DNA from: Mayamaea pseudoterrestris
Lineage: Eukaryota
NCBI GenBank assembly: GCA_027923505.1
Contig: BROI01000026.1
Location: 248,001-312,000, forward strand
Length of the DNA stretch: 64,000 nucleotides
Reading direction: 5' to 3'
In this document: positions 1 to 64,000 of the stretch, piece after piece
Position numbering within the stretch: the first letter of the stretch is position 1
How the letters are laid out: each line of letters begins with the position of its first letter
Translations under genes and position numbers: made by a program
The notes under the pieces: model-generated
Seen by the model: the letters and a program-made list of their open reading frames with translations, nothing else
Database searches by the model: none
Told to the model about the DNA's origin: nothing

Positions 1-1
1 T

Positions 2-853
2 TACTTTGGCATCCTTGCAGAACCGAAAGAGTTCCATTGCCTCCATCATGTATTCCTTGGCACGTGACCGCTTGCTTTCGTCAAAGTATGCCACGAGGCT
101 CCAAAGGTCGCTCATGTAAAAGTACAGGTGCGCCAAAAGGTTCGAGTGTAAAAGTTCAGACTGCACTTGCTGCACAGACTTTTCGTTGCGAGGAATGCTG
201 GCGAGTTGCTTGCGGTGCACTTGGACGGCCTGCTCCAAGGCATTCATTGATTGATCCGTTAGCAAGTTCACTCGTTTCATGTCAAAAGTTGCAGATTGGC
301 CACTCGTTTGTCGATACTCGTCACACTCTTCCATGTACTCCTGCAGTAGCGCCTGATGCGCAAGGCCAATGGTGATCAAGACTTGTGCATGATCCGTTGG
401 GGTCACAGTTTGACGCACTTGCTTAGCGTTGAACTCGAGTCGAATGAGACTGGAAGAAATGTCGTAAGGATATTGTGCATATGGCTTGTTGTATCGAACG
501 CGACCAATCGTAATGCCATTGACGTCGTGAGTGAAGGTGGATGAAGGTGGTGTCGCTGTCTGTTGTTCTTCGTGCCTCTTGTCGTTCCATCGAACATTTT
601 CTGTCAGGAATACTTCTGCCTTCACGCATACAGACTCATCATTCACTGTCAGACAATCTTCTAGCTTTAGTTTCTTGTTGTGTTTGCTATTCATTTGCTC
701 CGAATTGAGAGTGAAGCTGCAAGTGATGGATCCGTCCTCGGCGGATCGACAGTCGAATGACTCAATTCGTGTCATCTCGGATGCAGTGACACAAATTCGA
801 GCCAGAGCAAGGAATAGACCTATTGAACCTCTTTTTATTTTCGTCGGCATCAT
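2..853 (-). CDS. Partial hypothetical protein (runs off window start); signal-peptide-like N-terminus, alpha-helical/TPR-like C-terminal part
   Basis: Manually translated; absent from the ORF track because there is no stop inside the window. ATG at 853 (MMPTKIKRGSIGLFLALARICVTASEM...) is open to position 2 (...HAQVLITIGLAHQALL...LLAHLYFYMSDLWSLV...RAKEYMMEAMELF). In-frame TAG upstream at 893-895. Confidence 0.65.
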   Translation of the reverse strand, partial: MMPTKIKRGSIGLFLALARICVTASEMTRIESFDCRSAEDGSITCSFTLNSEQMNSKHNKKLKLEDCLTVNDESVCVKAEVFLTENVRWNDKRHEEQQTATPPSSTFTHDVNGITIGRVRYNKPYAQYPYDISSSLIRLEFNAKQVRQTVTPTDHAQVLITIGLAHQALLQEYMEECDEYRQTSGQSATFDMKRVNLLTDQSMNALEQAVQVHRKQLASIPRNEKSVQQVQSELLHSNLLAHLYFYMSDLWSLVAYFDESKRSRAKEYMMEAMELFRFCKDAKV

Positions 854-1097
854 CTTGTGTCGTGTAGAACAAACAGAGCGCCAATCAAGAGTCTATATCG
901 TTCATCTTTCGTGATAATTTGACGAGAGCAAACGCGATGAGCCACTTTGAGTACCGGTACATCCTCGCACCGGTATTCGTTGGATACTGCTTCGCGCTTC
1001 GCAGATTTCGACCATGGCAGAACCGCAGAGATTTGGGGCAGCGGAGCAACTCATGTCATGGATTGCTTTTGCAGTTTGTGATTGAGACACTCGAAAA

Positions 1098-3619
1098 ATG
1101 GATGATGATGACATTGCCGAGCTTTGGGGAGAGGAGGTGAGAAGATTGGCTTGCTAGCAACACTTGAACCTTTAGTGGAAGAGAGTCATGCGCCGAAATG
1201 CATGTTCAATCCTTCTCATCTTGAGGCAATTTGTTTCATATCGTATCATCTTCCTCACGCTTTTAAACTTGTTCAGCCCGACTGGGTTCGCGAATTTAAA
1301 GCGACTTCCGAGGATGACGATGAAGCAACCGGAGAGGATGAGGATGCGGACGAATTAGCTCCGGCCCAGCACGTCATGGTGCTCATTGACTGCGCTCCAT
1401 CCATGTTTCAAGACTTGAATGCAACGAATGATGCCGACAATGCTCAAACTGATTTTGACTCCACAAGGACTAGTATGACTGCCATGGACTGGAGCCTCCA
1501 GGCGTTCAAGCAACTTTATCGCGACGCCATGAAGTCGGCAGTCATTCACAAAGCCGGCAAGCGGAATGGAATTGGCGCTCTTTTGTACAATACTCGCGCC
1601 AGAGAGCCTCTCGTCATGGATCAAGTCAAAAAGAAGCTACTTGTAAAGGAAGAAAAGGCAGAGCATGATGAAAGTGACGACACGGACGACGATGACTATG
1701 ACAGCTCCATTTCAAGGATTGATACAGTGCATGAACTCGTACCACTAGACATTCCAAACACGCCCATGCTCCAGCGAGTCTTGGCTACATTGCCGGATCA
1801 AATCACCCATGAACGTCGAATCGATATAGCGGCAGAATTTGGACATGTCACGAGCGACCATGTCGATGATGACGATGACTGCAAGTATGACTCTCATGTG
1901 CAGCTGCCCATTTATCGAGGCCTCGAACAAGCCAAAAAAATTCTTGATGCGGCCAAATGCGTTCGACACAAGCCGAACAAGGTCAAGGGCAAAATGACTA
2001 TGCCACCCGACTCGATGCAGATTTGGATACTTACGAATCAAGACAAGAACCCTTGCCATGGTGATGCGGAAATGTTGGCCAAAATCAAGGAGCGCATTGA
2101 AGAGTTGGATCCGATCAAGGTCTACATTTGGCAGCTACCGACGATCGAAATGATGGTGCCGGATATTGCAGAAGATATGGAGGACGCGACTGAGCACGAG
2201 TGCGCTGATCTTGTCTGCAAGCTGATTCCTAATCCATTCTTTACAAACGTTGGAATGGTTCGACCGAGGCAGTCTGAGGAGACGCCCCTGGATCAGGACA
2301 ATTTCACTCGCGTCACTTTTCGTCTCAACTTGAACCTCCGACCCTCGTTCAGTGTCCCGTTGCTTCTGCCGAATTGGAAAAGTAACCCAGATTACCCTGG
2401 AATCCAGCTTGACTTGTACAAAATTGTCAAAAAGGCATCCAAGCCGACTGCGTTGCGCTTCCATAACGAGACTGGACAATTGATGGCGCGCACCACCAAG
2501 ATTACGACGGAGAATGAGCTCATTGAGGTTGGCGAGTCGATTACTGGACACGGCTATCGTCAAATTCTGCCGGAGGATCGGATTAAGCTGTTTGCACCAT
2601 TGCGCGGCGGCAAGGACAATCCACTTTACGTGGAGATGCGTCCGAACGACCTTGTTGTTATGAAACGAGCATGCAATGGCAATCCTGACTTTGCTAGTCT
2701 TGTTCTCAGTGGATTCAAGCCGCGTGATCGGGTTCGGTTCTTTGATTCCATTGGCGAATGCTACTTTATGTACCCGCAAGAGTCCAAAGTCGCTGGCAGC
2801 AGCAAAGCCTTTGCGCAACTTTTTTACGCAATGCAGCGAAAGAATGTTTTGGCTGTTGGCGAAATGTTGACACGCGTGTCAGCCACGTCTCGTTGCGTCG
2901 CCTTTTGGCCCGTCACTAATGACGGAACTTCGAACCTGCCGCCTCAAGAAGGAATGGTTATGGTGTATCTGCCGTTTCAAGATGAGTGTCGCACCTTGCC
3001 CCCGGATAAAGATTACGCGGCTCGTATGAGCAGCGGCCGCCAGTTGGATGCGATGGATGTCGATGGACCTGATCCAGTGGTTAGCCATGACGTGGCTTTG
3101 TCGTCATCATCCGCTCCTGCCTTCGTATCAAGTGCACTAGTGGATGCGACGGTTGAATTAATCAAGAAGCAGTCTTTGAATGACCGTGTCTTGGGCGTGG
3201 ACTTTGAGAATGCTTACATTACCGAATTTTACAACTACTTGGAGAGCCAATCTCTTGGCACCCATTGGGAGCCGACCAACGATTACGATACGATTATGAC
3301 GGAGGAGCACGAACGAGCTATTCTGGATGCAGTTGGCGAACAAATCGAGGCTATCAAGAATCTTTTACCCGACGACGAAAAGGCGACTGGCAAGCGGAAG
3401 TCTGTGGTGTCGGCCGATCCCGACGCGGGTGATACTGGCATTGACTGGGAGCAGGAGTTTGATGACGGGCGAATCGGCAAGGTCACTGTCCCCAATTTGA
3501 AAAAGTACTGCCAAGCGCATGGCTTGACTCGAACGGGCAACAAAGGTGATCTTGTCCAACGTGTGTGCGACCATATTGCTGAGCGTCGAGCGGCGTACAA
3601 GGCAGTCAAGCAAGAATGA
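1098..3619 (+). CDS. KU70: Ku70 (NHEJ DNA end-binding subunit): vWA, beta-barrel and C-terminal SAP domain; 2 exons (1098-1136, 1277-3619)
   Basis: Motifs VMVLIDCAPSM (vWA), LSGFKP, FMYPQESKVAGSSKAF, VYLPFQDECR, FEN, and SAP-like KVTVPNLKKYCQAHGLTRTGNKGDLVQRV. Phase-0 intron GTGAGA...TTCAG (1137-1276) joins MDDDDIAELWGEE to PDWVREF. Confidence 0.92.
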
Positions 3620-3768
3620 GGGACTTCTAGACGGTTCCATGCTTTGCAAGTAAAATTGAAGGTGGATGTTGCCGGCTGTTGGGACAAGACCAATTTGGTC
3701 GAGTAGTTTGCAACGACAGAGAGTTGGCGTAATATACAAAGGTTCATTTCATTATATACAAGTAATTT

Positions 3769-4959
3769 CTACCTTTTGCGCATGACCGCAAGATAGCCCT
3801 CATCGTTGTCTTTGATGGAACCATCGACAGCCGGTGCCACAACTAGTTCAAGCCCAACGCTCTCGCCATAGTTGGCAAGCTCATGCTCATCTGGAAGCTT
3901 CCTCTTAACAAGAACAGGATTTGCTTCAGCCTGCTTGGCGACATGGATGCCACCCTGCGGGTGGACAACTACCAACGTTCCGTTTGTTCGCAGCAGACTT
4001 GCAGCTTTGCCGAGTGCGGCTAGTGGATCAGGAAAGTCATGGAGCGCTGCGCAAAAGATAATGCCATCATATTTTGCACTGCTTGCATATTCATGGACAA
4101 AGTCTGCGGCGTGAAACTCAACGTTTGGATAGAGCTCTTGCGCATTGCGAATCATTTCTTCACTCAAATCGACGCCGCATATTTGCGCTGGCTTCATATT
4201 CGCCTTCGTTAGATGCGGAACAAGAGCACCATATCCGCAACCAACGTCGAGACATTTCGCATTGTCGCTTCCGACGATTGATTCGGCCAAGACAGCGCAG
4301 GCCCGATCAACTCGTTGCGCAATGTCACTCGGCATGCTTCCAATGATACTCCGGGCAGCCTTTGCATCGGCGGATGCGTCCCACGTAGCTCTTTGTAACG
4401 CATTGTGAATATCGTCTTCGGTGATGGAATGCTCCGCTAAAAGCTCGGCCAGCATTGCTTTGGCCCGATGCGAGACTTGTAATTCCTGCTCGTTCATGCT
4501 CGCTTGTTGAAGGAGCGAGAGTCTCGCCATTTGTGCATCCCATTGCTTGATTTGCTTATATAATTGCACTGCCATGTTCATGTGAGGTGGCAGACTTTGA
4601 ATAGTATGTTCGATGCGTCTTTGGGTCGATTGAGCAATTTCCTGTGACGACGTTCCACCGTATGTTTTCTGAAGCTTCTTCAAGATGGCTTGTTTCGATG
4701 GTGGCTTGGATTTTTGAGAATCTCTTGACCCAAAACCACTAGGTTTCGCTCCAGCAAAGCCTTTGGCATTTAATCTTGTCGACAAATCATTAGTTGGTTG
4801 TCGTAAGGGATGGTAAGGGGTATAAAGTTGGTTGGCAAAGGCCGCAAAATTCGTCGTTTGTGTTCGTCCTTGACAATAAAATGCACTAGCAGCTGAAACG
4901 ACTGCATAGAACCAAACAGTAAACCATAATGTTACTCTTTCAACTTGACAAGCTTGCAT
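3769..4959 (-). CDS. Class I SAM-dependent methyltransferase, probably plastid-targeted
   Basis: 396-aa ORF with LDVGCGYG motif I, GVDLSEEMI and YDGIIF. Hydrophobic N-terminus followed by ASAF (diatom-type bipartite presequence). Confidence 0.8.
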   Translation of the reverse strand: MQACQVERVTLWFTVWFYAVVSAASAFYCQGRTQTTNFAAFANQLYTPYHPLRQPTNDLSTRLNAKGFAGAKPSGFGSRDSQKSKPPSKQAILKKLQKTYGGTSSQEIAQSTQRRIEHTIQSLPPHMNMAVQLYKQIKQWDAQMARLSLLQQASMNEQELQVSHRAKAMLAELLAEHSITEDDIHNALQRATWDASADAKAARSIIGSMPSDIAQRVDRACAVLAESIVGSDNAKCLDVGCGYGALVPHLTKANMKPAQICGVDLSEEMIRNAQELYPNVEFHAADFVHEYASSAKYDGIIFCAALHDFPDPLAALGKAASLLRTNGTLVVVHPQGGIHVAKQAEANPVLVKRKLPDEHELANYGESVGLELVVAPAVDGSIKDNDEGYLAVMRKR

Positions 4960-5103
4960 AGTATACGTGCTTGATTGACATTTAGAATCGCTTTTCTTTT
5001 TTTTTTATGTTTGGCGTCGCTACCCGAGAGTGTGGAAATGCCTCGGATGTCGTCATGAGTATCCGGCTTAGAGCGGATGCATTGAGGAGCCCGCCCTAGG
5101 GAC

Positions 5104-5501
5104 ACCTGTAGATTCCTACAGGTACACAGAGAGCCACAGTCACATCATGGATGACGCAGGCAATAGCCGCTGCGACAGTAGTTGGAGGCGTCTCCACCGA
5201 CTTGCACCGCAGCAGCCATTCCCTTCGGATCAGCTCTTGTAACCAATAGCTTCTCCGTTTTGCTCCCGCCCACCCACCCGGGTTGTGGATAATCCTGCGC
5301 AGCAGGATTCTCCTCAGGCGTCATCCATGACGTGTCTTTGGCTTTGGGAACCCGGAGCTACGCTCCGCGCTCCCTGAGACCATGCGACCTGACATCTCGA
5401 CCCCTGATCGCAAGCAAGTCTGACTGCGCCATACCGCGCCCATTCGGGAAACACACAAGCAGCTGAACGACGGAGGGCAATCTGCACTCGTGCAGATTGC
5501 C
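5104..5501 (-). other. Hairpin-rich non-coding element, candidate structured RNA or element terminus
   Basis: Perfect hairpins at 5104-5123, 5291-5309, 5353-5367 and 5476-5501. Long imperfect inverted repeat 5132-5157/5318-5343; inner stem 5162-5174/5208-5220. Several plus-strand A-C mismatches become G-U pairs on the minus strand. Confidence 0.5.
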
Positions 5502-5541
5502 GGCTGGAGTCTTTTAAGAACCGGTTTGAATTATTGCGGTA

Positions 5542-8500
5542 GCTAGTGATGAATGCATTGCAATTTTGACATGACATCATGAAACAATGCCTGTTAACTG
5601 CCAGCTATAAATATACACCCCTCTGGCTGCTGGAGTGGGTTATGGCAGCCAGATACTGTGGACAAGCCTGGGGACACGAAATTCTGGCAGTCCTTGTTGA
5701 AGAACTTGGAGACTACACGGACTAGTGATGAATGCATTGCACCTTTGACATCATGACACAATGCCTGTCAACTGCCAGCTATCAATTTACACCTTACTGG
5801 CAGTTCGAGTGGGTTATGGCAGCCAGCTACTGTGGACAAGCCTGGGGACATGAAATTCTGGTAGTTCCTGTCACAGAACTTGGAGACTTCATGGGCTAGT
5901 GATGAATGCATTGCACCTTTGACATTATAACACAATGCCTGTCAACTGCCAGCTATCAATTTACCCCTCTCTGGTGGTTCGAGTGGGATATGGCCGCCAG
6001 CTACTGTGGACAAGCCTTGGGTTAAAAAATTCTGGCAGTCCCTGTTGCAGAACTTGTAGACTACATGGGCTAGTGATGAATGCATTGCATTTTTGACATC
6101 ATGAAACAATGCCTGTCAACTGCCAGCTATCAATTTATACCTCTCTGGCTGCTGGAGTGGGTTACGCCAGCCAGCTACTGTGGACAAGCCTGGGGACACA
6201 AAATTCTGGTAGTCCCTGTGGCAGAACTTGTAGACTACATGGGCTAGTGATGAATGCATTGCACTTTTGACATCATGACACAATGCCTGTCAACTGCCAG
6301 CTATCAATTGATACCTCTCTGGCTGCTGGAACGGGTTATGGCAGCCAGCTACTGTGGACAAGCCTGGGGACACGAAATTCTGGTAGTCCCTGTCGCAGAA
6401 CTTGGAGACTACATGGGCTAGTGATGAATGCATTGCACTTTTGACATCATGAAACAATGCCTATCAACTGCCAGCTATCAATTTATACCTCTCTGGCTGC
6501 TGGAGTGGGTTACGGCAGCCAGCTACTGTGGACAAGCCTGGGGACATGAAATTCTGGCAGTCCCTGTCGCAGAACTTGGAGACTACATGGGCTAGTGATG
6601 AATGCATTTCAATTTTGACATCATGAAACGATGCCTGTCAACTGCCAGCTATCAATTGATGCCTCTCTGGCTGCTGGAGTGGGTTACGGCAGCCAGCTAC
6701 TGTGGACAAGCCTGGGGACACGAAATTTTTATAGTCCCTGTCGAAGAACTTGGAGGCTACATGGGCTAGTGATGAATGCATTGCACTTTTGACATCATGA
6801 AACAATGCCTGTCAACTGCCAGCTATCAATTGATACCTCTCTGGCTGTTGGAGTGGGTTATGGGAGCCAGTTACTGTGGACAAGCCTGGGGACACAAAAT
6901 TCTGGCAGTCCCTGTCGCAGAACTTGGAGACTACATGGGCTAGTGATGAATGCATTGCACTTTTGACATCATGAAACAATGCCTGTCAACTGCCAGCTAT
7001 TTATTTATACCTCTCTGGCTGCTGGAGTGGGTTACGGCAGCCAGCTACTGTGGACAAGCCTGGGGACACAAAATTCTGGCAGTCCCTGTCGCAGAACTTG
7101 GAGACTACATGGGCTAGTGATGAATGCATTTTAATTTTGACATCATGAAACAATGCCTATCAACTGCCAGCTATCAATTGATACCTCTCTGGCTGCTGGA
7201 GTGGGTTATGGCAGCCAGCTACTGTGGACAAGCCTGGGGACACGAAATTCTGGTAGTCCCTGTCGCAGAACTTGGAGGCTACATGGGCTAGTGATGAATG
7301 CATTGCACTTTTGACATCATGACACAATGCCTGTTAACTGCCAGCTATCAATTGATACCTCTCTGGCTGCTGGAATGGGTTATGGCAGCCAGCTACTGTG
7401 GACAAGCCTGAGGACACGAAATTCTGGTAGTCCCTGTCGCAGAACTTGGAGACTACATGGGCTAGTGATGAATGCATTGCACTTTTGACATCATGAAACA
7501 ATGCCTATCAACTGCCAGCTATCATTTGATACCTCTCTGGCTGCTGGAGTGGGTTACGGCAGCCAGCTACTGTGGACAAGCCTGGGGACACAAAATTCTG
7601 GCAGTCCCTGTCGCAGAACTTGGAGACTACATGGGCTAGTGATGAATGCATTTCATGAATGAAATGCCATTGCCAGCTATCAATTGATGCCTCTCAGACA
7701 ATGCCTGTCGCAGAACTTGGAGACTACATGGGCTAGTGATGAATGCATTGCACTTTTGACATCATGATACAATGCCTGTCAACTGCCAGCTATCAATTTA
7801 TACCTCTCTGGCTGCTGGAGTGGGTTACGGCAGCCAGCTACTGTGGACAAGCCTGGGGACACGAAATTCTGGTAGTCCCTGTCACAGAACTTGGAGACTA
7901 CAACATGGGCTAGTGATGAATGCATTGCACTTTTGACATCATGAAACAATGCCTGTCAACTGCCAGCTATCAATTGATACCTCTCTGGCTGCTGGAACGG
8001 GTTATGGCAGCCAGCTACTGTGGACAAGCCTGGGGACACGAAATTCTGGCAGTCCCTGTCGCAGAACTTGGAGACTACATGGGCTAGTGATGAATGCATT
8101 GCACTTTTGACATCATGAAACAATGCCTATCAACTGCCAGCTATCATTTTTACCTCTCTGGCTGCTGGGGTGGGTTATGGCAGCCAGCTACTGTGGACAA
8201 GCCTGGGGACACGAAATTCTGGCAGTCCTTGTCGCAGTACTTGGAGACTACATGGACTAGTGATGAATGCATTGCACTTTTGGCATCATGAAACGATGCC
8301 TGTCAATTGCCAGCTATCAATTGATGCCTCTCTGGCTGCTGGAGTGGGTTACGGCAGCCAGCTACTGTGGACAAGCCTGGGGACACGAAATTTTTATAGT
8401 CCCTGTCGAAGAACTTGGAGGCTACATGGGCTAGTGATGAATGCATTGCACTTTTGACATCATGAAACAATGCCTGTCAACTGCCAGCTATCAATTGATA

Positions 8501-11500
8501 CCTCTCTGGCTGCTGGAGTGGGTTATGGCAGCCAGCTACTGTGGACAAGCCTGGGGACACAAAATTCTGGCAGTCCCTGTCGCAGAACTTGGAGACTACA
8601 TGGGCTAGTGATGAATGCATTGCACTTTTGACATCATGAAACAATGCCTGTCAACTGCCAGCTAACAATTTGTACCTCTCTGGCTGCTGGAGTGGGTTAT
8701 GGCAGCCAGCTACTGTGGACAAGCCTAGAGACACAAAATTCTGGCAGTCCCTGTCGCAGAACTTGGAGGCTACATGGGCTAGTGATGAATGCATTGCACC
8801 TTTGACATCATGAAACAATGCCTGTCAACTGCCAGCTATCAATTTATACCTCTCTGGCTGTTGGAGTGGGTTATGGCAGCCAGCTACTGTGGACAAGCTT
8901 GGGGACATGAAACTCTGGCAGTCCCTGTCCCAGAACTTGTAGACTACATGGGCTAGTGATGAATGCATTGCATTTTTGACATCATGAAACAATGCCTGTC
9001 AACTGCCAGCTATCAATTGATACCTCTCTGGCTGCTGGAGTGGGTTACGGCAGCCAGCTACTGTGGACAAGCCTGGGGACACGAAATTCTGGTAGTCCCT
9101 GTCACAGAACTTGGAGACTACAACATGGGCTAGTGATGAATGCATTGCACTTTTGACATCATGACACAATGCCTGTCAACTGCCAGCTATCAATTGATAC
9201 CTCTCTGGCTGCTGGAACGGGTTATGGCAGCCAGCTACTGTGGACAAGCCTGGGGACACGAAATTCTGGCAGTCCCTGTCGCAGAACTTGGAGACTACAT
9301 GGGCTAGTGATGAATGCATTGCACTTTTGACATCATGAAACAATGCCTGTCAACTGCCAGCTATCAATTTATACCTCTCTGGCTGCTGGAGTGGGTTATG
9401 GCAGCCAGCTACTGTGGACAAGCCTGGGGACACGAAATTCTGGCAGTCCCTGTCGCAGAACTTGTAGACTACATGGGCTAGTGATGAATGCATTTCAATT
9501 TTGACATCATGAAACGATGCCTGTCAACTGCCAGCTATCAATTGATGCCTCTCTGGCTGCTGGAGTGGGTTACGGCAGCCAGCTACTGTGGACAAGCCCG
9601 GGGACAGTAAATTTTTATAGTCCCTGTCACAGAACTTGGAGGCTACATGGGCTAGTGATGAATGCATTGCACTTTTGACATCATGAAACAATGCCTGTCA
9701 ACTGCCAGCTATCAATTGATACCTCTCTGGCTGTTGGAGTGGGTTATGGGAGCCAGTTACTGTGGACAAGCCTGGGGACACGAAATTCTGGCAGTCCTTG
9801 TCGCAGAACTTGGAGACTACATGGGCTAGTGATGAATGCATTGCACTTTTGACATCATGAAACAATGCCTGTCAACTGCCAGCTATTTATTTATACCTCT
9901 CTGGCTGCTGGAGTGGGTTACGGCAGCCAGCTACTGTGGACAAGCCTGGGGACACAAAATTCTGGCAGTCCCTGTCGCAGAACTTGGAGGCTACATGGGC
10001 TAGTGATGAATGCATTGCACTTTTGACATCATGAAACAATGCCTGTCAACTGCCAGCTATTTATTTATACCTCTCTGGCTGTTGGAGTGGGTTATGGCAG
10101 CCAGCTACTGTGGACAAGCCTGGGGACATGAAATTCTGGCAGTCCCTGTCACAGAACTTGTAGACTACATGGGCTAGTGATAAATGCATTGCATTTTTGA
10201 CATCATGAAACAATGCCTGTCAACTGCCAGCTATCAATTGATACCTATCTGGCTGCTGGAGTGGGTTATGGCAGCCAGCTACTGTGGACAAGCCTGGGGA
10301 CACGAAATTCTGGTAGTCCCTGTCGCAGAACTTGGAGGCTACATGAGCTAGTGATGAATGCATTGCACTTTTGACATCATGAAACAATGCCTGTCAACTG
10401 CCAGCTATTTATTTATACCTCTCTGGCTGCTGGAGTGGGTTATGGCAGCCAGATACTGTGGACAAGCATGGGGACACAAAATTTTGGCAGTCCCTGTTGC
10501 AGAACTTGGAGACTACATGGGCTAGTGATGAATGCATTTCAATTTTGACATCATGAAACAATGCCTGTCAACTGCCAGCTATCAATTGATACCTCTCTGG
10601 CTGTTAGAGTGGGTTATGGGAGCCAGTTACTGTGGACAATCCTGGGGACAAGCATGGGGACACAAAATTCTGGGAGTCCCTGTCACAGAACTTGGAGACT
10701 ACATGGGCTAGTGATGAATGCATTGCACCTTTGACATCATGAAACAATGCAAGTTAACTGCCAGCTATCAATTGATACCTCTCTGGCTGCTGGAGTGGGT
10801 TACGGCAGCCAGCTACTGTGGACAAGCTTGGGGACATGAAATTCTGGCAGTCCCTGTTACAGAACTTGAAGACTACATGGGCTGGTGATGAATGCATTGC
10901 ATTTTTGACATCATGAAACAATGCCTGTCAACTGCCAGCTATCAATTGATACCTCTCTGGCTGCTGGAGTGGGTTATCGCAGCCAGCTACTGTGGACAAG
11001 CCTGGGGACACGAAATTGTGGCGGTCCTACAGGCAGAACTTGGAGACTAAATGGGCTAGTGATGTATGCATTGCACTTTTAATATCATGAAACAATGCCT
11101 GTCAACTGCCAGCTATCAATTTATACCTCTCTGGCCATTGGAACGGGTTATGGCAGCCAGCTTCTGTGGACAAGCCTGGGGACAGGAAATTCTGGGAGTC
11201 CCTGTCGCAGAACTTGAAGACTACATGGGCTGGTGATGAATGGATTGCACCTTTGACATCATGAAACAATGCATGGCAACTGCCAGCTATCAATTAATGC
11301 CTCTCTGGCTGTTGGAGTGGGTTATGGCAGCCAGCTACTGTGGACAAGCTTGGGGACATGAAATTCTGGCAGTCCCTGTCGCAGAACTTGTAGACTACAT
11401 GGGCTAGTGATGATTGCATTGCACTTTAACATCATGAATCAATGCCTGTCAATTGCCAGCTATCAATTGATACCTCTCTAGCTGCTGGAACGGGTTATGG

Positions 11501-14500
11501 CAGGCAGCTACTGTGGACAAGCCTGGGGACACAAAATTCTGGCAGTCCCTGTCACAGAACTTGTAGACTACATGGGCTAGTGATGAATGCATTGCACTTT
11601 TGACATCATGAAACAATGCCTATCAACTGCCAGCTATCAATTTATACCTCTCTGGCTGCTGGAGTGGGTTACGGCAGCCAGCTACTGTGGACAAGCCTGG
11701 GGACACGAATTCTGGCAGTCCCTGTCGCAGAACTTGGAGACTACATGGGCTAGTGATGAATGCATTTCAATTTTGACATCATGAAACGATGCCTGTCAAC
11801 TGCCAGCTATCAATTGATGCCTCTCTGGCTGCTGGAGTGGGTTACGGCAGCCAGCTACTGTGGACAAGCCTGGGGACACGAAATTTTTATAGTCCCTGTC
11901 GCAGAACTTGGAGGCTACATGGGCTAGTGATGAATGCATTGCATTTTTGACATCATGAAACAATGCCTGTCAACTGCCAGCTATCAATTGATACCTCTCT
12001 GGCTGCTGGAGTGGGTTATGGCAGCCAGCTACTGTGGACAAGCCTGGGGACACGAAATTCTGGCAGTCCCTGTCACAGAACTTGGAGACTACATGGGCTG
12101 GTGATGAATGCATTGAACTTTTGACATCATGAAACAATGCTTGTCAACTGCCAGCTATCAATTTATACCTCTCTGGCTGCTGGAGTGGGTTATGGCAGCC
12201 AGATACTGTGGACAAGCATGTGGACACGAAATTTTGGCAGTCCCTGTTGCAGAACTTGGAGACTACATGGGCTAGTGATGAATGCATTTCAATTTTGACA
12301 TCATGAAACAATGCCTGTCAACTGCCAGCTATCAATTGATACCTCTCTGGCTGCTGGAGTGGATTATTATGGCAGCCAGCTACTTTGGACAAGCCTGGGG
12401 ACACAAAATTTTTATTGTCCCTGTTGCAGAACTTGGAGGCTACATGGGCTAGTGATGAATGCATTGCACTTTTGACATCATGAAACAATGCCTGTCAACT
12501 GCCAGCTATCAATTGATACTTCTCTGGCTGTTGGAGTGGGTTATGGCAGCCAGTTACTGTGGACAAGCCTGGGGACAAGCCTGGGGACACGAAATTCTGG
12601 CAGTCCCTGTCGCAGAACTTGGAGACTACATGGGCTAGTGATGAATGCATTGCACTTTTGACATCATGACACAATGCCTGTCAACTGCCAGCTATCAATT
12701 GATACCTCTCTGGCTGCTGGGGTGGGGTACAGGCCACCTGCTATTGTGGACAAGCCTGGGGACACGAAATTCTGGCAGTCCCTGTGGCAGAACTTGGAGA
12801 CTACATGAGCTAGTGATGAATGCATAGCACTTTTGACATCATGAAACAATGCCTGTCAACTGCCAGCAATCAATTTACACCTCGCTGGCTGCTGGAGTGG
12901 GTTACGGCAGCCAGCTACTGTGGACAAGCCTGGGGACATGATATTCAGGCAGTCCCTGTGGCAGAACTTGGAGACTACATGAGCTAGTGATGAATGCATA
13001 GCACTTTTGACATCATGAAACAATGCCTGTCAACTGCCAGCAATCAATTTACACCTCGCTGGCTGCTGGAGTGGGTTATGGCAGCCAGCTACTGTGGACA
13101 AGCCTGGGGACATGAAATTCTGGCAGTCCCTGTGGCAGAACTTGGAGACTACATGAGCTAGTGATGAATGCATTGCACTTTTGACATCATGAAACAATGC
13201 CTGTCAACTGCCAGCAATCAATGTATACCTCTCTGGCAGCTGGAGTGGGTTCCGGCAGCCTGCTATTGTGGACAAGCCTGGGGACACGAAATTCTGGCAG
13301 TCCCTGTGGCAGAACTTGGAGACTACATGAGCTAGTGATGAATGCATTGCACTTTTGACATCATGAAACAATGCCTGTCAACTGCCAGCAATCAATGTAT
13401 ACCTCTCTGGCTGCTGGAGTGGGTTACGGCAGCCTGCTATGTTGGACAAGCCTGGGGACACGAAATTCTGGCAGTCCCTGTGGCAGAACTTGGAGACTAC
13501 ATGAGCTAGTGATGAATGCATAGCACTTTTGACATCATGAAACAATGCCTGTCAACTGCCAGCAATCAATGTATACCTCTCTGGCAGCTGGAGTGGGTTC
13601 CGGCAGCCTGCTATTGTGGACAAGCCTGGGGACACGAAATTCTGGCAGTCCCTGTGGCAGAACTTGGAGACTACATGAGCTAGTGATGAATGCATAGCAC
13701 TCTTGACATCATGAAACAATGCCTGTCAACTGCCAGCAATCAATGTATACCTCTCTGGCAGCTGGAGTGGTTATGGCAGCCAGCTACTGTGGAAAAGCCC
13801 GGGGACACAAAATTCTGGCAGTCCCTGTCGCAGAACTTGTTGACTACATGGGCTAGTGATGAATGCATTGCACTTTTGACATCATGAAACAATGCCTGTC
13901 AACTGCCAGCTATCAATTGATGCCTCTCTGGCTGCTGGAGTGGGTTACAGCAGCCAGCTACCGTGGACAAGCTTGGGGACATGAAATTCTGGCAGTCCCT
14001 GTCGCAGAACTTGGAGACTACATGGGCTAGTGATGAATGCATTGCACTTTTGACATCATGACACAATGCCTGTCAACTGCCAGCTATCAATTGATACCTC
14101 TCTGGCTGCTGGAACGGGTTATGGCAGCCAGCTCCTGTGGACAAGCCTTGGGACACGAAATTCTGGCAGTCCCTGTCACAGAACTTGGAGACTACATGGG
14201 CTAGTGATGAATGCATTGCACTTTTGACATCATGAAACAATGCCTGTCAACTGCCAGCTATCAATTTATACCTCTCTGGCTGCTGGAGTGGGTTATGGCA
14301 GCCAGATACTGTGGACAAGCATGTGGACACGAAATTTTGGCAGTCCCTGTTGCAGAACTTGGAGACTACATGGGCTAGTGATGAATGCATTTCAATTTTG
14401 ACATCATGAAACAATGCCTGTCAACTGCCAGCTATCAATTGATACCTCTCTGGCTGCTGGAGTGGGTTATTATGGCAGCCAGCTACTTTGGACAAGCCTG

Positions 14501-16530
14501 GGGACACAAAATTTTTATTGTCCCTGTTGCAGAACTTGGAGGCTACATGGGCTAGTGATGAATGCATTGCACTTTTGACATCATGACACAATGCCTGTCA
14601 ACTGCCAGCTATCAATTGATACCTCTCTGGATGTTGGAGTGAGTTATGGCAGCCAGTTACTGTGGACAAGACTGGGGACAAGCCTGGGGTCACGAAATTC
14701 TGGCAGTCCCTGTCACAGAACTTGGAGACTACATGGGCTAGTGATGAATGCATTGCACTTTTGACATCGTGAAACAATGCCTGTCAACTGCCAGCTATCA
14801 ATTTATACCTCTCTGGCTGCTGGGGTGGGTTATGGCAGCCAGCTACTGTAGACAAGCCTGGGGACACGAAATTCTGGCAGTCCTTGTTGCAGTACTTGGA
14901 GACTACATGGGCTAGTGATGAATGCATTGCACTTTTGACATCATGAAACAATGCATGTCAACTGCCAGCTATCAATTTACACCTCTCTGGCTGTTGGAGT
15001 GGGTAAAGGCAGCCAGCTACTGTGGACAAGCATGGGGACACAAAATTGTGGCGGTCCTACAGGCAGAAATTGGAGATTACATAGGCTAGTGATGAATGCA
15101 TTGCACTTTTGACATCATGAAACAATGCCTATCAACTGCCAGCTATCAATTTATACCTCTCTGGCTGCTGGAGTGGGTTACGGCAGCCAGCTACTGTGGA
15201 CAAGCCTGGGGACACGAAATTCTGGCAGTCCCTGTCGCAGAACTTGGAGACTACATGGGCTAGTGATGAATGCATTTCAATTTTGACATCATGAAACGAT
15301 GCCTGTCAACTGCCAGCTATCAATTGATGCCTCTCTGGCTGCTGGAGTGGGTTACGGCAGCCAGCTACTGTGGACAAGCCTGGGGACACGAAATTTTTAT
15401 AGTCCCTGTCGCAGAACTTGGAGGCTACATGGGCTAGTGATGAATGCATTGCACTTTTGACATCATGAAACAATGCCTGTCAACTGCCAGCTATCAATTT
15501 ATACCTCTCTGGCTGTTGGAGTGGGTTACGGCAGCCAGCTACTGTGGACAAGCCTGGGGACACGAAATTCTGGCAGTCCCTGTCGCAGAACTTGTAGACT
15601 ACATGGGCTAGTGATGAATGCATTGCACTTTTGACATCATGACACAATGCCTGTCAACTGCCAGTTATCAATTGATACCTCTCTGGCTGTTGGAGTGGGT
15701 TATGGGAGCCAGTTACTGTGGACAAGCCTGGGGACACAAAATTGTGGTAGTCCCTGTCGCAGAACTTGGAGGCTACATGGGCTAGTGATGAATGCATTGC
15801 ACCTTTGACATCATGAAACAATGCCTATCAACTGCCAGCTATCAATTTATACCTCTCTGGCTGCTGGAGTGGATTACGGCAGCCAGCTACTGTGGACAAG
15901 CCTGGGGACACGAAATTCTGGCAGTCCCTGTCGCAGAACTTGGAGACTACATGGGCTAGTGATGAATGCATTTCGATTTTGACATCATGAAATGATGCCT
16001 GTCAATTGCCAGCTATCAATTGATGCCTTTGGCTGTAGGGCACCTACTCGAAGCTTGGGGACACGAAATTTTTATAGTCCCTGTCAAAGAACTTGGAGGC
16101 TACATGGGCTAGTGATGAATGCATTGCACTTTTGACATCATGAAATGCCTGTCAACTGCCAGCTATCAATTGATACCTCTCTGGCTGTTGGAGTGGGTTA
16201 TGGGAGCCAGTTACTGTGGACAAGCCTGGGGACACAAAATTCTGGCAGTCCCTGTCGCAGAACTTGGAGACTACATGGGCTAGTGATGAATGCATTGCAC
16301 TTTTGACATCATGAAACAATGCCTGTCAACTGCCAGCTATCAATTGATACCTCTCTGGCTGCTGGAACGGGTTATGGCAGCCAGCTACTGTGGACAAGCC
16401 TGGGGTCACAAAATTCTGGCAGTCCCTGTCGCAGAACTTGGAGGCTACATGGGCTAGTGATGATTGCATTGCACCTTTGACATCATGAAACAATGCCTAT
16501 CAACTGCCAGCTATTTTTTTATACCTCTCT
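5542..16530. repeat. Satellite A: tandem array of 174-bp monomers, about 63 copies
   Basis: The monomer-start motif (G/A)CTAGTGATGAATGC recurs at 5721, 5895, 6069, 6243, 6417 (period 174). By-eye consensus: GCTAGTGATGAATGCATTGCACTTTTGACATCATGAAACAATGCCTGTCAACTGCCAGCTATCAATTGATACCTCTCTGGCTGCTGGAGTGGGTTATGGCAGCCAGCTACTGTGGACAAGCCTGGGGACACGAAATTCTGGCAGTCCCTGTCGCAGAACTTGGAGACTACATGG. The array is cut mid-monomer by the LTR at 16531. Confidence 0.98.
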
Positions 16531-16859
16531 TGACACAATATTATTGAGTTGAGTTGACCTGCGTCTCATGACAAGACGGTTAGCTACCTGTGTTTTGTAT
16601 GCATTTAATCCTGTGCAGGGTTGAGTCACACTTGTGACCGAATCCTCACATACATGAGTGAAATCGCTGACGATCGAGGCGTGAACCTCGACCGTGAACC
16701 CAGTGAGAACGAGAAAGAAGCGCACGAGTAGAGTAGCGAGTAACATGCACTATTCTAGCAATTGAGTTTGTTTGTTTGCTTTACGCTGGACGAAGAGGTT
16801 GATCGCTCCTAGTCCATTGTAGTCGCTGGAATAAAGGTTCGTCTGATATTATCGTGTCA
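16531..16859 (+). repeat. LTR1 (329 bp)
   Basis: Begins TGACAC, ends GTGTCA (6-bp terminal inverted repeat); AATAAA near the 3' end; repeated at 21447 and 27635. Confidence 0.96.
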
Positions 16860-16873
16860 GATTAACAGTCTTG
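16860..16873 (+). promoter_or_regulatory. Putative primer-binding site complementary to the tRNA-Asn(GUU) anticodon arm (also at 21776-21789)
   Basis: GATTAACAGTCTTG abuts the LTR. Its reverse complement CAAGA-CTGTTAA-TC reads as a 5-nt stem strand, a canonical 7-nt anticodon loop with GTT, and 2 nt that pair back with the stem. Confidence 0.7.
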
Positions 16874-17078
16874 CTAGCTTGTCTTGACCTGAGAGAGCTG
16901 TGCGAAAGAGAGAGAGTGAAAGAATCGAGAAATTGAGAGAGAAAGAGCAGATTCCTTGCGGCGTCGTCAATCCGAATACTTGGCACGAGCGCGTAGAACA
17001 GGATCGTATAAGGCTCGACCGCATTGAGAGCGGTTGTTGTGTGAGAAAGGACTTGCGGAAAGCGAGGTATTCACTATC

Positions 17079-19730
17079 ATGGTTGCGATTACTGCGGAAG
17101 CCTTGCAGCTTCTCTGCACGAACGTTTTCGGACGAGACATCCAAGAAGCGTTCTTGTTTTGGAATGTAACCACCACGACCCAGATGTTGAGATTGACCAA
17201 GGAGCAACTTGAAGCCCCCTACTGGGTCGACAGAGCCGCCATCCCAGCTGGCGTTGAGCAAGAAGAAGGCGCGCAACTCGACGATGCGCCGCCGGACGAC
17301 GAGCCGGCCGAAGAACCGGCCGAAGAACAAGAAGCCGCCGTCCCAGAACGATACGAAGCGACATTAGCACCAGTCTACGTGAACCTTATCCTCGATGCAT
17401 GTGAATGGTTCAACATGCACGACGGACCCCCGAACACCAGGAAGTGGGCGTTGCTTGATTTAGGCAAGCTCGAGCGATTCCAAGAGAAACTCGCCGAACA
17501 AGAAGTCGGTCGAAAGCGTGAAGAAGGACGCTACGTCCTCGAGGCCAAGAAGAAGCAAGCCGAGCTACTTGCCAAGCAACTCGAAAATGAGACCATCAAG
17601 GCTGAGAAGGCCGAAAAGGAAGAAGATGCCAAGGGTCGTTTCTCGAACCTCAAGACGAAACGAGACTACAAGGACTACAAAACGTTCCAACATCCCCACG
17701 CGTGGTTGAGTTGGAGCGCGTCTACCAAGGCAATCGCCAAGCTCCATGGCTGTTCTAACGTGCTCGACAGCAAGTACGTACCAGTCACGGAAGAAGAGAA
17801 ATTAGAGTTCGAGAATCAGCAAGTCTTCATGTACACTGCGTTTCGCAATTGTCTCGAAGTCCCTGGACACCAGTCGCTCCTGATGAAGTACGGCGACAAG
17901 TCTGACGCTCAAAGCGTCTATCGCGAACTCGCGACCAAGTTTGGTTCCGGCGAGTTAGCTACCATCCAAGCGAACGAACTGCAGGCCAAGCTTGCGACGA
18001 TTCGCCTAGATTCGACCTGGACGAAAGGACACTACAAGTTCCTAAACTACATCGAACAGCTCATGAAGAATCTCGAAGAGTTCCGTCCTGGAGTGACGGA
18101 TGACAAGAAGAAGTACTACTGGCTCCGAGCTGCAGTGGAGGGCGACGAAGAATTCGGCCCCACGTGCACGACGTTCGACCAGCACCTGTTATTTGAACGA
18201 CGACGCATCATTAGTGCAAACGGTGACCCAGACGCCGTCGTGACGGAAGATTATGACTATCTTTTCGACATGTTGTCGCAGCAGGCTTTGCGCGTCGACA
18301 ACAAGAACGCCAAGTTGAACAAGGGCAAGAAGAACGCCGACCGCCAAGCGAACAACGCGAACACTTCCGGGCAAGGACGTGGTAATGGACGCGGTTCCGG
18401 TCGCGGCGGAGGACGCGGCGGCCAAGGCGGACGCGGCGGTGGACGAGACGGTGGACGTGGCACCCAATCGGGGCGCGGTTCCGGAGGACGAGGCTCTTCC
18501 GCGCCACTACCAGCAGCCGGTACGCAAGCGCATCGGGAACGATTCCCTGGCGATTATCTGAACTTTGAACAGTTGTTACAGAACCCCTGGTCGTACATGT
18601 GTCGACTCGGCCGACTTAACGAGGACGAATACGCTCAGCTCATGGCTCGACGCGAAGCCGTCCCAAGACCCGCCACCACAAGACGCGCGAACAACGGTAA
18701 CCGCGCGAATAACCAGCAGTCACAAGCGGCTGCCTCGGTGCCTGGTACAATCTTGTATCAGAATGACGCTGTCTCGATCGCCCCGACGACAGCCACTCAA
18801 GGTGCACCGGATGACATGATTAGATCTTTCCTTGCGAACGCCGCGTCGTCTCGCACTCAAGCTGCGAATAACACCCAGCAAGAGTTTATGGGAAGCGACG
18901 GCCGTCGGTACCGCGCAATGGTATTGGTGCGCTACACTGTGAATCGAGCTCGCAGCAACGAGACCCGCCAAGGATCGCTGATTGACGGCGGTGCGAACGG
19001 TGGACTCGCTGGAAGCGATATGAGAATCTTGAGTACTACCAACCACACGTGTAACGTGACAGGTTTGAGCGACCACACGGTTCGCGACCTCCAAGTCGGA
19101 ACTGGCGTCGCATTGATTGAGACTCGGACTGGACCCATTATCGGTCAGTTCAACCAGTATGCTTTGTACGACGGTGCTGAATCCATTCATGCTCCATCGC
19201 AGCTTCGTTCGTTCGGCCATCTGATCGACGACGTCGCTCGCTCCCAGAATGGAGCACAAGCCATTGTCACCAGTTGTGGCAAGACCATCCCCTTGGCGAT
19301 CCGTGACGGCTTGCCTCGTATGGATATCGTCCGCCGACGGGACGCAGAGTTGGAAATGTATCCGACGGTCATTTTCTCTCGCGGACACCCTTTGGGATCC
19401 GCGCTGGATAATGAATGGAGCGAAGAAGAACTTGAGTTTAATCGTCCGACGACGGTGGAAGAAACCCGCGGTTTCGTCGACGCCCGCATGGAGACTGGCG
19501 ACGCCACCTACCGGAACAACATGAATTCAGTGGAACGTGTGGTGCAGTATGTCGATCCGCAATCAGGCTGTCCGACCGCCAAGCCAATGCACACCCGCAT
19601 AATGCCACAAGAACCTGACTCCAGCCCGACCCTACCTTGGCCACGCCACTTGAACGAGTCAAGCGCACCATTAAGAATACGACACAGCTTTTCCGTGCAT
19701 CGGCACACACCCCATTTCGCCACACTTTAA
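17079..19730 (+). CDS. Copia gag-protease ORF, copy 1 (frameshifts out before/within integrase)
   Basis: Track ORF 17034-19730, first ATG at 17079. Gag-like helical region, RGG-rich segment, aspartic protease motif LIDGGANGGLAG. Confidence 0.9.
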   Translation: MVAITAEALQLLCTNVFGRDIQEAFLFWNVTTTTQMLRLTKEQLEAPYWVDRAAIPAGVEQEEGAQLDDAPPDDEPAEEPAEEQEAAVPERYEATLAPVYVNLILDACEWFNMHDGPPNTRKWALLDLGKLERFQEKLAEQEVGRKREEGRYVLEAKKKQAELLAKQLENETIKAEKAEKEEDAKGRFSNLKTKRDYKDYKTFQHPHAWLSWSASTKAIAKLHGCSNVLDSKYVPVTEEEKLEFENQQVFMYTAFRNCLEVPGHQSLLMKYGDKSDAQSVYRELATKFGSGELATIQANELQAKLATIRLDSTWTKGHYKFLNYIEQLMKNLEEFRPGVTDDKKKYYWLRAAVEGDEEFGPTCTTFDQHLLFERRRIISANGDPDAVVTEDYDYLFDMLSQQALRVDNKNAKLNKGKKNADRQANNANTSGQGRGNGRGSGRGGGRGGQGGRGGGRDGGRGTQSGRGSGGRGSSAPLPAAGTQAHRERFPGDYLNFEQLLQNPWSYMCRLGRLNEDEYAQLMARREAVPRPATTRRANNGNRANNQQSQAAASVPGTILYQNDAVSIAPTTATQGAPDDMIRSFLANAASSRTQAANNTQQEFMGSDGRRYRAMVLVRYTVNRARSNETRQGSLIDGGANGGLAGSDMRILSTTNHTCNVTGLSDHTVRDLQVGTGVALIETRTGPIIGQFNQYALYDGAESIHAPSQLRSFGHLIDDVARSQNGAQAIVTSCGKTIPLAIRDGLPRMDIVRRRDAELEMYPTVIFSRGHPLGSALDNEWSEEELEFNRPTTVEETRGFVDARMETGDATYRNNMNSVERVVQYVDPQSGCPTAKPMHTRIMPQEPDSSPTLPWPRHLNESSAPLRIRHSFSVHRHTPHFATL

Positions 19731-21446
19731 GTCGCGATTCCCGCCGCCAATGTGGTTCGTTTCCATGACGATCCGGCGACAGATACCTGGTTTTCAAGGA
19801 AGCCGCCTTTAACGACGGAATCCCGGCCATGGCGGATGCAAGATGATGCAACTGTTCGTCGGCAAGAAGAGTCTGCTGACGAGGATACCCACTGAGAACC
19901 CGAGTGACATGCCCATGGCGCTCGAAGACTTCATTCGAGACATTGGTGCTCCCGACTTGCTCATTAGCGATAACTCGCGAGTGCAGCTCGGGAAGCAAGT
20001 TGAAACCTTGTTGCGATTCTACGCGATTCGTGACCAACAGAGCGAGCCGGATACCAGAACCAGAACCCTGCCGAGCGCGTGCATCCAGAAGTCAAGTCAT
20101 CAGTCCAGAACATCATGAACCGTGGGCGGGCGCGCCGGCTGGAGCCTGGCTCCTATGCGCGCTGTACGTAATCGCCTTATTTAACAATCTGGCAACCGAG
20201 TCCCTCAACTGGAAGACCCCTACTGAAGCCGCCTTCAACCGAGTACCCGACATTTCGCCGTTCCTGCAGTTCAAGTTCTGGGAACGAGTCCTGTACGAAG
20301 CTGGAGCCGACGAGCCGCCGACATTTCCTAACACCAAGGAAGCAGCAGGACGCTGGGTCGGCATTGCAGAGAACAAGGGTGACATCCTCACGTACCAAGT
20401 CCAATCCGATCGGACTGGAATGATTGTTGTCCGATCCAACGTTCGCCCCTTCTCCGAAGGGCGTAACCTACGCGCTGAAGCTGAAAGCGCTCCTGAACCC
20501 GAGTCCGAACGACCGCTGTTCGGACCTGTCTTCGCGCGCGCCCGCGCGCGAACGAGTCCAAGTCGAAACTGTCGACGAGTTTGGACGATGATTATGACCT
20601 AGTCGGTCCGGTGTTTGAACCGACCTTACACCGACCCCAGCGCCTGATTCTGGGGAACCGTGGATGAACGCATTCACGTTGGAAAGCGCTGCCGAGTTAG
20701 CCGGTTTGGATCCCGACGGACCCATGCCGTCCTTTACTCCGGCTGAACTGATGGGACGCACTGTCCTTCTTGACGAGGAAGACGGCTCCACGCGACGTTA
20801 CAAGGTTATCGAGCAACTGAACGATTGCGATGAAGCTAACCACAAGATTATCAAGTTCCGATTGAGTCTCGGCGACGGCGACGTCGACGAGCTTATTACC
20901 TACAACGAACTAGCCGACCTGTGCGAGCGGCAAGATTCTTTACGACTGGGGGACGATGACAACGACGACCAGTACTACAAGTTTGATTTCATTGACGGAC
21001 ATGAAGGTCCACTGACACAAGCCGACACTACGTATCGCGGCTCATCCTACAACTTGCTCATCCAATGGGCAAATGGCGAGAAGACCTGGGAGCCACTCGC
21101 ATTGATCATCAAGTCCGACCCTGTGACTGTTGCCGAGTATGGCAAGCGCAAGGGTATGCTGGAAAAGGATGGATGGAAGCGCTTGAGGCGCATGGCAGGA
21201 CGCACTAAAATGTTTAACCGCATGTGCAAGGCTGCAAAGAAGAACCGTGTCCAAGAAGCGCGTTTCAAGTTTGGCGTTCAAGTTCCAAAGCGGGCCCGCC
21301 CACCGCTGAAACACACGTGGGCGACCCGTCAAGACTGAGACGGAGCAGCTACGAAGTACGACACTTTCATCGACAAGGGCATCGGTGCCTTCATGGAAAG
21401 TGACTGGAAGCGCATCAACGCGCATCTTGTTTTCGACTGCAAGAAC
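19731..21446 (+). pseudogene. Frameshifted integrase, chromodomain-like module and start of RT, copy 1; truncated by LTR2
   Basis: Fragments in different frames: DTWF, FIRDIGAPDLLISDNS, SLNWKTP...PDISPFLQFKFWERV, GRWVGIAENKGDILTY, YNLLIQWANGEKTWEPL, KFGVQVP, HLVFDCK. Confidence 0.85.
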
Positions 21447-21775
21447 TGACACAATATTATTGAGTTGAGTTGACCTGCGTCTCATGACAAGACGGTTAGC
21501 TACCTGTGTTTTGTATGCATTTAATCCTGTGCAGGGTTGAGTCACACTTGTGACCGAATCCTCACATACATGAGTGAAATCGCTGACGATCGAGGCGTGA
21601 ACCTCGACCGTGAACCCAGTGAGAACGAGAAAGAAGCGCACGAGTAGAGTAGCGAGTAACATGCACTATTCTAGCAATTGAGTTTGTTTGTTTGCTTTAC
21701 GCTGGACGAAGAGGTTGATCGCTCCTAGTCCATTGTAGTCGCTGGAATAAAGGTTCGTCTGATATTATCGTGTCA
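21447..21775 (+). repeat. LTR2 (329 bp), internal
   Basis: Same sequence as LTR1 at offset 4916; preceded by RT sequence rather than a polypurine tract. Confidence 0.96.
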
Positions 21776-21994
21776 GATTAACAGTCTTGCTAGCTTGTCT
21801 TGACCTGAGAGAGCTGTGCGAAAGAGAGAGAGTGAAAGAATCGAGAAATTGAGAGAGAAAGAGCAGATTCCTTGCGGCGTCGTCAATCCGAATACTTGGC
21901 ACGAGCGCGTAGAACAGGATCGTATAAGGCTCGACCGCATTGAGAGCGGTTGTTGTGTGAGAAAGGACTTGCGGAAAGCGAGGTATTCACTATC

Positions 21995-24643
21995 ATGGTT
22001 GCGATTACTGCGGAAGCCTTGCAGCTTCTCTGCACGAACGTTTTCGGACGAGACATCCAAGAAGCGTTCTTGTTTTGGAATGTAACCACCACGACCCAGA
22101 TGTTGAGATTGACCAAGGAGCAACTTGAAGCCCCCTACTGGGTCGACAGAGCCGCCATCCCAGCTGGCGTTGAGCAAGAAGAAGGCGCGCAACTCGACGA
22201 TGCGCCGCCGGACGACGAGCCGGCCGAAGAACCGGCCGAAGAACAAGAAGCCGCCGTCCCAGAACGATACGAAGCGACATTAGCACCAGTCTACGTGAAC
22301 CTTATCCTCGATGCATGTGAATGGTTCAACATGCACGACGGACCCCCGAACACCAGGAAGTGGGCGTTGCTTGATTTAGGCAAGCTCGAGCGATTCCAAG
22401 AGAAACTCGCCGAACAAGAAGTCGGTCGAAAGCGTGAAGAAGGACGCTACGTCCTCGAGGCCAAGAAGAAGCAAGCCGAGCTACTTGCCAAGCAACTCGA
22501 AAATGAGACCATCAAGGCTGAGAAGGCCGAAAAGGAAGAAGATGCCAAGGGTCGTTTCTCGAACCTCAAGACGAAACGAGACTACAAGGACTACAAAACG
22601 TTCCAACATCCCCACGCGTGGTTGAGTTGGAGCGCGTCTACCAAGGCAATCGCCAAGCTCCATGGCTGTTCTAACGTGCTCGACAGCAAGTACGTACCAG
22701 TCACGGAAGAAGAGAAATTAGAGTTCGAGAATCAGCAAGTCTTCATGTACACTGCGTTTCGCAATTGTCTCGAAGTCCCTGGACACCAGTCGCTCCTGAT
22801 GAAGTACGGCGACAAGTCTGACGCTCAAAGCGTCTATCGCGAACTCGCGACCAAGTTTGGTTCCGGCGAGTTAGCTACCATCCAAGCGAACGAACTGCAG
22901 GCCAAGCTTGCGACGATTCGCCTAGATTCGACCTGGACGAAAGGACACTACAAGTTCCTAAACTACATCGAACAGCTCATGAAGAATCTCGAAGAGTTCC
23001 GTCCTGGAGTGACGGATGACAAGAAGAAGTACTACTGGCTCCGAGCTGCAGTGGAGGGCGACGAAGAATTCGGCCCCACGTGCACGACGTTCGACCAGCA
23101 CCTGTTATTTGAACGACGACGCATCATTAGTGCAAACGGTGACCCAGACGCCGTCGTGACGGAAGATTATGACTATCTTTTCGACATGTTGTCGCAGCAG
23201 GCTTTGCGCGTCGACAACAAGAACGCCAAGTTGAACAAGGGCAAGAAGAACGCCGACCGCCAAGCGAACAACGCGAACACTTCCGGGCAAGGACGTGGTA
23301 ATGGACGCGGTTCCGGTCGCGGCGGAGGACGCGGCGGCCAAGGCGGACGCGGCGGTGGACGAGACGGTGGACGTGGCACCCAATCGGGGCGCGGTTCCGG
23401 AGGACGAGGCTCTTCCGCGCCACTACCAGCAGCCGGTACGCAAGCGCATCGGGAACGATTCCCTGGCGATTATCTGAACTTTGAACAGTTGTTACAGAAC
23501 CCCTGGTCGTACATACGACTCGGCCGACTTAACGAGGACGAATACGCTCAGCTCATGGCTCGACGCGAAGCCGTCCCAAGACCCGCCACCACAAGACGCG
23601 CGAACAACGGTAACCGCGCGAATAACCAGCAGTCACAAGCGGCTGCCTCGGTGCCTGGTACAATCTTGTATCAGAATGACGCTGTCTCGATCGCCCCGAC
23701 GACAGCCACTCAAGGTGCACCGGATGACATGATTAGATCTTTCCTTGCGAACGCCGCGTCGTCTCGCACTCAAGCTGCGAATAACACCCAGCAAGAGTTT
23801 ATGGGAAGCGACGGCCGTCGGTACCGCGCAATGGTATTGGTGCGCTACACTGTGAATCGAGCTCGCAGCAACGAGACCCGCCAAGGATCGCTGATTGACG
23901 GCGGTGCGAACGGTGGACTCGCTGGAAGCGATATGAGAATCTTGAGTACTACCAACCACACGTGTAACGTGACAGGTTTGAGCGACCACACGGTTCGCGA
24001 CCTCCAAGTCGGAACTGGCGTCGCATTGATTGAGACTCGGACTGGACCCATTATCGGTCAGTTCAACCAGTATGCTTTGTACGACGGTGCTGAATCCATT
24101 CATGCTCCATCGCAGCTTCGTTCGTTCGGCCATCTGATCGACGACGTCGCTCGCTCCCAGAATGGAGCACAAGCCATTGTCACCAGTTGTGGCAAGACCA
24201 TCCCCTTGGCGATCCGTGACGGCTTGCCTCGTATGGATATCGTCCGCCGACGGGACGCAGAGTTGGAAATGTATCCGACGGTCATTTTCTCTCGCGGACA
24301 CCCTTTGGGATCCGCGCTGGATAATGAATGGAGCGAAGAAGAACTTGAGTTTAATCGTCCGACGACGGTGGAAGAAACCCGCGGTTTCGTCGACGCCCGC
24401 ATGGAGACTGGCGACGCCACCTACCGGAACAACATGAATTCAGTGGAACGTGTGGTGCAGTATGTCGATCCGCAATCAGGCTGTCCGACCGCCAAGCCAA
24501 TGCACACCCGCATAATGCCACAAGAACCTGACTCCAGCCCGACCCTACCTTGGCCACGCCACTTGAACGAGTCAAGCGCACCATTAAGAATACGACACAG
24601 CTTTTCCGTGCATCGGCACACACCCCATTTCGCCACACTTTAA
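21995..24643 (+). CDS. Copia gag-protease ORF, copy 2
   Basis: Matches copy 1 except WSYMCRL vs WSYIRL (net 3-bp indel near 23514). Confidence 0.9.
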   Translation: MVAITAEALQLLCTNVFGRDIQEAFLFWNVTTTTQMLRLTKEQLEAPYWVDRAAIPAGVEQEEGAQLDDAPPDDEPAEEPAEEQEAAVPERYEATLAPVYVNLILDACEWFNMHDGPPNTRKWALLDLGKLERFQEKLAEQEVGRKREEGRYVLEAKKKQAELLAKQLENETIKAEKAEKEEDAKGRFSNLKTKRDYKDYKTFQHPHAWLSWSASTKAIAKLHGCSNVLDSKYVPVTEEEKLEFENQQVFMYTAFRNCLEVPGHQSLLMKYGDKSDAQSVYRELATKFGSGELATIQANELQAKLATIRLDSTWTKGHYKFLNYIEQLMKNLEEFRPGVTDDKKKYYWLRAAVEGDEEFGPTCTTFDQHLLFERRRIISANGDPDAVVTEDYDYLFDMLSQQALRVDNKNAKLNKGKKNADRQANNANTSGQGRGNGRGSGRGGGRGGQGGRGGGRDGGRGTQSGRGSGGRGSSAPLPAAGTQAHRERFPGDYLNFEQLLQNPWSYIRLGRLNEDEYAQLMARREAVPRPATTRRANNGNRANNQQSQAAASVPGTILYQNDAVSIAPTTATQGAPDDMIRSFLANAASSRTQAANNTQQEFMGSDGRRYRAMVLVRYTVNRARSNETRQGSLIDGGANGGLAGSDMRILSTTNHTCNVTGLSDHTVRDLQVGTGVALIETRTGPIIGQFNQYALYDGAESIHAPSQLRSFGHLIDDVARSQNGAQAIVTSCGKTIPLAIRDGLPRMDIVRRRDAELEMYPTVIFSRGHPLGSALDNEWSEEELEFNRPTTVEETRGFVDARMETGDATYRNNMNSVERVVQYVDPQSGCPTAKPMHTRIMPQEPDSSPTLPWPRHLNESSAPLRIRHSFSVHRHTPHFATL

Positions 24644-27623
24644 GTCGCGATTCCCGCCGCCAATGTGGTTCGTTTCCATGACGATCCGGCGACAGATACC
24701 TGGTTTTCAAGGAAGCCGCCTTTAACGACGGAATCCCGGCCATGGCGGATGCAAGATGATGCAACTGTTCGTCGGCAAGAAGAGTCTGCTGACGAGGATA
24801 CCCACTGAGAACCCGAGTGACATGCCCATGGCGCTCGAAGACTTCATTCGAGACATTGGTGCTCCCGACTTGCTCATTAGCGATAACTCGCGAGTGCAGC
24901 TCGGGAAGCAAGTTGAAACCTTGTTGCGATTCTACGCGATTCGTGACCAACAGAGCGAGCCGGATACCAGAACCAGAACCCTGCCGAGCGCGTGCATCCA
25001 GAAGTCAAGTCATCAGTCCAGAACATCATGAACCGTGGGCGGGCGCGCCGGCTGGAGCCTGGCTCCTATGCGCGCTGTACGTAATCGCCTTATTTAACAA
25101 TCTGGCAACCGAGTCCCTCAACTGGAAGACCCCTACTGAAGCCGCCTTCAACCGAGTACCCGACATTTCGCCGTTCCTGCAGTTCAAGTTCTGGGAACGA
25201 GTCCTGTACGAAGCTGGAGCCGACGAGCCGCCGACATTTCCTAACACCAAGGAAGCAGCAGGACGCTGGGTCGGCATTGCAGAGAACAAGGGTGACATCC
25301 TCACGTACCAAGTCCAATCCGATCGGACTGGAATGATTGTTGTCCGATCCAACGTTCGCCCCTTCTCCGAAGGGCGTAACCTACGCGCTGAAGCTGAAAG
25401 CGCTCCTGAACCCGAGTCCGAACGACCGCTGTTCGGACCTGTCTTCGCGCGCGCCCGCGCGCGAACGAGTCCAAGTCGAAACTGTCGACGAGTTTGGACG
25501 ATGATTATGACCTAGTCGGTCCGGTGTTTGAACCGACCTTACACCGACCCCAGCGCCTGATTCTGGGGAACCGTGGATGAAGGCATTCACGTTGGAAAGC
25601 GCTGCCGAGTTAGCCGGTTTGGATCCCGACGGACCCATGCCGTCCTTTACTCCGGCTGAACTGATGGGACGCACTGTCCTTCTTGACGAGGAAGACGGCT
25701 CCACGCGACGTTACAAGGTTATCGAGCAACTGAACGATTGCGATGAAGCTAACCACAAGATTATCAAGTTCCGATTGAGTCTCGGCGACGGCGACGTCGA
25801 CGAGCTTATTACCTACAACGAACTAGCCGACCTGTGCGAGCGGCAAGATTCTTTACGACTGGGGGACGATGACAACGACGACCAGTACTACAAGTTTGAT
25901 TTCATTGACGGACATGAAGGTCCACTGACACAAGCCGACACTACGTATCGCGGCTCATCCTACAACTTGCTCATCCAATGGGCAAATGGCGAGAAGACCT
26001 GGGAGCCACTCGCATTGATCATCAAGTCCGACCCTGTGACTGTTGCCGAGTATGGCAAGCGCAAGGGTATGCTGGAAAAGGATGGATGGAAGCGCTTGAG
26101 GCGCATGGCAGGACGCACTAAAATGTTTAACCGCATGTGCAAGGCTGCAAAGAAGAACCGTGTCCAAGAAGCGCGTTTCAAGTTTGGCGTTCAAGTTCCA
26201 AAGCGGGCCCGCCCACCGCTGAAACACACGTGGGCGACCCGTCAAGACTGAGACGGAGCAGCTACGAAGTACGACACTTTCATCGACAAGGGCATCGGTG
26301 CCTTCATGGAAAGTGACTGGAAGCGCATCAACGCGCATCTTGTTTTCGACTGCAAGAACATTGACGTACGGCGATCGCCGACTGCCTTCTCGGCGATCGA
26401 ACCATAGCACTGTTAGCTGAACTGAACGACCTCAAGTTTTGGGCTGCCGATGTCGGTAACGCCTACCTCGAGGCCAAGACCAAGGAAAAGGTCTACATTG
26501 TTGCCGGTCCCGAGTTTGGACCATTGGAAGGCCATACCTTGGTCATCTACAAGGCACTTTACGGATTGCGCACTTCTGGCGCGCGTTGGCATGAGCACTT
26601 TGCCGACACACTCCGCGACATTGGATTCTACCCAAGCTACGCGGACCCTGACGTCTGGATGAAAGACTGTGGCACTCACTACGAGTACGTCGGCGTGTTC
26701 GTCGACGATCTGGGTAACATGAAAGATCCACAAGCCTTCACAGACCTCCTCAAGGACAAGTACAAGTACAAGTTGAAGAGCGTCGGTGACATCAAGTACC
26801 ACCTTCGAGCCAACTTCTATCGTGATCCCGATGGAACCCTCTGCATGGCGCAAGACCTACGTCGTTCGCGTGCTAAGAACTACGAAACCATGTTTGGCGA
26901 GAAGCCCCAGCGCAAGTCACCGCTTGACGACGGGGACCACCCCGAACTTGACCTTACCGAAGAGCTGGATGCCCGTGGCATTCAACAGTACCAGTCTCTT
27001 ATCGGTGCCCTCCAGTGGGCAGTGACCCTATGTCGACTTGACATTCATTGTGTCGTAATGACACTTGGCCGATTCCGCTGCGCCCCGCGCCGCGGTTTAC
27101 CTGGACCGAGCCAAAGCGAGTCTGCGGTTACCTAGCTGAGTACCCTGATGCGGCGATTCGTTTCCGGACGAAGATCGTCAAACACGGGGAACCTACCAAG
27201 TATGATTGGTTGCAATCGGTCTACGGCAACTCAAGCGAAGAGCTTCCGTGGAACATGCCGATCCCGAAGGGCAAGCCTGTGCAACTAACTACCTTTATGG
27301 ATGCGAACCTGTACCATGATTACACTACTGGACGTTCCGCAATGGGAGTCCTGCATTTCCTGAACCAGACGCCTGTCGAATGGTATGCTCGTGGCAGCGC
27401 GACGGATGGAAGCGCTGACAGCGCTGCAGGACACACGAAGACTGTTTAACCGCATGTGCAAGCTGCGAAAAGCAATGTTCTGTACTTTGAGCACATCTTC
27501 GGCAAGCAGAACGTCGCCGACGTTCTTACCAAGTTCTTGCCGCATGCCACGTTCCAACCCCTGATCATTCCGATTCTTTTCTGGAAGGGTGATACGGCAA
27601 ACCGATTGTTGTCACAAGCCTAG
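24644..27623 (+). pseudogene. Degenerate pol (INT, chromo-like, RT, RNase H), copy 2
   Basis: Same INT frameshifts as copy 1. RT motifs ADVGNAYLEA, KALYGL, ADPDVW, FVDDL, YQSLIGALQW. RNase H motifs FMDANLYHD and NVADVLTK...LFWKGDT, ending at TAG 27621-27623. Multiple frameshifts and internal deletions. Confidence 0.88.
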
Positions 27624-27626
27624 ATC

Positions 27627-27634
27627 AAGGGGGA
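27627..27634 (+). promoter_or_regulatory. Polypurine tract
   Basis: AAGGGGGA immediately 5' of LTR3. Confidence 0.8.
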
Positions 27635-27963
27635 TGACACAATATTATTGAGTTGAGTTGACCTGCGTCTCATGACAAGACGGTTAGCTACCTGTGTTTT
27701 GTATGCATTTAATCCTGTGCAGGGTTGAGTCACACTTGTGACCGAATCCTCACATACATGAGTGAAATCGCTGACGATCGAGGCGTGAACCTCGACCGTG
27801 AACCCAGTGAGAACGAGAAAGAAGCGCACGAGTAGAGTAGCGAGTAACATGCACTATTCTAGCAATTGAGTTTGTTTGTTTGCTTTACGCTGGACGAAGA
27901 GGTTGATCGCTCCGAGTCCATTGTAGTCGCTGGAATAAAGGTTCGTCTGATATTATCGTGTCA
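27635..27963 (+). repeat. LTR3 (329 bp)
   Basis: Copy of LTR1/2; the one difference I spotted is GCTCCGAG vs GCTCCTAG (position 27914). Confidence 0.96.
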
Positions 27964-29058
27964 AGTGGTGCCTTCTAGGCAGATGGCCCTTCAACTGGCA
28001 CTCAAAAGGATTTTCCTACTTGCCGTCAATGAGCTACTTGGATGCCATAGAGGGGTTTCACCACACCAAATGAGCATATGGGACAAAGGTTTGGCCATGC
28101 AGGTGCTCATAGGATGCTCCATTGGTGAATCAGTGGCACCTTCTAGGCAGATGGCCCTTCATCTGGCGCTCAGAAGGTTTTTCCTTCTCGCCAAAACTGA
28201 GCTACTTAAATGCCATGGAGGGGTTTCACCCCACCAAATGAACATACAAGACAAGGGTTTGGCCATGCAGGTGCTCATAGGATGCTCCATTGGTGCACCA
28301 GTGGCGCCTTCTAGGCAGATGACCCATCAAGTGGCGCTCAGAAGCATTTTCCTTATCGCCGTCACTGAGCTACTTGGATGCCATGGAGGGGTTTCACCAC
28401 ACCAAATGAACGTACGGGACAAGGTTTTGGCCATGCAGGTGCTCATAGGATGCTCCATTGGTGCGCCAGTGGCAACTTCAAGGCAGATGGCCCTTCAACT
28501 GGCGCTCAGAAGCATTTTCCTTCTCGCCATCACTGAGCTACTTGGATGCCATGGAGGGAATACACCACACCAAATGATTATATGGGACAAGGGTTAGGCC
28601 ATGCAGGCGCTCATAGGATGCTCCATTGGTGCACCAGTGGCACCTTCTAGGCAGATGACCCGTCAAGTGGCGCTCAGAAGGTTTTTCCTCCTCGCCATCA
28701 CACTTGGAAGCCATGGAGGGGTTTCACCAGACGAAATGAACATACAGGACAAGTGTTTGGCCATGCAGGTGCTCATTGGATGCTTCATTGGTGCACCTGT
28801 GGCGCCATCTAGGCAGATGATGTCCCTTCAACTGGTGCTCTGAAGGTTTTACCTTCTCGCCGCCACTGAGCTCGCGATGGCATGGAGGGATATACACCAC
28901 GCTATTGGTGTATATGGACAAGGTTATCCAGATGCAGGTGTCAATAGGATGCTCCATTGGTGCCACCAGATGGCGAGTTCTGGCAATTATATGACCATGG
29001 CTTATAGCATCAGCAACCGCATCAGTGTTAAGGTTTTGCTTCTCACCATCACTGAGCA
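27964..29058. repeat. Satellite B: about 6 tandem copies of a 168-bp monomer, decaying rightwards
   Basis: GGCCATGCAGG recurs at 28093, 28261, 28429, 28597 (period 168) and 28759 (162, 6-bp deletion). Degenerate copies continue to about 29058. Confidence 0.93.
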
Positions 29059-29245
29059 CGGGAAGCCACAGGTTTCAACGACAAGAAAGCCGTTCATTTT
29101 GCATGTGGTGGCAGCCCCTTTAAACGACTGAACTTATCAATGACACCAAAGTCATGACGCAACGACTATTTGGGCGGATTTCCTGATACTCACAGAACAG
29201 TCTTCCAAGCAGCATGGCTACTTTAAACATTGTTCTACGCAAAGT

Positions 29246-29992
29246 TCAGCTTGCAGGAGCCACGTTCGCCGTTGCCGCCTGTTTAGCCTTAAGCTTTGTG
29301 CGTTTCTTGGCATTCTTCTTCCGACGCTTTTCCTGTTCTTCTGTTGACGGCAGTGCATCACTTACTTCCTTGTCACCATTGCCGTTTGGTGCACCCAGTC
29401 CTTGTGTTGGTGGCTTAGAATCAACCGCTCGTTGGCGAGAGGAAAGGTTCATCTTCGCAGCCGCCGCCGTGACTGCTTTTGTTTCAGCCTCTTGACGAGC
29501 TCGATCAGCTATAGCAAAAGCGTCTCCGATACTTCCATCAAACAAGTGTATATAATTCGTTTTGTTGTAAGCTGCTGACTCATCAGCAAGCCTTCGTCGC
29601 TCCGTATCAGTTGCAATCATTCCACCAGTGGTCACCTCGTCGCTGGACATGAAAGATTGAATTCCCTGAATAATTGAAGAAACAGACCACGTAGGCGACC
29701 AACTTTCAGGATGGAACGACGACATGGAAAGGCAAAGCTTCTTATTGATATCAAATCGACCCGATGGAGTGAGCATGTAAATGTCTGGAGCCTTCATCGG
29801 ATAATCGCTTGGAAATTTAAGCTTGCCAACGTAGATGCCTTTCTCGAAAGGAGTTTCGGATGGTCCGCAAAGAGCGTAAAACCAGACTAGAATGTCAGAT
29901 TCCTTGGGCTCAGCAATTATGCCAGGCGGAGGATCTTGCTGTAGCTTGAGCAGCTCCTTGCGTAGTCGATTGGCTGCGATTGCAGACGCCAT
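29246..29992 (-). CDS. Ubiquitin-conjugating enzyme E2, UBE2J2/Ubc6-like
   Basis: RLRKEL, GPSETPFEKGIYVGKLKFPSDYPMKAPDIYMLTPSGRF, KLCLSMSSFHPESWSPTWSVSSII. The TPSGRF and HPESW motifs are typical of the J family. ATG at 29992. Confidence 0.9.
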   Translation of the reverse strand: MASAIAANRLRKELLKLQQDPPPGIIAEPKESDILVWFYALCGPSETPFEKGIYVGKLKFPSDYPMKAPDIYMLTPSGRFDINKKLCLSMSSFHPESWSPTWSVSSIIQGIQSFMSSDEVTTGGMIATDTERRRLADESAAYNKTNYIHLFDGSIGDAFAIADRARQEAETKAVTAAAAKMNLSSRQRAVDSKPPTQGLGAPNGNGDKEVSDALPSTEEQEKRRKKNAKKRTKLKAKQAATANVAPAS

Positions 29993-30488
29993 TTTACGAT
30001 AGTTGCTGCTTTTGCTTGGAAACGACTGGTTATTTCTAACCAGCAATTCTAAGTTACAGTAATATTCTCACTACAGTGTCCAGTGCAGTTGAAACACCAG
30101 AAGAATGGATATGACGCTGGGCATCAGCTGTGGTGAACGCACGTCATAGCGTATTATAGTAGGCCACTTCGCAGGCGCTTTGTCCGAAGTCGCAACATGA
30201 CCCATAACGCCCAAAGGGTTTCAAACATTGTTGGTTGACATTAGAGCTGGCATTACTATAGATTTTATTGTACTAATGTAATCGTTTTTGACCGTCATTA
30301 TTCACGAAGTCCTTCGTTTGACAAGATTCAGTCATTCATCCATGCACTCGCCGTCAGTCAACTTGAGTGATCGAACCCGACAAAAACTCGAGCCGTTCAT
30401 CGCCTTACTAGACAAAAACATTGAAATACATACAGGTCTGCGATACGAGGCACGGGGCAAGGTAGCAGAAAGTAGCGTATAATTGGTC

Positions 30489-32878
30489 ATGAAGATTGTC
30501 GCATAGACAGTGAACGCTGCATCGGTTCTCCTTGTAGTGGTTGCTCGTTTCAGCCATGCAATACAACATGATGAAACAAACAACACAGACCCCCCTTTCG
30601 GTCACATCAGGAATCGAGTGCTGACGACAGCTGCAGAAGTGACTTCTCAAAATGGAACCAACCTTAATCGAGAATTGGCAACGTCGGCTGATACTGACAG
30701 AACTGCACGCATCATTGGAGGACAGAACGTTGCTGTCGGCGATTACCCCTTCTACGTCCAAGGCCGTGGGTGCGGCGGTAGCATGATATGGAAGGACATA
30801 TTGCTCACGGCAGCGCACTGTAACGGGTCGCCATGGACTGGCGACGTCATTGTCGGCGCTGACCGCTACAAGACTGTTTCCGATGGCGCAGAACTTATCC
30901 GATACTGTCATGCGAATGACGACTAGCAAGTCACTGCTGCAGCGCCTGCTGCGTCGTGGCAATTGCAAGCAGCTGCGGCAGTCGCAGCGAACCATGGAAA
31001 CGACAAGCATGCACTTTGCAGCAACCACTGCTGCCGATCCAAATTGTCACGCTGCTGCTGCAGTTCGCCCAATGCCGAGTATGCTGGGAGAGGATGATTA
31101 TGCAAATGATTACTACCATGCTTCAAGTCCATGTCGATTCGCAGCAACAACACGATCATCATTATCACCTGCCATTCCTTACGAAATTTCCATTCCAAGT
31201 GACTCTTTGCACACTGATGGCGACGATCAGTACTGGGAGCAGCTTGCGTCGCTTGATTCCAGTTGCGAACTGTCACCCGTTGAAACTGCCTATGGCAACG
31301 CGCTCGACTGTTTCGACGCGCAAGAATATGAGCAGGCACTGGAGCAGGTGCAGATTGGAGTCACGGCGCTGCATGAGCATGAAAATGATGAAAATGACGA
31401 CTTGCGATGCAAACTGCTCCTCGTGCAGGCGGAAACACTGGAGAAGCTGGAGCGCTACGCACAAGGCTTGGAGTGCTATCAGCAGGTGCTTGACTATTGC
31501 ACGAACAAGAAGAAGCATCATGCAACGAGCGCCTCCGAATCACTATTGGATTGCGCCAATTTATATTGCACGTGTGGCCGCGTGGCAGCCCGCGCGAAGG
31601 ATTACGAGCAGTCGATATACTACTTTGAGCAGGGACTTGCATTGATTGCGGCAAGTAGTAACAGCAGCAATGCCGCCATGGCCGCGCTCCTTTACCACGA
31701 GCTTGCCTTGGTCTATCGCAACGCTTATCCACAATTGCAACGACGGCGTGCAAATGCTGACAGAACTGCCGCATGCGATTCGAAGGACAGAAGCGCTGGA
31801 TCAAGCGCATCATTGCAACTGCTGCTCGTCCAACGCTCGCTGGGTGCGCCACGCGGTAGCATGATATGGAAGGATATATTGCTCACGGCAGCGCACTGTA
31901 ACGGGTCGCCATGGACTGGCGACGTCATCGTCGGCGCTTACCGCTATAAGACTGTTTCCGATGGCGCAGAACTCATAGGTGTTAAAGGACAATTTTTGCA
32001 TCCAAAGTGGGGAGGAATATATAATTATAGATACGATTTCATGGTTGTCGCACTGAACAGCAAAGCTGCCAACATCAATGGCAGGACTGTGAGCAAGCTA
32101 TCCAGTGGAAGACCAGCTCGAGGGGAAGTACTAACCACACTTGGAATGGGGACGGTGACGGAGGGCAAGCCATACCTATTTCCTGCCGTACTGCAGGAGG
32201 TCAACGTGGCATATGTTCCAACAAGTCAATGCGCGAGGCAGTATGGCTCCAACTTTATTTACGGAGATACAATGATATGCGCCAGTTCACCAAACAAGGA
32301 TTCTTGTCAAGGCGACAGTGGAGGTCCGTTGCTGAGATCGAATGGGCATCAAGTGGGAATCGTCTCTTGGGGTATTGGGTGCGCTTTAGCAAGATATCCT
32401 GGTGGTAAGTGCAGTATCCGAGCGTAGCGCAAAAACGCATGGCCACTTTTCTGACTTATAATTCTCATCACGACCACTCTATTCCACTTTGAATTCAGTG
32501 CACTCCCTCGTTCCTGCCGCTCGCGACTGGATCAATGAACAAATTTGCATCTACTCCCGATCACCCCCAGCAACGCGATGTGCCCGATGCCGGAGAAGGA
32601 GAAGAAGACGAAGAAGAAGCAAAAGACAGAGACTTGGACAACGGATGATGCTGGATGCTCCAAGCACTAGCAACATCAACAATACGACTGGAAAGACTTG
32701 TTTCGACTCGAACGAAACGTTTGACCTTCTGGATGATCAAATTTTGGACAAGAATTGCATTTGGTTGCAAGCAAATCGGTACGCCATCGCAGGCGAGGAG
32801 GATCTTTGCGACTGGCTGCATATCTCCTACCGGTGTCCAAACACATGCGGAAGCCGCGATGCGTTCCCTGAACGTTGA
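30489..32878 (+). pseudogene. Trypsin-like (S1A) serine protease locus, disrupted: in-frame TAG in the signal peptide, duplicated 5' segment, inserted TPR-like sequence; intron 32405-32498
   Basis: RIIGG, LLTAAHC (twice), YDFMVV, DSCQGDSGGP, VGIVSWGIGCA. ATG 30489 is followed by in-frame TAG at 30504-30506. GTAAGT...TTCAG intron joins YPG to VHSLVPAARDWI. Cys-rich C-terminus (CPNTCG). Confidence 0.75.
30900..31755 (+). other. TPR-like coding fragment embedded in the trypsin locus
   Basis: Helical repeats QEYEQALEQVQIG, AETLEKLERYAQGLECYQQVL, CGRVAARAKDYEQSIYYFEQGL, LYHELALVY within ORF 30850-32427. Confidence 0.6.
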
Positions 32879-33418
32879 TGACCAGCACACAATCAGGTAT
32901 AATACTTACTGTATTGCACAGGTTGATGGCTTACGCTTGATTTAATACTATTGTGCAGCCACACCCAACACCATTAACGGAGCTACTATGTATGTCTGAC
33001 TAGAAGCCAATACGTGTAGAATGCTTAAAACTTACTGCTAGTCCAACCTGTTTGCGTCGCGCTCCCGCTGCAGGTCCATCTGCACCTTTTCACCTCAAGC
33101 TGCAATTCCGACAATTCATGATTTTTGCATAGGCCTTCTGCATCATTGCATATCCATGCAGAAGGCCAATGGGCAAACTAAATATAACGGCAGAGTAGCA
33201 AGATTGCCTGGAGTACCGTTACGACCTCGTTTGAAAGAAAACGGCAACTGTGACGAGGCGTTGACAAGACTGAAAGAACCCGGTGATGTGTTTTGGACGC
33301 TCTTTCGAAAAAGGCAATCAACGCCCGCACTTCTTGTTCGGAACGAATCATTGCGGATCTTTGAGTCTGGTGATTGACTGATTGTTGCGCGAGTAGCTTC
33401 ACTTTTCGCAAGTACACC

Positions 33419-35572
33419 ATGATGCGCTTTATCAATCTCTTGTTACTCGTGCTATCCATCAGCAAGTCTGTGAGCGGCCAGTTCAAATGCACTTTGAACG
33501 CGTCGGATGAAGACACTTGCCTCAAAACCGTCGGAGACGATGATGCTCACTGCGCATGGTGTTCGCTCGGAGGCTTTGCTTTTTGCATGAGTGAGCAAGC
33601 GGCCGAAGCAATGGAGCAGACGTTGCATGCGGAATGTGAACGATTTGGTGATAATGACGATGACGACAGCAAGAAGAGCGATGATGATCGCGTGGTTCCA
33701 CCGGGAGCGGACGATGTTTTTCCTTCCACGGACGATCAAGCTGCCGCGGATGATGACAAGCACAAGCCGAAATCCGATGACGACGCAGTAACTCCAACAG
33801 ATGATAATGTTCCTGACAACTTCTGGACTTGCTTGCAGGAAAAGGATCAGACGAAATGCGACAATCAAGGATGCGTTTGGTGCACGGCCAAGTCGGCTGG
33901 ATTTAGTCTGTGCATGGCTGGTCCGGCTGCGGAGCAAGCGGAAGGAAGCGACTTTTTTGAATGTGACAATAAGAACATTGCTGATGAGACTGTTATATTC
34001 GCTGTCGACCGTCTTGCTACAAGTCTTACTGATACTGCATCAGATCCGTTTGATGCCACATGCGTGAAAGCTTTTTTGGAGGAGCAAACCGAGGAAGCTT
34101 GCACATCAACGAGCGACCAGGATGGAGACTATTGCAAGTGGTGTTCGCTTGCTGGCATGACGAACCTTTGCTTGACGCCGGAGCAAGCCGACAAGGGACA
34201 AGCGTTGGGAATCACCTGTTTGGATTTTGACGCGAGTTTAGTCGCGCGCGGAGAATCAGAGCAAGCTATTCCTGCGCTATCAGCTCCACTGTACGACACT
34301 GCCTGCATGATGGCGCTTTTGCAGGATCATTCTGCAAGTGGTTGTGCTTCTGCAGTTGACTCTGATGGATCTCCGTGCGAATATTGCCCCATTTTGCAAG
34401 GCTCGCTCGACTTGTGCTTGACCTCGGACCAAGTATCGTTGCTCGAGCAGTCGGGCGTGTCTTGTGAGGCAAGTGAGGTTGAAATGCTGCATGATGATCC
34501 TTACGACACCTCCTGCATTGTGTCATCTTTGTCGGGCGCTAACAAGGATGCTTGCATCTCGACGATGGACGATGGTGGCAAGGCTTGTCGATACTGCAGC
34601 GTTGGCGGCGTCGCTTCAATTTGTTTGACGGATGCGCAGGCGGAATTGGCGGGTGGATATGGGCTTGAATGTGACGAAAATACTGCCGCTGGTCAGCTCC
34701 AAGACAATCCGTATGATGCATCATGCATTATGGCGTATTTGCAGGACCAATCGGAGGAGAGCTGCGTTTCAGCCTTGGATGAGGATGGTGACGCTTGTCA
34801 GTACTGTACCTTGCAGGGCGCTGTCAATTTGTGCTTGACTCCGTCGCAGGCGGACATTGCTGGTGGGTTGGGTGTTGAATGCAATGGTCGAAGTGTTGAT
34901 GCGGCTGCCATGGCGCAGGATACCCCATTGGAAGCGAATGATATCTTCGACATGACATGCGTCAAGGCCTACCTCAATGACCAGTCGAAGGATTTTTGCC
35001 GATCGACGATGGACGGGGATGGAGCAGTCTGCAAGTGGTGTCATACGCCGCAATCGGGAGACATTTGCTTCACGGAGACGCAGGGCGATATTGCAAGTCA
35101 GATTGGTATGTGGTGCGACGATGACGAGATGACTGCACCAGATAATTCGCAGGTCGACATTCCCGATGACTTTTGGACTTGTCTCCAAAACTTTGACGAG
35201 ACTGGTTGTAGCTCAAGCTGTACTTGGTGTGACACTAGTGTCGGCATGGGATTTTGCCTGTCTACGCCGGTGGCGCAATCGACCAAGGAATGCACATTCT
35301 TTGACTGCAATTTCAAGGGCGAGGAAACGGTAGAAGCGAACGAGTTGGTTGTTGCCTCTAGCGATCTTTATGACCCAACTTGCTTGGGCGCGGGCATGGG
35401 ATCAGATGACGCTGAAAGTGTCTGCAACTCGACAATGGACAGCTCTGGAAGTAGGTGCGTCTGGTGCAATGTTGCGGGTGTATTTGGTGTTTGCGTTTCG
35501 GATGACCAAGCTTCCATGATGGGAGACTATCTACAATGCAACTCTGCGACGCCTTTGATCGCTGTCGCATGA
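33419..35572 (+). CDS. Secreted acidic cysteine-rich repeat protein of unknown function
   Basis: Signal peptide MMRFINLLLLVLSISKSVSG. About 7 repeats of (P)YDxxC...C....DxDGxxCx[WY]C...[LI]CLTxxQA, plus two P-D-[ND]-FWTCLQ modules. Confidence 0.85.
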   Translation: MMRFINLLLLVLSISKSVSGQFKCTLNASDEDTCLKTVGDDDAHCAWCSLGGFAFCMSEQAAEAMEQTLHAECERFGDNDDDDSKKSDDDRVVPPGADDVFPSTDDQAAADDDKHKPKSDDDAVTPTDDNVPDNFWTCLQEKDQTKCDNQGCVWCTAKSAGFSLCMAGPAAEQAEGSDFFECDNKNIADETVIFAVDRLATSLTDTASDPFDATCVKAFLEEQTEEACTSTSDQDGDYCKWCSLAGMTNLCLTPEQADKGQALGITCLDFDASLVARGESEQAIPALSAPLYDTACMMALLQDHSASGCASAVDSDGSPCEYCPILQGSLDLCLTSDQVSLLEQSGVSCEASEVEMLHDDPYDTSCIVSSLSGANKDACISTMDDGGKACRYCSVGGVASICLTDAQAELAGGYGLECDENTAAGQLQDNPYDASCIMAYLQDQSEESCVSALDEDGDACQYCTLQGAVNLCLTPSQADIAGGLGVECNGRSVDAAAMAQDTPLEANDIFDMTCVKAYLNDQSKDFCRSTMDGDGAVCKWCHTPQSGDICFTETQGDIASQIGMWCDDDEMTAPDNSQVDIPDDFWTCLQNFDETGCSSSCTWCDTSVGMGFCLSTPVAQSTKECTFFDCNFKGEETVEANELVVASSDLYDPTCLGAGMGSDDAESVCNSTMDSSGSRCVWCNVAGVFGVCVSDDQASMMGDYLQCNSATPLIAVA

Positions 35573-36415
35573 GAATAAAGGTAACTATGATATATGGGCA
35601 AGGACTTATAGACAAGGTTTATATTACGAACGTTACATAGTCAATGAATATGCTTTGTAGTTTCATACTATACTTGGCGGTAATTGCCTCCGTCTATTAT
35701 GTCATTATAAAATTATGTAAAAGGTGCGAAGTGCAGCGTATCTCGAACGCAACGAGGAAGACCCAGGCGTGTATATTCCAATGCACTCCTCGATTATTCG
35801 CGCTTTATCACTTCAACCTTGACCAATTGATCGCCAGGAACCATTGCTTGCTGTAACTTTCGAACGACTTGTTGTTTTATAGGGCTGTCACTCGCCAGAT
35901 AATCACTGGAATCAATCGTTCTCTCTTCGCGACAATCACACAGAATAATATTCTTACTGAAATAATTGTACGACAGCAAATAAAGTAATCAGATATCAGA
36001 GAAGTAGGCCTTATTCAAAATGGTTAACTTACAGTCTATCCATGCATACAAATGTACCCGTCACGCGACGACCGTCCGCGAGAGTACATTTGAATCGCTG
36101 CCCCAACAGCTTTTGCATCTTCGCTTGTGCCTCTGTAAGATCATCAAACTGCGACATAATAAAGCTTAAGCTATAAGCGTTTTAGCGCCGTGGTCGCAAT
36201 GTACACCAACTCTATACTCGCGATTGATTGTCATTTGAAGACTGCAGAAAATCTCCATGGTGATGGATGCGCGACGGCGGAACAAACACTCGAATACCGG
36301 AAAGGCATTGCTACTACTTTAAAGCTCACCAACAAATTCCCTACCTGGTTAGTTCGAAGTCGGCCTATAATCAAGTAATAACATAACTAATGCAAAGCCA
36401 TAAGTCTAAATACAT

Positions 36416-39400
36416 CTAACGTTCTACCGTTGGCGGAAGTCGCACAGATTTTTTGCTAGAGGCAGAGAAATAACCCACGGCTTCCTCGCCCTCGGCAATA
36501 GGTTGTGTGTCGCTTGAACGTCGCATCGATGTCACCTTTACTGTATCATCTGGTAGTGATATATCATATGTCACAGGCTGTGGTGCCCATATAGAGCTGA
36601 ATTGGCGGCGCGTCCACTGAGCATCCGGGGCTGGATTCACACCACCTACATCCAATGGATGGGCAGGCTTCGAGTGCAACGAGAAAACATTTACACCTGC
36701 AGCGACGAAATAGTCGGCGCGAGACAACTCTTCCATGAGTGGACGCCGCGATCTGTCACGTCTCAAGCACATCTTGATCATACTTCGAGCGTGCGAGTCC
36801 ACGTGAGACGCGTGCTTGTCGGCGAAGAGTGGGTCGGCATCATCTGCCGCATCGTCGCGTACATTGAAGTTGACAATAGTTTGACGCGTCGCATCGTCGT
36901 CAGCTTCAAAAAACGGCGGTCGTCCTGTGAGGCACTGGTAGGTAAGGCACCCCAGCGCCCACGTGTCAGCCTGCTTAGTCGGCACTGCTCCCATTACAAC
37001 TTCCGGCGGAAGATACGAGGTGGTGCCTTCAATACGGTCATCTTCTTCGCTCTCTTCCAGGTCGTTCTCAGTCAACGATTTACCCTTCATTGTACCGCGC
37101 CCTTGTGGCTTCCAGTCACCGTCGCGTAGATTCGTTAAAAGGCCTTTTGCAATTGATCGAACCATCGCCTTTGCCTCATGCGTGACTGGTCGGCAGCCAC
37201 CAAAGTCGGTAATTTTAATATGACCAGTCTCTGTGATCAATATGTTCTCAGCTTTAAGATCACTGTATACCAGCCCGATGTCATGTATACTCATCAACGC
37301 CGCAATGACAGATCCAACAACGTATCGAGTCGACGGGTCGTCCAGCGAGCCGTGTCTTCGAAGCAGCGAATGCAAATCTCCCCGACTGGCATACTCAAGA
37401 ACCAAGTAGGCACCATCTTGGAAGCGGAAGCTCGAAATCAACCGAGCAATACCAGGATGCGACAAAATGCGAAGAACAGCAATCTCCCGTTGCACCGACG
37501 ATTCATACCCGAGCTCTCTGATCTTTTCTGTCGAAATTACTTTGACAGCATATTCAGGCCAATAGGATCGAGTCGTAGTCTTGTCAATCAAGCGGGCATA
37601 CCGAACCTTGCCAAAAGCACCTTGTCCCAAGTCGTGACCAAACACTAGGTCATGAAACTTTAAATCCGGTAGCAATGTTGGCGTCTCGGCCATTTGGACT
37701 TTGCTCCAAGACGATGCGCCTGTCTCTTCCTCTGGCGGTTTCATTGCATCCATGTACTGTTTAACATATTCTAGCCCTGACAACGTCGCGTGTGTAGCCG
37801 CCTGTTCATTTGATTCATTCACCGAGGAAGGCGCAATCGGCCGCTTGTGCCTCAATGACGCACCAACTACGGGCGGTACTGACTTTACTGCCCACGGTGC
37901 TACGCCAGTAATAGTAGATGGTGGGTTGACTCTACCAGCAGTTGACGTAGCCCACGGTGCTACGCCGGTAACAGTCAATGGCGGCTGCGAGCCGCCACTT
38001 GCACACGGAGATTTGCCGCGATCAATCTGGCTGCGTGCCGCTGGAGGAGGCATCATTGGCGACGATTGGCCAGGCGGTTTCCATGATCCCATGCCAGCCT
38101 TGAGCGAAGTGTCCAGAATAACAGTTTCCTGTGGACCAGTCGGAAAAATGCGCGTTGGCTCCCTTGACGTGTGGGCACCACTTAATGTGCTGTTCAGAGC
38201 CATTTCGGCGAAGAGCAAATTTGCAACTTGCTCAAATATTCGTTCGTTCTGCTTTTGCAAATCCTTCAGGACATGGTAAGTCATTTTCCTTACAGTTGGA
38301 TTCCAAGACGGCTGTTGTCTCACCAGGGCAGGAAGCAGTATTTCGATTGACGCTTGGTAATGTCTTGCGATTATACGCTGAAAGCTTTTGTTCTTGAAAA
38401 ATTCTAGAGCTCGCTCGGCTACTCGTGAATGATCCGACGTCATGCATCGTTTCAGAACAGTCAAGAACTTGTCCAACCAAGCGATCGTGCATTCATCATC
38501 CTCGCTCCACAAGCTCATATACGTATCCACTTCATGTAGCAGCAATACTTGTTTGGGTGTATTACCAACCAGCGGAAATATGTCAGTGTGTAACAAGGCG
38601 ACAATCGTCAGTGGTACCAACGACCTTTTCTTTTGCAACAAAATGGCCGTGCACTTGACGAGCGGCTCATGATACAGTTCCAGCACAGATACTTGATCGC
38701 GCCAAAGTACCATGGCATCCGGTTTGTGCAAAGGTATCAGTAACTGTACAAGTAGCTGCTCGTGCGAATCTTGAACCTTCGACACACCCAGCAAAATCCG
38801 AAGCAAGACTTGGAGCGTGATTCGAATCCCCGCTGCCCGTGTATTTTCCTGCCGCAATCCGGACGACGTCGCGGTAGTCGAGTAAATATACTGCGTCCAG
38901 ACTTGTCCCAGCAGCTTTCTGCATACTAGGCGTTGCGTAGCACTGGATACAAGGTAGATATGCCCGCACACCCTTTCTAATTCCTGCATGTGCTGGTCCC
39001 ATTCATGTTGGAAGCGCTGAGTGACAGTTTGCGCAAGCGTATACTGCTCGAGGCGAGATTTTGGATCGGAAAGCTCCGTCGTCGCTGGTTGTTGCGTCTT
39101 GCTCCCAGCAAGTGATACTATTGCGTTAGCCTTTGTCAATGACTGTGTGAATGAATTCATTTGCGACTGCAGAAAGGGCAAGTTTTGAATGTATTTAAAG
39201 AGAGCCTTGATGATTGCAGTGTCGCCCAGACGCAGTAAATGGGCGAAGAGTCCACTGCAATAAATTGCATCATCATAATCATTATATTTTGTCGTAACAT
39301 TAACAGGATCGACGCTCGCAGCTTCAGCTTCTGAATTCTTCATGTTAAGATCCATCCAATAGACGAGCCATTGCGTCGCTCGAACGGCATCCAATATGTT

Positions 39401-39685
39401 TGGCAAAGAAATCTCTTGGGCGCTCAAACTTGATTCTACAAAGGGATTCGCTCTTGTCAGCGTCATGGATGCCGCATCATTTGGACTATAAACGTTGACA
39501 ATCCAATCAATGATGCTTTGGTAGGTTTCCCGAGAAAGTGGAGCAGAGTCTTCGACGGTGGTTCCTTGGTAGTTGACATTGTCGTCGTTGCAGCCGAGCC
39601 AGTTCTCAAAGCATTGCATGACATCCTGCGACTCGGGAACGTATACTCCAACCGTTTCGAGTATTTCAATTAGATGCTGCTGCAT
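36416..39685 (-). CDS. Fusion of a PP2A B56(B')-like regulatory domain and a PDK1-like Ser/Thr kinase
   Basis: B56-like: LLIPLHKP, YHEPLVKC, PKQVLLLHEV, CMTSDHSRVAERAL, WNPTVRKM. Kinase: LGQGAFGKV, YAVKVI, YLVLEYA, YSDLKAENIL, DFG, GTTSYLPPE, DTWALGC. One uninterrupted 1089-aa ORF. Confidence 0.85.
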   Translation of the reverse strand: MQQHLIEILETVGVYVPESQDVMQCFENWLGCNDDNVNYQGTTVEDSAPLSRETYQSIIDWIVNVYSPNDAASMTLTRANPFVESSLSAQEISLPNILDAVRATQWLVYWMDLNMKNSEAEAASVDPVNVTTKYNDYDDAIYCSGLFAHLLRLGDTAIIKALFKYIQNLPFLQSQMNSFTQSLTKANAIVSLAGSKTQQPATTELSDPKSRLEQYTLAQTVTQRFQHEWDQHMQELERVCGHIYLVSSATQRLVCRKLLGQVWTQYIYSTTATSSGLRQENTRAAGIRITLQVLLRILLGVSKVQDSHEQLLVQLLIPLHKPDAMVLWRDQVSVLELYHEPLVKCTAILLQKKRSLVPLTIVALLHTDIFPLVGNTPKQVLLLHEVDTYMSLWSEDDECTIAWLDKFLTVLKRCMTSDHSRVAERALEFFKNKSFQRIIARHYQASIEILLPALVRQQPSWNPTVRKMTYHVLKDLQKQNERIFEQVANLLFAEMALNSTLSGAHTSREPTRIFPTGPQETVILDTSLKAGMGSWKPPGQSSPMMPPPAARSQIDRGKSPCASGGSQPPLTVTGVAPWATSTAGRVNPPSTITGVAPWAVKSVPPVVGASLRHKRPIAPSSVNESNEQAATHATLSGLEYVKQYMDAMKPPEEETGASSWSKVQMAETPTLLPDLKFHDLVFGHDLGQGAFGKVRYARLIDKTTTRSYWPEYAVKVISTEKIRELGYESSVQREIAVLRILSHPGIARLISSFRFQDGAYLVLEYASRGDLHSLLRRHGSLDDPSTRYVVGSVIAALMSIHDIGLVYSDLKAENILITETGHIKITDFGGCRPVTHEAKAMVRSIAKGLLTNLRDGDWKPQGRGTMKGKSLTENDLEESEEDDRIEGTTSYLPPEVVMGAVPTKQADTWALGCLTYQCLTGRPPFFEADDDATRQTIVNFNVRDDAADDADPLFADKHASHVDSHARSMIKMCLRRDRSRRPLMEELSRADYFVAAGVNVFSLHSKPAHPLDVGGVNPAPDAQWTRRQFSSIWAPQPVTYDISLPDDTVKVTSMRRSSDTQPIAEGEEAVGYFSASSKKSVRLPPTVER

Positions 39686-40606
39686 TTCTTAAAGCGTGCA
39701 ATGGATGTAGAATGTAGGCAGTCGTCGAAGGCAGCAGGGCCGCTTTGGCGCTATACTAGTAGGAAAATTTCAGCCTTTTGAACTGAATTGAGTGTTCGAT
39801 GTACCGGTGGCAGATATTCTGCGAGTGTAATAAAGTCGGGACGGTAGGACGCTTGAGACTTGTTACTTGCGATGGATTCGTTTCGATCTTTTGCGCCGAG
39901 AACCGCTGCGGGTCTTGCCTAAATCTTCCGTCTGTCCATGGACCGTCTGCCGCGCCATCGCGCCAGCCGACCTTGACCGATGTCCACGAAAGGAAAACGC
40001 ATCTCGTCGACGACCGACCGCTTCATCGTCTACCTGGTAGCCTGGTAGCATACTCGCTACTCGTAACAGCAATTAATCGTGAAGAATGATACGAAGGACG
40101 ATAACACAACATTTGCTGTTCCTTTGGGCTGCGATTTCGTCGATTGCGCAAGGTAAGATCCTGCTGCTGGTCGATTCTTGTGTCTCGTCGGCTCGTCGCT
40201 CGTCGTCGGCTGTCACACGCGTCGGAATGCTCCCCTTTTTTCGTTTTACACATTATGGCGAAATTAGATTTTGATATTGTAGAAGCTTTTTGAAAGCCGA
40301 GAGATGAAGGCGCCGATTTTGATTCTTACTCGACAGTCAGTTATCGTCAGCTTTCGGTTAGGTCCACGCTCTCACAATGTATTTTCCTTCCGATAATTGT
40401 TACAGGATTTACTTTTCTCTCCACGTGTGACAGATCAATACAAAGACGGACAGCTCTAAGGGCAAGCAATGCAAATGAATTTGTAAGTATTTTGATTGAC
40501 AGCGCAGTGACGTGCTCACCATGCCTTTGCAGTAGTATTCGTCGTCTTCGTGCGTCCTCCTGCATTCTGGCACGCTTCTAACAATTCAGTCGTCACTTTA
40601 TTACAG

Positions 40607-41500
40607 ATCACTCTTCGACAAGGATCCACAGTTGCTCTTATAACGCCATTCACCGAGGCCGGTGCTGTCGACTATGTAGCCTTGGGTCGACTACTCGATT
40701 TTCACGTCGAAGCTGGGACCGACAATCTTTGCATTCTTGGAACAACTGCCGAAAGCGCTACCATGACCAAGGAAGAACAGAAGAAAGTCATGAAACTGGT
40801 TGTTGATAAGGTAAAGGGCCGAATTCCGATCATGGTTGGAACGGGAACGATAAATCCGGAGTCAGTCAAGGAAATGACCTTGCAGGCTATGGACATGGGT
40901 TGCGATGCTGCGCTCATTGTTACACCATATTATGTCAAGCCGCCGCAGAGAGGACTTGTAAAGCACTATTGGGCCATGGCCGACTTGGGCATGCCCGTTA
41001 TAATTTACAATGTACCGGGACGAACTGGCATTAACATTTTCGACGAAAGCATCGTGCTCGCATCCGAACACGAAAATATTGTAGGACTCAAGGATGCGAC
41101 TGGAGATTTGGCGAGATTGGATAGCATGCTCGAACTACTGGGCGAGAAGAAAAAGGAGTTTTTACTCTACAGTGGAGACGATGGAACGACTGCCGAATAT
41201 GTTTTAAAGGGAGGTGATGGTTGCATATCAGTGACGGCCAACCTGGCGCCGAAGGAAATGCATGACATGGTTGCAGCTGCGCTAGCAGGAGATGCTGACA
41301 CTGCGAAGGCAATAAACGATCGGTTAGACGGTCTGCACACAAATCTGTTTTGCGAAAGCAATCCCATGCCGACCAAGTGGGCGGCCAAGGAGCTTGGACT
41401 AATTGACACTGCATACTGTCGACCGCCTCTTGACGTTTTTGACGAGGCAAACCTCGGATTAAAAGTTACAGATGCATTAAGGAAAGCCGGCTTAGTCTAA
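40607..41500 (+). CDS. dapA: 4-hydroxy-tetrahydrodipicolinate synthase, main exon; 5' exon(s) upstream, likely donor GTAAGT at 40483, start codon unresolved
   Basis: VALITPF, LGTTAES, VTPYYVKPPQ, IYNVPGRTG, IVGLKDATGD (Schiff-base Lys), YSGDD, GCISVTAN, LFCESNPMP. Confidence 0.93.
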   Translation: MTLRQGSTVALITPFTEAGAVDYVALGRLLDFHVEAGTDNLCILGTTAESATMTKEEQKKVMKLVVDKVKGRIPIMVGTGTINPESVKEMTLQAMDMGCDAALIVTPYYVKPPQRGLVKHYWAMADLGMPVIIYNVPGRTGINIFDESIVLASEHENIVGLKDATGDLARLDSMLELLGEKKKEFLLYSGDDGTTAEYVLKGGDGCISVTANLAPKEMHDMVAAALAGDADTAKAINDRLDGLHTNLFCESNPMPTKWAAKELGLIDTAYCRPPLDVFDEANLGLKVTDALRKAGLV

Positions 41501-41593
41501 AGTTCCAATTCATTTCTATATTTCAATCAACTAACATACACTTTTGTCTCTTTCGCAACCTCCGTTTCACTGCACGTCAACGTCCGTCTTTTA

Positions 41594-43198
41594 TTATTTG
41601 GCTAGCAGCTTTTTGGGATAGTCTGCCTTGTCAAGCCCCTTTAGAGAATATAAACGAGCAGCTCGTTCTTTTAAAGAGCCACCGCACTTGACTCCCATCG
41701 CCGTCAGTGCGCCCTTCAGTTTCTCTAGTCCGAGAGTTTCAAGTTGCTCAGCTGACTCATATTCGTCGAGTTTTAGGGGTTCAATTGCAAAATCAGCACC
41801 CGCGATACTTCCCGGCGCTCGTGAAAGTTCATTGACGTTTGCTTCTGCTTTTAGGATCTCTAACGATGATGCATCTGGATCTATCGTTCCAAAGGACAAA
41901 TTCGAGTCCTTGTCGGGGTTATCGTAAGTTTCCTTCGCAAGCAACGTCCCGACGATGACAGCATCATCGTGTCTATACTGCGTTTGGTCCGACAAAAACC
42001 GGAGCTCAGTAATCTCGCCAGGATTACAGCTGATTGCGGGGTAAATATGAAAGGCACCTCTATTCGCCTTAATCTGGTATGCCACACCAAGATCCTTGCC
42101 ATTCAGCGAAAAAGATACTTCACCAGTATCGCCATCATATAGGCAGCCAACAACATCGCCCGCCTTGAAATCTTCCGAACCATACGGAGTATTCCTTTCT
42201 CCAAACAGCTTGATTCGCCGGCTCGGATCATACGCCCAACTGTACAAGTCGTCTCCCACGCCGTCACCAGTCGAAGAATCTGGCGAAAAGCCTGCCGTGG
42301 CCCAACCAATTTGGCAAATGCCACCAGTTAGTAACCGCGCTTCGTAGTAGAGTATAAATTTACTGCTAGCATCAGTATTTTGTTCAAGTAAAATACCGAC
42401 AGTGCAAAAGTTGGAAGGACTCTGCATGCACCAACATCCATCTTCCAATGCCAAAACGACATCACCCGACAAGGTGATTAATGCCTCTGGTGGAGCAATG
42501 TCTTGCGTCTTTTGGCGCTTGGAAGCTCTTAAACCTTCCTGCAGTGCACTAAGCGTATTCTGCGAGGCCTTCACTGAAAGTTGATCAGCGCGATCCACAT
42601 ACTCGTGCACTTGTCGATCAATCGCCTCTTTTGCCTGCTCCTTTGCAGACTTCTCCGCATCCAATTCTCTTTTCCATGCATGGAACTGCTTGTGCATTTG
42701 TGACTGTTGCTTCTTTTGCGATACCTCCGCCCAGCTAGGTAGTTGCAGATACCAACCCGGCGCACCGACGCTCGATTTCATTAATGCCTTGGCCATATCC
42801 TCCTTTGTGGCAACTCCGGCTTGTATCTTATCATTCCAATCCTTCCATTCTTGATAGGCAACTTGATCGTTTACGTGCTTGAGTCGGCGACCCTGCAGAT
42901 CGCGGCAGGCGCCAAAGTCAGTTGTTGCTTTGGCACCTGCCTGCTTGGCCGCCCCCTTTAGAAGCGTTCCAAAACCTCCCTTGCCACCTCGAATGCAAGA
43001 AACAATGTTAACTGAATAAAATGAGCATGGTGACAATGCTAATGATTGCGATTTGCTAATTGAGAGAGTCAGGAATTGTCGAGGCCAGTGTGTCTCACGA
43101 CAAACTCGGTCGAGGACGGATTCTGTCGTCGGGCATTCAGACGATGAAAATACAAGGGTCCTGCTCTGAAAGCTAACCAAGATATCGTTTCGGCGCAT
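41594..43198 (-). CDS. SDE2: SDE2-like protein (ubiquitin-fold N-terminus, GG-KGG cleavage site) with an internal SPRY domain
   Basis: RGGKGGFGTLLKG, DFGACRDLQGRRLKHVN, C-terminal LGLEKLKGALTAMGVKCGGSLKERAARLY. SPRY: YYEARL, QIGWA, GDGVGDD..SWAYD, GDVVGC, FSLNGKDLGVAY, YPAIS. Confidence 0.85.
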   Translation of the reverse strand: MRRNDILVSFQSRTLVFSSSECPTTESVLDRVCRETHWPRQFLTLSISKSQSLALSPCSFYSVNIVSCIRGGKGGFGTLLKGAAKQAGAKATTDFGACRDLQGRRLKHVNDQVAYQEWKDWNDKIQAGVATKEDMAKALMKSSVGAPGWYLQLPSWAEVSQKKQQSQMHKQFHAWKRELDAEKSAKEQAKEAIDRQVHEYVDRADQLSVKASQNTLSALQEGLRASKRQKTQDIAPPEALITLSGDVVLALEDGCWCMQSPSNFCTVGILLEQNTDASSKFILYYEARLLTGGICQIGWATAGFSPDSSTGDGVGDDLYSWAYDPSRRIKLFGERNTPYGSEDFKAGDVVGCLYDGDTGEVSFSLNGKDLGVAYQIKANRGAFHIYPAISCNPGEITELRFLSDQTQYRHDDAVIVGTLLAKETYDNPDKDSNLSFGTIDPDASSLEILKAEANVNELSRAPGSIAGADFAIEPLKLDEYESAEQLETLGLEKLKGALTAMGVKCGGSLKERAARLYSLKGLDKADYPKKLLAK

Positions 43199-43331
43199 TG
43201 TTTCATATAAAAAGAATATGAAAGGTACGGCAGGCACGCAGGAGTATTGGACGCGTTCAAGTTGTGGTGTGGGGTGCTCGTGTCGATCATCCGAATCATC
43301 CGAATTGATCCATGTCGCAAGGTTAGCCGAT

Positions 43332-43528
43332 GTTTCATACTATAGCCTCGTATGACGTAATTGACACTGGCACTCGTTTCGTATTATAGCCTTGCGACGT
43401 AATTGACACTGGCACTCGTTTCATACTATTGCCTTGTGACGTAATTGACAGTGGCACTCGTTTCATACTATTGCCTTGTGACTTAATTGACACTGGCACT
43501 CGTTTCGTAGTATTGCCTGCTGACGTAC
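43332..43528. repeat. 42-bp minisatellite, about 4.6 copies
   Basis: GTTTC(A/G)TA unit starts at 43332, 43376, 43418, 43460, 43502. Unit GTTTCATACTATTGCCTTGTGACGTAATTGACACTGGCACTC. Confidence 0.92.
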
Positions 43529-43857
43529 TGTATCAGGAATGGTGTACTCGAGTAGTTGAGACCTATTCATCCATTCCATCTCGAATGGTAGTCCAACGCC
43601 ATCATCTTGGTCCCTTGCAACATCAACCATCAGCTAGTCGATATACCATCCCATATTGTGCATCTAGTGTATGAAACGTTCAGGAGTGTCGCTGGTTTTA
43701 ATTTACTTGATGCTTGGAGCTTGTCGATTCGTCGCCTCCTTTCGACCAGCACTTGTTACTTGTTCCATCCGTTCGTCCAACCAAACTTATTAGAGTACCG
43801 GCACACTTACAATCAGCCGCAACGAGTAGCACGGCCAGAATAGTATCAAATAATGAA

Positions 43858-44352
43858 ATGCAAGCTTGCGCCGACCGCTTGAAAAAGGGCTAGCTCGTGG
43901 CCTTTCCAACCGAAACCGTCTACGGACTCGGGTGTCACGCCCTCGACGCTGCGGCGGTTCACTTGGTGTTTTTGGCCAAGGAGCGACCACTGACGGACCC
44001 ATTGATTGTTCATGTCAGTGATCAGAAGCAAGCGTTTGAACTATGGAAGGTTAATGATCAGGAACGAGCTATTTTGATGGCTTTATGCACAGCATTTTGG
44101 CCTGGTCCATTAACGTTGGTTGCTCGCGCAAACACTGACATTGTACCAGATTGTATCATGGCAAATACAGAGTTTGTCCTGCGCTGGGCCGAACGGGTTG
44201 ATGGAGCGGAAATTGTTTTATTTCCCTTCATGAAAGCAGCGACTGATTCTAGCGATGCACTTTTGATGGCAATCAAGGATCGTTTGATGCGGGCTGCTAG
44301 TGGTGTCGTCGTTGATTCGATACAAGATTTGGAAAGTCGAATACACCGGTAG
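43858..44352 (+). pseudogene. SUA5: Sua5/YrdC threonylcarbamoyl-AMP synthase pseudogene
   Basis: MQACADRLKKG*LVAFPTETVYGLG (TAG at 43891-43893), KERPLTDPLIVHV, FWPGPLTLV. Then jumps to a Sua5 C-terminal-like LRWAE...AIKDRLMRAASG without the central R-x-P/APSAN region. Confidence 0.78.
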
Positions 44353-44466
44353 CATCGGCATGTAGACTGAACTGTTTATTTTATACTACTGCCCTGTAGA
44401 TCGTCTCCCCACATGCCATCGATGAGCAATCAGGTGGTAAATAAAGTTTATTGATCACTCCATTTA

Positions 44467-47400
44467 TCAAACCATTTTTATTGAAATGATCCAATCAGCC
44501 ATGGCTGATACGTCGGGTTTTCGAATGACCACGCTGCTGGTATGAGACGCGTATGTGAAATCGAGCGCGCGGCCTCCTTCGAGCTTGATGGATTTCGGAT
44601 GAGCGTCCACGCCCATAACAACGATTCGCTCAATTGTTCTATCGCCAGCAAGCTTGTCCAAGAACTCAGTCCATCCAGAGCCCACTTTTACAGCATTAGA
44701 GATAGTCCCATCGCTTCCATGCATGTCCGCAGTAAAATTTGAATTGCAGTACTCGTATAACTTGATGTAGCCTAAAGTCTCTTCGTCATCCATATGGAGT
44801 GTGCCTTTGGCTTGTTTGGCGGAGTCTAGAGCGACAAACAATGTATAAGGATCAGACTTCATCAGAAGGGTCGACCGACGCAGACGTAGCTTCCTTGGAA
44901 TGATTGAGCCACCGCGCTGGTACACGGGGATCTTGTCGATTGGAGCAGATACGCGGATTACTTCCATAGACGAAGGTTGCAACGACGTTGCCACTTTGAC
45001 TAGAGTCTCCGCGTCGTACCAAAGGTCATCGGTGGGGAAAACAACCTCGCATTCAGTAACTCCTGCAGCGGTAATGGGTTTGACAAGGAGGTCTGAACCA
45101 ATTAGATACTGGTCCTCAATGCCCAAAAAGTGATCCGTCTTTGGGTAATGCATCCACATCATCCGCATGACTGGCATACCAGAACGTTCAGCCTCCCGAA
45201 AAACTGTATACCAGAATGGAAGCAATGCATAGCGCTCCATTGTGGCTCTCCGAAGTCTATGCATTGTCTCATCCCCGAACATCCATGGTTCTCGTCGCTT
45301 TGAATCATGGTGCGCGTGTCCTCGAAAGAATGGTTGATAGGCGCCAGCCTGCATCCAACGCGTCATTAGTTCCGCGTCGGCATCACCAAAAAAGCCTCCG
45401 ACATCTGCTCCTACAAACGAAAGTGCTGCCAAATTTAAACTCAAGAGCATTGGTGTCGCGATCACAAGATGGCCCCAATCGGCAGTGTTATCGCCAGTCC
45501 AGATGGCGCCATAACGTTGAGATCCTGCAAAAAACGAGCGACTCAATACGAATGGACGAACTTCTTCATTAGAATCGCTGCGTTTCATCTGGCCTTCCGC
45601 CGTGGCACGATGGAAAAGCATGCCGTAGAGATTGTGCCATTCGCGGTGCTCGTGTCCTGCCAAGTTTTTCAAATCCTTTTGCATTGTGACTTCTGGGCCA
45701 TTGAACACCGACGGCTCATTCATGTCGTTCCACGTAAACAAAGTGGACGTTGATCCTTGATAACGGTTGTATTTAAATTGCTCGGCCCACCAGCTGCGAA
45801 CTTTTTCAGCAGTAAAGTCGAGATATGACGATGCGCCTGGCCAGCACCACCCGTCGTAGTCTTTGCTTCCGTCCTTGTCTTTAATGTACCTGCAGGTTGC
45901 CAAGAAAGATCAGTGCTTTGTTTGCCACTTGAAAATAAACTCGCAAATAAATACTTACAGCCCCATTTGCGTAGCCTCCTTGTGGATATAGTAATTGTCG
46001 TCGCGTTTAATGTGCGGATCAACAATAGTCACCATTCGCCGACCTTGCGACGCTAGCTTCTCCTGCATAATCATTGGCTCTGGGAAAGTTGCTTTGTCCC
46101 AAGTGAAATAGCGCTTACCGTCAGTGTGTTCAATGTCTAACCACAAGACGTCATATGGATAATCAAGCTCCTCAAACTTGCCGTGGACTTGGTAAACGTC
46201 ATTCTCGTCCTTGTAGTTCCAACGGCACTGATGATATCCCAAGCTAAACATGGGTGGCAGCGGCGTCTTTCCAGTCAATTGAGCATATTGTCGATACAAG
46301 GTTTCCGGATCGGGGCCTGGCAGAAAAAAGACGTCTAGGACTCCACTTTCACTAATCCAGTGCGACGTTGTTCCGGACGCATCTTGCATTATGTCGACGA
46401 AAGTTTCAGAAGGGTTAAAGTAAAACAAACCAGACGTCCCAGTATCAATACTGTGACTGACAAGCAAAGGAATGCTACCGTAAAGCGCCATTGTCTCATC
46501 CAACTCGTATTCAAAAACGTCCAGGTTGTATAGACGATAGGGTTCCTTGTAGTACGCTCCATCACCTCGCGTCGTCTTCAATGTCGCCGATGACGCGTGC
46601 TCAGGGATTCCGTAAACATGCTGCGACTGTGGGAAATGTACATCGGCACCGACACTCATTGGCCCAAAAGGCTTGCTGTCAGTGTGTGCACCAAACTTTT
46701 CCTCCCACACGCCTTCGTCGTTGGCTTCAGAAAGCTTTCTGTGCTCGCCTTGATGCTCTTCATTTTCCCCGGCATGCTTCTCCACCAGATGTTCTTTCTT
46801 TTCCTCTCGCGATCCGTCTTCGTAAATTGCTAATCCATCTTCCCAGTAGCCAACAATCTTCTTGCCATGGTGCTGAGACGCCTCGTCTTCATTGGGCGCT
46901 TCATCAAGTCGCTGCTCCACACCGCCTTGATCCTTATACCTACGGACTTCGAAATGCATCAATTGTTGCGCTCCCAATTCAATAATCGGCTTGATCTGAC
47001 CGCTATCGACGTCGGCTTGTCGAAAGAGCTTGACGACAAAAGGATCCAACTGTATCAAAAGAATCGTTCCAGGCTTCCCTGGTATGTCTCCATACTCCAG
47101 ACCCATGTAATTGCCAAGGTTCTCATCGGACCCGGCAAGCTTGTGCAAAATACTCCGACCATTCTCTTCATCTGGTTTAATCCAAATGGCGTGATTGGCT
47201 GCTTGCGTTCCGCCTTCGACCAAGACAAGCTCATCGTATGTGACGCGCGCCTGCTCATAGGCTGTTCCAGCTTGTCCGTAGATTTCCGTGACTCGCATGC
47301 GCGCCATGCCATCATTTAAAGCCGAGACTGTAAATTGCAGTTCATGGTTACTATTCGACTGGACAAGTCGGCCTGAAAGTGTTGGAGGAGGACCGCGGAC

Positions 47401-47748
47401 ATAAGGATCCACCAAGCCGCCATTCGCACCATTTGTATTCGCGTCTCCAAGCAAGCGTCGCTGCAAAGACTTCCATACGCTGCCACCTGCCTTTTCCGCA
47501 GCTTGATGCTCCTCCTGCAGTCGCCTCTGCTGCTCAGCATGCTGTTCATCGTTCGCATCGTTCGCATGAAAGGTGACTGAATCGGGCAAGAGTCGAATCC
47601 TTGGAGCTGTAGCCTCGCGATGTCGACGACAAAAGGAGGTTTGCTGGCACGTACGAAACTTGCTACGGTCCACCGCCATGGCAGAACATGCTAATGCAAG
47701 CACCAGCACGTAGTACTGATAATGATGGTACAGACGGAGGGCTCCCAT
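44467..47748 (-). CDS. GANAB: Glucosidase II alpha subunit (GH31); 2 exons, intron 45890-45958
   Basis: Signal peptide, then AVDRSKFRTCQQTSFCRR, YGIPEHA, PYRLYNLDVFEY, LGYHQCRWNY, WLDIEH, catalytic WNDMNEPSVF, WTGDN. GTAAGT...CTGCAG intron joins the two track ORFs in frame. Confidence 0.95.
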
Positions 47749-48040
47749 GGTGCCAGTCGATGATCATGGGTGAAGAGGGACGATGAGAGGCGTCGCGGAA
47801 TCTTTTCCGAGTACGCGAAGTACCGTACCGCGAGAAATGGGGGTGGGGAAGTTGAAACCGATGCGACGTTTTTCACACTCGTTTGATGCACCTTTCTTCT
47901 TCTTGATGCCACAGCAACATCTCAAGTATTTGATGGAACTCACACAATTACTCTTGATGCTGATAGTCCTTATTCACAAAGGACAATCAACATTTATATC
48001 TCGACACATCGGATCGCACCGGAAATTGGTGCTTACAGGC

Positions 48041-48949
48041 ATGTCTGTCAGACAAGAATCGCCGTCGGCTGAACGAAACAAATTGCCCATTTGGGACACT
48101 CTCCAATCGAAAGTCCTGCCACAAATGACTATGGACCGACCGCTTCAAGTGCTCGAAGTCGCAGCTGGTGCCGGAGGTGAGTCATAGGGGTGCTGGCTGG
48201 CCATTGTTAACTGTTTTAGCTGATGAGGTCGAGATCACTGGAGAAGGGGAATAAATACACCAACGCTAACACCCATCATTCATACCTGTACGCTGCATGG
48301 CTACTTTGAAACGTCAAGTCCACACTCAATTATTTGCTGAAAAGCTTTTGGAGCTAAAAATTCCTTTTCGATGGACGCCTACAGATCCAGATGCCACGTC
48401 GCTCGCCTCGATTGCCGCGTACGTTCACGACAAAGATAGCGATGAGCGACTGCGAAATTTTGTGGCCGAGCCGATAAAACTCACCTTGAACGAGCATGGC
48501 ATTGCGGAGGAAGAAACGCGAAGCATTCTGGAGGTCTCGACCTATGATGTCATCATTGCAATCAACCTTATTCACATCAGTCCATGGTCGGCAACTCTGG
48601 GATTAATGCGTCTGGCGGGCAAGCACTTGAAGGATGGCGGAAAGCTTTTTCTTTACGGACCGTATCGCATCGACGGAGCATGCGTAGAGTCGAATCTGTG
48701 AGTTTGCGCCACTTGACGGCGTATCGCGCGTATGTTCAAGCCAGCTTTTAACACTCTTCATATCCTGATTGTTCGTCTTCGCTCAGTCGCTTCGAAGATT
48801 GGCTCAAGTCTCTAGATTCATCATTCGGTGTCCGGAACTTGGAAGATGTCATTGATGTTGCTCGGGCGGCTGGTTTAGAGTTTTTGGAACGGATCGAGAT
48901 GCCGGCCAACAATCTCAGTGTTGTGTTCCGAAAGACAGTTCAAAAGTGA
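48041..48949 (+). CDS. DUF938/METTL26-like methyltransferase; exons 48041-48176, 48319-48697, 48787-48949
   Basis: SPSAERNKLPI, VLEVAAGAGVH, WTPTD, INLIHISPW, LFLYGPY, SNLRFEDWL, GVRNLEDV, EMPANNLSVVFRK. Two GTGAGT...AG introns keep the frame. Confidence 0.9.
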
Positions 48950-49714
48950 CGATGTGCGATGCGCGTACCGTTCATACGACTACATGTCGACGCAAAGCTC
49001 AAACAACGGGGCCGTGAACGAAAGAGACATCGTAGAGCAACTCATCGGTATGGTACGTGTAGATTGAGAGTATAATGCATAACCAAACTTCGTCTCCGTT
49101 TCTTGCACACGTCATTTGTAACGTAGCTACTTGACAATTATCGCGGGCCTTGAGCTGTATGTACAAATCATAACCATCCTTAATTTTGTTTACCCAATTG
49201 CAAACAGCGCCACACTGTATTGAGCCTTCCTGGCAAAATGTTGTGCTGGTGACTTAGCGACGTAAAACTTGGATCAACAGAATGCTTGTTCGTGTCTCAG
49301 TGTAGTTGCTCGAGCAATTTTATCCTACATGTAAATGAGCATGAAATGTTTGCAAGTTTCGGTAAAGATTCAAACATCTGCTCGGTGAGCGACTCACCAT
49401 TTATTAATCGTCGGTCATTGGTCATTCAATACGTTAAAGTGAGCGCGTTGAGAGGTATTGGCGACGTAGCTTCACATCGCGTGAATGTAATGCGTTCCGG
49501 GCGATGGCTACACGGAGATCACCATAGATGACGCTTATAACTGTTGGTGTCCATGCTGGGAGATGGCGGATAAGCGATTGTTATCGGTGTACAGCGACTT
49601 ATCAAAATGATGCAGCAGCAGAGTCGCTGCCTAGGTGAGCATGTTTGCGAAAAACCATTGTAAGGTGACGCTAGGTACTGTAACTCCACATGCAACGTGC
49701 CTTATAAAGATGAA

Positions 49715-50233
49715 TTATGTATCATTTAAACTTTGGGGTTGCCTGACAAGTAGAATGTGCGAGTCGCTGGAGGACGAGTTAAGTAACAGTGCACACTCCT
49801 CGTGAGAACCAACTTCAGCAGGTGCAGACAGCATCGAGTCCAAGTTCACCCACTTATTGTCTGTACAAGTAGTATCAAAGAGCAGCGCAATCCAATGGCG
49901 ACCTCTCAGAATCCATCCCAAAAACGAGGTGGAAGGGACGTTCCAAAGCACGCCGACACAATCTTTCAAATCACTCGCCCGAAGTTCCTTTCTTTGATCC
50001 CACCACTTTACTTCAAAATTTTGTTGTTGCAATATAATGGTAACTACATTGACATCGTAATTGCCAATTCCTAGCAAACTTTTATGTGGATTCACCCAGG
50101 ACGACTCATCGACAATGGCGTGACAGACTTCGTCAAAGGATTTCTTCGTCAACTCCTGGCGCTGCAACAGATTGTTGACGGCATGGACTGCACACAGCGC
50201 TAAACTTTGTTTTTCGTGGTAGAGTGCTGACAT
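49715..50233 (-). CDS. Josephin-domain deubiquitinase (JOSD1/2-like)
   Basis: YHEKQSLALCAVHAVNNLLQ, NPHKSLLGIGNYDVNV, RHWIAL, NLDS (catalytic C/H/D). Confidence 0.92.
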   Translation of the reverse strand: MSALYHEKQSLALCAVHAVNNLLQRQELTKKSFDEVCHAIVDESSWVNPHKSLLGIGNYDVNVVTIILQQQNFEVKWWDQRKELRASDLKDCVGVLWNVPSTSFLGWILRGRHWIALLFDTTCTDNKWVNLDSMLSAPAEVGSHEECALLLNSSSSDSHILLVRQPQSLNDT

Positions 50234-50489
50234 TTAACCTAGGAGTTGAGAACTAACTGTAAAGCAGAAATGAACAGCACTCGCCTCGTCGAAACTCGCG
50301 AGTGATTTTCATCTTGTCATTACCGGTACGACATTTATGGATGCTTTTTATTCCCGCTTCATATTGTCACGCTTTTGCACCTCGCCTTCACCTTCACCGC
50401 GCCGACCGAATGCTGTATTGACATCTACCCGATAACAACTGATAGGTGCAAGCGTATAGTCCGCTCTTTCGCCGACATGTTATAATATT

Positions 50490-52598
50490 ATGACATCTGT
50501 TCCTGAACCAAGTGCAAATATACAGAGAGATCTTGATGAATGCGTCCGAAGCCGCCGCCAACACATCGAGTGGACGAATCGTGTTTTTAAACTAGCATCA
50601 TCGACTGCCCCATCGAGTACTCGTCATGAATTGATTCTCGTTGAAAATCGCCTCTGCCTCCGACCCTTGCTTCAATCTGAAGTGCAAGTGCTTGTAACAG
50701 TTTGTCAGTGCAAGGCGCGTGACTGGCATGCGATACGACTCTTGCTGTCGACGGAACACGCTCACCTGGATGCAAGCCATGCACTGCGTCAGCTTGTCTC
50801 GCGTTCTAACTTTCAAGGTTCCGTTGTATTAGTCATGCCTGGAGTCTCCATCATGCTTGAGGAGAGAGAAATGAGCAGAAGTAGCAACGAAAGCAGTCCG
50901 TATCTTTGTCTTGAGCCAGGTGTTCACAACAATATTCTCGTGAAAGATTGCATCCTTCATTTGGACGGCAGAATATATGACAACACGCTAGTCGAGCGCA
51001 CTTTTGTCGGCTCAAACGCTGTTCTTATCAAATGCGGAACTGTTTTTTGCGGAACGAAGCGAATGTTTGGTTCACTGGATGTATCCGTTGGCGCTGAAAG
51101 TGGCGGTGGTCGGAAGCTTGCACTCCACGCAGAGTTTACCATGATTCCAGTCTGCGAGCAATTGACCCAGCAAAATCAAAAGTCATTGAATGACGCACAA
51201 TCGGACGAAACACACTTACGTTCAGGAATGAACATTCTTTGCGCCCATTCATTGCTGTGTAATACGCCCACGGTCGATGGCGTCTTTCTTCTCCCAAAAT
51301 CAACCATTGATTCGGCCACGTGCGTTTCAAACGCCGTCCTCTTTGGCGCCGCCAAGATTCATGCCTCGGCCTCGGCTACCAATGTTATATTGCAATGGCA
51401 CGCTAGCATCTCAAACCAATCAACTGTTTCCGACGCAATGATAATGGAACACGCTCACGTAGGTCCACACTCTCTCGTCACTCAGTCAGTACTTGGACCA
51501 GATGTCCACGTTTCGGCAGGAGAAATTCATGCGAGCGTCGTTGGGCCCAACACTAACGCTCACCACCAGTCGCTTTTGATTGGAGTATTGTGGCCAATGG
51601 GGCGAGGCAACGTTGGCTATGGCGCCAATGTTGGATCAAACCATACCGGCAGACTGCCAGACCAAGAAGCTGTCGCTGGTGAAGGCATATTTTGGGGCTT
51701 GTCAACAGCAATTAAGTTTCCAGTCGACTTTTCGGGAGCTCCGTACAGCATCGTTGCGGCTGGTACGCAGCTTGGTCCACAGCGCATCCGCATGCCCTTT
51801 TCCTTGATTGTTGCCGACGAAGTGAATGGCGGCAATAGCATTATTCCTGGCTGGATATTATACAGCAGTCCGTATACGCTCGCGCGGTCCGAAATTAAAT
51901 ACGCAACGCGTCGTAAAGCAATTCATCATAATTACTATACGGGCTGGAAGATCTTTCGACGCGAAGTGATTGAGCAATGTCTTTGGGCGAGGCAATCGTT
52001 GCGGAACGTCGACGCCACAGTATACATTGCCGACAGAGACGTACCAGGTATTGGAACGGCTCGTTTGACCGAAAAGGCACGACTATCGGGTATCAAGGCG
52101 TACGATGAATGCATCTGTCGGTTCGCACTGCAGGGGCTGCTGGAGTTTGTAGAGCAACACATAGAACATGGGAGTAGGTGTTTAGAGTCTATTGTGGCTA
52201 AAGAGTTTGCATCCGCAGCGTCCTTATCGATCAATGATACTACGAGCGTTGAGTGGAATACCTTTCCTTGGCAGGCTTGCCAGTCTAAAGAATGGAGGGT
52301 TCAAAAGTCGGTTATTGTAAATGAGTATCCAAATGCGGGCGGCTGGGTGAAGTGGACGCTCCGCCTTCTGAAACTTTATGCAACACTCGAGAAAAGCTAT
52401 GCCGCGAACGTTTTTGAATGCAAGTATCGGGACGACATCCGGGGCGCCGAAATAATACCCGGCTATGCAAATGGCCATGTTGCTGCCCAAGACGACGCAG
52501 TGATTAAAGCCACTCGTACTTCGGCTCGCGCTATAGAAGCGAAGGTGGCACGTCTATATGAGAAACTTTGTTTTTCAGTTCCCGAGAGCAAGCTTTGA
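50490..52598 (+). CDS. DUF4954-like protein with a left-handed beta-helix-like region
   Basis: 702-aa ORF with hexapeptide-like repeats at about aa 270-360, then HHQSLLIGVLWPMGRGNVGYGANVGSNHTGRLPDQE, GEGIFWG and DDIRGAEIIPGY. Family name is from recollection only. Confidence 0.6.
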   Translation: MTSVPEPSANIQRDLDECVRSRRQHIEWTNRVFKLASSTAPSSTRHELILVENRLCLRPLLQSEVQVLVTVCQCKARDWHAIRLLLSTEHAHLDASHALRQLVSRSNFQGSVVLVMPGVSIMLEEREMSRSSNESSPYLCLEPGVHNNILVKDCILHLDGRIYDNTLVERTFVGSNAVLIKCGTVFCGTKRMFGSLDVSVGAESGGGRKLALHAEFTMIPVCEQLTQQNQKSLNDAQSDETHLRSGMNILCAHSLLCNTPTVDGVFLLPKSTIDSATCVSNAVLFGAAKIHASASATNVILQWHASISNQSTVSDAMIMEHAHVGPHSLVTQSVLGPDVHVSAGEIHASVVGPNTNAHHQSLLIGVLWPMGRGNVGYGANVGSNHTGRLPDQEAVAGEGIFWGLSTAIKFPVDFSGAPYSIVAAGTQLGPQRIRMPFSLIVADEVNGGNSIIPGWILYSSPYTLARSEIKYATRRKAIHHNYYTGWKIFRREVIEQCLWARQSLRNVDATVYIADRDVPGIGTARLTEKARLSGIKAYDECICRFALQGLLEFVEQHIEHGSRCLESIVAKEFASAASLSINDTTSVEWNTFPWQACQSKEWRVQKSVIVNEYPNAGGWVKWTLRLLKLYATLEKSYAANVFECKYRDDIRGAEIIPGYANGHVAAQDDAVIKATRTSARAIEAKVARLYEKLCFSVPESKL

Positions 52599-52745
52599 CG
52601 AGACAGCGCAACTCAATGCGACAGTAGATACAGAGTAATAATCATGATCCGGTAAATCGTTATTATATTCATTATTGCTTCCTACAACATTATCATTCCC
52701 TATCTCCACTCACTTGCTATACTCGTCGCAAGCAAACCGACACTT

Positions 52746-53946
52746 TCAAGCCAATTCATTTTCCAGCTCGTTATCCAGATCCTCCTGCGTCAAATCAGCC
52801 GCATTGACAATTTCTCCAGCGCCATTAACGGCCACCTCATGCTCTGGAACCGCATACAAAACTGCAAAAAGTTTCTCCACCAACGCGGTGGGATCGCTGT
52901 CTTCTTGCTCCTGATGAACCTGCAGCAAAATTTCGCAGTACCGCAATTTTTCAAAGTAAAAATTACGTTCCTTCTCCGTTTCAGCAATCGCTTTCTCGTA
53001 CTCCCCTACCGTATTATTAAGATCCGTCACTTGCTCCAAAAGTTCTTTATTCTCCTGCGCAAGTCTCTCAGCAGCTGGACTTTTAATCGGCTGTTCCACC
53101 ACGGCGCGTTGCCGGAGGGGTCCACCAGCGCGACCAGCCGCAGCAGCCTCCTGTGCGGCGGAGACGCATGGAGTTGACTTGGGAGCCACGCGAGCCGTCA
53201 TCTGACGGCTAGGTCGCGTCGCAGCCGCAGATTTTGCTATGCCAACCGTCGTGACAGAAAATTGCTGATTGTACTGAGAGCCTCCCTTTCCCTTGGCGCG
53301 AACAGCTGCAGGATTGTATCCTTCCTTGTCCGCCGCACCAGAATGATCGAAGAAGGCTTTGCACCACTGCATAAACTCCAAGTTGTCCTGGTATTTGGCT
53401 CGAATCAGCTTATCGACATCAATGTGACGCTGCACATGATTCTTCGTAAAAGCTTCCTGCAGGAGCTTATAGTTTTGAACATATTCATAGTCATTTCGGG
53501 CGCCCCAATTTACTTTGGACATTTGGATGCAGTTAGGAAACATCATGTCGACGAGCTGACATGCGACATGCCCTGGCGCAGTCTGCTCAATCTTTTGCAA
53601 CTTGAGATCTAGCGTATTATTGATGAACTTAAGAAGCTCGTTGCGTCCAACGAAGTACGCCGGGTCCATCATTCCTGCATGCGATGGAGCGACGAAGGCG
53701 GCACGCAAGTGAGTATATGGTATATCAATGCAAGCGAGAAGACAATGACAAACCAGCAAAATCCATATCATTGACCCACACGCGAGGCATTCACAAATTA
53801 TGATTAGCGGCAGACGATGTACAATCTAATCATGCTGCATACAAGCAAATGGTAATGGATGCATAATTGCTGCATCAATGAATGCGTCACGTCCGTCCTT
53901 TCGACTACTGATACTCACCAACAACGGCATCAGCACTGGGAGCCAT
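52746..53946 (-). CDS. EB1: EB1/MAPRE microtubule end-binding protein; exon 1 53946-53919, intron 53918-53675
   Basis: GMMDPAYFVGRNELL, CH domain QNYKLLQ...KYQDNLEFMQW, EB1 domain EKERNFYFEKLR...VLYA. GTGAGT...GCAG intron gives MAPSADAVVGMMD. Confidence 0.94.
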
Positions 53947-54348
53947 GATAAGATATTGTTGCTTATACCGGTAGTCAACAGCGTGCTGCGTGGAAGGCTT
54001 GCGTCGTGGACAAGGGCGTGTGTGGAATGTGGATTTTGGACCGCCATTGTGGCGAAGAGGCGAAATCATGATGTCGCAACGGTGTAACGGTATCGTTACG
54101 GCTGGTTCCTAGCTATCTTCCATTTGCCTGCGTGCGACGCCGTGTGACGAAGCGAGCCATCATAATAATACACCGGCCCGTTTGCAGTGAAACTGTATGC
54201 GCCATATAGCATGTATCATGATGTGTTCCAAGTTGTGACGCTTCCAAGACTGTAAGCTTCAAAAGTACAACCGTCATTATTTTCAGAACATTGCTCCTCG
54301 TTACAAACAAGAAAGAACATTTATAATCATAGCAGATCCTTGCATTAC

Positions 54349-55791
54349 CTACATTCCAGCTAAAAGCGGGGTAGTAGCGGCAGATCGCCACTCGTGTTCT
54401 GTTGCAGCATGGTCATTGTAAATGGACATTTGCTCTCCGTTATTCTCCGCCAGAAATCGAAGCCGCGCCATGGAGCTCAGGCATTGATCCATATAGTCAT
54501 CCATGGACGGGAGGAGACAAGCCTCCAACAAGTCCCACAATCCACAACAGCGAATTGATGAGCCCTGACTCGCATCACGCTGCAAGGTGACAGAATCAAG
54601 AATACGAACTTTGTCATTCCGTGGATTTAGCGCAACAGTAAACTTATGCGAAATTTCAATTGCACCAGGATAGGGCGCCGTCGTGATACCAACTTGGCAC
54701 CTTTGTCTTTCCACAAACATGTGTACTCGCCCATAGCTGGGAAAACCAAAAAAAGTAGCCAGACTCCGGCCTGTTGGATACACACAGCTCGTATGCTTCG
54801 GCGGTATTAATGGCGAGGACGTGGCTTCAATCCATTGACCTTCATATTCGCGATCACCTTCACCATCTCGTGTAGTACTAAAGTTGCGAGGTGATGCCAA
54901 TGCAGCTTCACTCGACCGTGTCACAATCACGTCGCGGACGGCATCGCACCAGAGCGGCAGCATTTCTGGATTGCTAAGAATATCAATCACGTCATGCACA
55001 TTGCAGGATAATGAAGCTATTTCCACTGAAACCGTAAAGGAGCCATCGCCCGTTCGTGTACCAATGGCGCCGGCCAAAGAAGCAAGTCGTCGATCCTCGG
55101 AGCGATGGATTGAACTTTCTGGCCCAGCAGGTATGATTGTTTCAGCAAAGCTGCTAGATTGTCGAGTGAGTAGTGGAGGAGACGAGTAGTTTCCACCGTC
55201 AATATGTTCTCGTTGATTGATATTCGGCGCCCGTAGCCCCAATATTGAAGAGTTGCTGCCATTCCCGAATTCACGAACAATCTCGCCAGACGAAGGAAAG
55301 AATCGCTGCTCCTCAGGCACCGCCGCCAGTCTTGATGAATCTATATTCTCCTGATATGATTCGCTTGCTCGGCGCAAAAGTTGCGAGAATTGAACGCTCT
55401 TTGATGCTGTCTCATGTTCCGAGGTGCAGAATTCTGCAGGCTGCCCTCGATCCGAAGCGGTGGTAGACGACCAAGGTTGCCGCGAGCCAGATCCAAAAGG
55501 AGAATTTGCGGACAGAAGAGAAGCGGCAGCATCTAGGAACTGCGAATTGTCATGAAAAAGCGCCGTCGCTCCCAGTATAGAGCTTTGACTTTTAGTTTCT
55601 TGGCCTTCACTCTGCGTACCGGTAGCTACTTGAGGTAAAGTCTGCTGACAATCAGTCGTGCTGCCACTGTTGCTTAAATTTTCTGCGTTTTCCATATGAT
55701 CACTGCTATGCGTCTCCAATAATGCAAAGGGTAGCTCGTCGTCCTCGTCATCTGGTTCATGGTCGTCTGAGCGTCCATCGTTGCAGTCCAT
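54349..55791 (-). CDS. Hypothetical protein: low-complexity N-terminal half, possible START/SRPBCC-like C-terminal domain
   Basis: Long ORF, first ATG at 55791. VHDVIDILSNPEMLPLWCDAV resembles an SRPBCC helix motif (weak). Confidence 0.6.
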   Translation of the reverse strand: MDCNDGRSDDHEPDDEDDELPFALLETHSSDHMENAENLSNSGSTTDCQQTLPQVATGTQSEGQETKSQSSILGATALFHDNSQFLDAAASLLSANSPFGSGSRQPWSSTTASDRGQPAEFCTSEHETASKSVQFSQLLRRASESYQENIDSSRLAAVPEEQRFFPSSGEIVREFGNGSNSSILGLRAPNINQREHIDGGNYSSPPLLTRQSSSFAETIIPAGPESSIHRSEDRRLASLAGAIGTRTGDGSFTVSVEIASLSCNVHDVIDILSNPEMLPLWCDAVRDVIVTRSSEAALASPRNFSTTRDGEGDREYEGQWIEATSSPLIPPKHTSCVYPTGRSLATFFGFPSYGRVHMFVERQRCQVGITTAPYPGAIEISHKFTVALNPRNDKVRILDSVTLQRDASQGSSIRCCGLWDLLEACLLPSMDDYMDQCLSSMARLRFLAENNGEQMSIYNDHAATEHEWRSAATTPLLAGM

Positions 55792-56274
55792 GAGCTGCTG
55801 ACGCGATGCAATCACCGCTACAAGTACTGCTGTATCGTTCTTTCGCAAGCACTACCGCCTCGCCTCCTTTTGTCTAAATAAGATGATCGTTTTTATTCAC
55901 TCGCCTTCGTCCAAGCTTCCCACTCTTCACACTGCTGATTCGCACGTTTCGCTGTTAAGAACTCTTGACACGAGAGGAGGGTCTGCCATCATCAATCGTC
56001 GTCGAACTTTGATCCAGAACAGAATTCTGTCCCGAGCGCGCGCGCTTCCGTTGTTCGAAATTTCATGAGACAGCGATGCGACATGTCGTAGCCATTCATT
56101 CTTGCACTAGCCATTTCATTCGCGCTTAACAATTGAGAATTCGACTCTTTGCTACACAGTGTTTAGCAGATTCTACGCGGGACTCACGCACCGCGCAGCG
56201 ACTACACAACATATTATACATTGTCCATCGCCGCAAGAAAGGTACTGTACAAGTTACAATTAGACCTACCAAGC

Positions 56275-58662
56275 ATGCCAGCTACAGCACCGCCACAAAG
56301 GACTCGATCAAGCAGTCCATCTTACCAAGCCGTCAGATCGCCTCGGCGTGGAGGAGGAGCTGCGTCGTCTTCATCTTCCTTGTCAAGCCGCAATCGAGGC
56401 GGTGGCAACATTTTCCAACGTGCATTCTCTATGGAGCAAAGTACCGCTCGTCGCCAACGATCATCGACAAGAAGTTTCATGGCGGTGCCTCGTGAGTCAC
56501 AAGAGAACGGTGAGCACGACGAGGAGGACTTTGATGACGACGACCATTCCGACATTTCAGACGAGAATGACGACTTGGAAGATCTGGAGGAGCACATTTA
56601 TGATCGCTTTCCTCCAGTGTCTCGTTGGGGAATGTGGCGAGTCGCTGGCATGGCCGTTTTGGTTGTCTTTCTCGCATTGAGTGTGGCGGCCACTCGACAG
56701 TCTTGGCGAAAGCAGCACGATCGCGAGGAGCAAGCCGCCAAAGAATCGGACCCTGACACCGAATATTGTCAGAATCCCATACAATCACTAATGGATCAAT
56801 CACTCATGCAGGGTGTTCCTAATGGAGCCGTGGCATCGGATCATGCTCTGTGCAGTCAAATGGGAAGGGCGATATTGGAGGATGCTGGAGGTAATGCTGT
56901 TGATGCAGCAGTGACAGTCGCGCTGTGTTTGGGAGTCGCCAATCCGGGGAGCAGTGGGCTAGGTGGAGGTGCATTCATGCTCATTCATGCCAATGCAATA
57001 GACGAGGAGCAACATGACGACAATCTGCCTTCATTTACGGATGCCAGGACGGATGCTTCGCCGAAAGCGACGTCTGGCAAGATTACAGAAGTCATTGACT
57101 GTCGAGAAATTGCACCCGCCAAAGCAACGACAAGCATGTATGACAACAAGCCAGACTGGACAACTGTCATTGGTGGCTTGGCTATTGGCGTTCCTGGTGA
57201 ACTTCGCGGCCTCGAACTGGCGCACTCGAGGCACGGACGTCTGCCGTGGTCTGATGTTGTAGATCCAGTCATGCGACTGGCTATGCGCGGGGTCGAAGTC
57301 AACCCCAACTTGGCGCATGAAATTAAAATAATGGCTAGCAGATTTAATGATTCCAGTATGGACTTTGGCCTGCGGAAACTTTTGTCACGAGGCGATAGTT
57401 GGACAAAGCCATTGCGTGAAGGAGAACTGCTGCAGAACCAAAAATTAGGAGAGCTATTACAGGACATTATGCGCGATGGTTCTAAGGCGCTGTATACAGA
57501 CCGAGCCGACGCTCTGGCTCGGGACATCCAAGCAGCCGGTGGTATTGTGACTGTTGATGACATTCAAAATTACAAAGCTACCATACGATCACCACTTGTG
57601 GCGCATAACGTAAACGGCCACAGCATTGTTGGAGTTCCTCCTCCATCATCGGGAGGGGCTGCCATTATTGGGGCAGTGCGGTTTCTGTCAGGCTATCAAA
57701 CACCACTCGCCAGTTACTCGGATACTCTATCGCGTCACCGACTGGTTGAAGCTTGCAAGCATGTGTTTGCTATTCGCATGTCGCTGAGTGACCCAGCATT
57801 TGACGCAGAGACGGTAGGCCAAGCAGTTGCTGATCTGATTTCCGGCAATTATATGGAAAGCTTGCGGAATATTACCAGCGACGAAGAAGTTTTGGCAGTG
57901 TCAAAGTACGGCGGACCAAAGTGGGCGCAGCTAAAAGATTCCGATGTGAACCACAATGTGACAGACGCCAAGGAAGGTGATCGTCGCCGACGGTTGCGTC
58001 GCCATTTTGGGTACTTGAACGATCATGGTACATCTCATTTCTCCGTCGTAGACAAAGACGGAAACGCTGTAGTAATGACAACCTCGGTGAATACATATTT
58101 TGGCTCGAATGTTGTAAGCAAGTCGACCGGTCTTGTCTTATCAAACACCATGGACGATTTTTCCATACCCGGCAGTCCAAACTACTTTGGTTTAAAGCCA
58201 TCCGTTTCGAATTATATCAAGCCAGGCAAGAAACCATTGTCGTCCATGTCACCGACGCTAGTCTTTCGAAAGACGTCGGAGGAACACTCAAACGTTCTCG
58301 GCACGCTGGTCCTTGCCTTAGGAGCGTCTGGCGGGCCCAAGATTATCACTGCAGTTTTGCAAGTCTTGTTATCCATCACGTTTGAAGGCATGTCGCTTTA
58401 CAAAGCGATTGTGCGACCGCGACTGCATGATCAGCTCCTTTACCATGGAGGGACGGTGACGACGGCGGAAAGCGCCGCACTTGAGACGGGGCCAGCAATC
58501 CAATTGTCGGACAGAACAAAGGATGCTCTTTTGGCACGAGGCCATGTTCTGATTGACATTGACTTTGCCGGCACCGTCCAAGCTGTGTCCTATGATCCAG
58601 AGACCAAACTCCTTTCTGCGGCGTGCGACGTTCGTAAAGGAGGCTCGCCTGACGGCTATTAG
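56275..58662 (+). CDS. GGT: Gamma-glutamyltranspeptidase, type II membrane protein
   Basis: One N-terminal TM segment, GAVASD..CS, GGNAVDAAV, SSGLGGGAFM, IDCREIAP, GVPGELRG, PPPSSGG, HGTSHFSVVD (catalytic Thr), PGKKPLSSMSP, GASGG. Confidence 0.95.
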   Translation: MPATAPPQRTRSSSPSYQAVRSPRRGGGAASSSSSLSSRNRGGGNIFQRAFSMEQSTARRQRSSTRSFMAVPRESQENGEHDEEDFDDDDHSDISDENDDLEDLEEHIYDRFPPVSRWGMWRVAGMAVLVVFLALSVAATRQSWRKQHDREEQAAKESDPDTEYCQNPIQSLMDQSLMQGVPNGAVASDHALCSQMGRAILEDAGGNAVDAAVTVALCLGVANPGSSGLGGGAFMLIHANAIDEEQHDDNLPSFTDARTDASPKATSGKITEVIDCREIAPAKATTSMYDNKPDWTTVIGGLAIGVPGELRGLELAHSRHGRLPWSDVVDPVMRLAMRGVEVNPNLAHEIKIMASRFNDSSMDFGLRKLLSRGDSWTKPLREGELLQNQKLGELLQDIMRDGSKALYTDRADALARDIQAAGGIVTVDDIQNYKATIRSPLVAHNVNGHSIVGVPPPSSGGAAIIGAVRFLSGYQTPLASYSDTLSRHRLVEACKHVFAIRMSLSDPAFDAETVGQAVADLISGNYMESLRNITSDEEVLAVSKYGGPKWAQLKDSDVNHNVTDAKEGDRRRRLRRHFGYLNDHGTSHFSVVDKDGNAVVMTTSVNTYFGSNVVSKSTGLVLSNTMDDFSIPGSPNYFGLKPSVSNYIKPGKKPLSSMSPTLVFRKTSEEHSNVLGTLVLALGASGGPKIITAVLQVLLSITFEGMSLYKAIVRPRLHDQLLYHGGTVTTAESAALETGPAIQLSDRTKDALLARGHVLIDIDFAGTVQAVSYDPETKLLSAACDVRKGGSPDGY

Positions 58663-58771
58663 AAAATTTTTGCATATTATATATAAAATGGTTATCAAGG
58701 TTTTGAACGAGACACCTCACTGTCAAATTCTATCAGTTTACTGCGAAGGCTATTCAGCAAAGTGTACATAG

Positions 58772-59599
58772 CTACTCTTCCTTCACCAGGACAAATGTCG
58801 TTCCCTTGTTCCCCCTAGATATGCGCAGCCGATCACTCAGCCAAGTAATGTCAATCCATCCTTTGACCCAGTCGCGCAGGAGTGGGAATCGAAAAGGAAC
58901 GGGGTACGGAATCTTGACGTTATTTTGAAAGGCAAAGTTGCCTTCGTCGAAAACGAAATCAATGCGAGAGTTTGCTCGTTCTGGATCGGGCTGCGCTTCG
59001 TCTCCTACCAGCGACACACCCAATATATTGAGCCCCAAAACCTTGCCTGTGGACTTGCGATTCGTCAACTCGGCGAGCGGATATGCCGACGTTGATGCCA
59101 ACGCGTCGACTGACAACTTGAATGAGCTGGAAAACTCTACGACTTGCTTTACGACGAGTTGATCGCTGTCATTAAGAAGAATATCTTGATAGATCGGAAA
59201 AGCCTGTGTGTCAACAGCTTTTCTTTGAATTGGTGAACTCGTGTCGGCGTTTGTCGTGTACAGCAGTCGCCATCGCCCATAAATTTCCTGAGCAATAGCA
59301 GGATCGGCAATGCTCGCGCCTCGCATGGACTCAAGTTGAGTAACGAGATATTCGATACGATCCGAGTTTGCTAGCCGACTTCCTTGGTCTTCAATGGCAA
59401 GAATGAGTTCGTCTTCTAGCTCCTTGGCTCGAGCATTGTTGGTCGGCTTAATCGACAAATTCGGGAAGCTGAACTGCGGGAGTTTCGGAAGCTCAAATTT
59501 TGGTAGCGGACTACTTAATCCTAAAGTCAAGACGAGCAGTTGTGACACTGCAACAAGACAGGGCAAGTACCGGTATGTATATGTGGAAGGCTTGGCCAT
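58772..59599 (-). CDS. PAP/fibrillin (plastoglobule) family protein
   Basis: Signal-like N-terminus, GRWRLLYTT, GWIDITWLSDRLRISRGNKGTTFVL. Confidence 0.88.
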   Translation of the reverse strand: MAKPSTYTYRYLPCLVAVSQLLVLTLGLSSPLPKFELPKLPQFSFPNLSIKPTNNARAKELEDELILAIEDQGSRLANSDRIEYLVTQLESMRGASIADPAIAQEIYGRWRLLYTTNADTSSPIQRKAVDTQAFPIYQDILLNDSDQLVVKQVVEFSSSFKLSVDALASTSAYPLAELTNRKSTGKVLGLNILGVSLVGDEAQPDPERANSRIDFVFDEGNFAFQNNVKIPYPVPFRFPLLRDWVKGWIDITWLSDRLRISRGNKGTTFVLVKEE

Positions 59600-59827
59600 G
59601 GTCGACGTCAAAGACTGTGTGCGATGGAAAAATGTGACAAAGAATGAATGATGACGCACGATCGCGTGCGGCTTTCAGCTACCAGGGCGGAAGCAAGCAG
59701 CAGCAACAATGCAAATACTTTTACATTACAACACCAGAGGAAAAGCAGAATAAATATTCAAATTCAACAAGTTAATCAGTAATGGTCGACCTTAACGGCA
59801 TCATAGACGGAATCATTTCATCTTACC

Positions 59828-61324
59828 CTACATCCACGAGCTCAACTGATCGACAGACCTTTTGGACCAGTTGGAGATTGCGTTATTTTGAAGAACCATT
59901 TTTTGCATGACAAAGGCAGCCGCCACGACACTCAGTAAATAAAATCCAAAGTTGCCTGGTCCAACCAAAACTTTACCAAAGAGTTTGGTGGCAATAATCT
60001 TTTTGTAAAAGATTTGACCGATCGGACCATGTACTATAAAGATGGGAAAACTCAAGTTTCCGAGCGCCACCAACCAAGGATGCGAAAGAAACTGCACCAG
60101 CGGATCCGTTCCACCACCACTCGCACCACGAACAGTGTTGCGGTGCACCGCCATGAGCAATTGCAAAAAGAGCGGAAGAAAAATGACGCTCCGGTAGAGC
60201 ATGTCACTCATTTCCGGAATCCATTGAAAGCCACGGGCTACCATGGTGCCAATGAGTAGGCTGGCTCGTACCAAAGTCGAGAGTGGAGTCGTTTTGGGAG
60301 CGACAACTTCTCCGTCGGCACCATCCAGCATGACTAGTCGACAAGCAGCCGCGCCTAGCAAGACTTCGGCGACGCAAAACAAGGGCGAGAAGCGCTGCAT
60401 GTTGAAAACGGCCAAGTTGGGATGAGCCTTCGGGCTGAGCAAAATGCCTTCGAACAGACTCCAGGCGTTAAAGTCGTACAAGTATCCCAACTTTGGCAGA
60501 AAGTAAACGACCCACAACCACGCCGTCGTCTTGCGCAAATCCATCTTTTTCAATTTTGCCATTGGCGGTAGTGCAAACGGTAAGATGGCCGTACAAAAGT
60601 TAAGCGAACTGAGAAACCATGTAGGAGCGTTCCAAACTTCTGCGTGCTGTGGAAACCAAGCTTGCGTCAAGGTTGCAGAAATCAATCCATGCATGCTTGC
60701 GACGAACCAGCCATTGTATTTTACGTCTGCGTACAGGAATACCGGCGAAAAGATTGCCAGCGCAACTAGATGAAGCGGCAAGTATCCAAAGATGCGCTGA
60801 AGGATCCACGTTTGTTTGGGTGTTTCCAACAGCTTTGCTGAGGCCAGTCGCTGCTTGTTTTCGGTACTCGTGTAGGCGGCAACGTAGCCACTGAGCGCAA
60901 AGAATGCTCCAACGACAACATTGTGCTGTGAGAAGGTGCGGAGGATTGCTTCCGACGGATTCGCAAATCGCACAAAGTGCCCAAGGACAATGTTGAGAAT
61001 GAGAAAGAATCGCATCGAGTCAAATGCTGAGATGCGAATCTTCTTAGCCTTGGCCGCTGGATCAGCGTCTGACACAGTTGCCTTGACAGCACCTCCACCT
61101 CGTATGGCTTGATTCGTTGACGCCATGATGCTCTGATGCAAGAGTTCCTTGTTGCTGCTTCTTTGCTGGCGTTGCTGATGGATTGTTCTGACAGTGGGCG
61201 GAGCACTGCTAGCAGACAGTGAATTTGGGGCAAAGGCAGCGACGCAGTGAACGTTACTAATGGACGCAGCCACGACCAGATAAGAAAGAATCTTGCTCCA
61301 CCGACGACGATGACAACCCATCAT
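59828..61324 (-). CDS. Acyltransferase-3 (OafA-like) multi-pass membrane protein, predicted plastid-targeted
   Basis: RISAFDSMRF...VLGHF, VGAFFALSGYV, WNAPTWFLS, LGNLSFPIFIVHGPI. Presequence VAAFAP followed by a Ser/Arg-rich transit-like stretch. Confidence 0.85.
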   Translation of the reverse strand: MMGCHRRRWSKILSYLVVAASISNVHCVAAFAPNSLSASSAPPTVRTIHQQRQQRSSNKELLHQSIMASTNQAIRGGGAVKATVSDADPAAKAKKIRISAFDSMRFFLILNIVLGHFVRFANPSEAILRTFSQHNVVVGAFFALSGYVAAYTSTENKQRLASAKLLETPKQTWILQRIFGYLPLHLVALAIFSPVFLYADVKYNGWFVASMHGLISATLTQAWFPQHAEVWNAPTWFLSSLNFCTAILPFALPPMAKLKKMDLRKTTAWLWVVYFLPKLGYLYDFNAWSLFEGILLSPKAHPNLAVFNMQRFSPLFCVAEVLLGAAACRLVMLDGADGEVVAPKTTPLSTLVRASLLIGTMVARGFQWIPEMSDMLYRSVIFLPLFLQLLMAVHRNTVRGASGGGTDPLVQFLSHPWLVALGNLSFPIFIVHGPIGQIFYKKIIATKLFGKVLVGPGNFGFYLLSVVAAAFVMQKMVLQNNAISNWSKRSVDQLSSWM

Positions 61325-61584
61325 GGTTGATCTTGTGGTGGCTGTTTGGATTCGCCAGGCAGATCATGCGAAAGATCCGTGTCAATGACGAGTCTAACAA
61401 AATCGAAGCGGTACTGAAATAATATTTGTCTTTTGAGTGCCGCGCTATTCTCCACTCGGAACCTCACGTGACAAGGGAGCAAGACCCGCAGTGTCGCCAA
61501 AACGACCATGGCAGATGCCGCAGTCAATGCTACAAGCCGAAGGTTCGCCTACTTTTTTACACACTAACGGTAGTCATTTAAGTC

Positions 61585-62754
61585 ATGTTTGGAGGTTTCA
61601 ATTCATCCAAGCTGAAGCCTCGTAAGTGCGGCATTGGCATATGCGCAGGCGAGCGCGGTTCAGTCGTCCCTCCACTCTCCACTCACCTCTTCCTCTTTCT
61701 TAATTTTCTCTCACTCGCTCAGAACTGAAAATGGGCGTCAGTCGCATTCAAATCGCGTCTAACAAGAAAAGCGCGCTTTTGAAGCAAAACATGCGCGAAA
61801 TTGCCCTCATGCTATCCGAGGACCCTCCGCGAGAGGAAAAGGCAAAGATTCGAGCGGAAGCACTCATTCGCGACGACAACATGATTGAAGCGTACGAAAT
61901 TCTACAGCTCGAATGCGAGCTACTGCATGAACGCATCAAGCTTATTGAATATTCAAAGCTATGTCCACCTGATTTAGTGTCGGTTGTTTCAACGCTCATG
62001 TGGGCGGCACATCGCGTCGATATTCCAGAGCTCTTGGAGATCCGCAAGCAGTTTCGCGCCAAGTATGGCAAACAGTTTGAGGAGGATGCACTATCAAACG
62101 CTGGGGGAGTTTTAAACGAGCGCGTCGTGACCAAACTCAGCGTGCATCCGCCAGCGGCGTACTTGGTGCAAACGTACTTGGAGCGCATTTGCGAGCAATT
62201 CGAAGTAACCTGGAGCCCAAAGGTCAAGCTCAGTACGAACGAAATGATTGAGCCAATGGCGGCACCGATTGGATATAGTGTCCAGGTGAGTCGACGCAAG
62301 AATGTCTTGTTTAACGTTGAACATCGTTTGACAATTTACGTTTCGTTTCCAATAGGTTGCTCAAGGAACAGGACTGGGTTCAAAGCTTGCACCGCACAAC
62401 TATGCTTACACGGGAAGTGAATCAGGGGCTCCTTCTGGAAGTATACCTTCGCCAATGGATCACTATCACTGGCCAGACGAAAAGAAAGACAATGGAGGCG
62501 GCGGAGGTAGCGGAGGAAATGATTTTGCAGAAGTGGATATCTTCGTACCCAGCGCGCCAAGTGGTCCAGCGACGCCGACAAGCACCATGGCATCACCGAC
62601 GACGGGTAATAACAAGGACGACGACGATCATTATGATAATAACGGTGAAGGACACGACGAACACAACAATGGAGCCTCTGGGGCCGGCTCGTCAGGTAGT
62701 GGTGGAGCAACGTACGATGACTTGGCGGCTCGGTTCCAAATGCTAAAGAAATAA
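61585..62754 (+). CDS. IST1: IST1 (ESCRT-III-associated); exons 61585-61621, 61723-62285, 62356-62754
   Basis: MFGGFNSSKLKPQLKMGVSRI, AKIRAEALIRDD, EILQLECELL..R, IPELLEIRKQF..KYGKQF, C-terminal MIM1-like YDDLAARFQMLKK. Two GT-AG introns keep the frame. Confidence 0.93.
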
Positions 62755-63132
62755 AGATTTAGGTTTAGTAATGGAATTGAAACGGATTTTCAGTTGCTGC
62801 GAGTATGATTCTTCCACAGCAACACTTGGGGCGCCAGGTTGCATTTGCAGTTTCCCTATACAATATTGGGATTGAAAGCCTAGGTAGGTAGTCGTCGGGT
62901 GTGACCAAACAGGCTAGGCTGGACGCGCTCGCGATGGTCGAAAAGTTGGCGCGTGCCAGCCGCTGCTCATTTTCCGCGAACAGAAATTTGGATCGAGGGT
63001 CGACTCACCTCATCATCTGCAGCATTCACCTTTTTTGTAGCTTCTTGGCTGTAACTGATTGACTACTCTCTCGTTCAGCGCTCGATCTTTTCGACCGAGC
63101 AATAATCTCCCGATTCTAGGCAAGAAAAGAAC

Positions 63133-64000
63133 ATGAATTCGTCAAATTCAGCAAATGAAACTACAAACGATACACCCGCTAAGGAATTCGGCAGATGCCG
63201 AAGCTTCCGCGATAAACCAGTCGTTTCGGCTGGTCTCCTTCTATTGATAGTTGCTCTAGTCGCTATTGTGGTGACATTGCCGATTGTTCTTCCTCGTGAC
63301 ACATCCGGCACTTCCAAGGACTTATCATCGACGTCGTCACAATCTGAGGCAGGCTTTGATTCAACACAAGCACCTTCGCCGTTGCGAGCATCGGCTGCAC
63401 CAGTGCCACCGTCTGCTTCTATCGCCGACCTCACAGATTCTCCAACAGAATCTCCAATCGAGATAGTCTCAACTTCATCTCCCACACTCGCGGCCACCGC
63501 CGCTGCAACTTCCTCAACTTCAGTGACGTACAGACCTGGAATCATCAGTCCCTCCGCCGAGAATCAACTTTACCTCGCTGAAGGTCTCTCCTCTAAAGTT
63601 ATAGCCAATTCCGGTCAGCCAGTCCAATACCCAACAATAGGCGGCACGTCGGACGAAACTTGCCATTCAAGTTTAGACTTTGGAGCTACTTTTGCGGATC
63701 CCAACAATGACGGCGGTTGGATTTACGTGAGCAACTCGGAAGATTCGCCCGGAGGTGTTGGCGCCTTTACCTTTTCTGCAAATGGGGATGTGATTGATTA
63801 CCGCATGCTCCTTACCGAGTCAACGCAAAACTGCGGGGGTGGCAAGACACCTTGGAATGCCTGGATCACTTGCGAGGAGAAGAAGAACGGACGATGCTAC
63901 CAGGTTGATCCTACGGGACAGCGTGAGGCACAGATCATTACAGTTGGCGAAGAGACGGACGGTGGTATGTTTGAGTCCTTTGCCTATTGGATAAAGGACG
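63133..64000 (+). CDS. Partial PhoX-like (DUF839) alkaline phosphatase with N-terminal membrane anchor and Ser/Thr/Pro stalk
   Basis: Manually translated and open to the window end (absent from the track). TM GLLLLIVALVAIVVTLPIVL, then GGWIYVSNSE, GGVGA, NCGGGKTPWNAWITCEE, FESFAY. Confidence 0.85.
   Translation, partial: MNSSNSANETTNDTPAKEFGRCRSFRDKPVVSAGLLLLIVALVAIVVTLPIVLPRDTSGTSKDLSSTSSQSEAGFDSTQAPSPLRASAAPVPPSASIADLTDSPTESPIEIVSTSSPTLAATAAATSSTSVTYRPGIISPSAENQLYLAEGLSSKVIANSGQPVQYPTIGGTSDETCHSSLDFGATFADPNNDGGWIYVSNSEDSPGGVGAFTFSANGDVIDYRMLLTESTQNCGGGKTPWNAWITCEEKKNGRCYQVDPTGQREAQIITVGEETDGGMFESFAYWIKD

Follow-up and report, generated by a model that had tools for sequence, protein, structure and literature searches.

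A Highly Self-Complementary 438-bp Non-Coding Repeat in Mayamaea pseudoterrestris That May Have Spread through a Circular or Tandem Intermediate

Introduction

Several described systems move or multiply short repeats through circles or joined ends. Helitron circles have precise head-to-tail junctions, according to the part of PMC4778049 that is used here, and joined ends and tandem insertions of Helitrons are described in the corresponding part of PMC5148889. Complex satellites can invade the edges of another satellite by way of extrachromosomal circular DNA (eccDNA) and microhomology; in Drosophila simulans, Rsp-like inserts are found beside the 1.688 satellite with 7 bp of microhomology (both from the portion of PMC7403614 cited here). 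Replitrons are Rep/HUH elements with short direct terminal repeats, and the cited portion of PMC10288648 reports none detected in diatoms or oomycetes. Retrozymes and other genome-encoded circular RNAs carry hammerhead ribozymes (PMC5680766). Literature on diatom retrozymes, hairpin Helitrons, and non-autonomous tandem repeats was searched by titles and the starts of abstracts, and no element like the one below is described there, which is no proof of absence.

Here, a repeat unit in a 64,000-nucleotide stretch of Mayamaea pseudoterrestris DNA (the window; all positions below are positions in it) is compared with these systems. A preliminary description, made from the sequence alone, had noted a densely paired element of about 400 nt next to a satellite array, and had proposed either an unannotated structured non-coding RNA (ncRNA) or the structured terminus of a mobile element that seeded the array. 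The best reading of the data is that nucleotides 5062–5499 represent a non-coding repeat family with a 438-bp unit, of which they form exactly one, and that this family is moved or copied as DNA.

Sequences and Contigs Compared

The window was treated as eukaryotic nuclear DNA. Contigs of four public runs, here called X1 to X4, were compared with it over positions 1000–5545. The runs belong to one study and three samples, and their contigs possibly include the source of the window. Contig observations refer to the pieces, differences, and loose ends listed in this comparison. X2 and X4 are considered RNA-like and X1 and X3 DNA-like; this assignment is inferred from contigs that skip or keep an intron. 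In contigs of X2 and X4, a GT..AG stretch at 1135–1274 in a Ku ORF is missing, and the contigs break between two convergent genes, while the same intron is kept in an X3 contig and covered in X1.

Limits, Alleles, and Variants of the Unit

The limits of the unit are given by contigs that skip it and by contigs that join its two ends. The unit (5062–5499, no strand assigned) is 438 nt long, with a GC content of 0.58. The left flank ends with GAGTA, and the unit starts with TC (TCCGGCT) after this flanking A. It ends with CAGATTG, thus with ATTG, before a flanking C, and the right flank continues as CCGGCTGGAG. The limits 5104–5501 given in the preliminary description need correction: they began 42 nt inside the unit and ended 2 nt beyond it. 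Each of the six frames contains 2–6 stops per turn of the unit circle, and the unit is thus non-coding. An 88-aa ORF on the minus strand (5314–5580) continues beyond the unit into flanking sequence and gave no Pfam match. The window contains exactly 1.00 unit, with no second copy anywhere in its 64 kb.

An allele without the unit exists. One X3 contig runs up to 5061, continues with 11 letters that match 5500–5512 with a small deletion, and proceeds from 5513 (side 33). One contig of X1, which shares its sample with X3, skips 5062–5499 (side 46), with the letters between the two parts given as not known. This X1 contig differs from the window also at 4974–5022, and it therefore represents a diverged allele. 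A single sample provides the clean empty site. Comparison of the empty-site allele with the window sequence reveals no target-site duplication (TSD), and since the comparison allele is diverged, single-base precision at the insertion is not warranted. The allele without the unit retains the right flank, 5500–5545.

A second X1 allele of similar depth has 49 other letters and 19 gaps in the 482 nt of 3556–4037, and 13 other letters and 6 gaps in the 220 nt of 4753–4972. Such a diverged second allele suggests high heterozygosity or mixed strains.

The opposite arrangement, a head-to-tail junction from 5499 to 5062, is seen in three of the four runs: X1 (side 29), X2 (side 112), and X4 (side 73). 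The junction contigs of X2 and X4 have zero letters between the two parts and 0 differences from the unit of the window. The side of 29 in X1 falls below the caution line of 30, so that the junction is thinly supported at the DNA level. Two samples thus have the junction in RNA-like material, and a third has it, with weaker support, in DNA-like material. RNA carrying the unit seems to exist, and the X2 and X4 junction contigs fit a circle and a transcript of tandem copies alike. In X1, the only contig over 5062–5265 has a depth of 97.9, compared with 15.8–36.1 on the flanking genes, although depth is not copy number.

Contigs break at the limits of the unit, and some of them leave it at 5499 into other sequence, as loose ends. 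Among the variant contigs listed, 5062–5103, 5214–5357, and 5457–5499 align with the window, whereas 5104–5213 and 5358–5456 are replaced by unlike sequence; the variant joints are 5103 to 5214 and 5357 to 5457. X4 has such variants besides its junction contigs. The unit therefore has diverged variants, which form a mosaic family. The exact unit, the unit-less allele, the precise junction, and the mosaic family are most simply explained together by a small non-coding repeat that is copied to new sites as a whole unit.

The sequence CCGGCT is found on the plus strand at the start of the unit (5063–5068, preceded by the T at 5062) and again at 5500–5505, where it forms the first six bases of the right flank. 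The right-flank copy is identical to bases 2–7 of the unit and is present in the allele without the unit as well. There are 13 plus-strand occurrences of CCGGCT in the 64 kb, including those at 5063 and 5500. We estimate that it would fall by chance on the first flank base (±1) in roughly 6 of 10,000 cases. It is possible that the right-flank CCGGCT served as microhomology or as a target motif. Compared with a simple crossover inside a shared core, the match is shifted by one T.

Self-Complementarity and Strand Preference

The four perfect hairpins and two long stems of the preliminary description all lie where it had placed them, based on the sequence and an inverted-repeat search. No strand is assigned to any of them. 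A perfect 8-bp hairpin with a 4-nt loop at 5104–5123 was found in every fold. The long-range stem consists of a left arm at 5132–5157 and a right arm at 5318–5343, an inverted pair of 26 nt that is 88% complementary, with 160 nt between the arms and pairing at 23 of 26 positions. Its right arm is inside the block 5214–5357, which aligns in the variant contigs too. Nested in it is a 13-position stem with an inner hairpin (5162–5220; arms 5162–5174 and 5208–5220), supported by the sequence, the folds, and a pair census. It has 11 Watson–Crick pairs and two A-C positions, which become G-U on the minus strand. An inverted pair at 5284–5316 forms a hairpin with a perfect 8-bp core (5291–5309), within which variant contigs have loose ends at 5296 and 5303. 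Two variant contigs share the letters of the 5291–5309 stem and differ in the loop; these are three sequences only and do not constitute covariation. A perfect 6-bp hairpin with a 3-nt loop (5353–5367) appears in the folds of both strands. The very 3' end of the unit is a perfect 12-bp palindrome, the terminal hairpin at 5476–5501, whose 12-nt arms are 100% complementary. Its last two paired bases, 5500 and 5501, belong to the flank and not to the unit. The 5' end of the unit has a weak 4-bp hairpin.

The predicted folding is far stronger than that of shuffled sequences. For 5104–5501 as RNA, the folding energy is −163.5 kcal/mol (z = −6.63) for the plus strand and −198.8 kcal/mol (z = −8.08) for the minus strand, values reached by none of 100 shuffles of either strand. 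Twelve control stretches of 438 nt from elsewhere in the window, from genes, satellite, and retroelement, gave z-scores between −1.59 and +1.74 on both strands, while the unit in the same control run of 15 shuffles gave −7.04 on the plus strand and −6.21 on the minus strand. With DNA energies, the unit has z-scores of −4.16 (plus) and −7.55 (minus), again with 0 of 100 shuffles as good. With 60 shuffles each, the 438-nt unit reaches −4.99 (plus) and −5.47 (minus) as linear RNA, and −5.80 (plus) and −7.09 (minus) as circular RNA. The hairpin-rich character of the sequence is confirmed.

The claim that the element folds better on the minus strand holds in part. The z-score is lower on the minus strand in five of six comparisons and higher in one, the 15-shuffle control run, and the gap is modest. 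The fold contains 16 G-U pairs on the minus strand and 3 on the plus strand, and the shuffles contain even more, 22.3 and 10.4, respectively; the energy gap in favor of the G+U-rich minus strand is thus largely a matter of base composition. The main stems contain at least six A-C positions that become G-U on the minus strand, versus two or three G-T positions. The preliminary description had counted at least four such A-C mismatches. The G-U excess is within the range expected from base composition. The excess of A-C over G-T in the main stems is suggestive, not decisive. The element retains its CpGs, as had been noted: the observed/expected CpG ratio is 0.82, versus 0.18 in the adjacent satellite and 1.03–1.11 in the flanking ORFs.

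Comparison with Known Elements

Searches for known families returned little. An Rfam scan of the whole window at gathering scores gave 0 matches. On the linear stretch 4500–6200 with E-values up to 10, there were 7 matches, the best of them at 22 bits (mir-6, with a gathering score of 58). No match comes near the threshold for SRP, RNase P/MRP, snRNA, snoRNA, ribozymes, telomerase RNA, or any other family, in accordance with the preliminary description. ARAGORN found 0 tRNA-like genes in 4800–5800. Pattern searches for family copies gave 0 matches in metagenome contigs with two different patterns, 0 in viral contigs, and 0 in prokaryote genome contigs. Neither a Rep nor a helicase domain was found among the 24 window ORFs scanned.

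The unit resembles Helitrons in several features. It starts with TC after a flanking A and has no TSD. Its 3' end carries a perfect palindrome, and its 5' end a small hairpin. It also shows a precise head-to-tail junction, as do the Helitrons in the cited parts of PMC4778049 and PMC5148889. In contrast to Helitrons, the unit ends with ATTG instead of CTRR, and the base after the insertion is C instead of T. Its palindrome at 5476–5501 reaches past the end, rather than standing 10–12 nt (or 30–50 nt) before it. Besides, the unit is only 438 bp long and is paired over its whole length. Unlike Helitron2, Helentrons, and HINEs, it has no asymmetric terminal inverted repeat: none of the five inverted pairs in 4900–5700 involves 5062–5080. 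As the unit lacks the CTRR end, the following T, the palindrome spacing, and the asymmetric terminal inverted repeat known from Helitron2, it was not filed as a Helitron.

The Rsp-like satellite moved by eccDNA is the other close system. Within the cited portion of PMC7403614, both cases involve a repeat of a few hundred bp arranged head to tail, and a new copy beside an older, unrelated satellite. Both have short microhomology at the junction, CCGGCT here and 7 bp there, and a whole number of units, as expected of a re-integrated circle. The differences, within the same portion, are that a single unit is found here instead of a cluster, and that it lies in a unique spacer 42 nt from the array instead of inside it. 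The exceptional self-complementarity of the unit has no counterpart in that portion. The Helitron-type route and the eccDNA-satellite route cannot be told apart.

Retrozymes share with the unit the small size, the lack of coding capacity, the high degree of base pairing, the tandem or head-to-tail arrangement, and the RNA-like contigs that span the junction. They differ from it by the hammerhead core, which neither strand of the unit dimer has, a 4-bp TSD (in the plant type), and LTR-like repeats. A hammerhead core is composed of CUGANGA, GAAA, and the cleavage site. On the unit dimer, the plus strand contains no CUGANGA, and the minus strand contains one CUGAGGA with no GAAA anywhere. No ribozyme family of Rfam matched the linear copy at E-values up to 10.

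Replitrons are similar in that the unit has TCCGGCT at its start and CCGGCT just past its end, and HUH elements generally have hairpins. The absence of a TSD is also seen in most Replitron families (according to the cited portion of PMC10288648). The difference is that the right-hand CCGGCT is present in the unit-less allele as well and thus belongs to the target.

Other identities were considered and rejected. The 438-nt skip is not a spliceosomal intron; it has TC..TG termini when read on the plus strand and CA..GA termini when read on the minus strand, neither of which is spliceosomal. Group I introns are usually preceded by U, and here the preceding base is A and no Rfam match was found. 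Back-splicing was rejected by the absence of AG/GT signals. The inverted repeats are internal (none of the five pairs is terminal) and there is no TSD, which excludes a miniature inverted-repeat transposable element (MITE). A nested MITE derived from the 26-bp inverted repeat was dismissed as well, with no flanking duplication seen by eye. A tRNA-derived SINE was rejected with neither a tRNA-like head nor a TSD. The ends that define Helitrons, MITEs, SINEs, or retrozymes are not those of the unit.

Origin of the Unit

We consider it somewhat probable that the unit is a non-coding mobile repeat whose spread involved a circular or tandem intermediate. The most likely route would begin with the joining of the two ends of the unit, giving a circular monomer or a rolling-circle monomer or multimer. 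The circle would be opened next to its own (T)CCGGCT, and the opened unit would be integrated beside a CCGGCT-like motif in the target without generating a TSD. The nested palindromes would form their folds in a strand that has become single, slightly better in the minus strand than in the plus strand. Candidates for the acting enzyme are a Rep/HUH-type nuclease or the host repair of extrachromosomal circles. Both the movement as a circle, rather than tandem duplication alone, and the role of the hairpins in the intermediate are what we infer. Several points stand against this explanation. The contig evidence is from one study, its clean empty site from one sample, and its DNA-level junction is thin. 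The window has no second copy, and the CCGGCT match is shifted by one T. No known transposon family fits the unit, and the structure over the whole length goes beyond what rolling-circle DNA elements need and is more typical of RNA replicons. As for the two proposals of the preliminary description, the mobile element is nearer the truth than the ncRNA gene, and neither fits as written. The mobile-element proposal is supported in modified form, for a discrete and complete repeat unit instead of the end of something larger.

An RNA-based element stays in consideration, even if it is an unlikely source, on account of the self-complementarity over the whole length, which the circle account leaves unexplained, and of the RNA-like contigs that contain the junction. 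In this case, a highly structured RNA, circular or multimeric and similar to retrozymes or viroids, would have given rise to the unit as its DNA copy, with tandem transcripts that are cut, circularized, and reverse-transcribed. Pairing is dense over all 438 nt, also in the circular form (z = −5.8 for the plus strand and −7.1 for the minus strand), and the minus strand is the better folder in five of six comparisons. The RNA-like runs X2 and X4 have junction contigs identical to the unit of the window, and X4 has variants too. Nevertheless, both strands of the dimer lack the hammerhead core, the linear copy matches no Rfam ribozyme at E-values up to 10, there is no TSD, and the junction is also present in the DNA-like X1, though with a short side. 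A comparably low probability is given to a purely local tandem repeat, whose copy number at one locus would vary among zero, one, and several via unequal exchange or replication slippage. The absent, single, and head-to-tail forms are all present, as this predicts; the window has exactly 1.00 unit, and the CCGGCT after it could be the stub of another unit. What this leaves aside is the occurrence of variants with long unlike stretches and of contigs exiting at 5499, both of which suggest several contexts. The change from one unit to none would also require a deletion on 6 bp of offset homology, and the repeat-rich stretch of the window otherwise consists of unrelated repeats.

It is quite improbable that the unit is a cellular structured ncRNA gene, possibly a member of a small gene family, with a minus-strand transcript. 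The fold z-scores far outside the controls, the at least six A-C positions that become G-U on the minus strand versus two or three of the opposite kind, the retained CpGs, and the RNA-like contigs containing the unit would all suit such a gene. The unit is, however, missing from another allele of the same organism, unlike an essential RNA gene, and its family is mosaic and diverged. It has no Rfam family and no tRNA-like part, the searches of metagenome, viral, and prokaryote collections yielded no relatives, and its G-U excess is within the range of base composition. The unannotated structured ncRNA of the preliminary description is thus not supported as a conventional gene, given the missing Rfam match and relatives and the polymorphic mosaic family. 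A role at the RNA level may still exist, since the junction contigs occur in two RNA-like runs. Chance, that is, a GC-rich spacer with palindromes, has a negligible probability. Short hairpins are common in any sequence, but 0 of 100 shuffles were as good on either strand, 12 of 12 controls stayed within z ±1.8, and the limits of the structured block coincide with those of the presence/absence polymorphism. This reading is ruled out by the shuffles and controls.

It can also be speculated, as a rather doubtful proposal, that the unit is a replicon of a kind undescribed in eukaryotic algae, either a viroid-like retroelement without a ribozyme or a miniature single-strand "peel-and-paste" element. 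In the former case, a 438-nt minus-strand RNA could circularize and be copied back into DNA. In the latter, an HUH-type nuclease could cut beside AGCCGG (in the minus-strand sense), with end hairpins as in the derivatives of prokaryotic IS200/IS605. Either candidate would jointly explain the folding over the whole length, the strand bias, the exact insertion without duplication, the target that mimics the end of the unit, and the junctions in both RNA-like and DNA-like material.

If a mobile repeat with a circular or tandem intermediate is the true explanation, this alga has a small, recently active non-coding element that varies between alleles and lies in the promoter region of a gene. Its ends are now precisely defined, together with an empty site and the sequence of a junction. 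Scans based on sequence only can easily take elements of this sort for structured RNA genes, which is a useful caution. If the circle is RNA or is cut by an HUH nuclease, the mechanism would be extended to a new host group; if host repair has simply moved a satellite monomer, the case would be ordinary.

Genomic Setting

To the left of the unit are two genes. An ORF of the Ku70/80 type with a SAP domain is on the plus strand (1124–3619). The stretch 1135–1274 is a 140-nt GT..AG intron near the start of this Ku70-like gene, and because it is skipped in X2 and X4 contigs, the ORF from 1124 must start in an upstream exon. The second gene is an ORF for a SAM-dependent methyltransferase on the minus strand (3769–4959), and the unit lies 103 nt upstream of its ATG. 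RNA-like contigs of this gene extend to 5011 in X2 and to 4978 in X4. Since they reach to these positions, the unit is inserted in the promoter region of the methyltransferase gene. A long plus-strand T-run, which is an A-run in the methyltransferase sense, occupies 4990–5008, within the RNA-like contig coverage to 5011.

To the right, beyond a 42-nt spacer, is an array of a 174-bp satellite, from 5542 to about 16530 (no strand assigned). The unit has no sequence relationship to this satellite. Its local alignment score with two satellite units is 13, compared with 11.5–12.4 ± 1.8 in shuffles, and such a relationship was rejected. The spacer 5500–5541 is not satellite-like either, with 181 of 300 shuffles scoring as high. 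The idea that the element seeded the array is therefore abandoned: there is no similarity to the satellite, the right flank is retained in the unit-less allele, and the 42-nt spacer is non-satellite.

The array at 5542–16530 is covered by three TRF rows of about 12, 48, and 3 copies, with 91–92% matches and a CpG observed/expected ratio of 0.18. Each satellite unit has a UGAUGA box, and two sub-threshold matches to SNORD60 (20.9 and 19.3 bits, with a gathering score of 42) are most likely due to chance. A 4,916-bp tandem duplication begins exactly at the end of the satellite, with copies at 16531–21446 and 21447–26359 that are 99.9% identical. Its unit has an 898-aa ORF with a gag/protease-like look, including an RGG-rich tract and a protease-like motif, with no Pfam match at E-values up to 1. 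A fragment of a Copia-type reverse transcriptase (RVT_2) is located at 26524–27135. Other tandem repeats are found at 27964–28974 (a 168-bp unit in 6 copies, 83% matches) and at 43332–43527 (a 42-bp unit in 4.6 copies). The remaining part of the window contains ordinary genes.

Follow-up and report, generated by a model that had tools for sequence, protein, structure and literature searches.

Hemiviruses, a group of Copia retrotransposons that includes copia and Ty5, start cDNA synthesis at the 3'-OH of tRNA nucleotide 40, and this start defines the group (PMC1181622). Drosophila copia and 1731, yeast Ty5 and Volvox Osser, all of the Copia superfamily, carry a site for an anticodon stem-loop that abuts the LTR, with synthesis starting on a 5' tRNA fragment, at about its nucleotide 40 (PMC1181622, PMC5371799). 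These elements use initiator tRNA-Met, and it was on copia and Ty5, primed by an initiator tRNA-Met fragment, that the original prediction for the locus described here was modelled. The nucleotide 40 start of that model is borne out by the literature (PMC1181622), whereas half-tRNA priming extends to tRNAs other than initiator tRNA-Met. In plants, half-tRNA sites are given for initiator tRNA-Met (Osser, Bryco and Gymco-II) and tRNA-Ile (Bianca), where they are confined to Copia lineages and characteristic of them; tRNA-Asn figures in that account only among 3'-end sites, in 2% of elements (PMC6317226). Candida elements have half-tRNA sites for tRNA-Arg(UCU) and initiator tRNA-Met (PMC4139406), and FunCo1 has an internal tRNA-Lys site (PMC5445492). 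Rust-fungus Copia and Helenus elements possess anticodon-loop sites for the tRNAs of Tyr, Ile and Asp and for initiator tRNA-Met, and a 3'-truncated tRNA-Asn-GTT primer has been proposed once, for the fungal Helenus (Kojima 2024, PMC10886601). The name CoDi stands for the groups of diatom Copia elements in Maumus et al. 2009.

The present analysis concerns a tandem Copia element within a 64,000-nucleotide stretch of DNA, the whole of which is referred to below as the window. The 14-15 bases that follow its LTRs probably represent a minus-strand primer-binding site which, in the manner of the Hemiviruses copia and Ty5, would pair with the anticodon arm of tRNA-Asn(GUU); the probability of this reading is put at roughly 0.78. 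The site resembles those of the Hemivirus-type elements in the features listed above, but it matches tRNA-Asn(GUU) instead of initiator tRNA-Met and the hosts differ, the likeness being drawn from the site. The Helenus and rust-fungus elements likewise have a site, assigned in silico, against the anticodon region of a non-initiator tRNA, in one case tRNA-Asn-GTT; they are fungal, mostly non-autonomous and have tRNA-like LTRs, and the comparison with them is based on their description (PMC10886601). Unlike Helenus, the window site marks a coding Copia clade whose nearest recorded look-alikes come from diatoms. The plant half-tRNA elements differ from the window element in tRNA species and host kingdom. 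FunCo1 and the Candida elements share with it a site complementary to an internal tRNA region, the FunCo1 anticodon being CTT as against GTT in the window (PMC5445492), and the host also differs.

Organization of the locus

The element forms a tandem LTR-internal-LTR-internal-LTR array at positions 16531-27963, with all of its features on the + strand. Self-BLAST delimited three 329-bp LTRs (TGACAC...GTGTCA): LTR1 (16531..16859), LTR2 (21447..21775), which is common to both tandem units, and LTR3 (27635..27963). LTR1 does not differ from LTR2 at any position (100% identity), and a single mismatch separates LTR3 from both (99.7%). A 4916-bp unit (16531-21446) recurs at 21447-26359 with 99.9% identity. 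Internal region 1 (16860..21446), itself 99.9% identical to 21776-26359, is 3'-truncated: it stops abruptly at 21446, the equivalent of 26359, where it is joined straight to LTR2, and it lacks the last 1275 bp of internal region 2, i.e., most of the reverse transcriptase (RT), the RNase H and the polypurine tract. Internal region 2, delimited by self-comparison of the window (21776-27634), ends in the polypurine tract AAGGGGGA (27627..27634), which directly abuts LTR3. The TG...CA LTR ends and the polypurine tract are thus present and a 5-bp target-site duplication is absent, the element being flanked by TCTCT on the left and AGTGG on the right. This absence fits recombination between copies, by which the tandem array was probably formed.

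In three related loci described below (L124, L126 and L144), too, the end of pol is succeeded by an LTR, behind which a primer site or gag lies; the tandem arrangement may be common in this Copia clade, or it may be a product of assembly.

The element is located exactly at the junction between two satellite arrays, one with a 174-bp repeat on its left (5541-16530, ~11 kb) and one with a 168-bp repeat on its right (27964-28985, ~1 kb), the two repeats having no BLAST similarity to each other. The relative in L142 adjoins a satellite with a 183-bp repeat (L142:1-4015) that is related to neither of the window satellites. The flanking genes (window 1-5000 and 29000-64000) are long open reading frames (ORFs) that appear to be intron-poor. 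Among them are Ku70/80, a methyltransferase, a trypsin-like protease, a kinase with a fused B56 domain, SDE2-SPRY, EB1, a gamma-glutamyltranspeptidase and a GH31 enzyme split across two ORFs (44467-45723 and 45955-47748).

Coding content and classification

Four coding regions were recognized in internal region 2. A gag-protease ORF of 882 aa counted from its ATG (21995..24643), which contains the motif LIDGGANGG, had no Pfam match and is collinear with residues 146-782 of the full-length relative P0002. An integrase-like region in two shifted frames (24747..25440) aligned to residues 886-1098 of the same protein. It is followed by a Copia-type RT (26383..27096), for which the RVT_2 match spans 26365-27132 (E 1.6e-14) and is the only Pfam domain recognized in the element, and, in another frame, by the C-terminal portion of pol on the RNase H side (27078..27620), aligned to the last ~230 residues of the relatives. 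The RT fragment returned 14,168 library matches at E<=1e-3, the best of which is 60% identical. Eight full-length relatives are collinear with the window from gag (~22565) to the end of pol (~27620). The window copy shows at least five frame changes along the alignment to these relatives and is therefore regarded as decayed; since its pol is frameshifted it cannot supply its own proteins, and its primer site may no longer be in use.

When searched against Pfam, the relatives likewise returned RVT_2 alone, and the rve domain had no match in the window or the relatives. In a profile built from 11 relatives, positions 792-894, which lie upstream of the RT, matched the core of retroviral integrase (5cz1, E 2e-4), and the gene order is therefore that of Copia. 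By these sequence features, i.e., a Copia-type RT with the integrase upstream of it, the element would be assigned to the Ty1/copia superfamily (Pseudoviridae).

The gag, protease and integrase of the whole clade (window 21995-25440; P0002-P0026) are missed by Pfam, and the clade integrase came to light only in a comparison of the family profile with solved structures (E 2e-4). In the window copy, gag possesses a long RGG-rich stretch in place of a recognizable zinc knuckle.

A word-indexed search returned no homologue of the gag-protease protein, and neither RT protein nor RT alignment searches found a relative among viral contigs. A language-model look-alike search placed the gag-protease protein near a cluster recorded mostly from Bacillariophyta (score 0.95), which is the single basis for a 'diatom' or CoDi label for this element; a look-alike search made with an adjacent host ORF pointed to no taxon.

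The putative primer-binding site

The putative primer-binding site, GATTAACAGTCTTG(C), lies at 16860..16874, and an identical second copy at 21776..21790. It is complementary to nucleotides 27-40 of tRNA-Asn(GUU), or to nucleotides 26-40 if G26 is counted. As had been observed, the exact 14-mer GATTAACAGTCTTG begins at the first base after LTR1 and LTR2 with zero gap; the window contains two copies of it (16860-16873 and 21776-21789), each on the + strand. LTR3 is followed by satellite DNA, in which GATTAACAGTCTTG is absent. The claim that no TGG-type site follows the LTR also held, TGG being absent from the 30 bases 3' of the LTR. Judged from sequence, the locus carries the feature typical of Hemiviruses, namely an LTR-abutting site whose complementarity to an anticodon arm stops at about nucleotide 40, and it has none that fits the 3' end of a tRNA.

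The two occurrences count as one observation because both belong to a single tandem duplication. In shuffled sequence, matches with up to two mismatches averaged 0.44, and two or more matches were obtained in 8 of 100 shuffles, a within-window statistic that is weak when taken alone; the significance of GATTAACAGTCTTG derives from the relatives and from real tRNA genes. There are no tRNA genes in the window. In viral contigs, CA followed by the 15-mer was found in three stretches, all of them inside phage-like coding sequence.

Correspondence to tRNA-Asn anticodon arms

The full arm predicted from the site, CAAGACTGTTAATCTTG (17 bases, with CAAGA and TCTTG strands enclosing the loop CTGTTAA), was scanned against metagenome contigs and found in at least 120 stretches. 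Among the 120 matches listed, ARAGORN identified 59 as tRNA-Asn(GTT) genes bearing the arm, which comprise 44 distinct sequences; of the other 61, six resemble pieces of tRNA missed by ARAGORN and the remainder are situated in coding-like sequence. The expectation that the complement of GATTAACAGTCTTG is the anticodon arm of a tRNA-Asn(GTT) was in this way confirmed. Most of the arm-bearing tRNA-Asn genes among the matches listed have a G just 5' of the arm, so that the complementarity of the window site can reach 15 bases (nucleotides 26-40). The arm-bearing tRNAs often sit in phage-like or bacterial tRNA clusters.

The tRNA of the host was sought in public sequencing runs, nine of which contain words of the window; none of the nine is an RNA run, and run X1 is the richest. 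Contigs of four runs (X1-X4) were compared with a reference, the most central of the arm-bearing tRNA-Asn genes (L067:262-359), to which the retrotransposon site matches at 15 of 15 positions. In X1, one 458-nt contig, from this single run, aligned to bases 294-340 of L067 with 45 of 47 positions identical. The aligned span runs from the 3' strand of the D-stem through G26, the complete anticodon arm and the variable loop up to the end of the T-arm, and lies 17-63 bases from the end of the contig. The ends of this tRNA form a perfectly pairing 7-bp acceptor stem with discriminator G and no CCA, and TTTT lies six bases downstream; by its sequence, the X1 contig tRNA has the form of a eukaryotic nuclear tRNA gene. 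No alignment to L067 was obtained for contigs of X2, X3 and X4, an absence that can be false.

In the worst case, the two differences in the X1 alignment would leave the host tRNA pairing with the site at 13 of 15 positions or bearing another anticodon. They presumably lie outside nucleotides 26-40, since a site that fits a foreign tRNA better than that of its host would be an odd coincidence, and the host tRNA-Asn is accordingly taken to be identical across all 15 positions.

Conservation among related Copia elements

Genome contigs were scanned with the RT alignment, which yielded 31 related loci (L124-L154) whose RT is 35-61% identical. Seven of these contain an LTR/internal junction, and in six of the seven the 11-base core GATTAACAGTC, or a form of it with a one-base insertion, stands right after the LTR-terminal CA, in agreement with the proposal that the motif would be conserved in relatives. 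The exact core is flush with the terminal CA in L126, L131, L137 (LTR pair at 1-280 and 8463-8738) and an element nested in L143; these four are the sole exact occurrences in 165,043 bp, both strands included, compared with ~0.08 expected. The one-base insertion lies inside the anticodon-loop complement in L124 (~5491; GATTAACaAGTC) and L142 (~4408; GATTAAtCAGTC), and could be a mutation, an assembly error or a scar of copying a modified primer; L124 retains a 4.8-kb uninterrupted pol alignment despite it. The junction region of L144 is without the core motif. This absence and the two insertions count against half-tRNA-Asn priming.

The LTR ends and leaders of the junction-bearing relatives are otherwise unrelated to one another. 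The invariant part of the site is the complement of tRNA nucleotides 30-40, i.e., two stem pairs and the Asn loop, and the bases that vary are those complementary to nucleotides 26-29 in the upper anticodon stem. The bases after the core are TTGC in the window and L124, TTGG in L131, GTAG in L126, GCAG in L137 and L143, and TCAG in L142, and such variation in the three to four bases after the core would be anticipated from an upper anticodon stem that varies among hosts.

A search for the core in the five bins that contain relatives gave 13 matches, including the four sites already found. A further four are post-LTR-like sites (L157, L163, L166 and L167), all from bin G001 and all with TTG, the site in L157 being followed by a gag related to P0002; two are bacterial-type tRNA-Asn genes with other stems (L162 and L165), and three have no recognizable context. 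All five non-tRNA core matches in bin G001 share TTG. The only tRNA-Asn genes found in the bins with relatives are the two of bacterial type (L162 and L165), and no eukaryotic tRNA-Asn was found there. On this sequence evidence, a half-tRNA-Asn site as a conserved trait of a coding Copia clade outside fungi is supported.

Several observations were made on these contigs in passing. All 31 (L124-L154) are filed under the names of bacterial or archaeal metagenome-assembled genomes (MAGs), at least seven of them in bin G001, and encode eukaryotic Copia polyproteins, indicating that the bins contain eukaryotic contamination. The nested element in L143 (5071-10005) has 561-bp LTRs that are 98.6% identical and a primer site of the same type, and interrupts the RT of another family member, in which it lies in the opposite orientation; the RT match in L143 begins at residue 34, right after the LTR. 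In L167 (674-745, complement), ARAGORN reported a tRNA-like sequence whose anticodon loop is odd; it lies ~240-300 bases into the element beginning at the L167 primer site and recalls elements carrying tRNA-derived sequences.

Proposed priming mechanism and alternative interpretations

In the proposed mechanism, the element RNA would pair with nucleotides 27-40 of the cytoplasmic tRNA-Asn(GUU), and in the window copy also with G26, thereby opening the anticodon stem; the 3' CCA end of the tRNA would take no part in the pairing. Cleavage of the tRNA on the 3' side of C40, or recruitment of an already existing 5' fragment with that end, would be required, since the end of a primer has to lie where it is paired. 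The RT would then extend from C40 straight into U5, for which reason the site would abut the LTR-terminal CA without a spacer. Reverse transcription stops at modified tRNA bases, and the 14-base length of the site may accordingly be set by a stop of the RT at a modified G26 while the primer is being copied. Positions 34 and 37 of tRNA-Asn(GUU) are normally modified.

The interpretation as half-tRNA-Asn priming, which formed the centre of the original prediction, is largely supported by the sequence comparisons. The position of the site, its match to a real tRNA arm, its presence in relatives and the lack of a self-primer speak for it, whereas cleavage of tRNA-Asn and actual priming from the fragment are steps that we infer from these features.

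The alternative that best withstands the evidence is that the site does pair with tRNA-Asn, for the purpose of, e.g., tRNA-assisted packaging, dimerization or translational control, and that priming occurs elsewhere or by another RNA. Conservation in relatives would fit any such role, and the priming reading is itself drawn from sequence; the site, however, is flush with the LTR end in those relatives that have it, which is exactly where a primer site must be, and it is accompanied by neither an alternative TGG-type site nor a self-primer. Moreover, complementarity stops at nucleotide 40, from which Hemivirus cDNA is known to start (PMC1181622), and a tRNA-binding role of another kind is on balance distinctly unlikely.

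A primer derived from some other tRNA whose arm is similar, such as a tRNA-Lys(CUU/UUU) mismatched at position 34, is suggested by the FunCo1 site ATTAAGAGTCT, which is one base from ATTAACAGTCT (PMC5445492), and the two differences of the X1 contig could fall in the anticodon. This substitution is nonetheless very unlikely, as the base opposite position 34 is C in the elements seen, namely in the window, the four exact relatives and the four further sites of bin G001. In addition, all 59 arm-bearing tRNA genes among the matches listed are Asn(GTT), though the search pattern fixed GTT.

In self-priming of the Tf1 type, which is known from Tf1/Sushi and has been predicted for some Copia lineages of plants (PMC6317226), the transcript folds its own 5' end back onto the site. 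A better fit of the site to the element's own 5' end would have spoken against tRNA priming, but the longest Watson-Crick complement between the 40 post-LTR bases and the whole LTR is 7 nt where the model needs ~11, and the same site is shared by unrelated LTRs; a self-primer was therefore rejected as extremely improbable. A chance resemblance of non-functional sequence to a tRNA loop, for which the weak within-window statistics leave room (8 of 100 shuffles with two or more matches), is scarcely credible and is contradicted by the survey of relatives, given that the 11-mer stands flush after unrelated LTRs (four matches versus ~0.08 expected) and that the core recurs in further elements of bin G001.

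Novelty and biological meaning

Full-text literature searches found no description of a diatom Copia primer site; the 14-mer GATTAACAGTCTTG and its complement were absent from the texts searched, in which 11-mers matched unrelated primers only. The main text of Maumus et al. 2009 does not mention tRNA or primer binding, and nothing useful was found in the literature on diatom tRNA fragments. The assumption that such a site had not been described for diatom elements is consistent with these searches, but the novelty is lowered by the tRNA-Asn-GTT half-primer already proposed for the fungal Helenus (PMC10886601). Half-tRNA priming is already known or proposed for initiator tRNA-Met, tRNA-Ile, tRNA-Arg, tRNA-Lys, tRNA-Tyr and tRNA-Asp; the present case is one of another tRNA and another host group, and its novelty is modest. 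No new mechanism is revealed by the half-tRNA-Asn site.

A more far-reaching proposal, namely that a diatom/stramenopile Copia clade depends on a 40-nt 5' fragment of tRNA-Asn(GUU), with gated transposition, a site length set by G26 and insertion scars all holding jointly, is considered unlikely. If it were true, stress-induced cleavage of the tRNA or the modification state of tRNA-Asn would act as a gate on transposition, the fixed 14-base site length would reflect a stop of the RT at modified G26, and the one-base insertions in L124 and L142 would have been left behind when modified primer bases were copied.

For the clade itself, the site offers a diagnostic: the fixed 11-base core after the LTR-terminal CA finds the 5' ends of elements, which is valuable because Pfam recognizes only the RT in this clade, and the variable stem bases match elements to hosts. 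Half-tRNA-Asn priming in this clade would name a specific fragment, the 5' piece of tRNA-Asn whose last nucleotide is 40, as one to look for in small-RNA data, the relevant hosts being those with stress-activated related elements. It would furthermore extend the set of half-tRNA primers in non-fungal coding Copia elements by tRNA-Asn, and it supports the view that primer switching among anticodon arms is common in the Copia superfamily.
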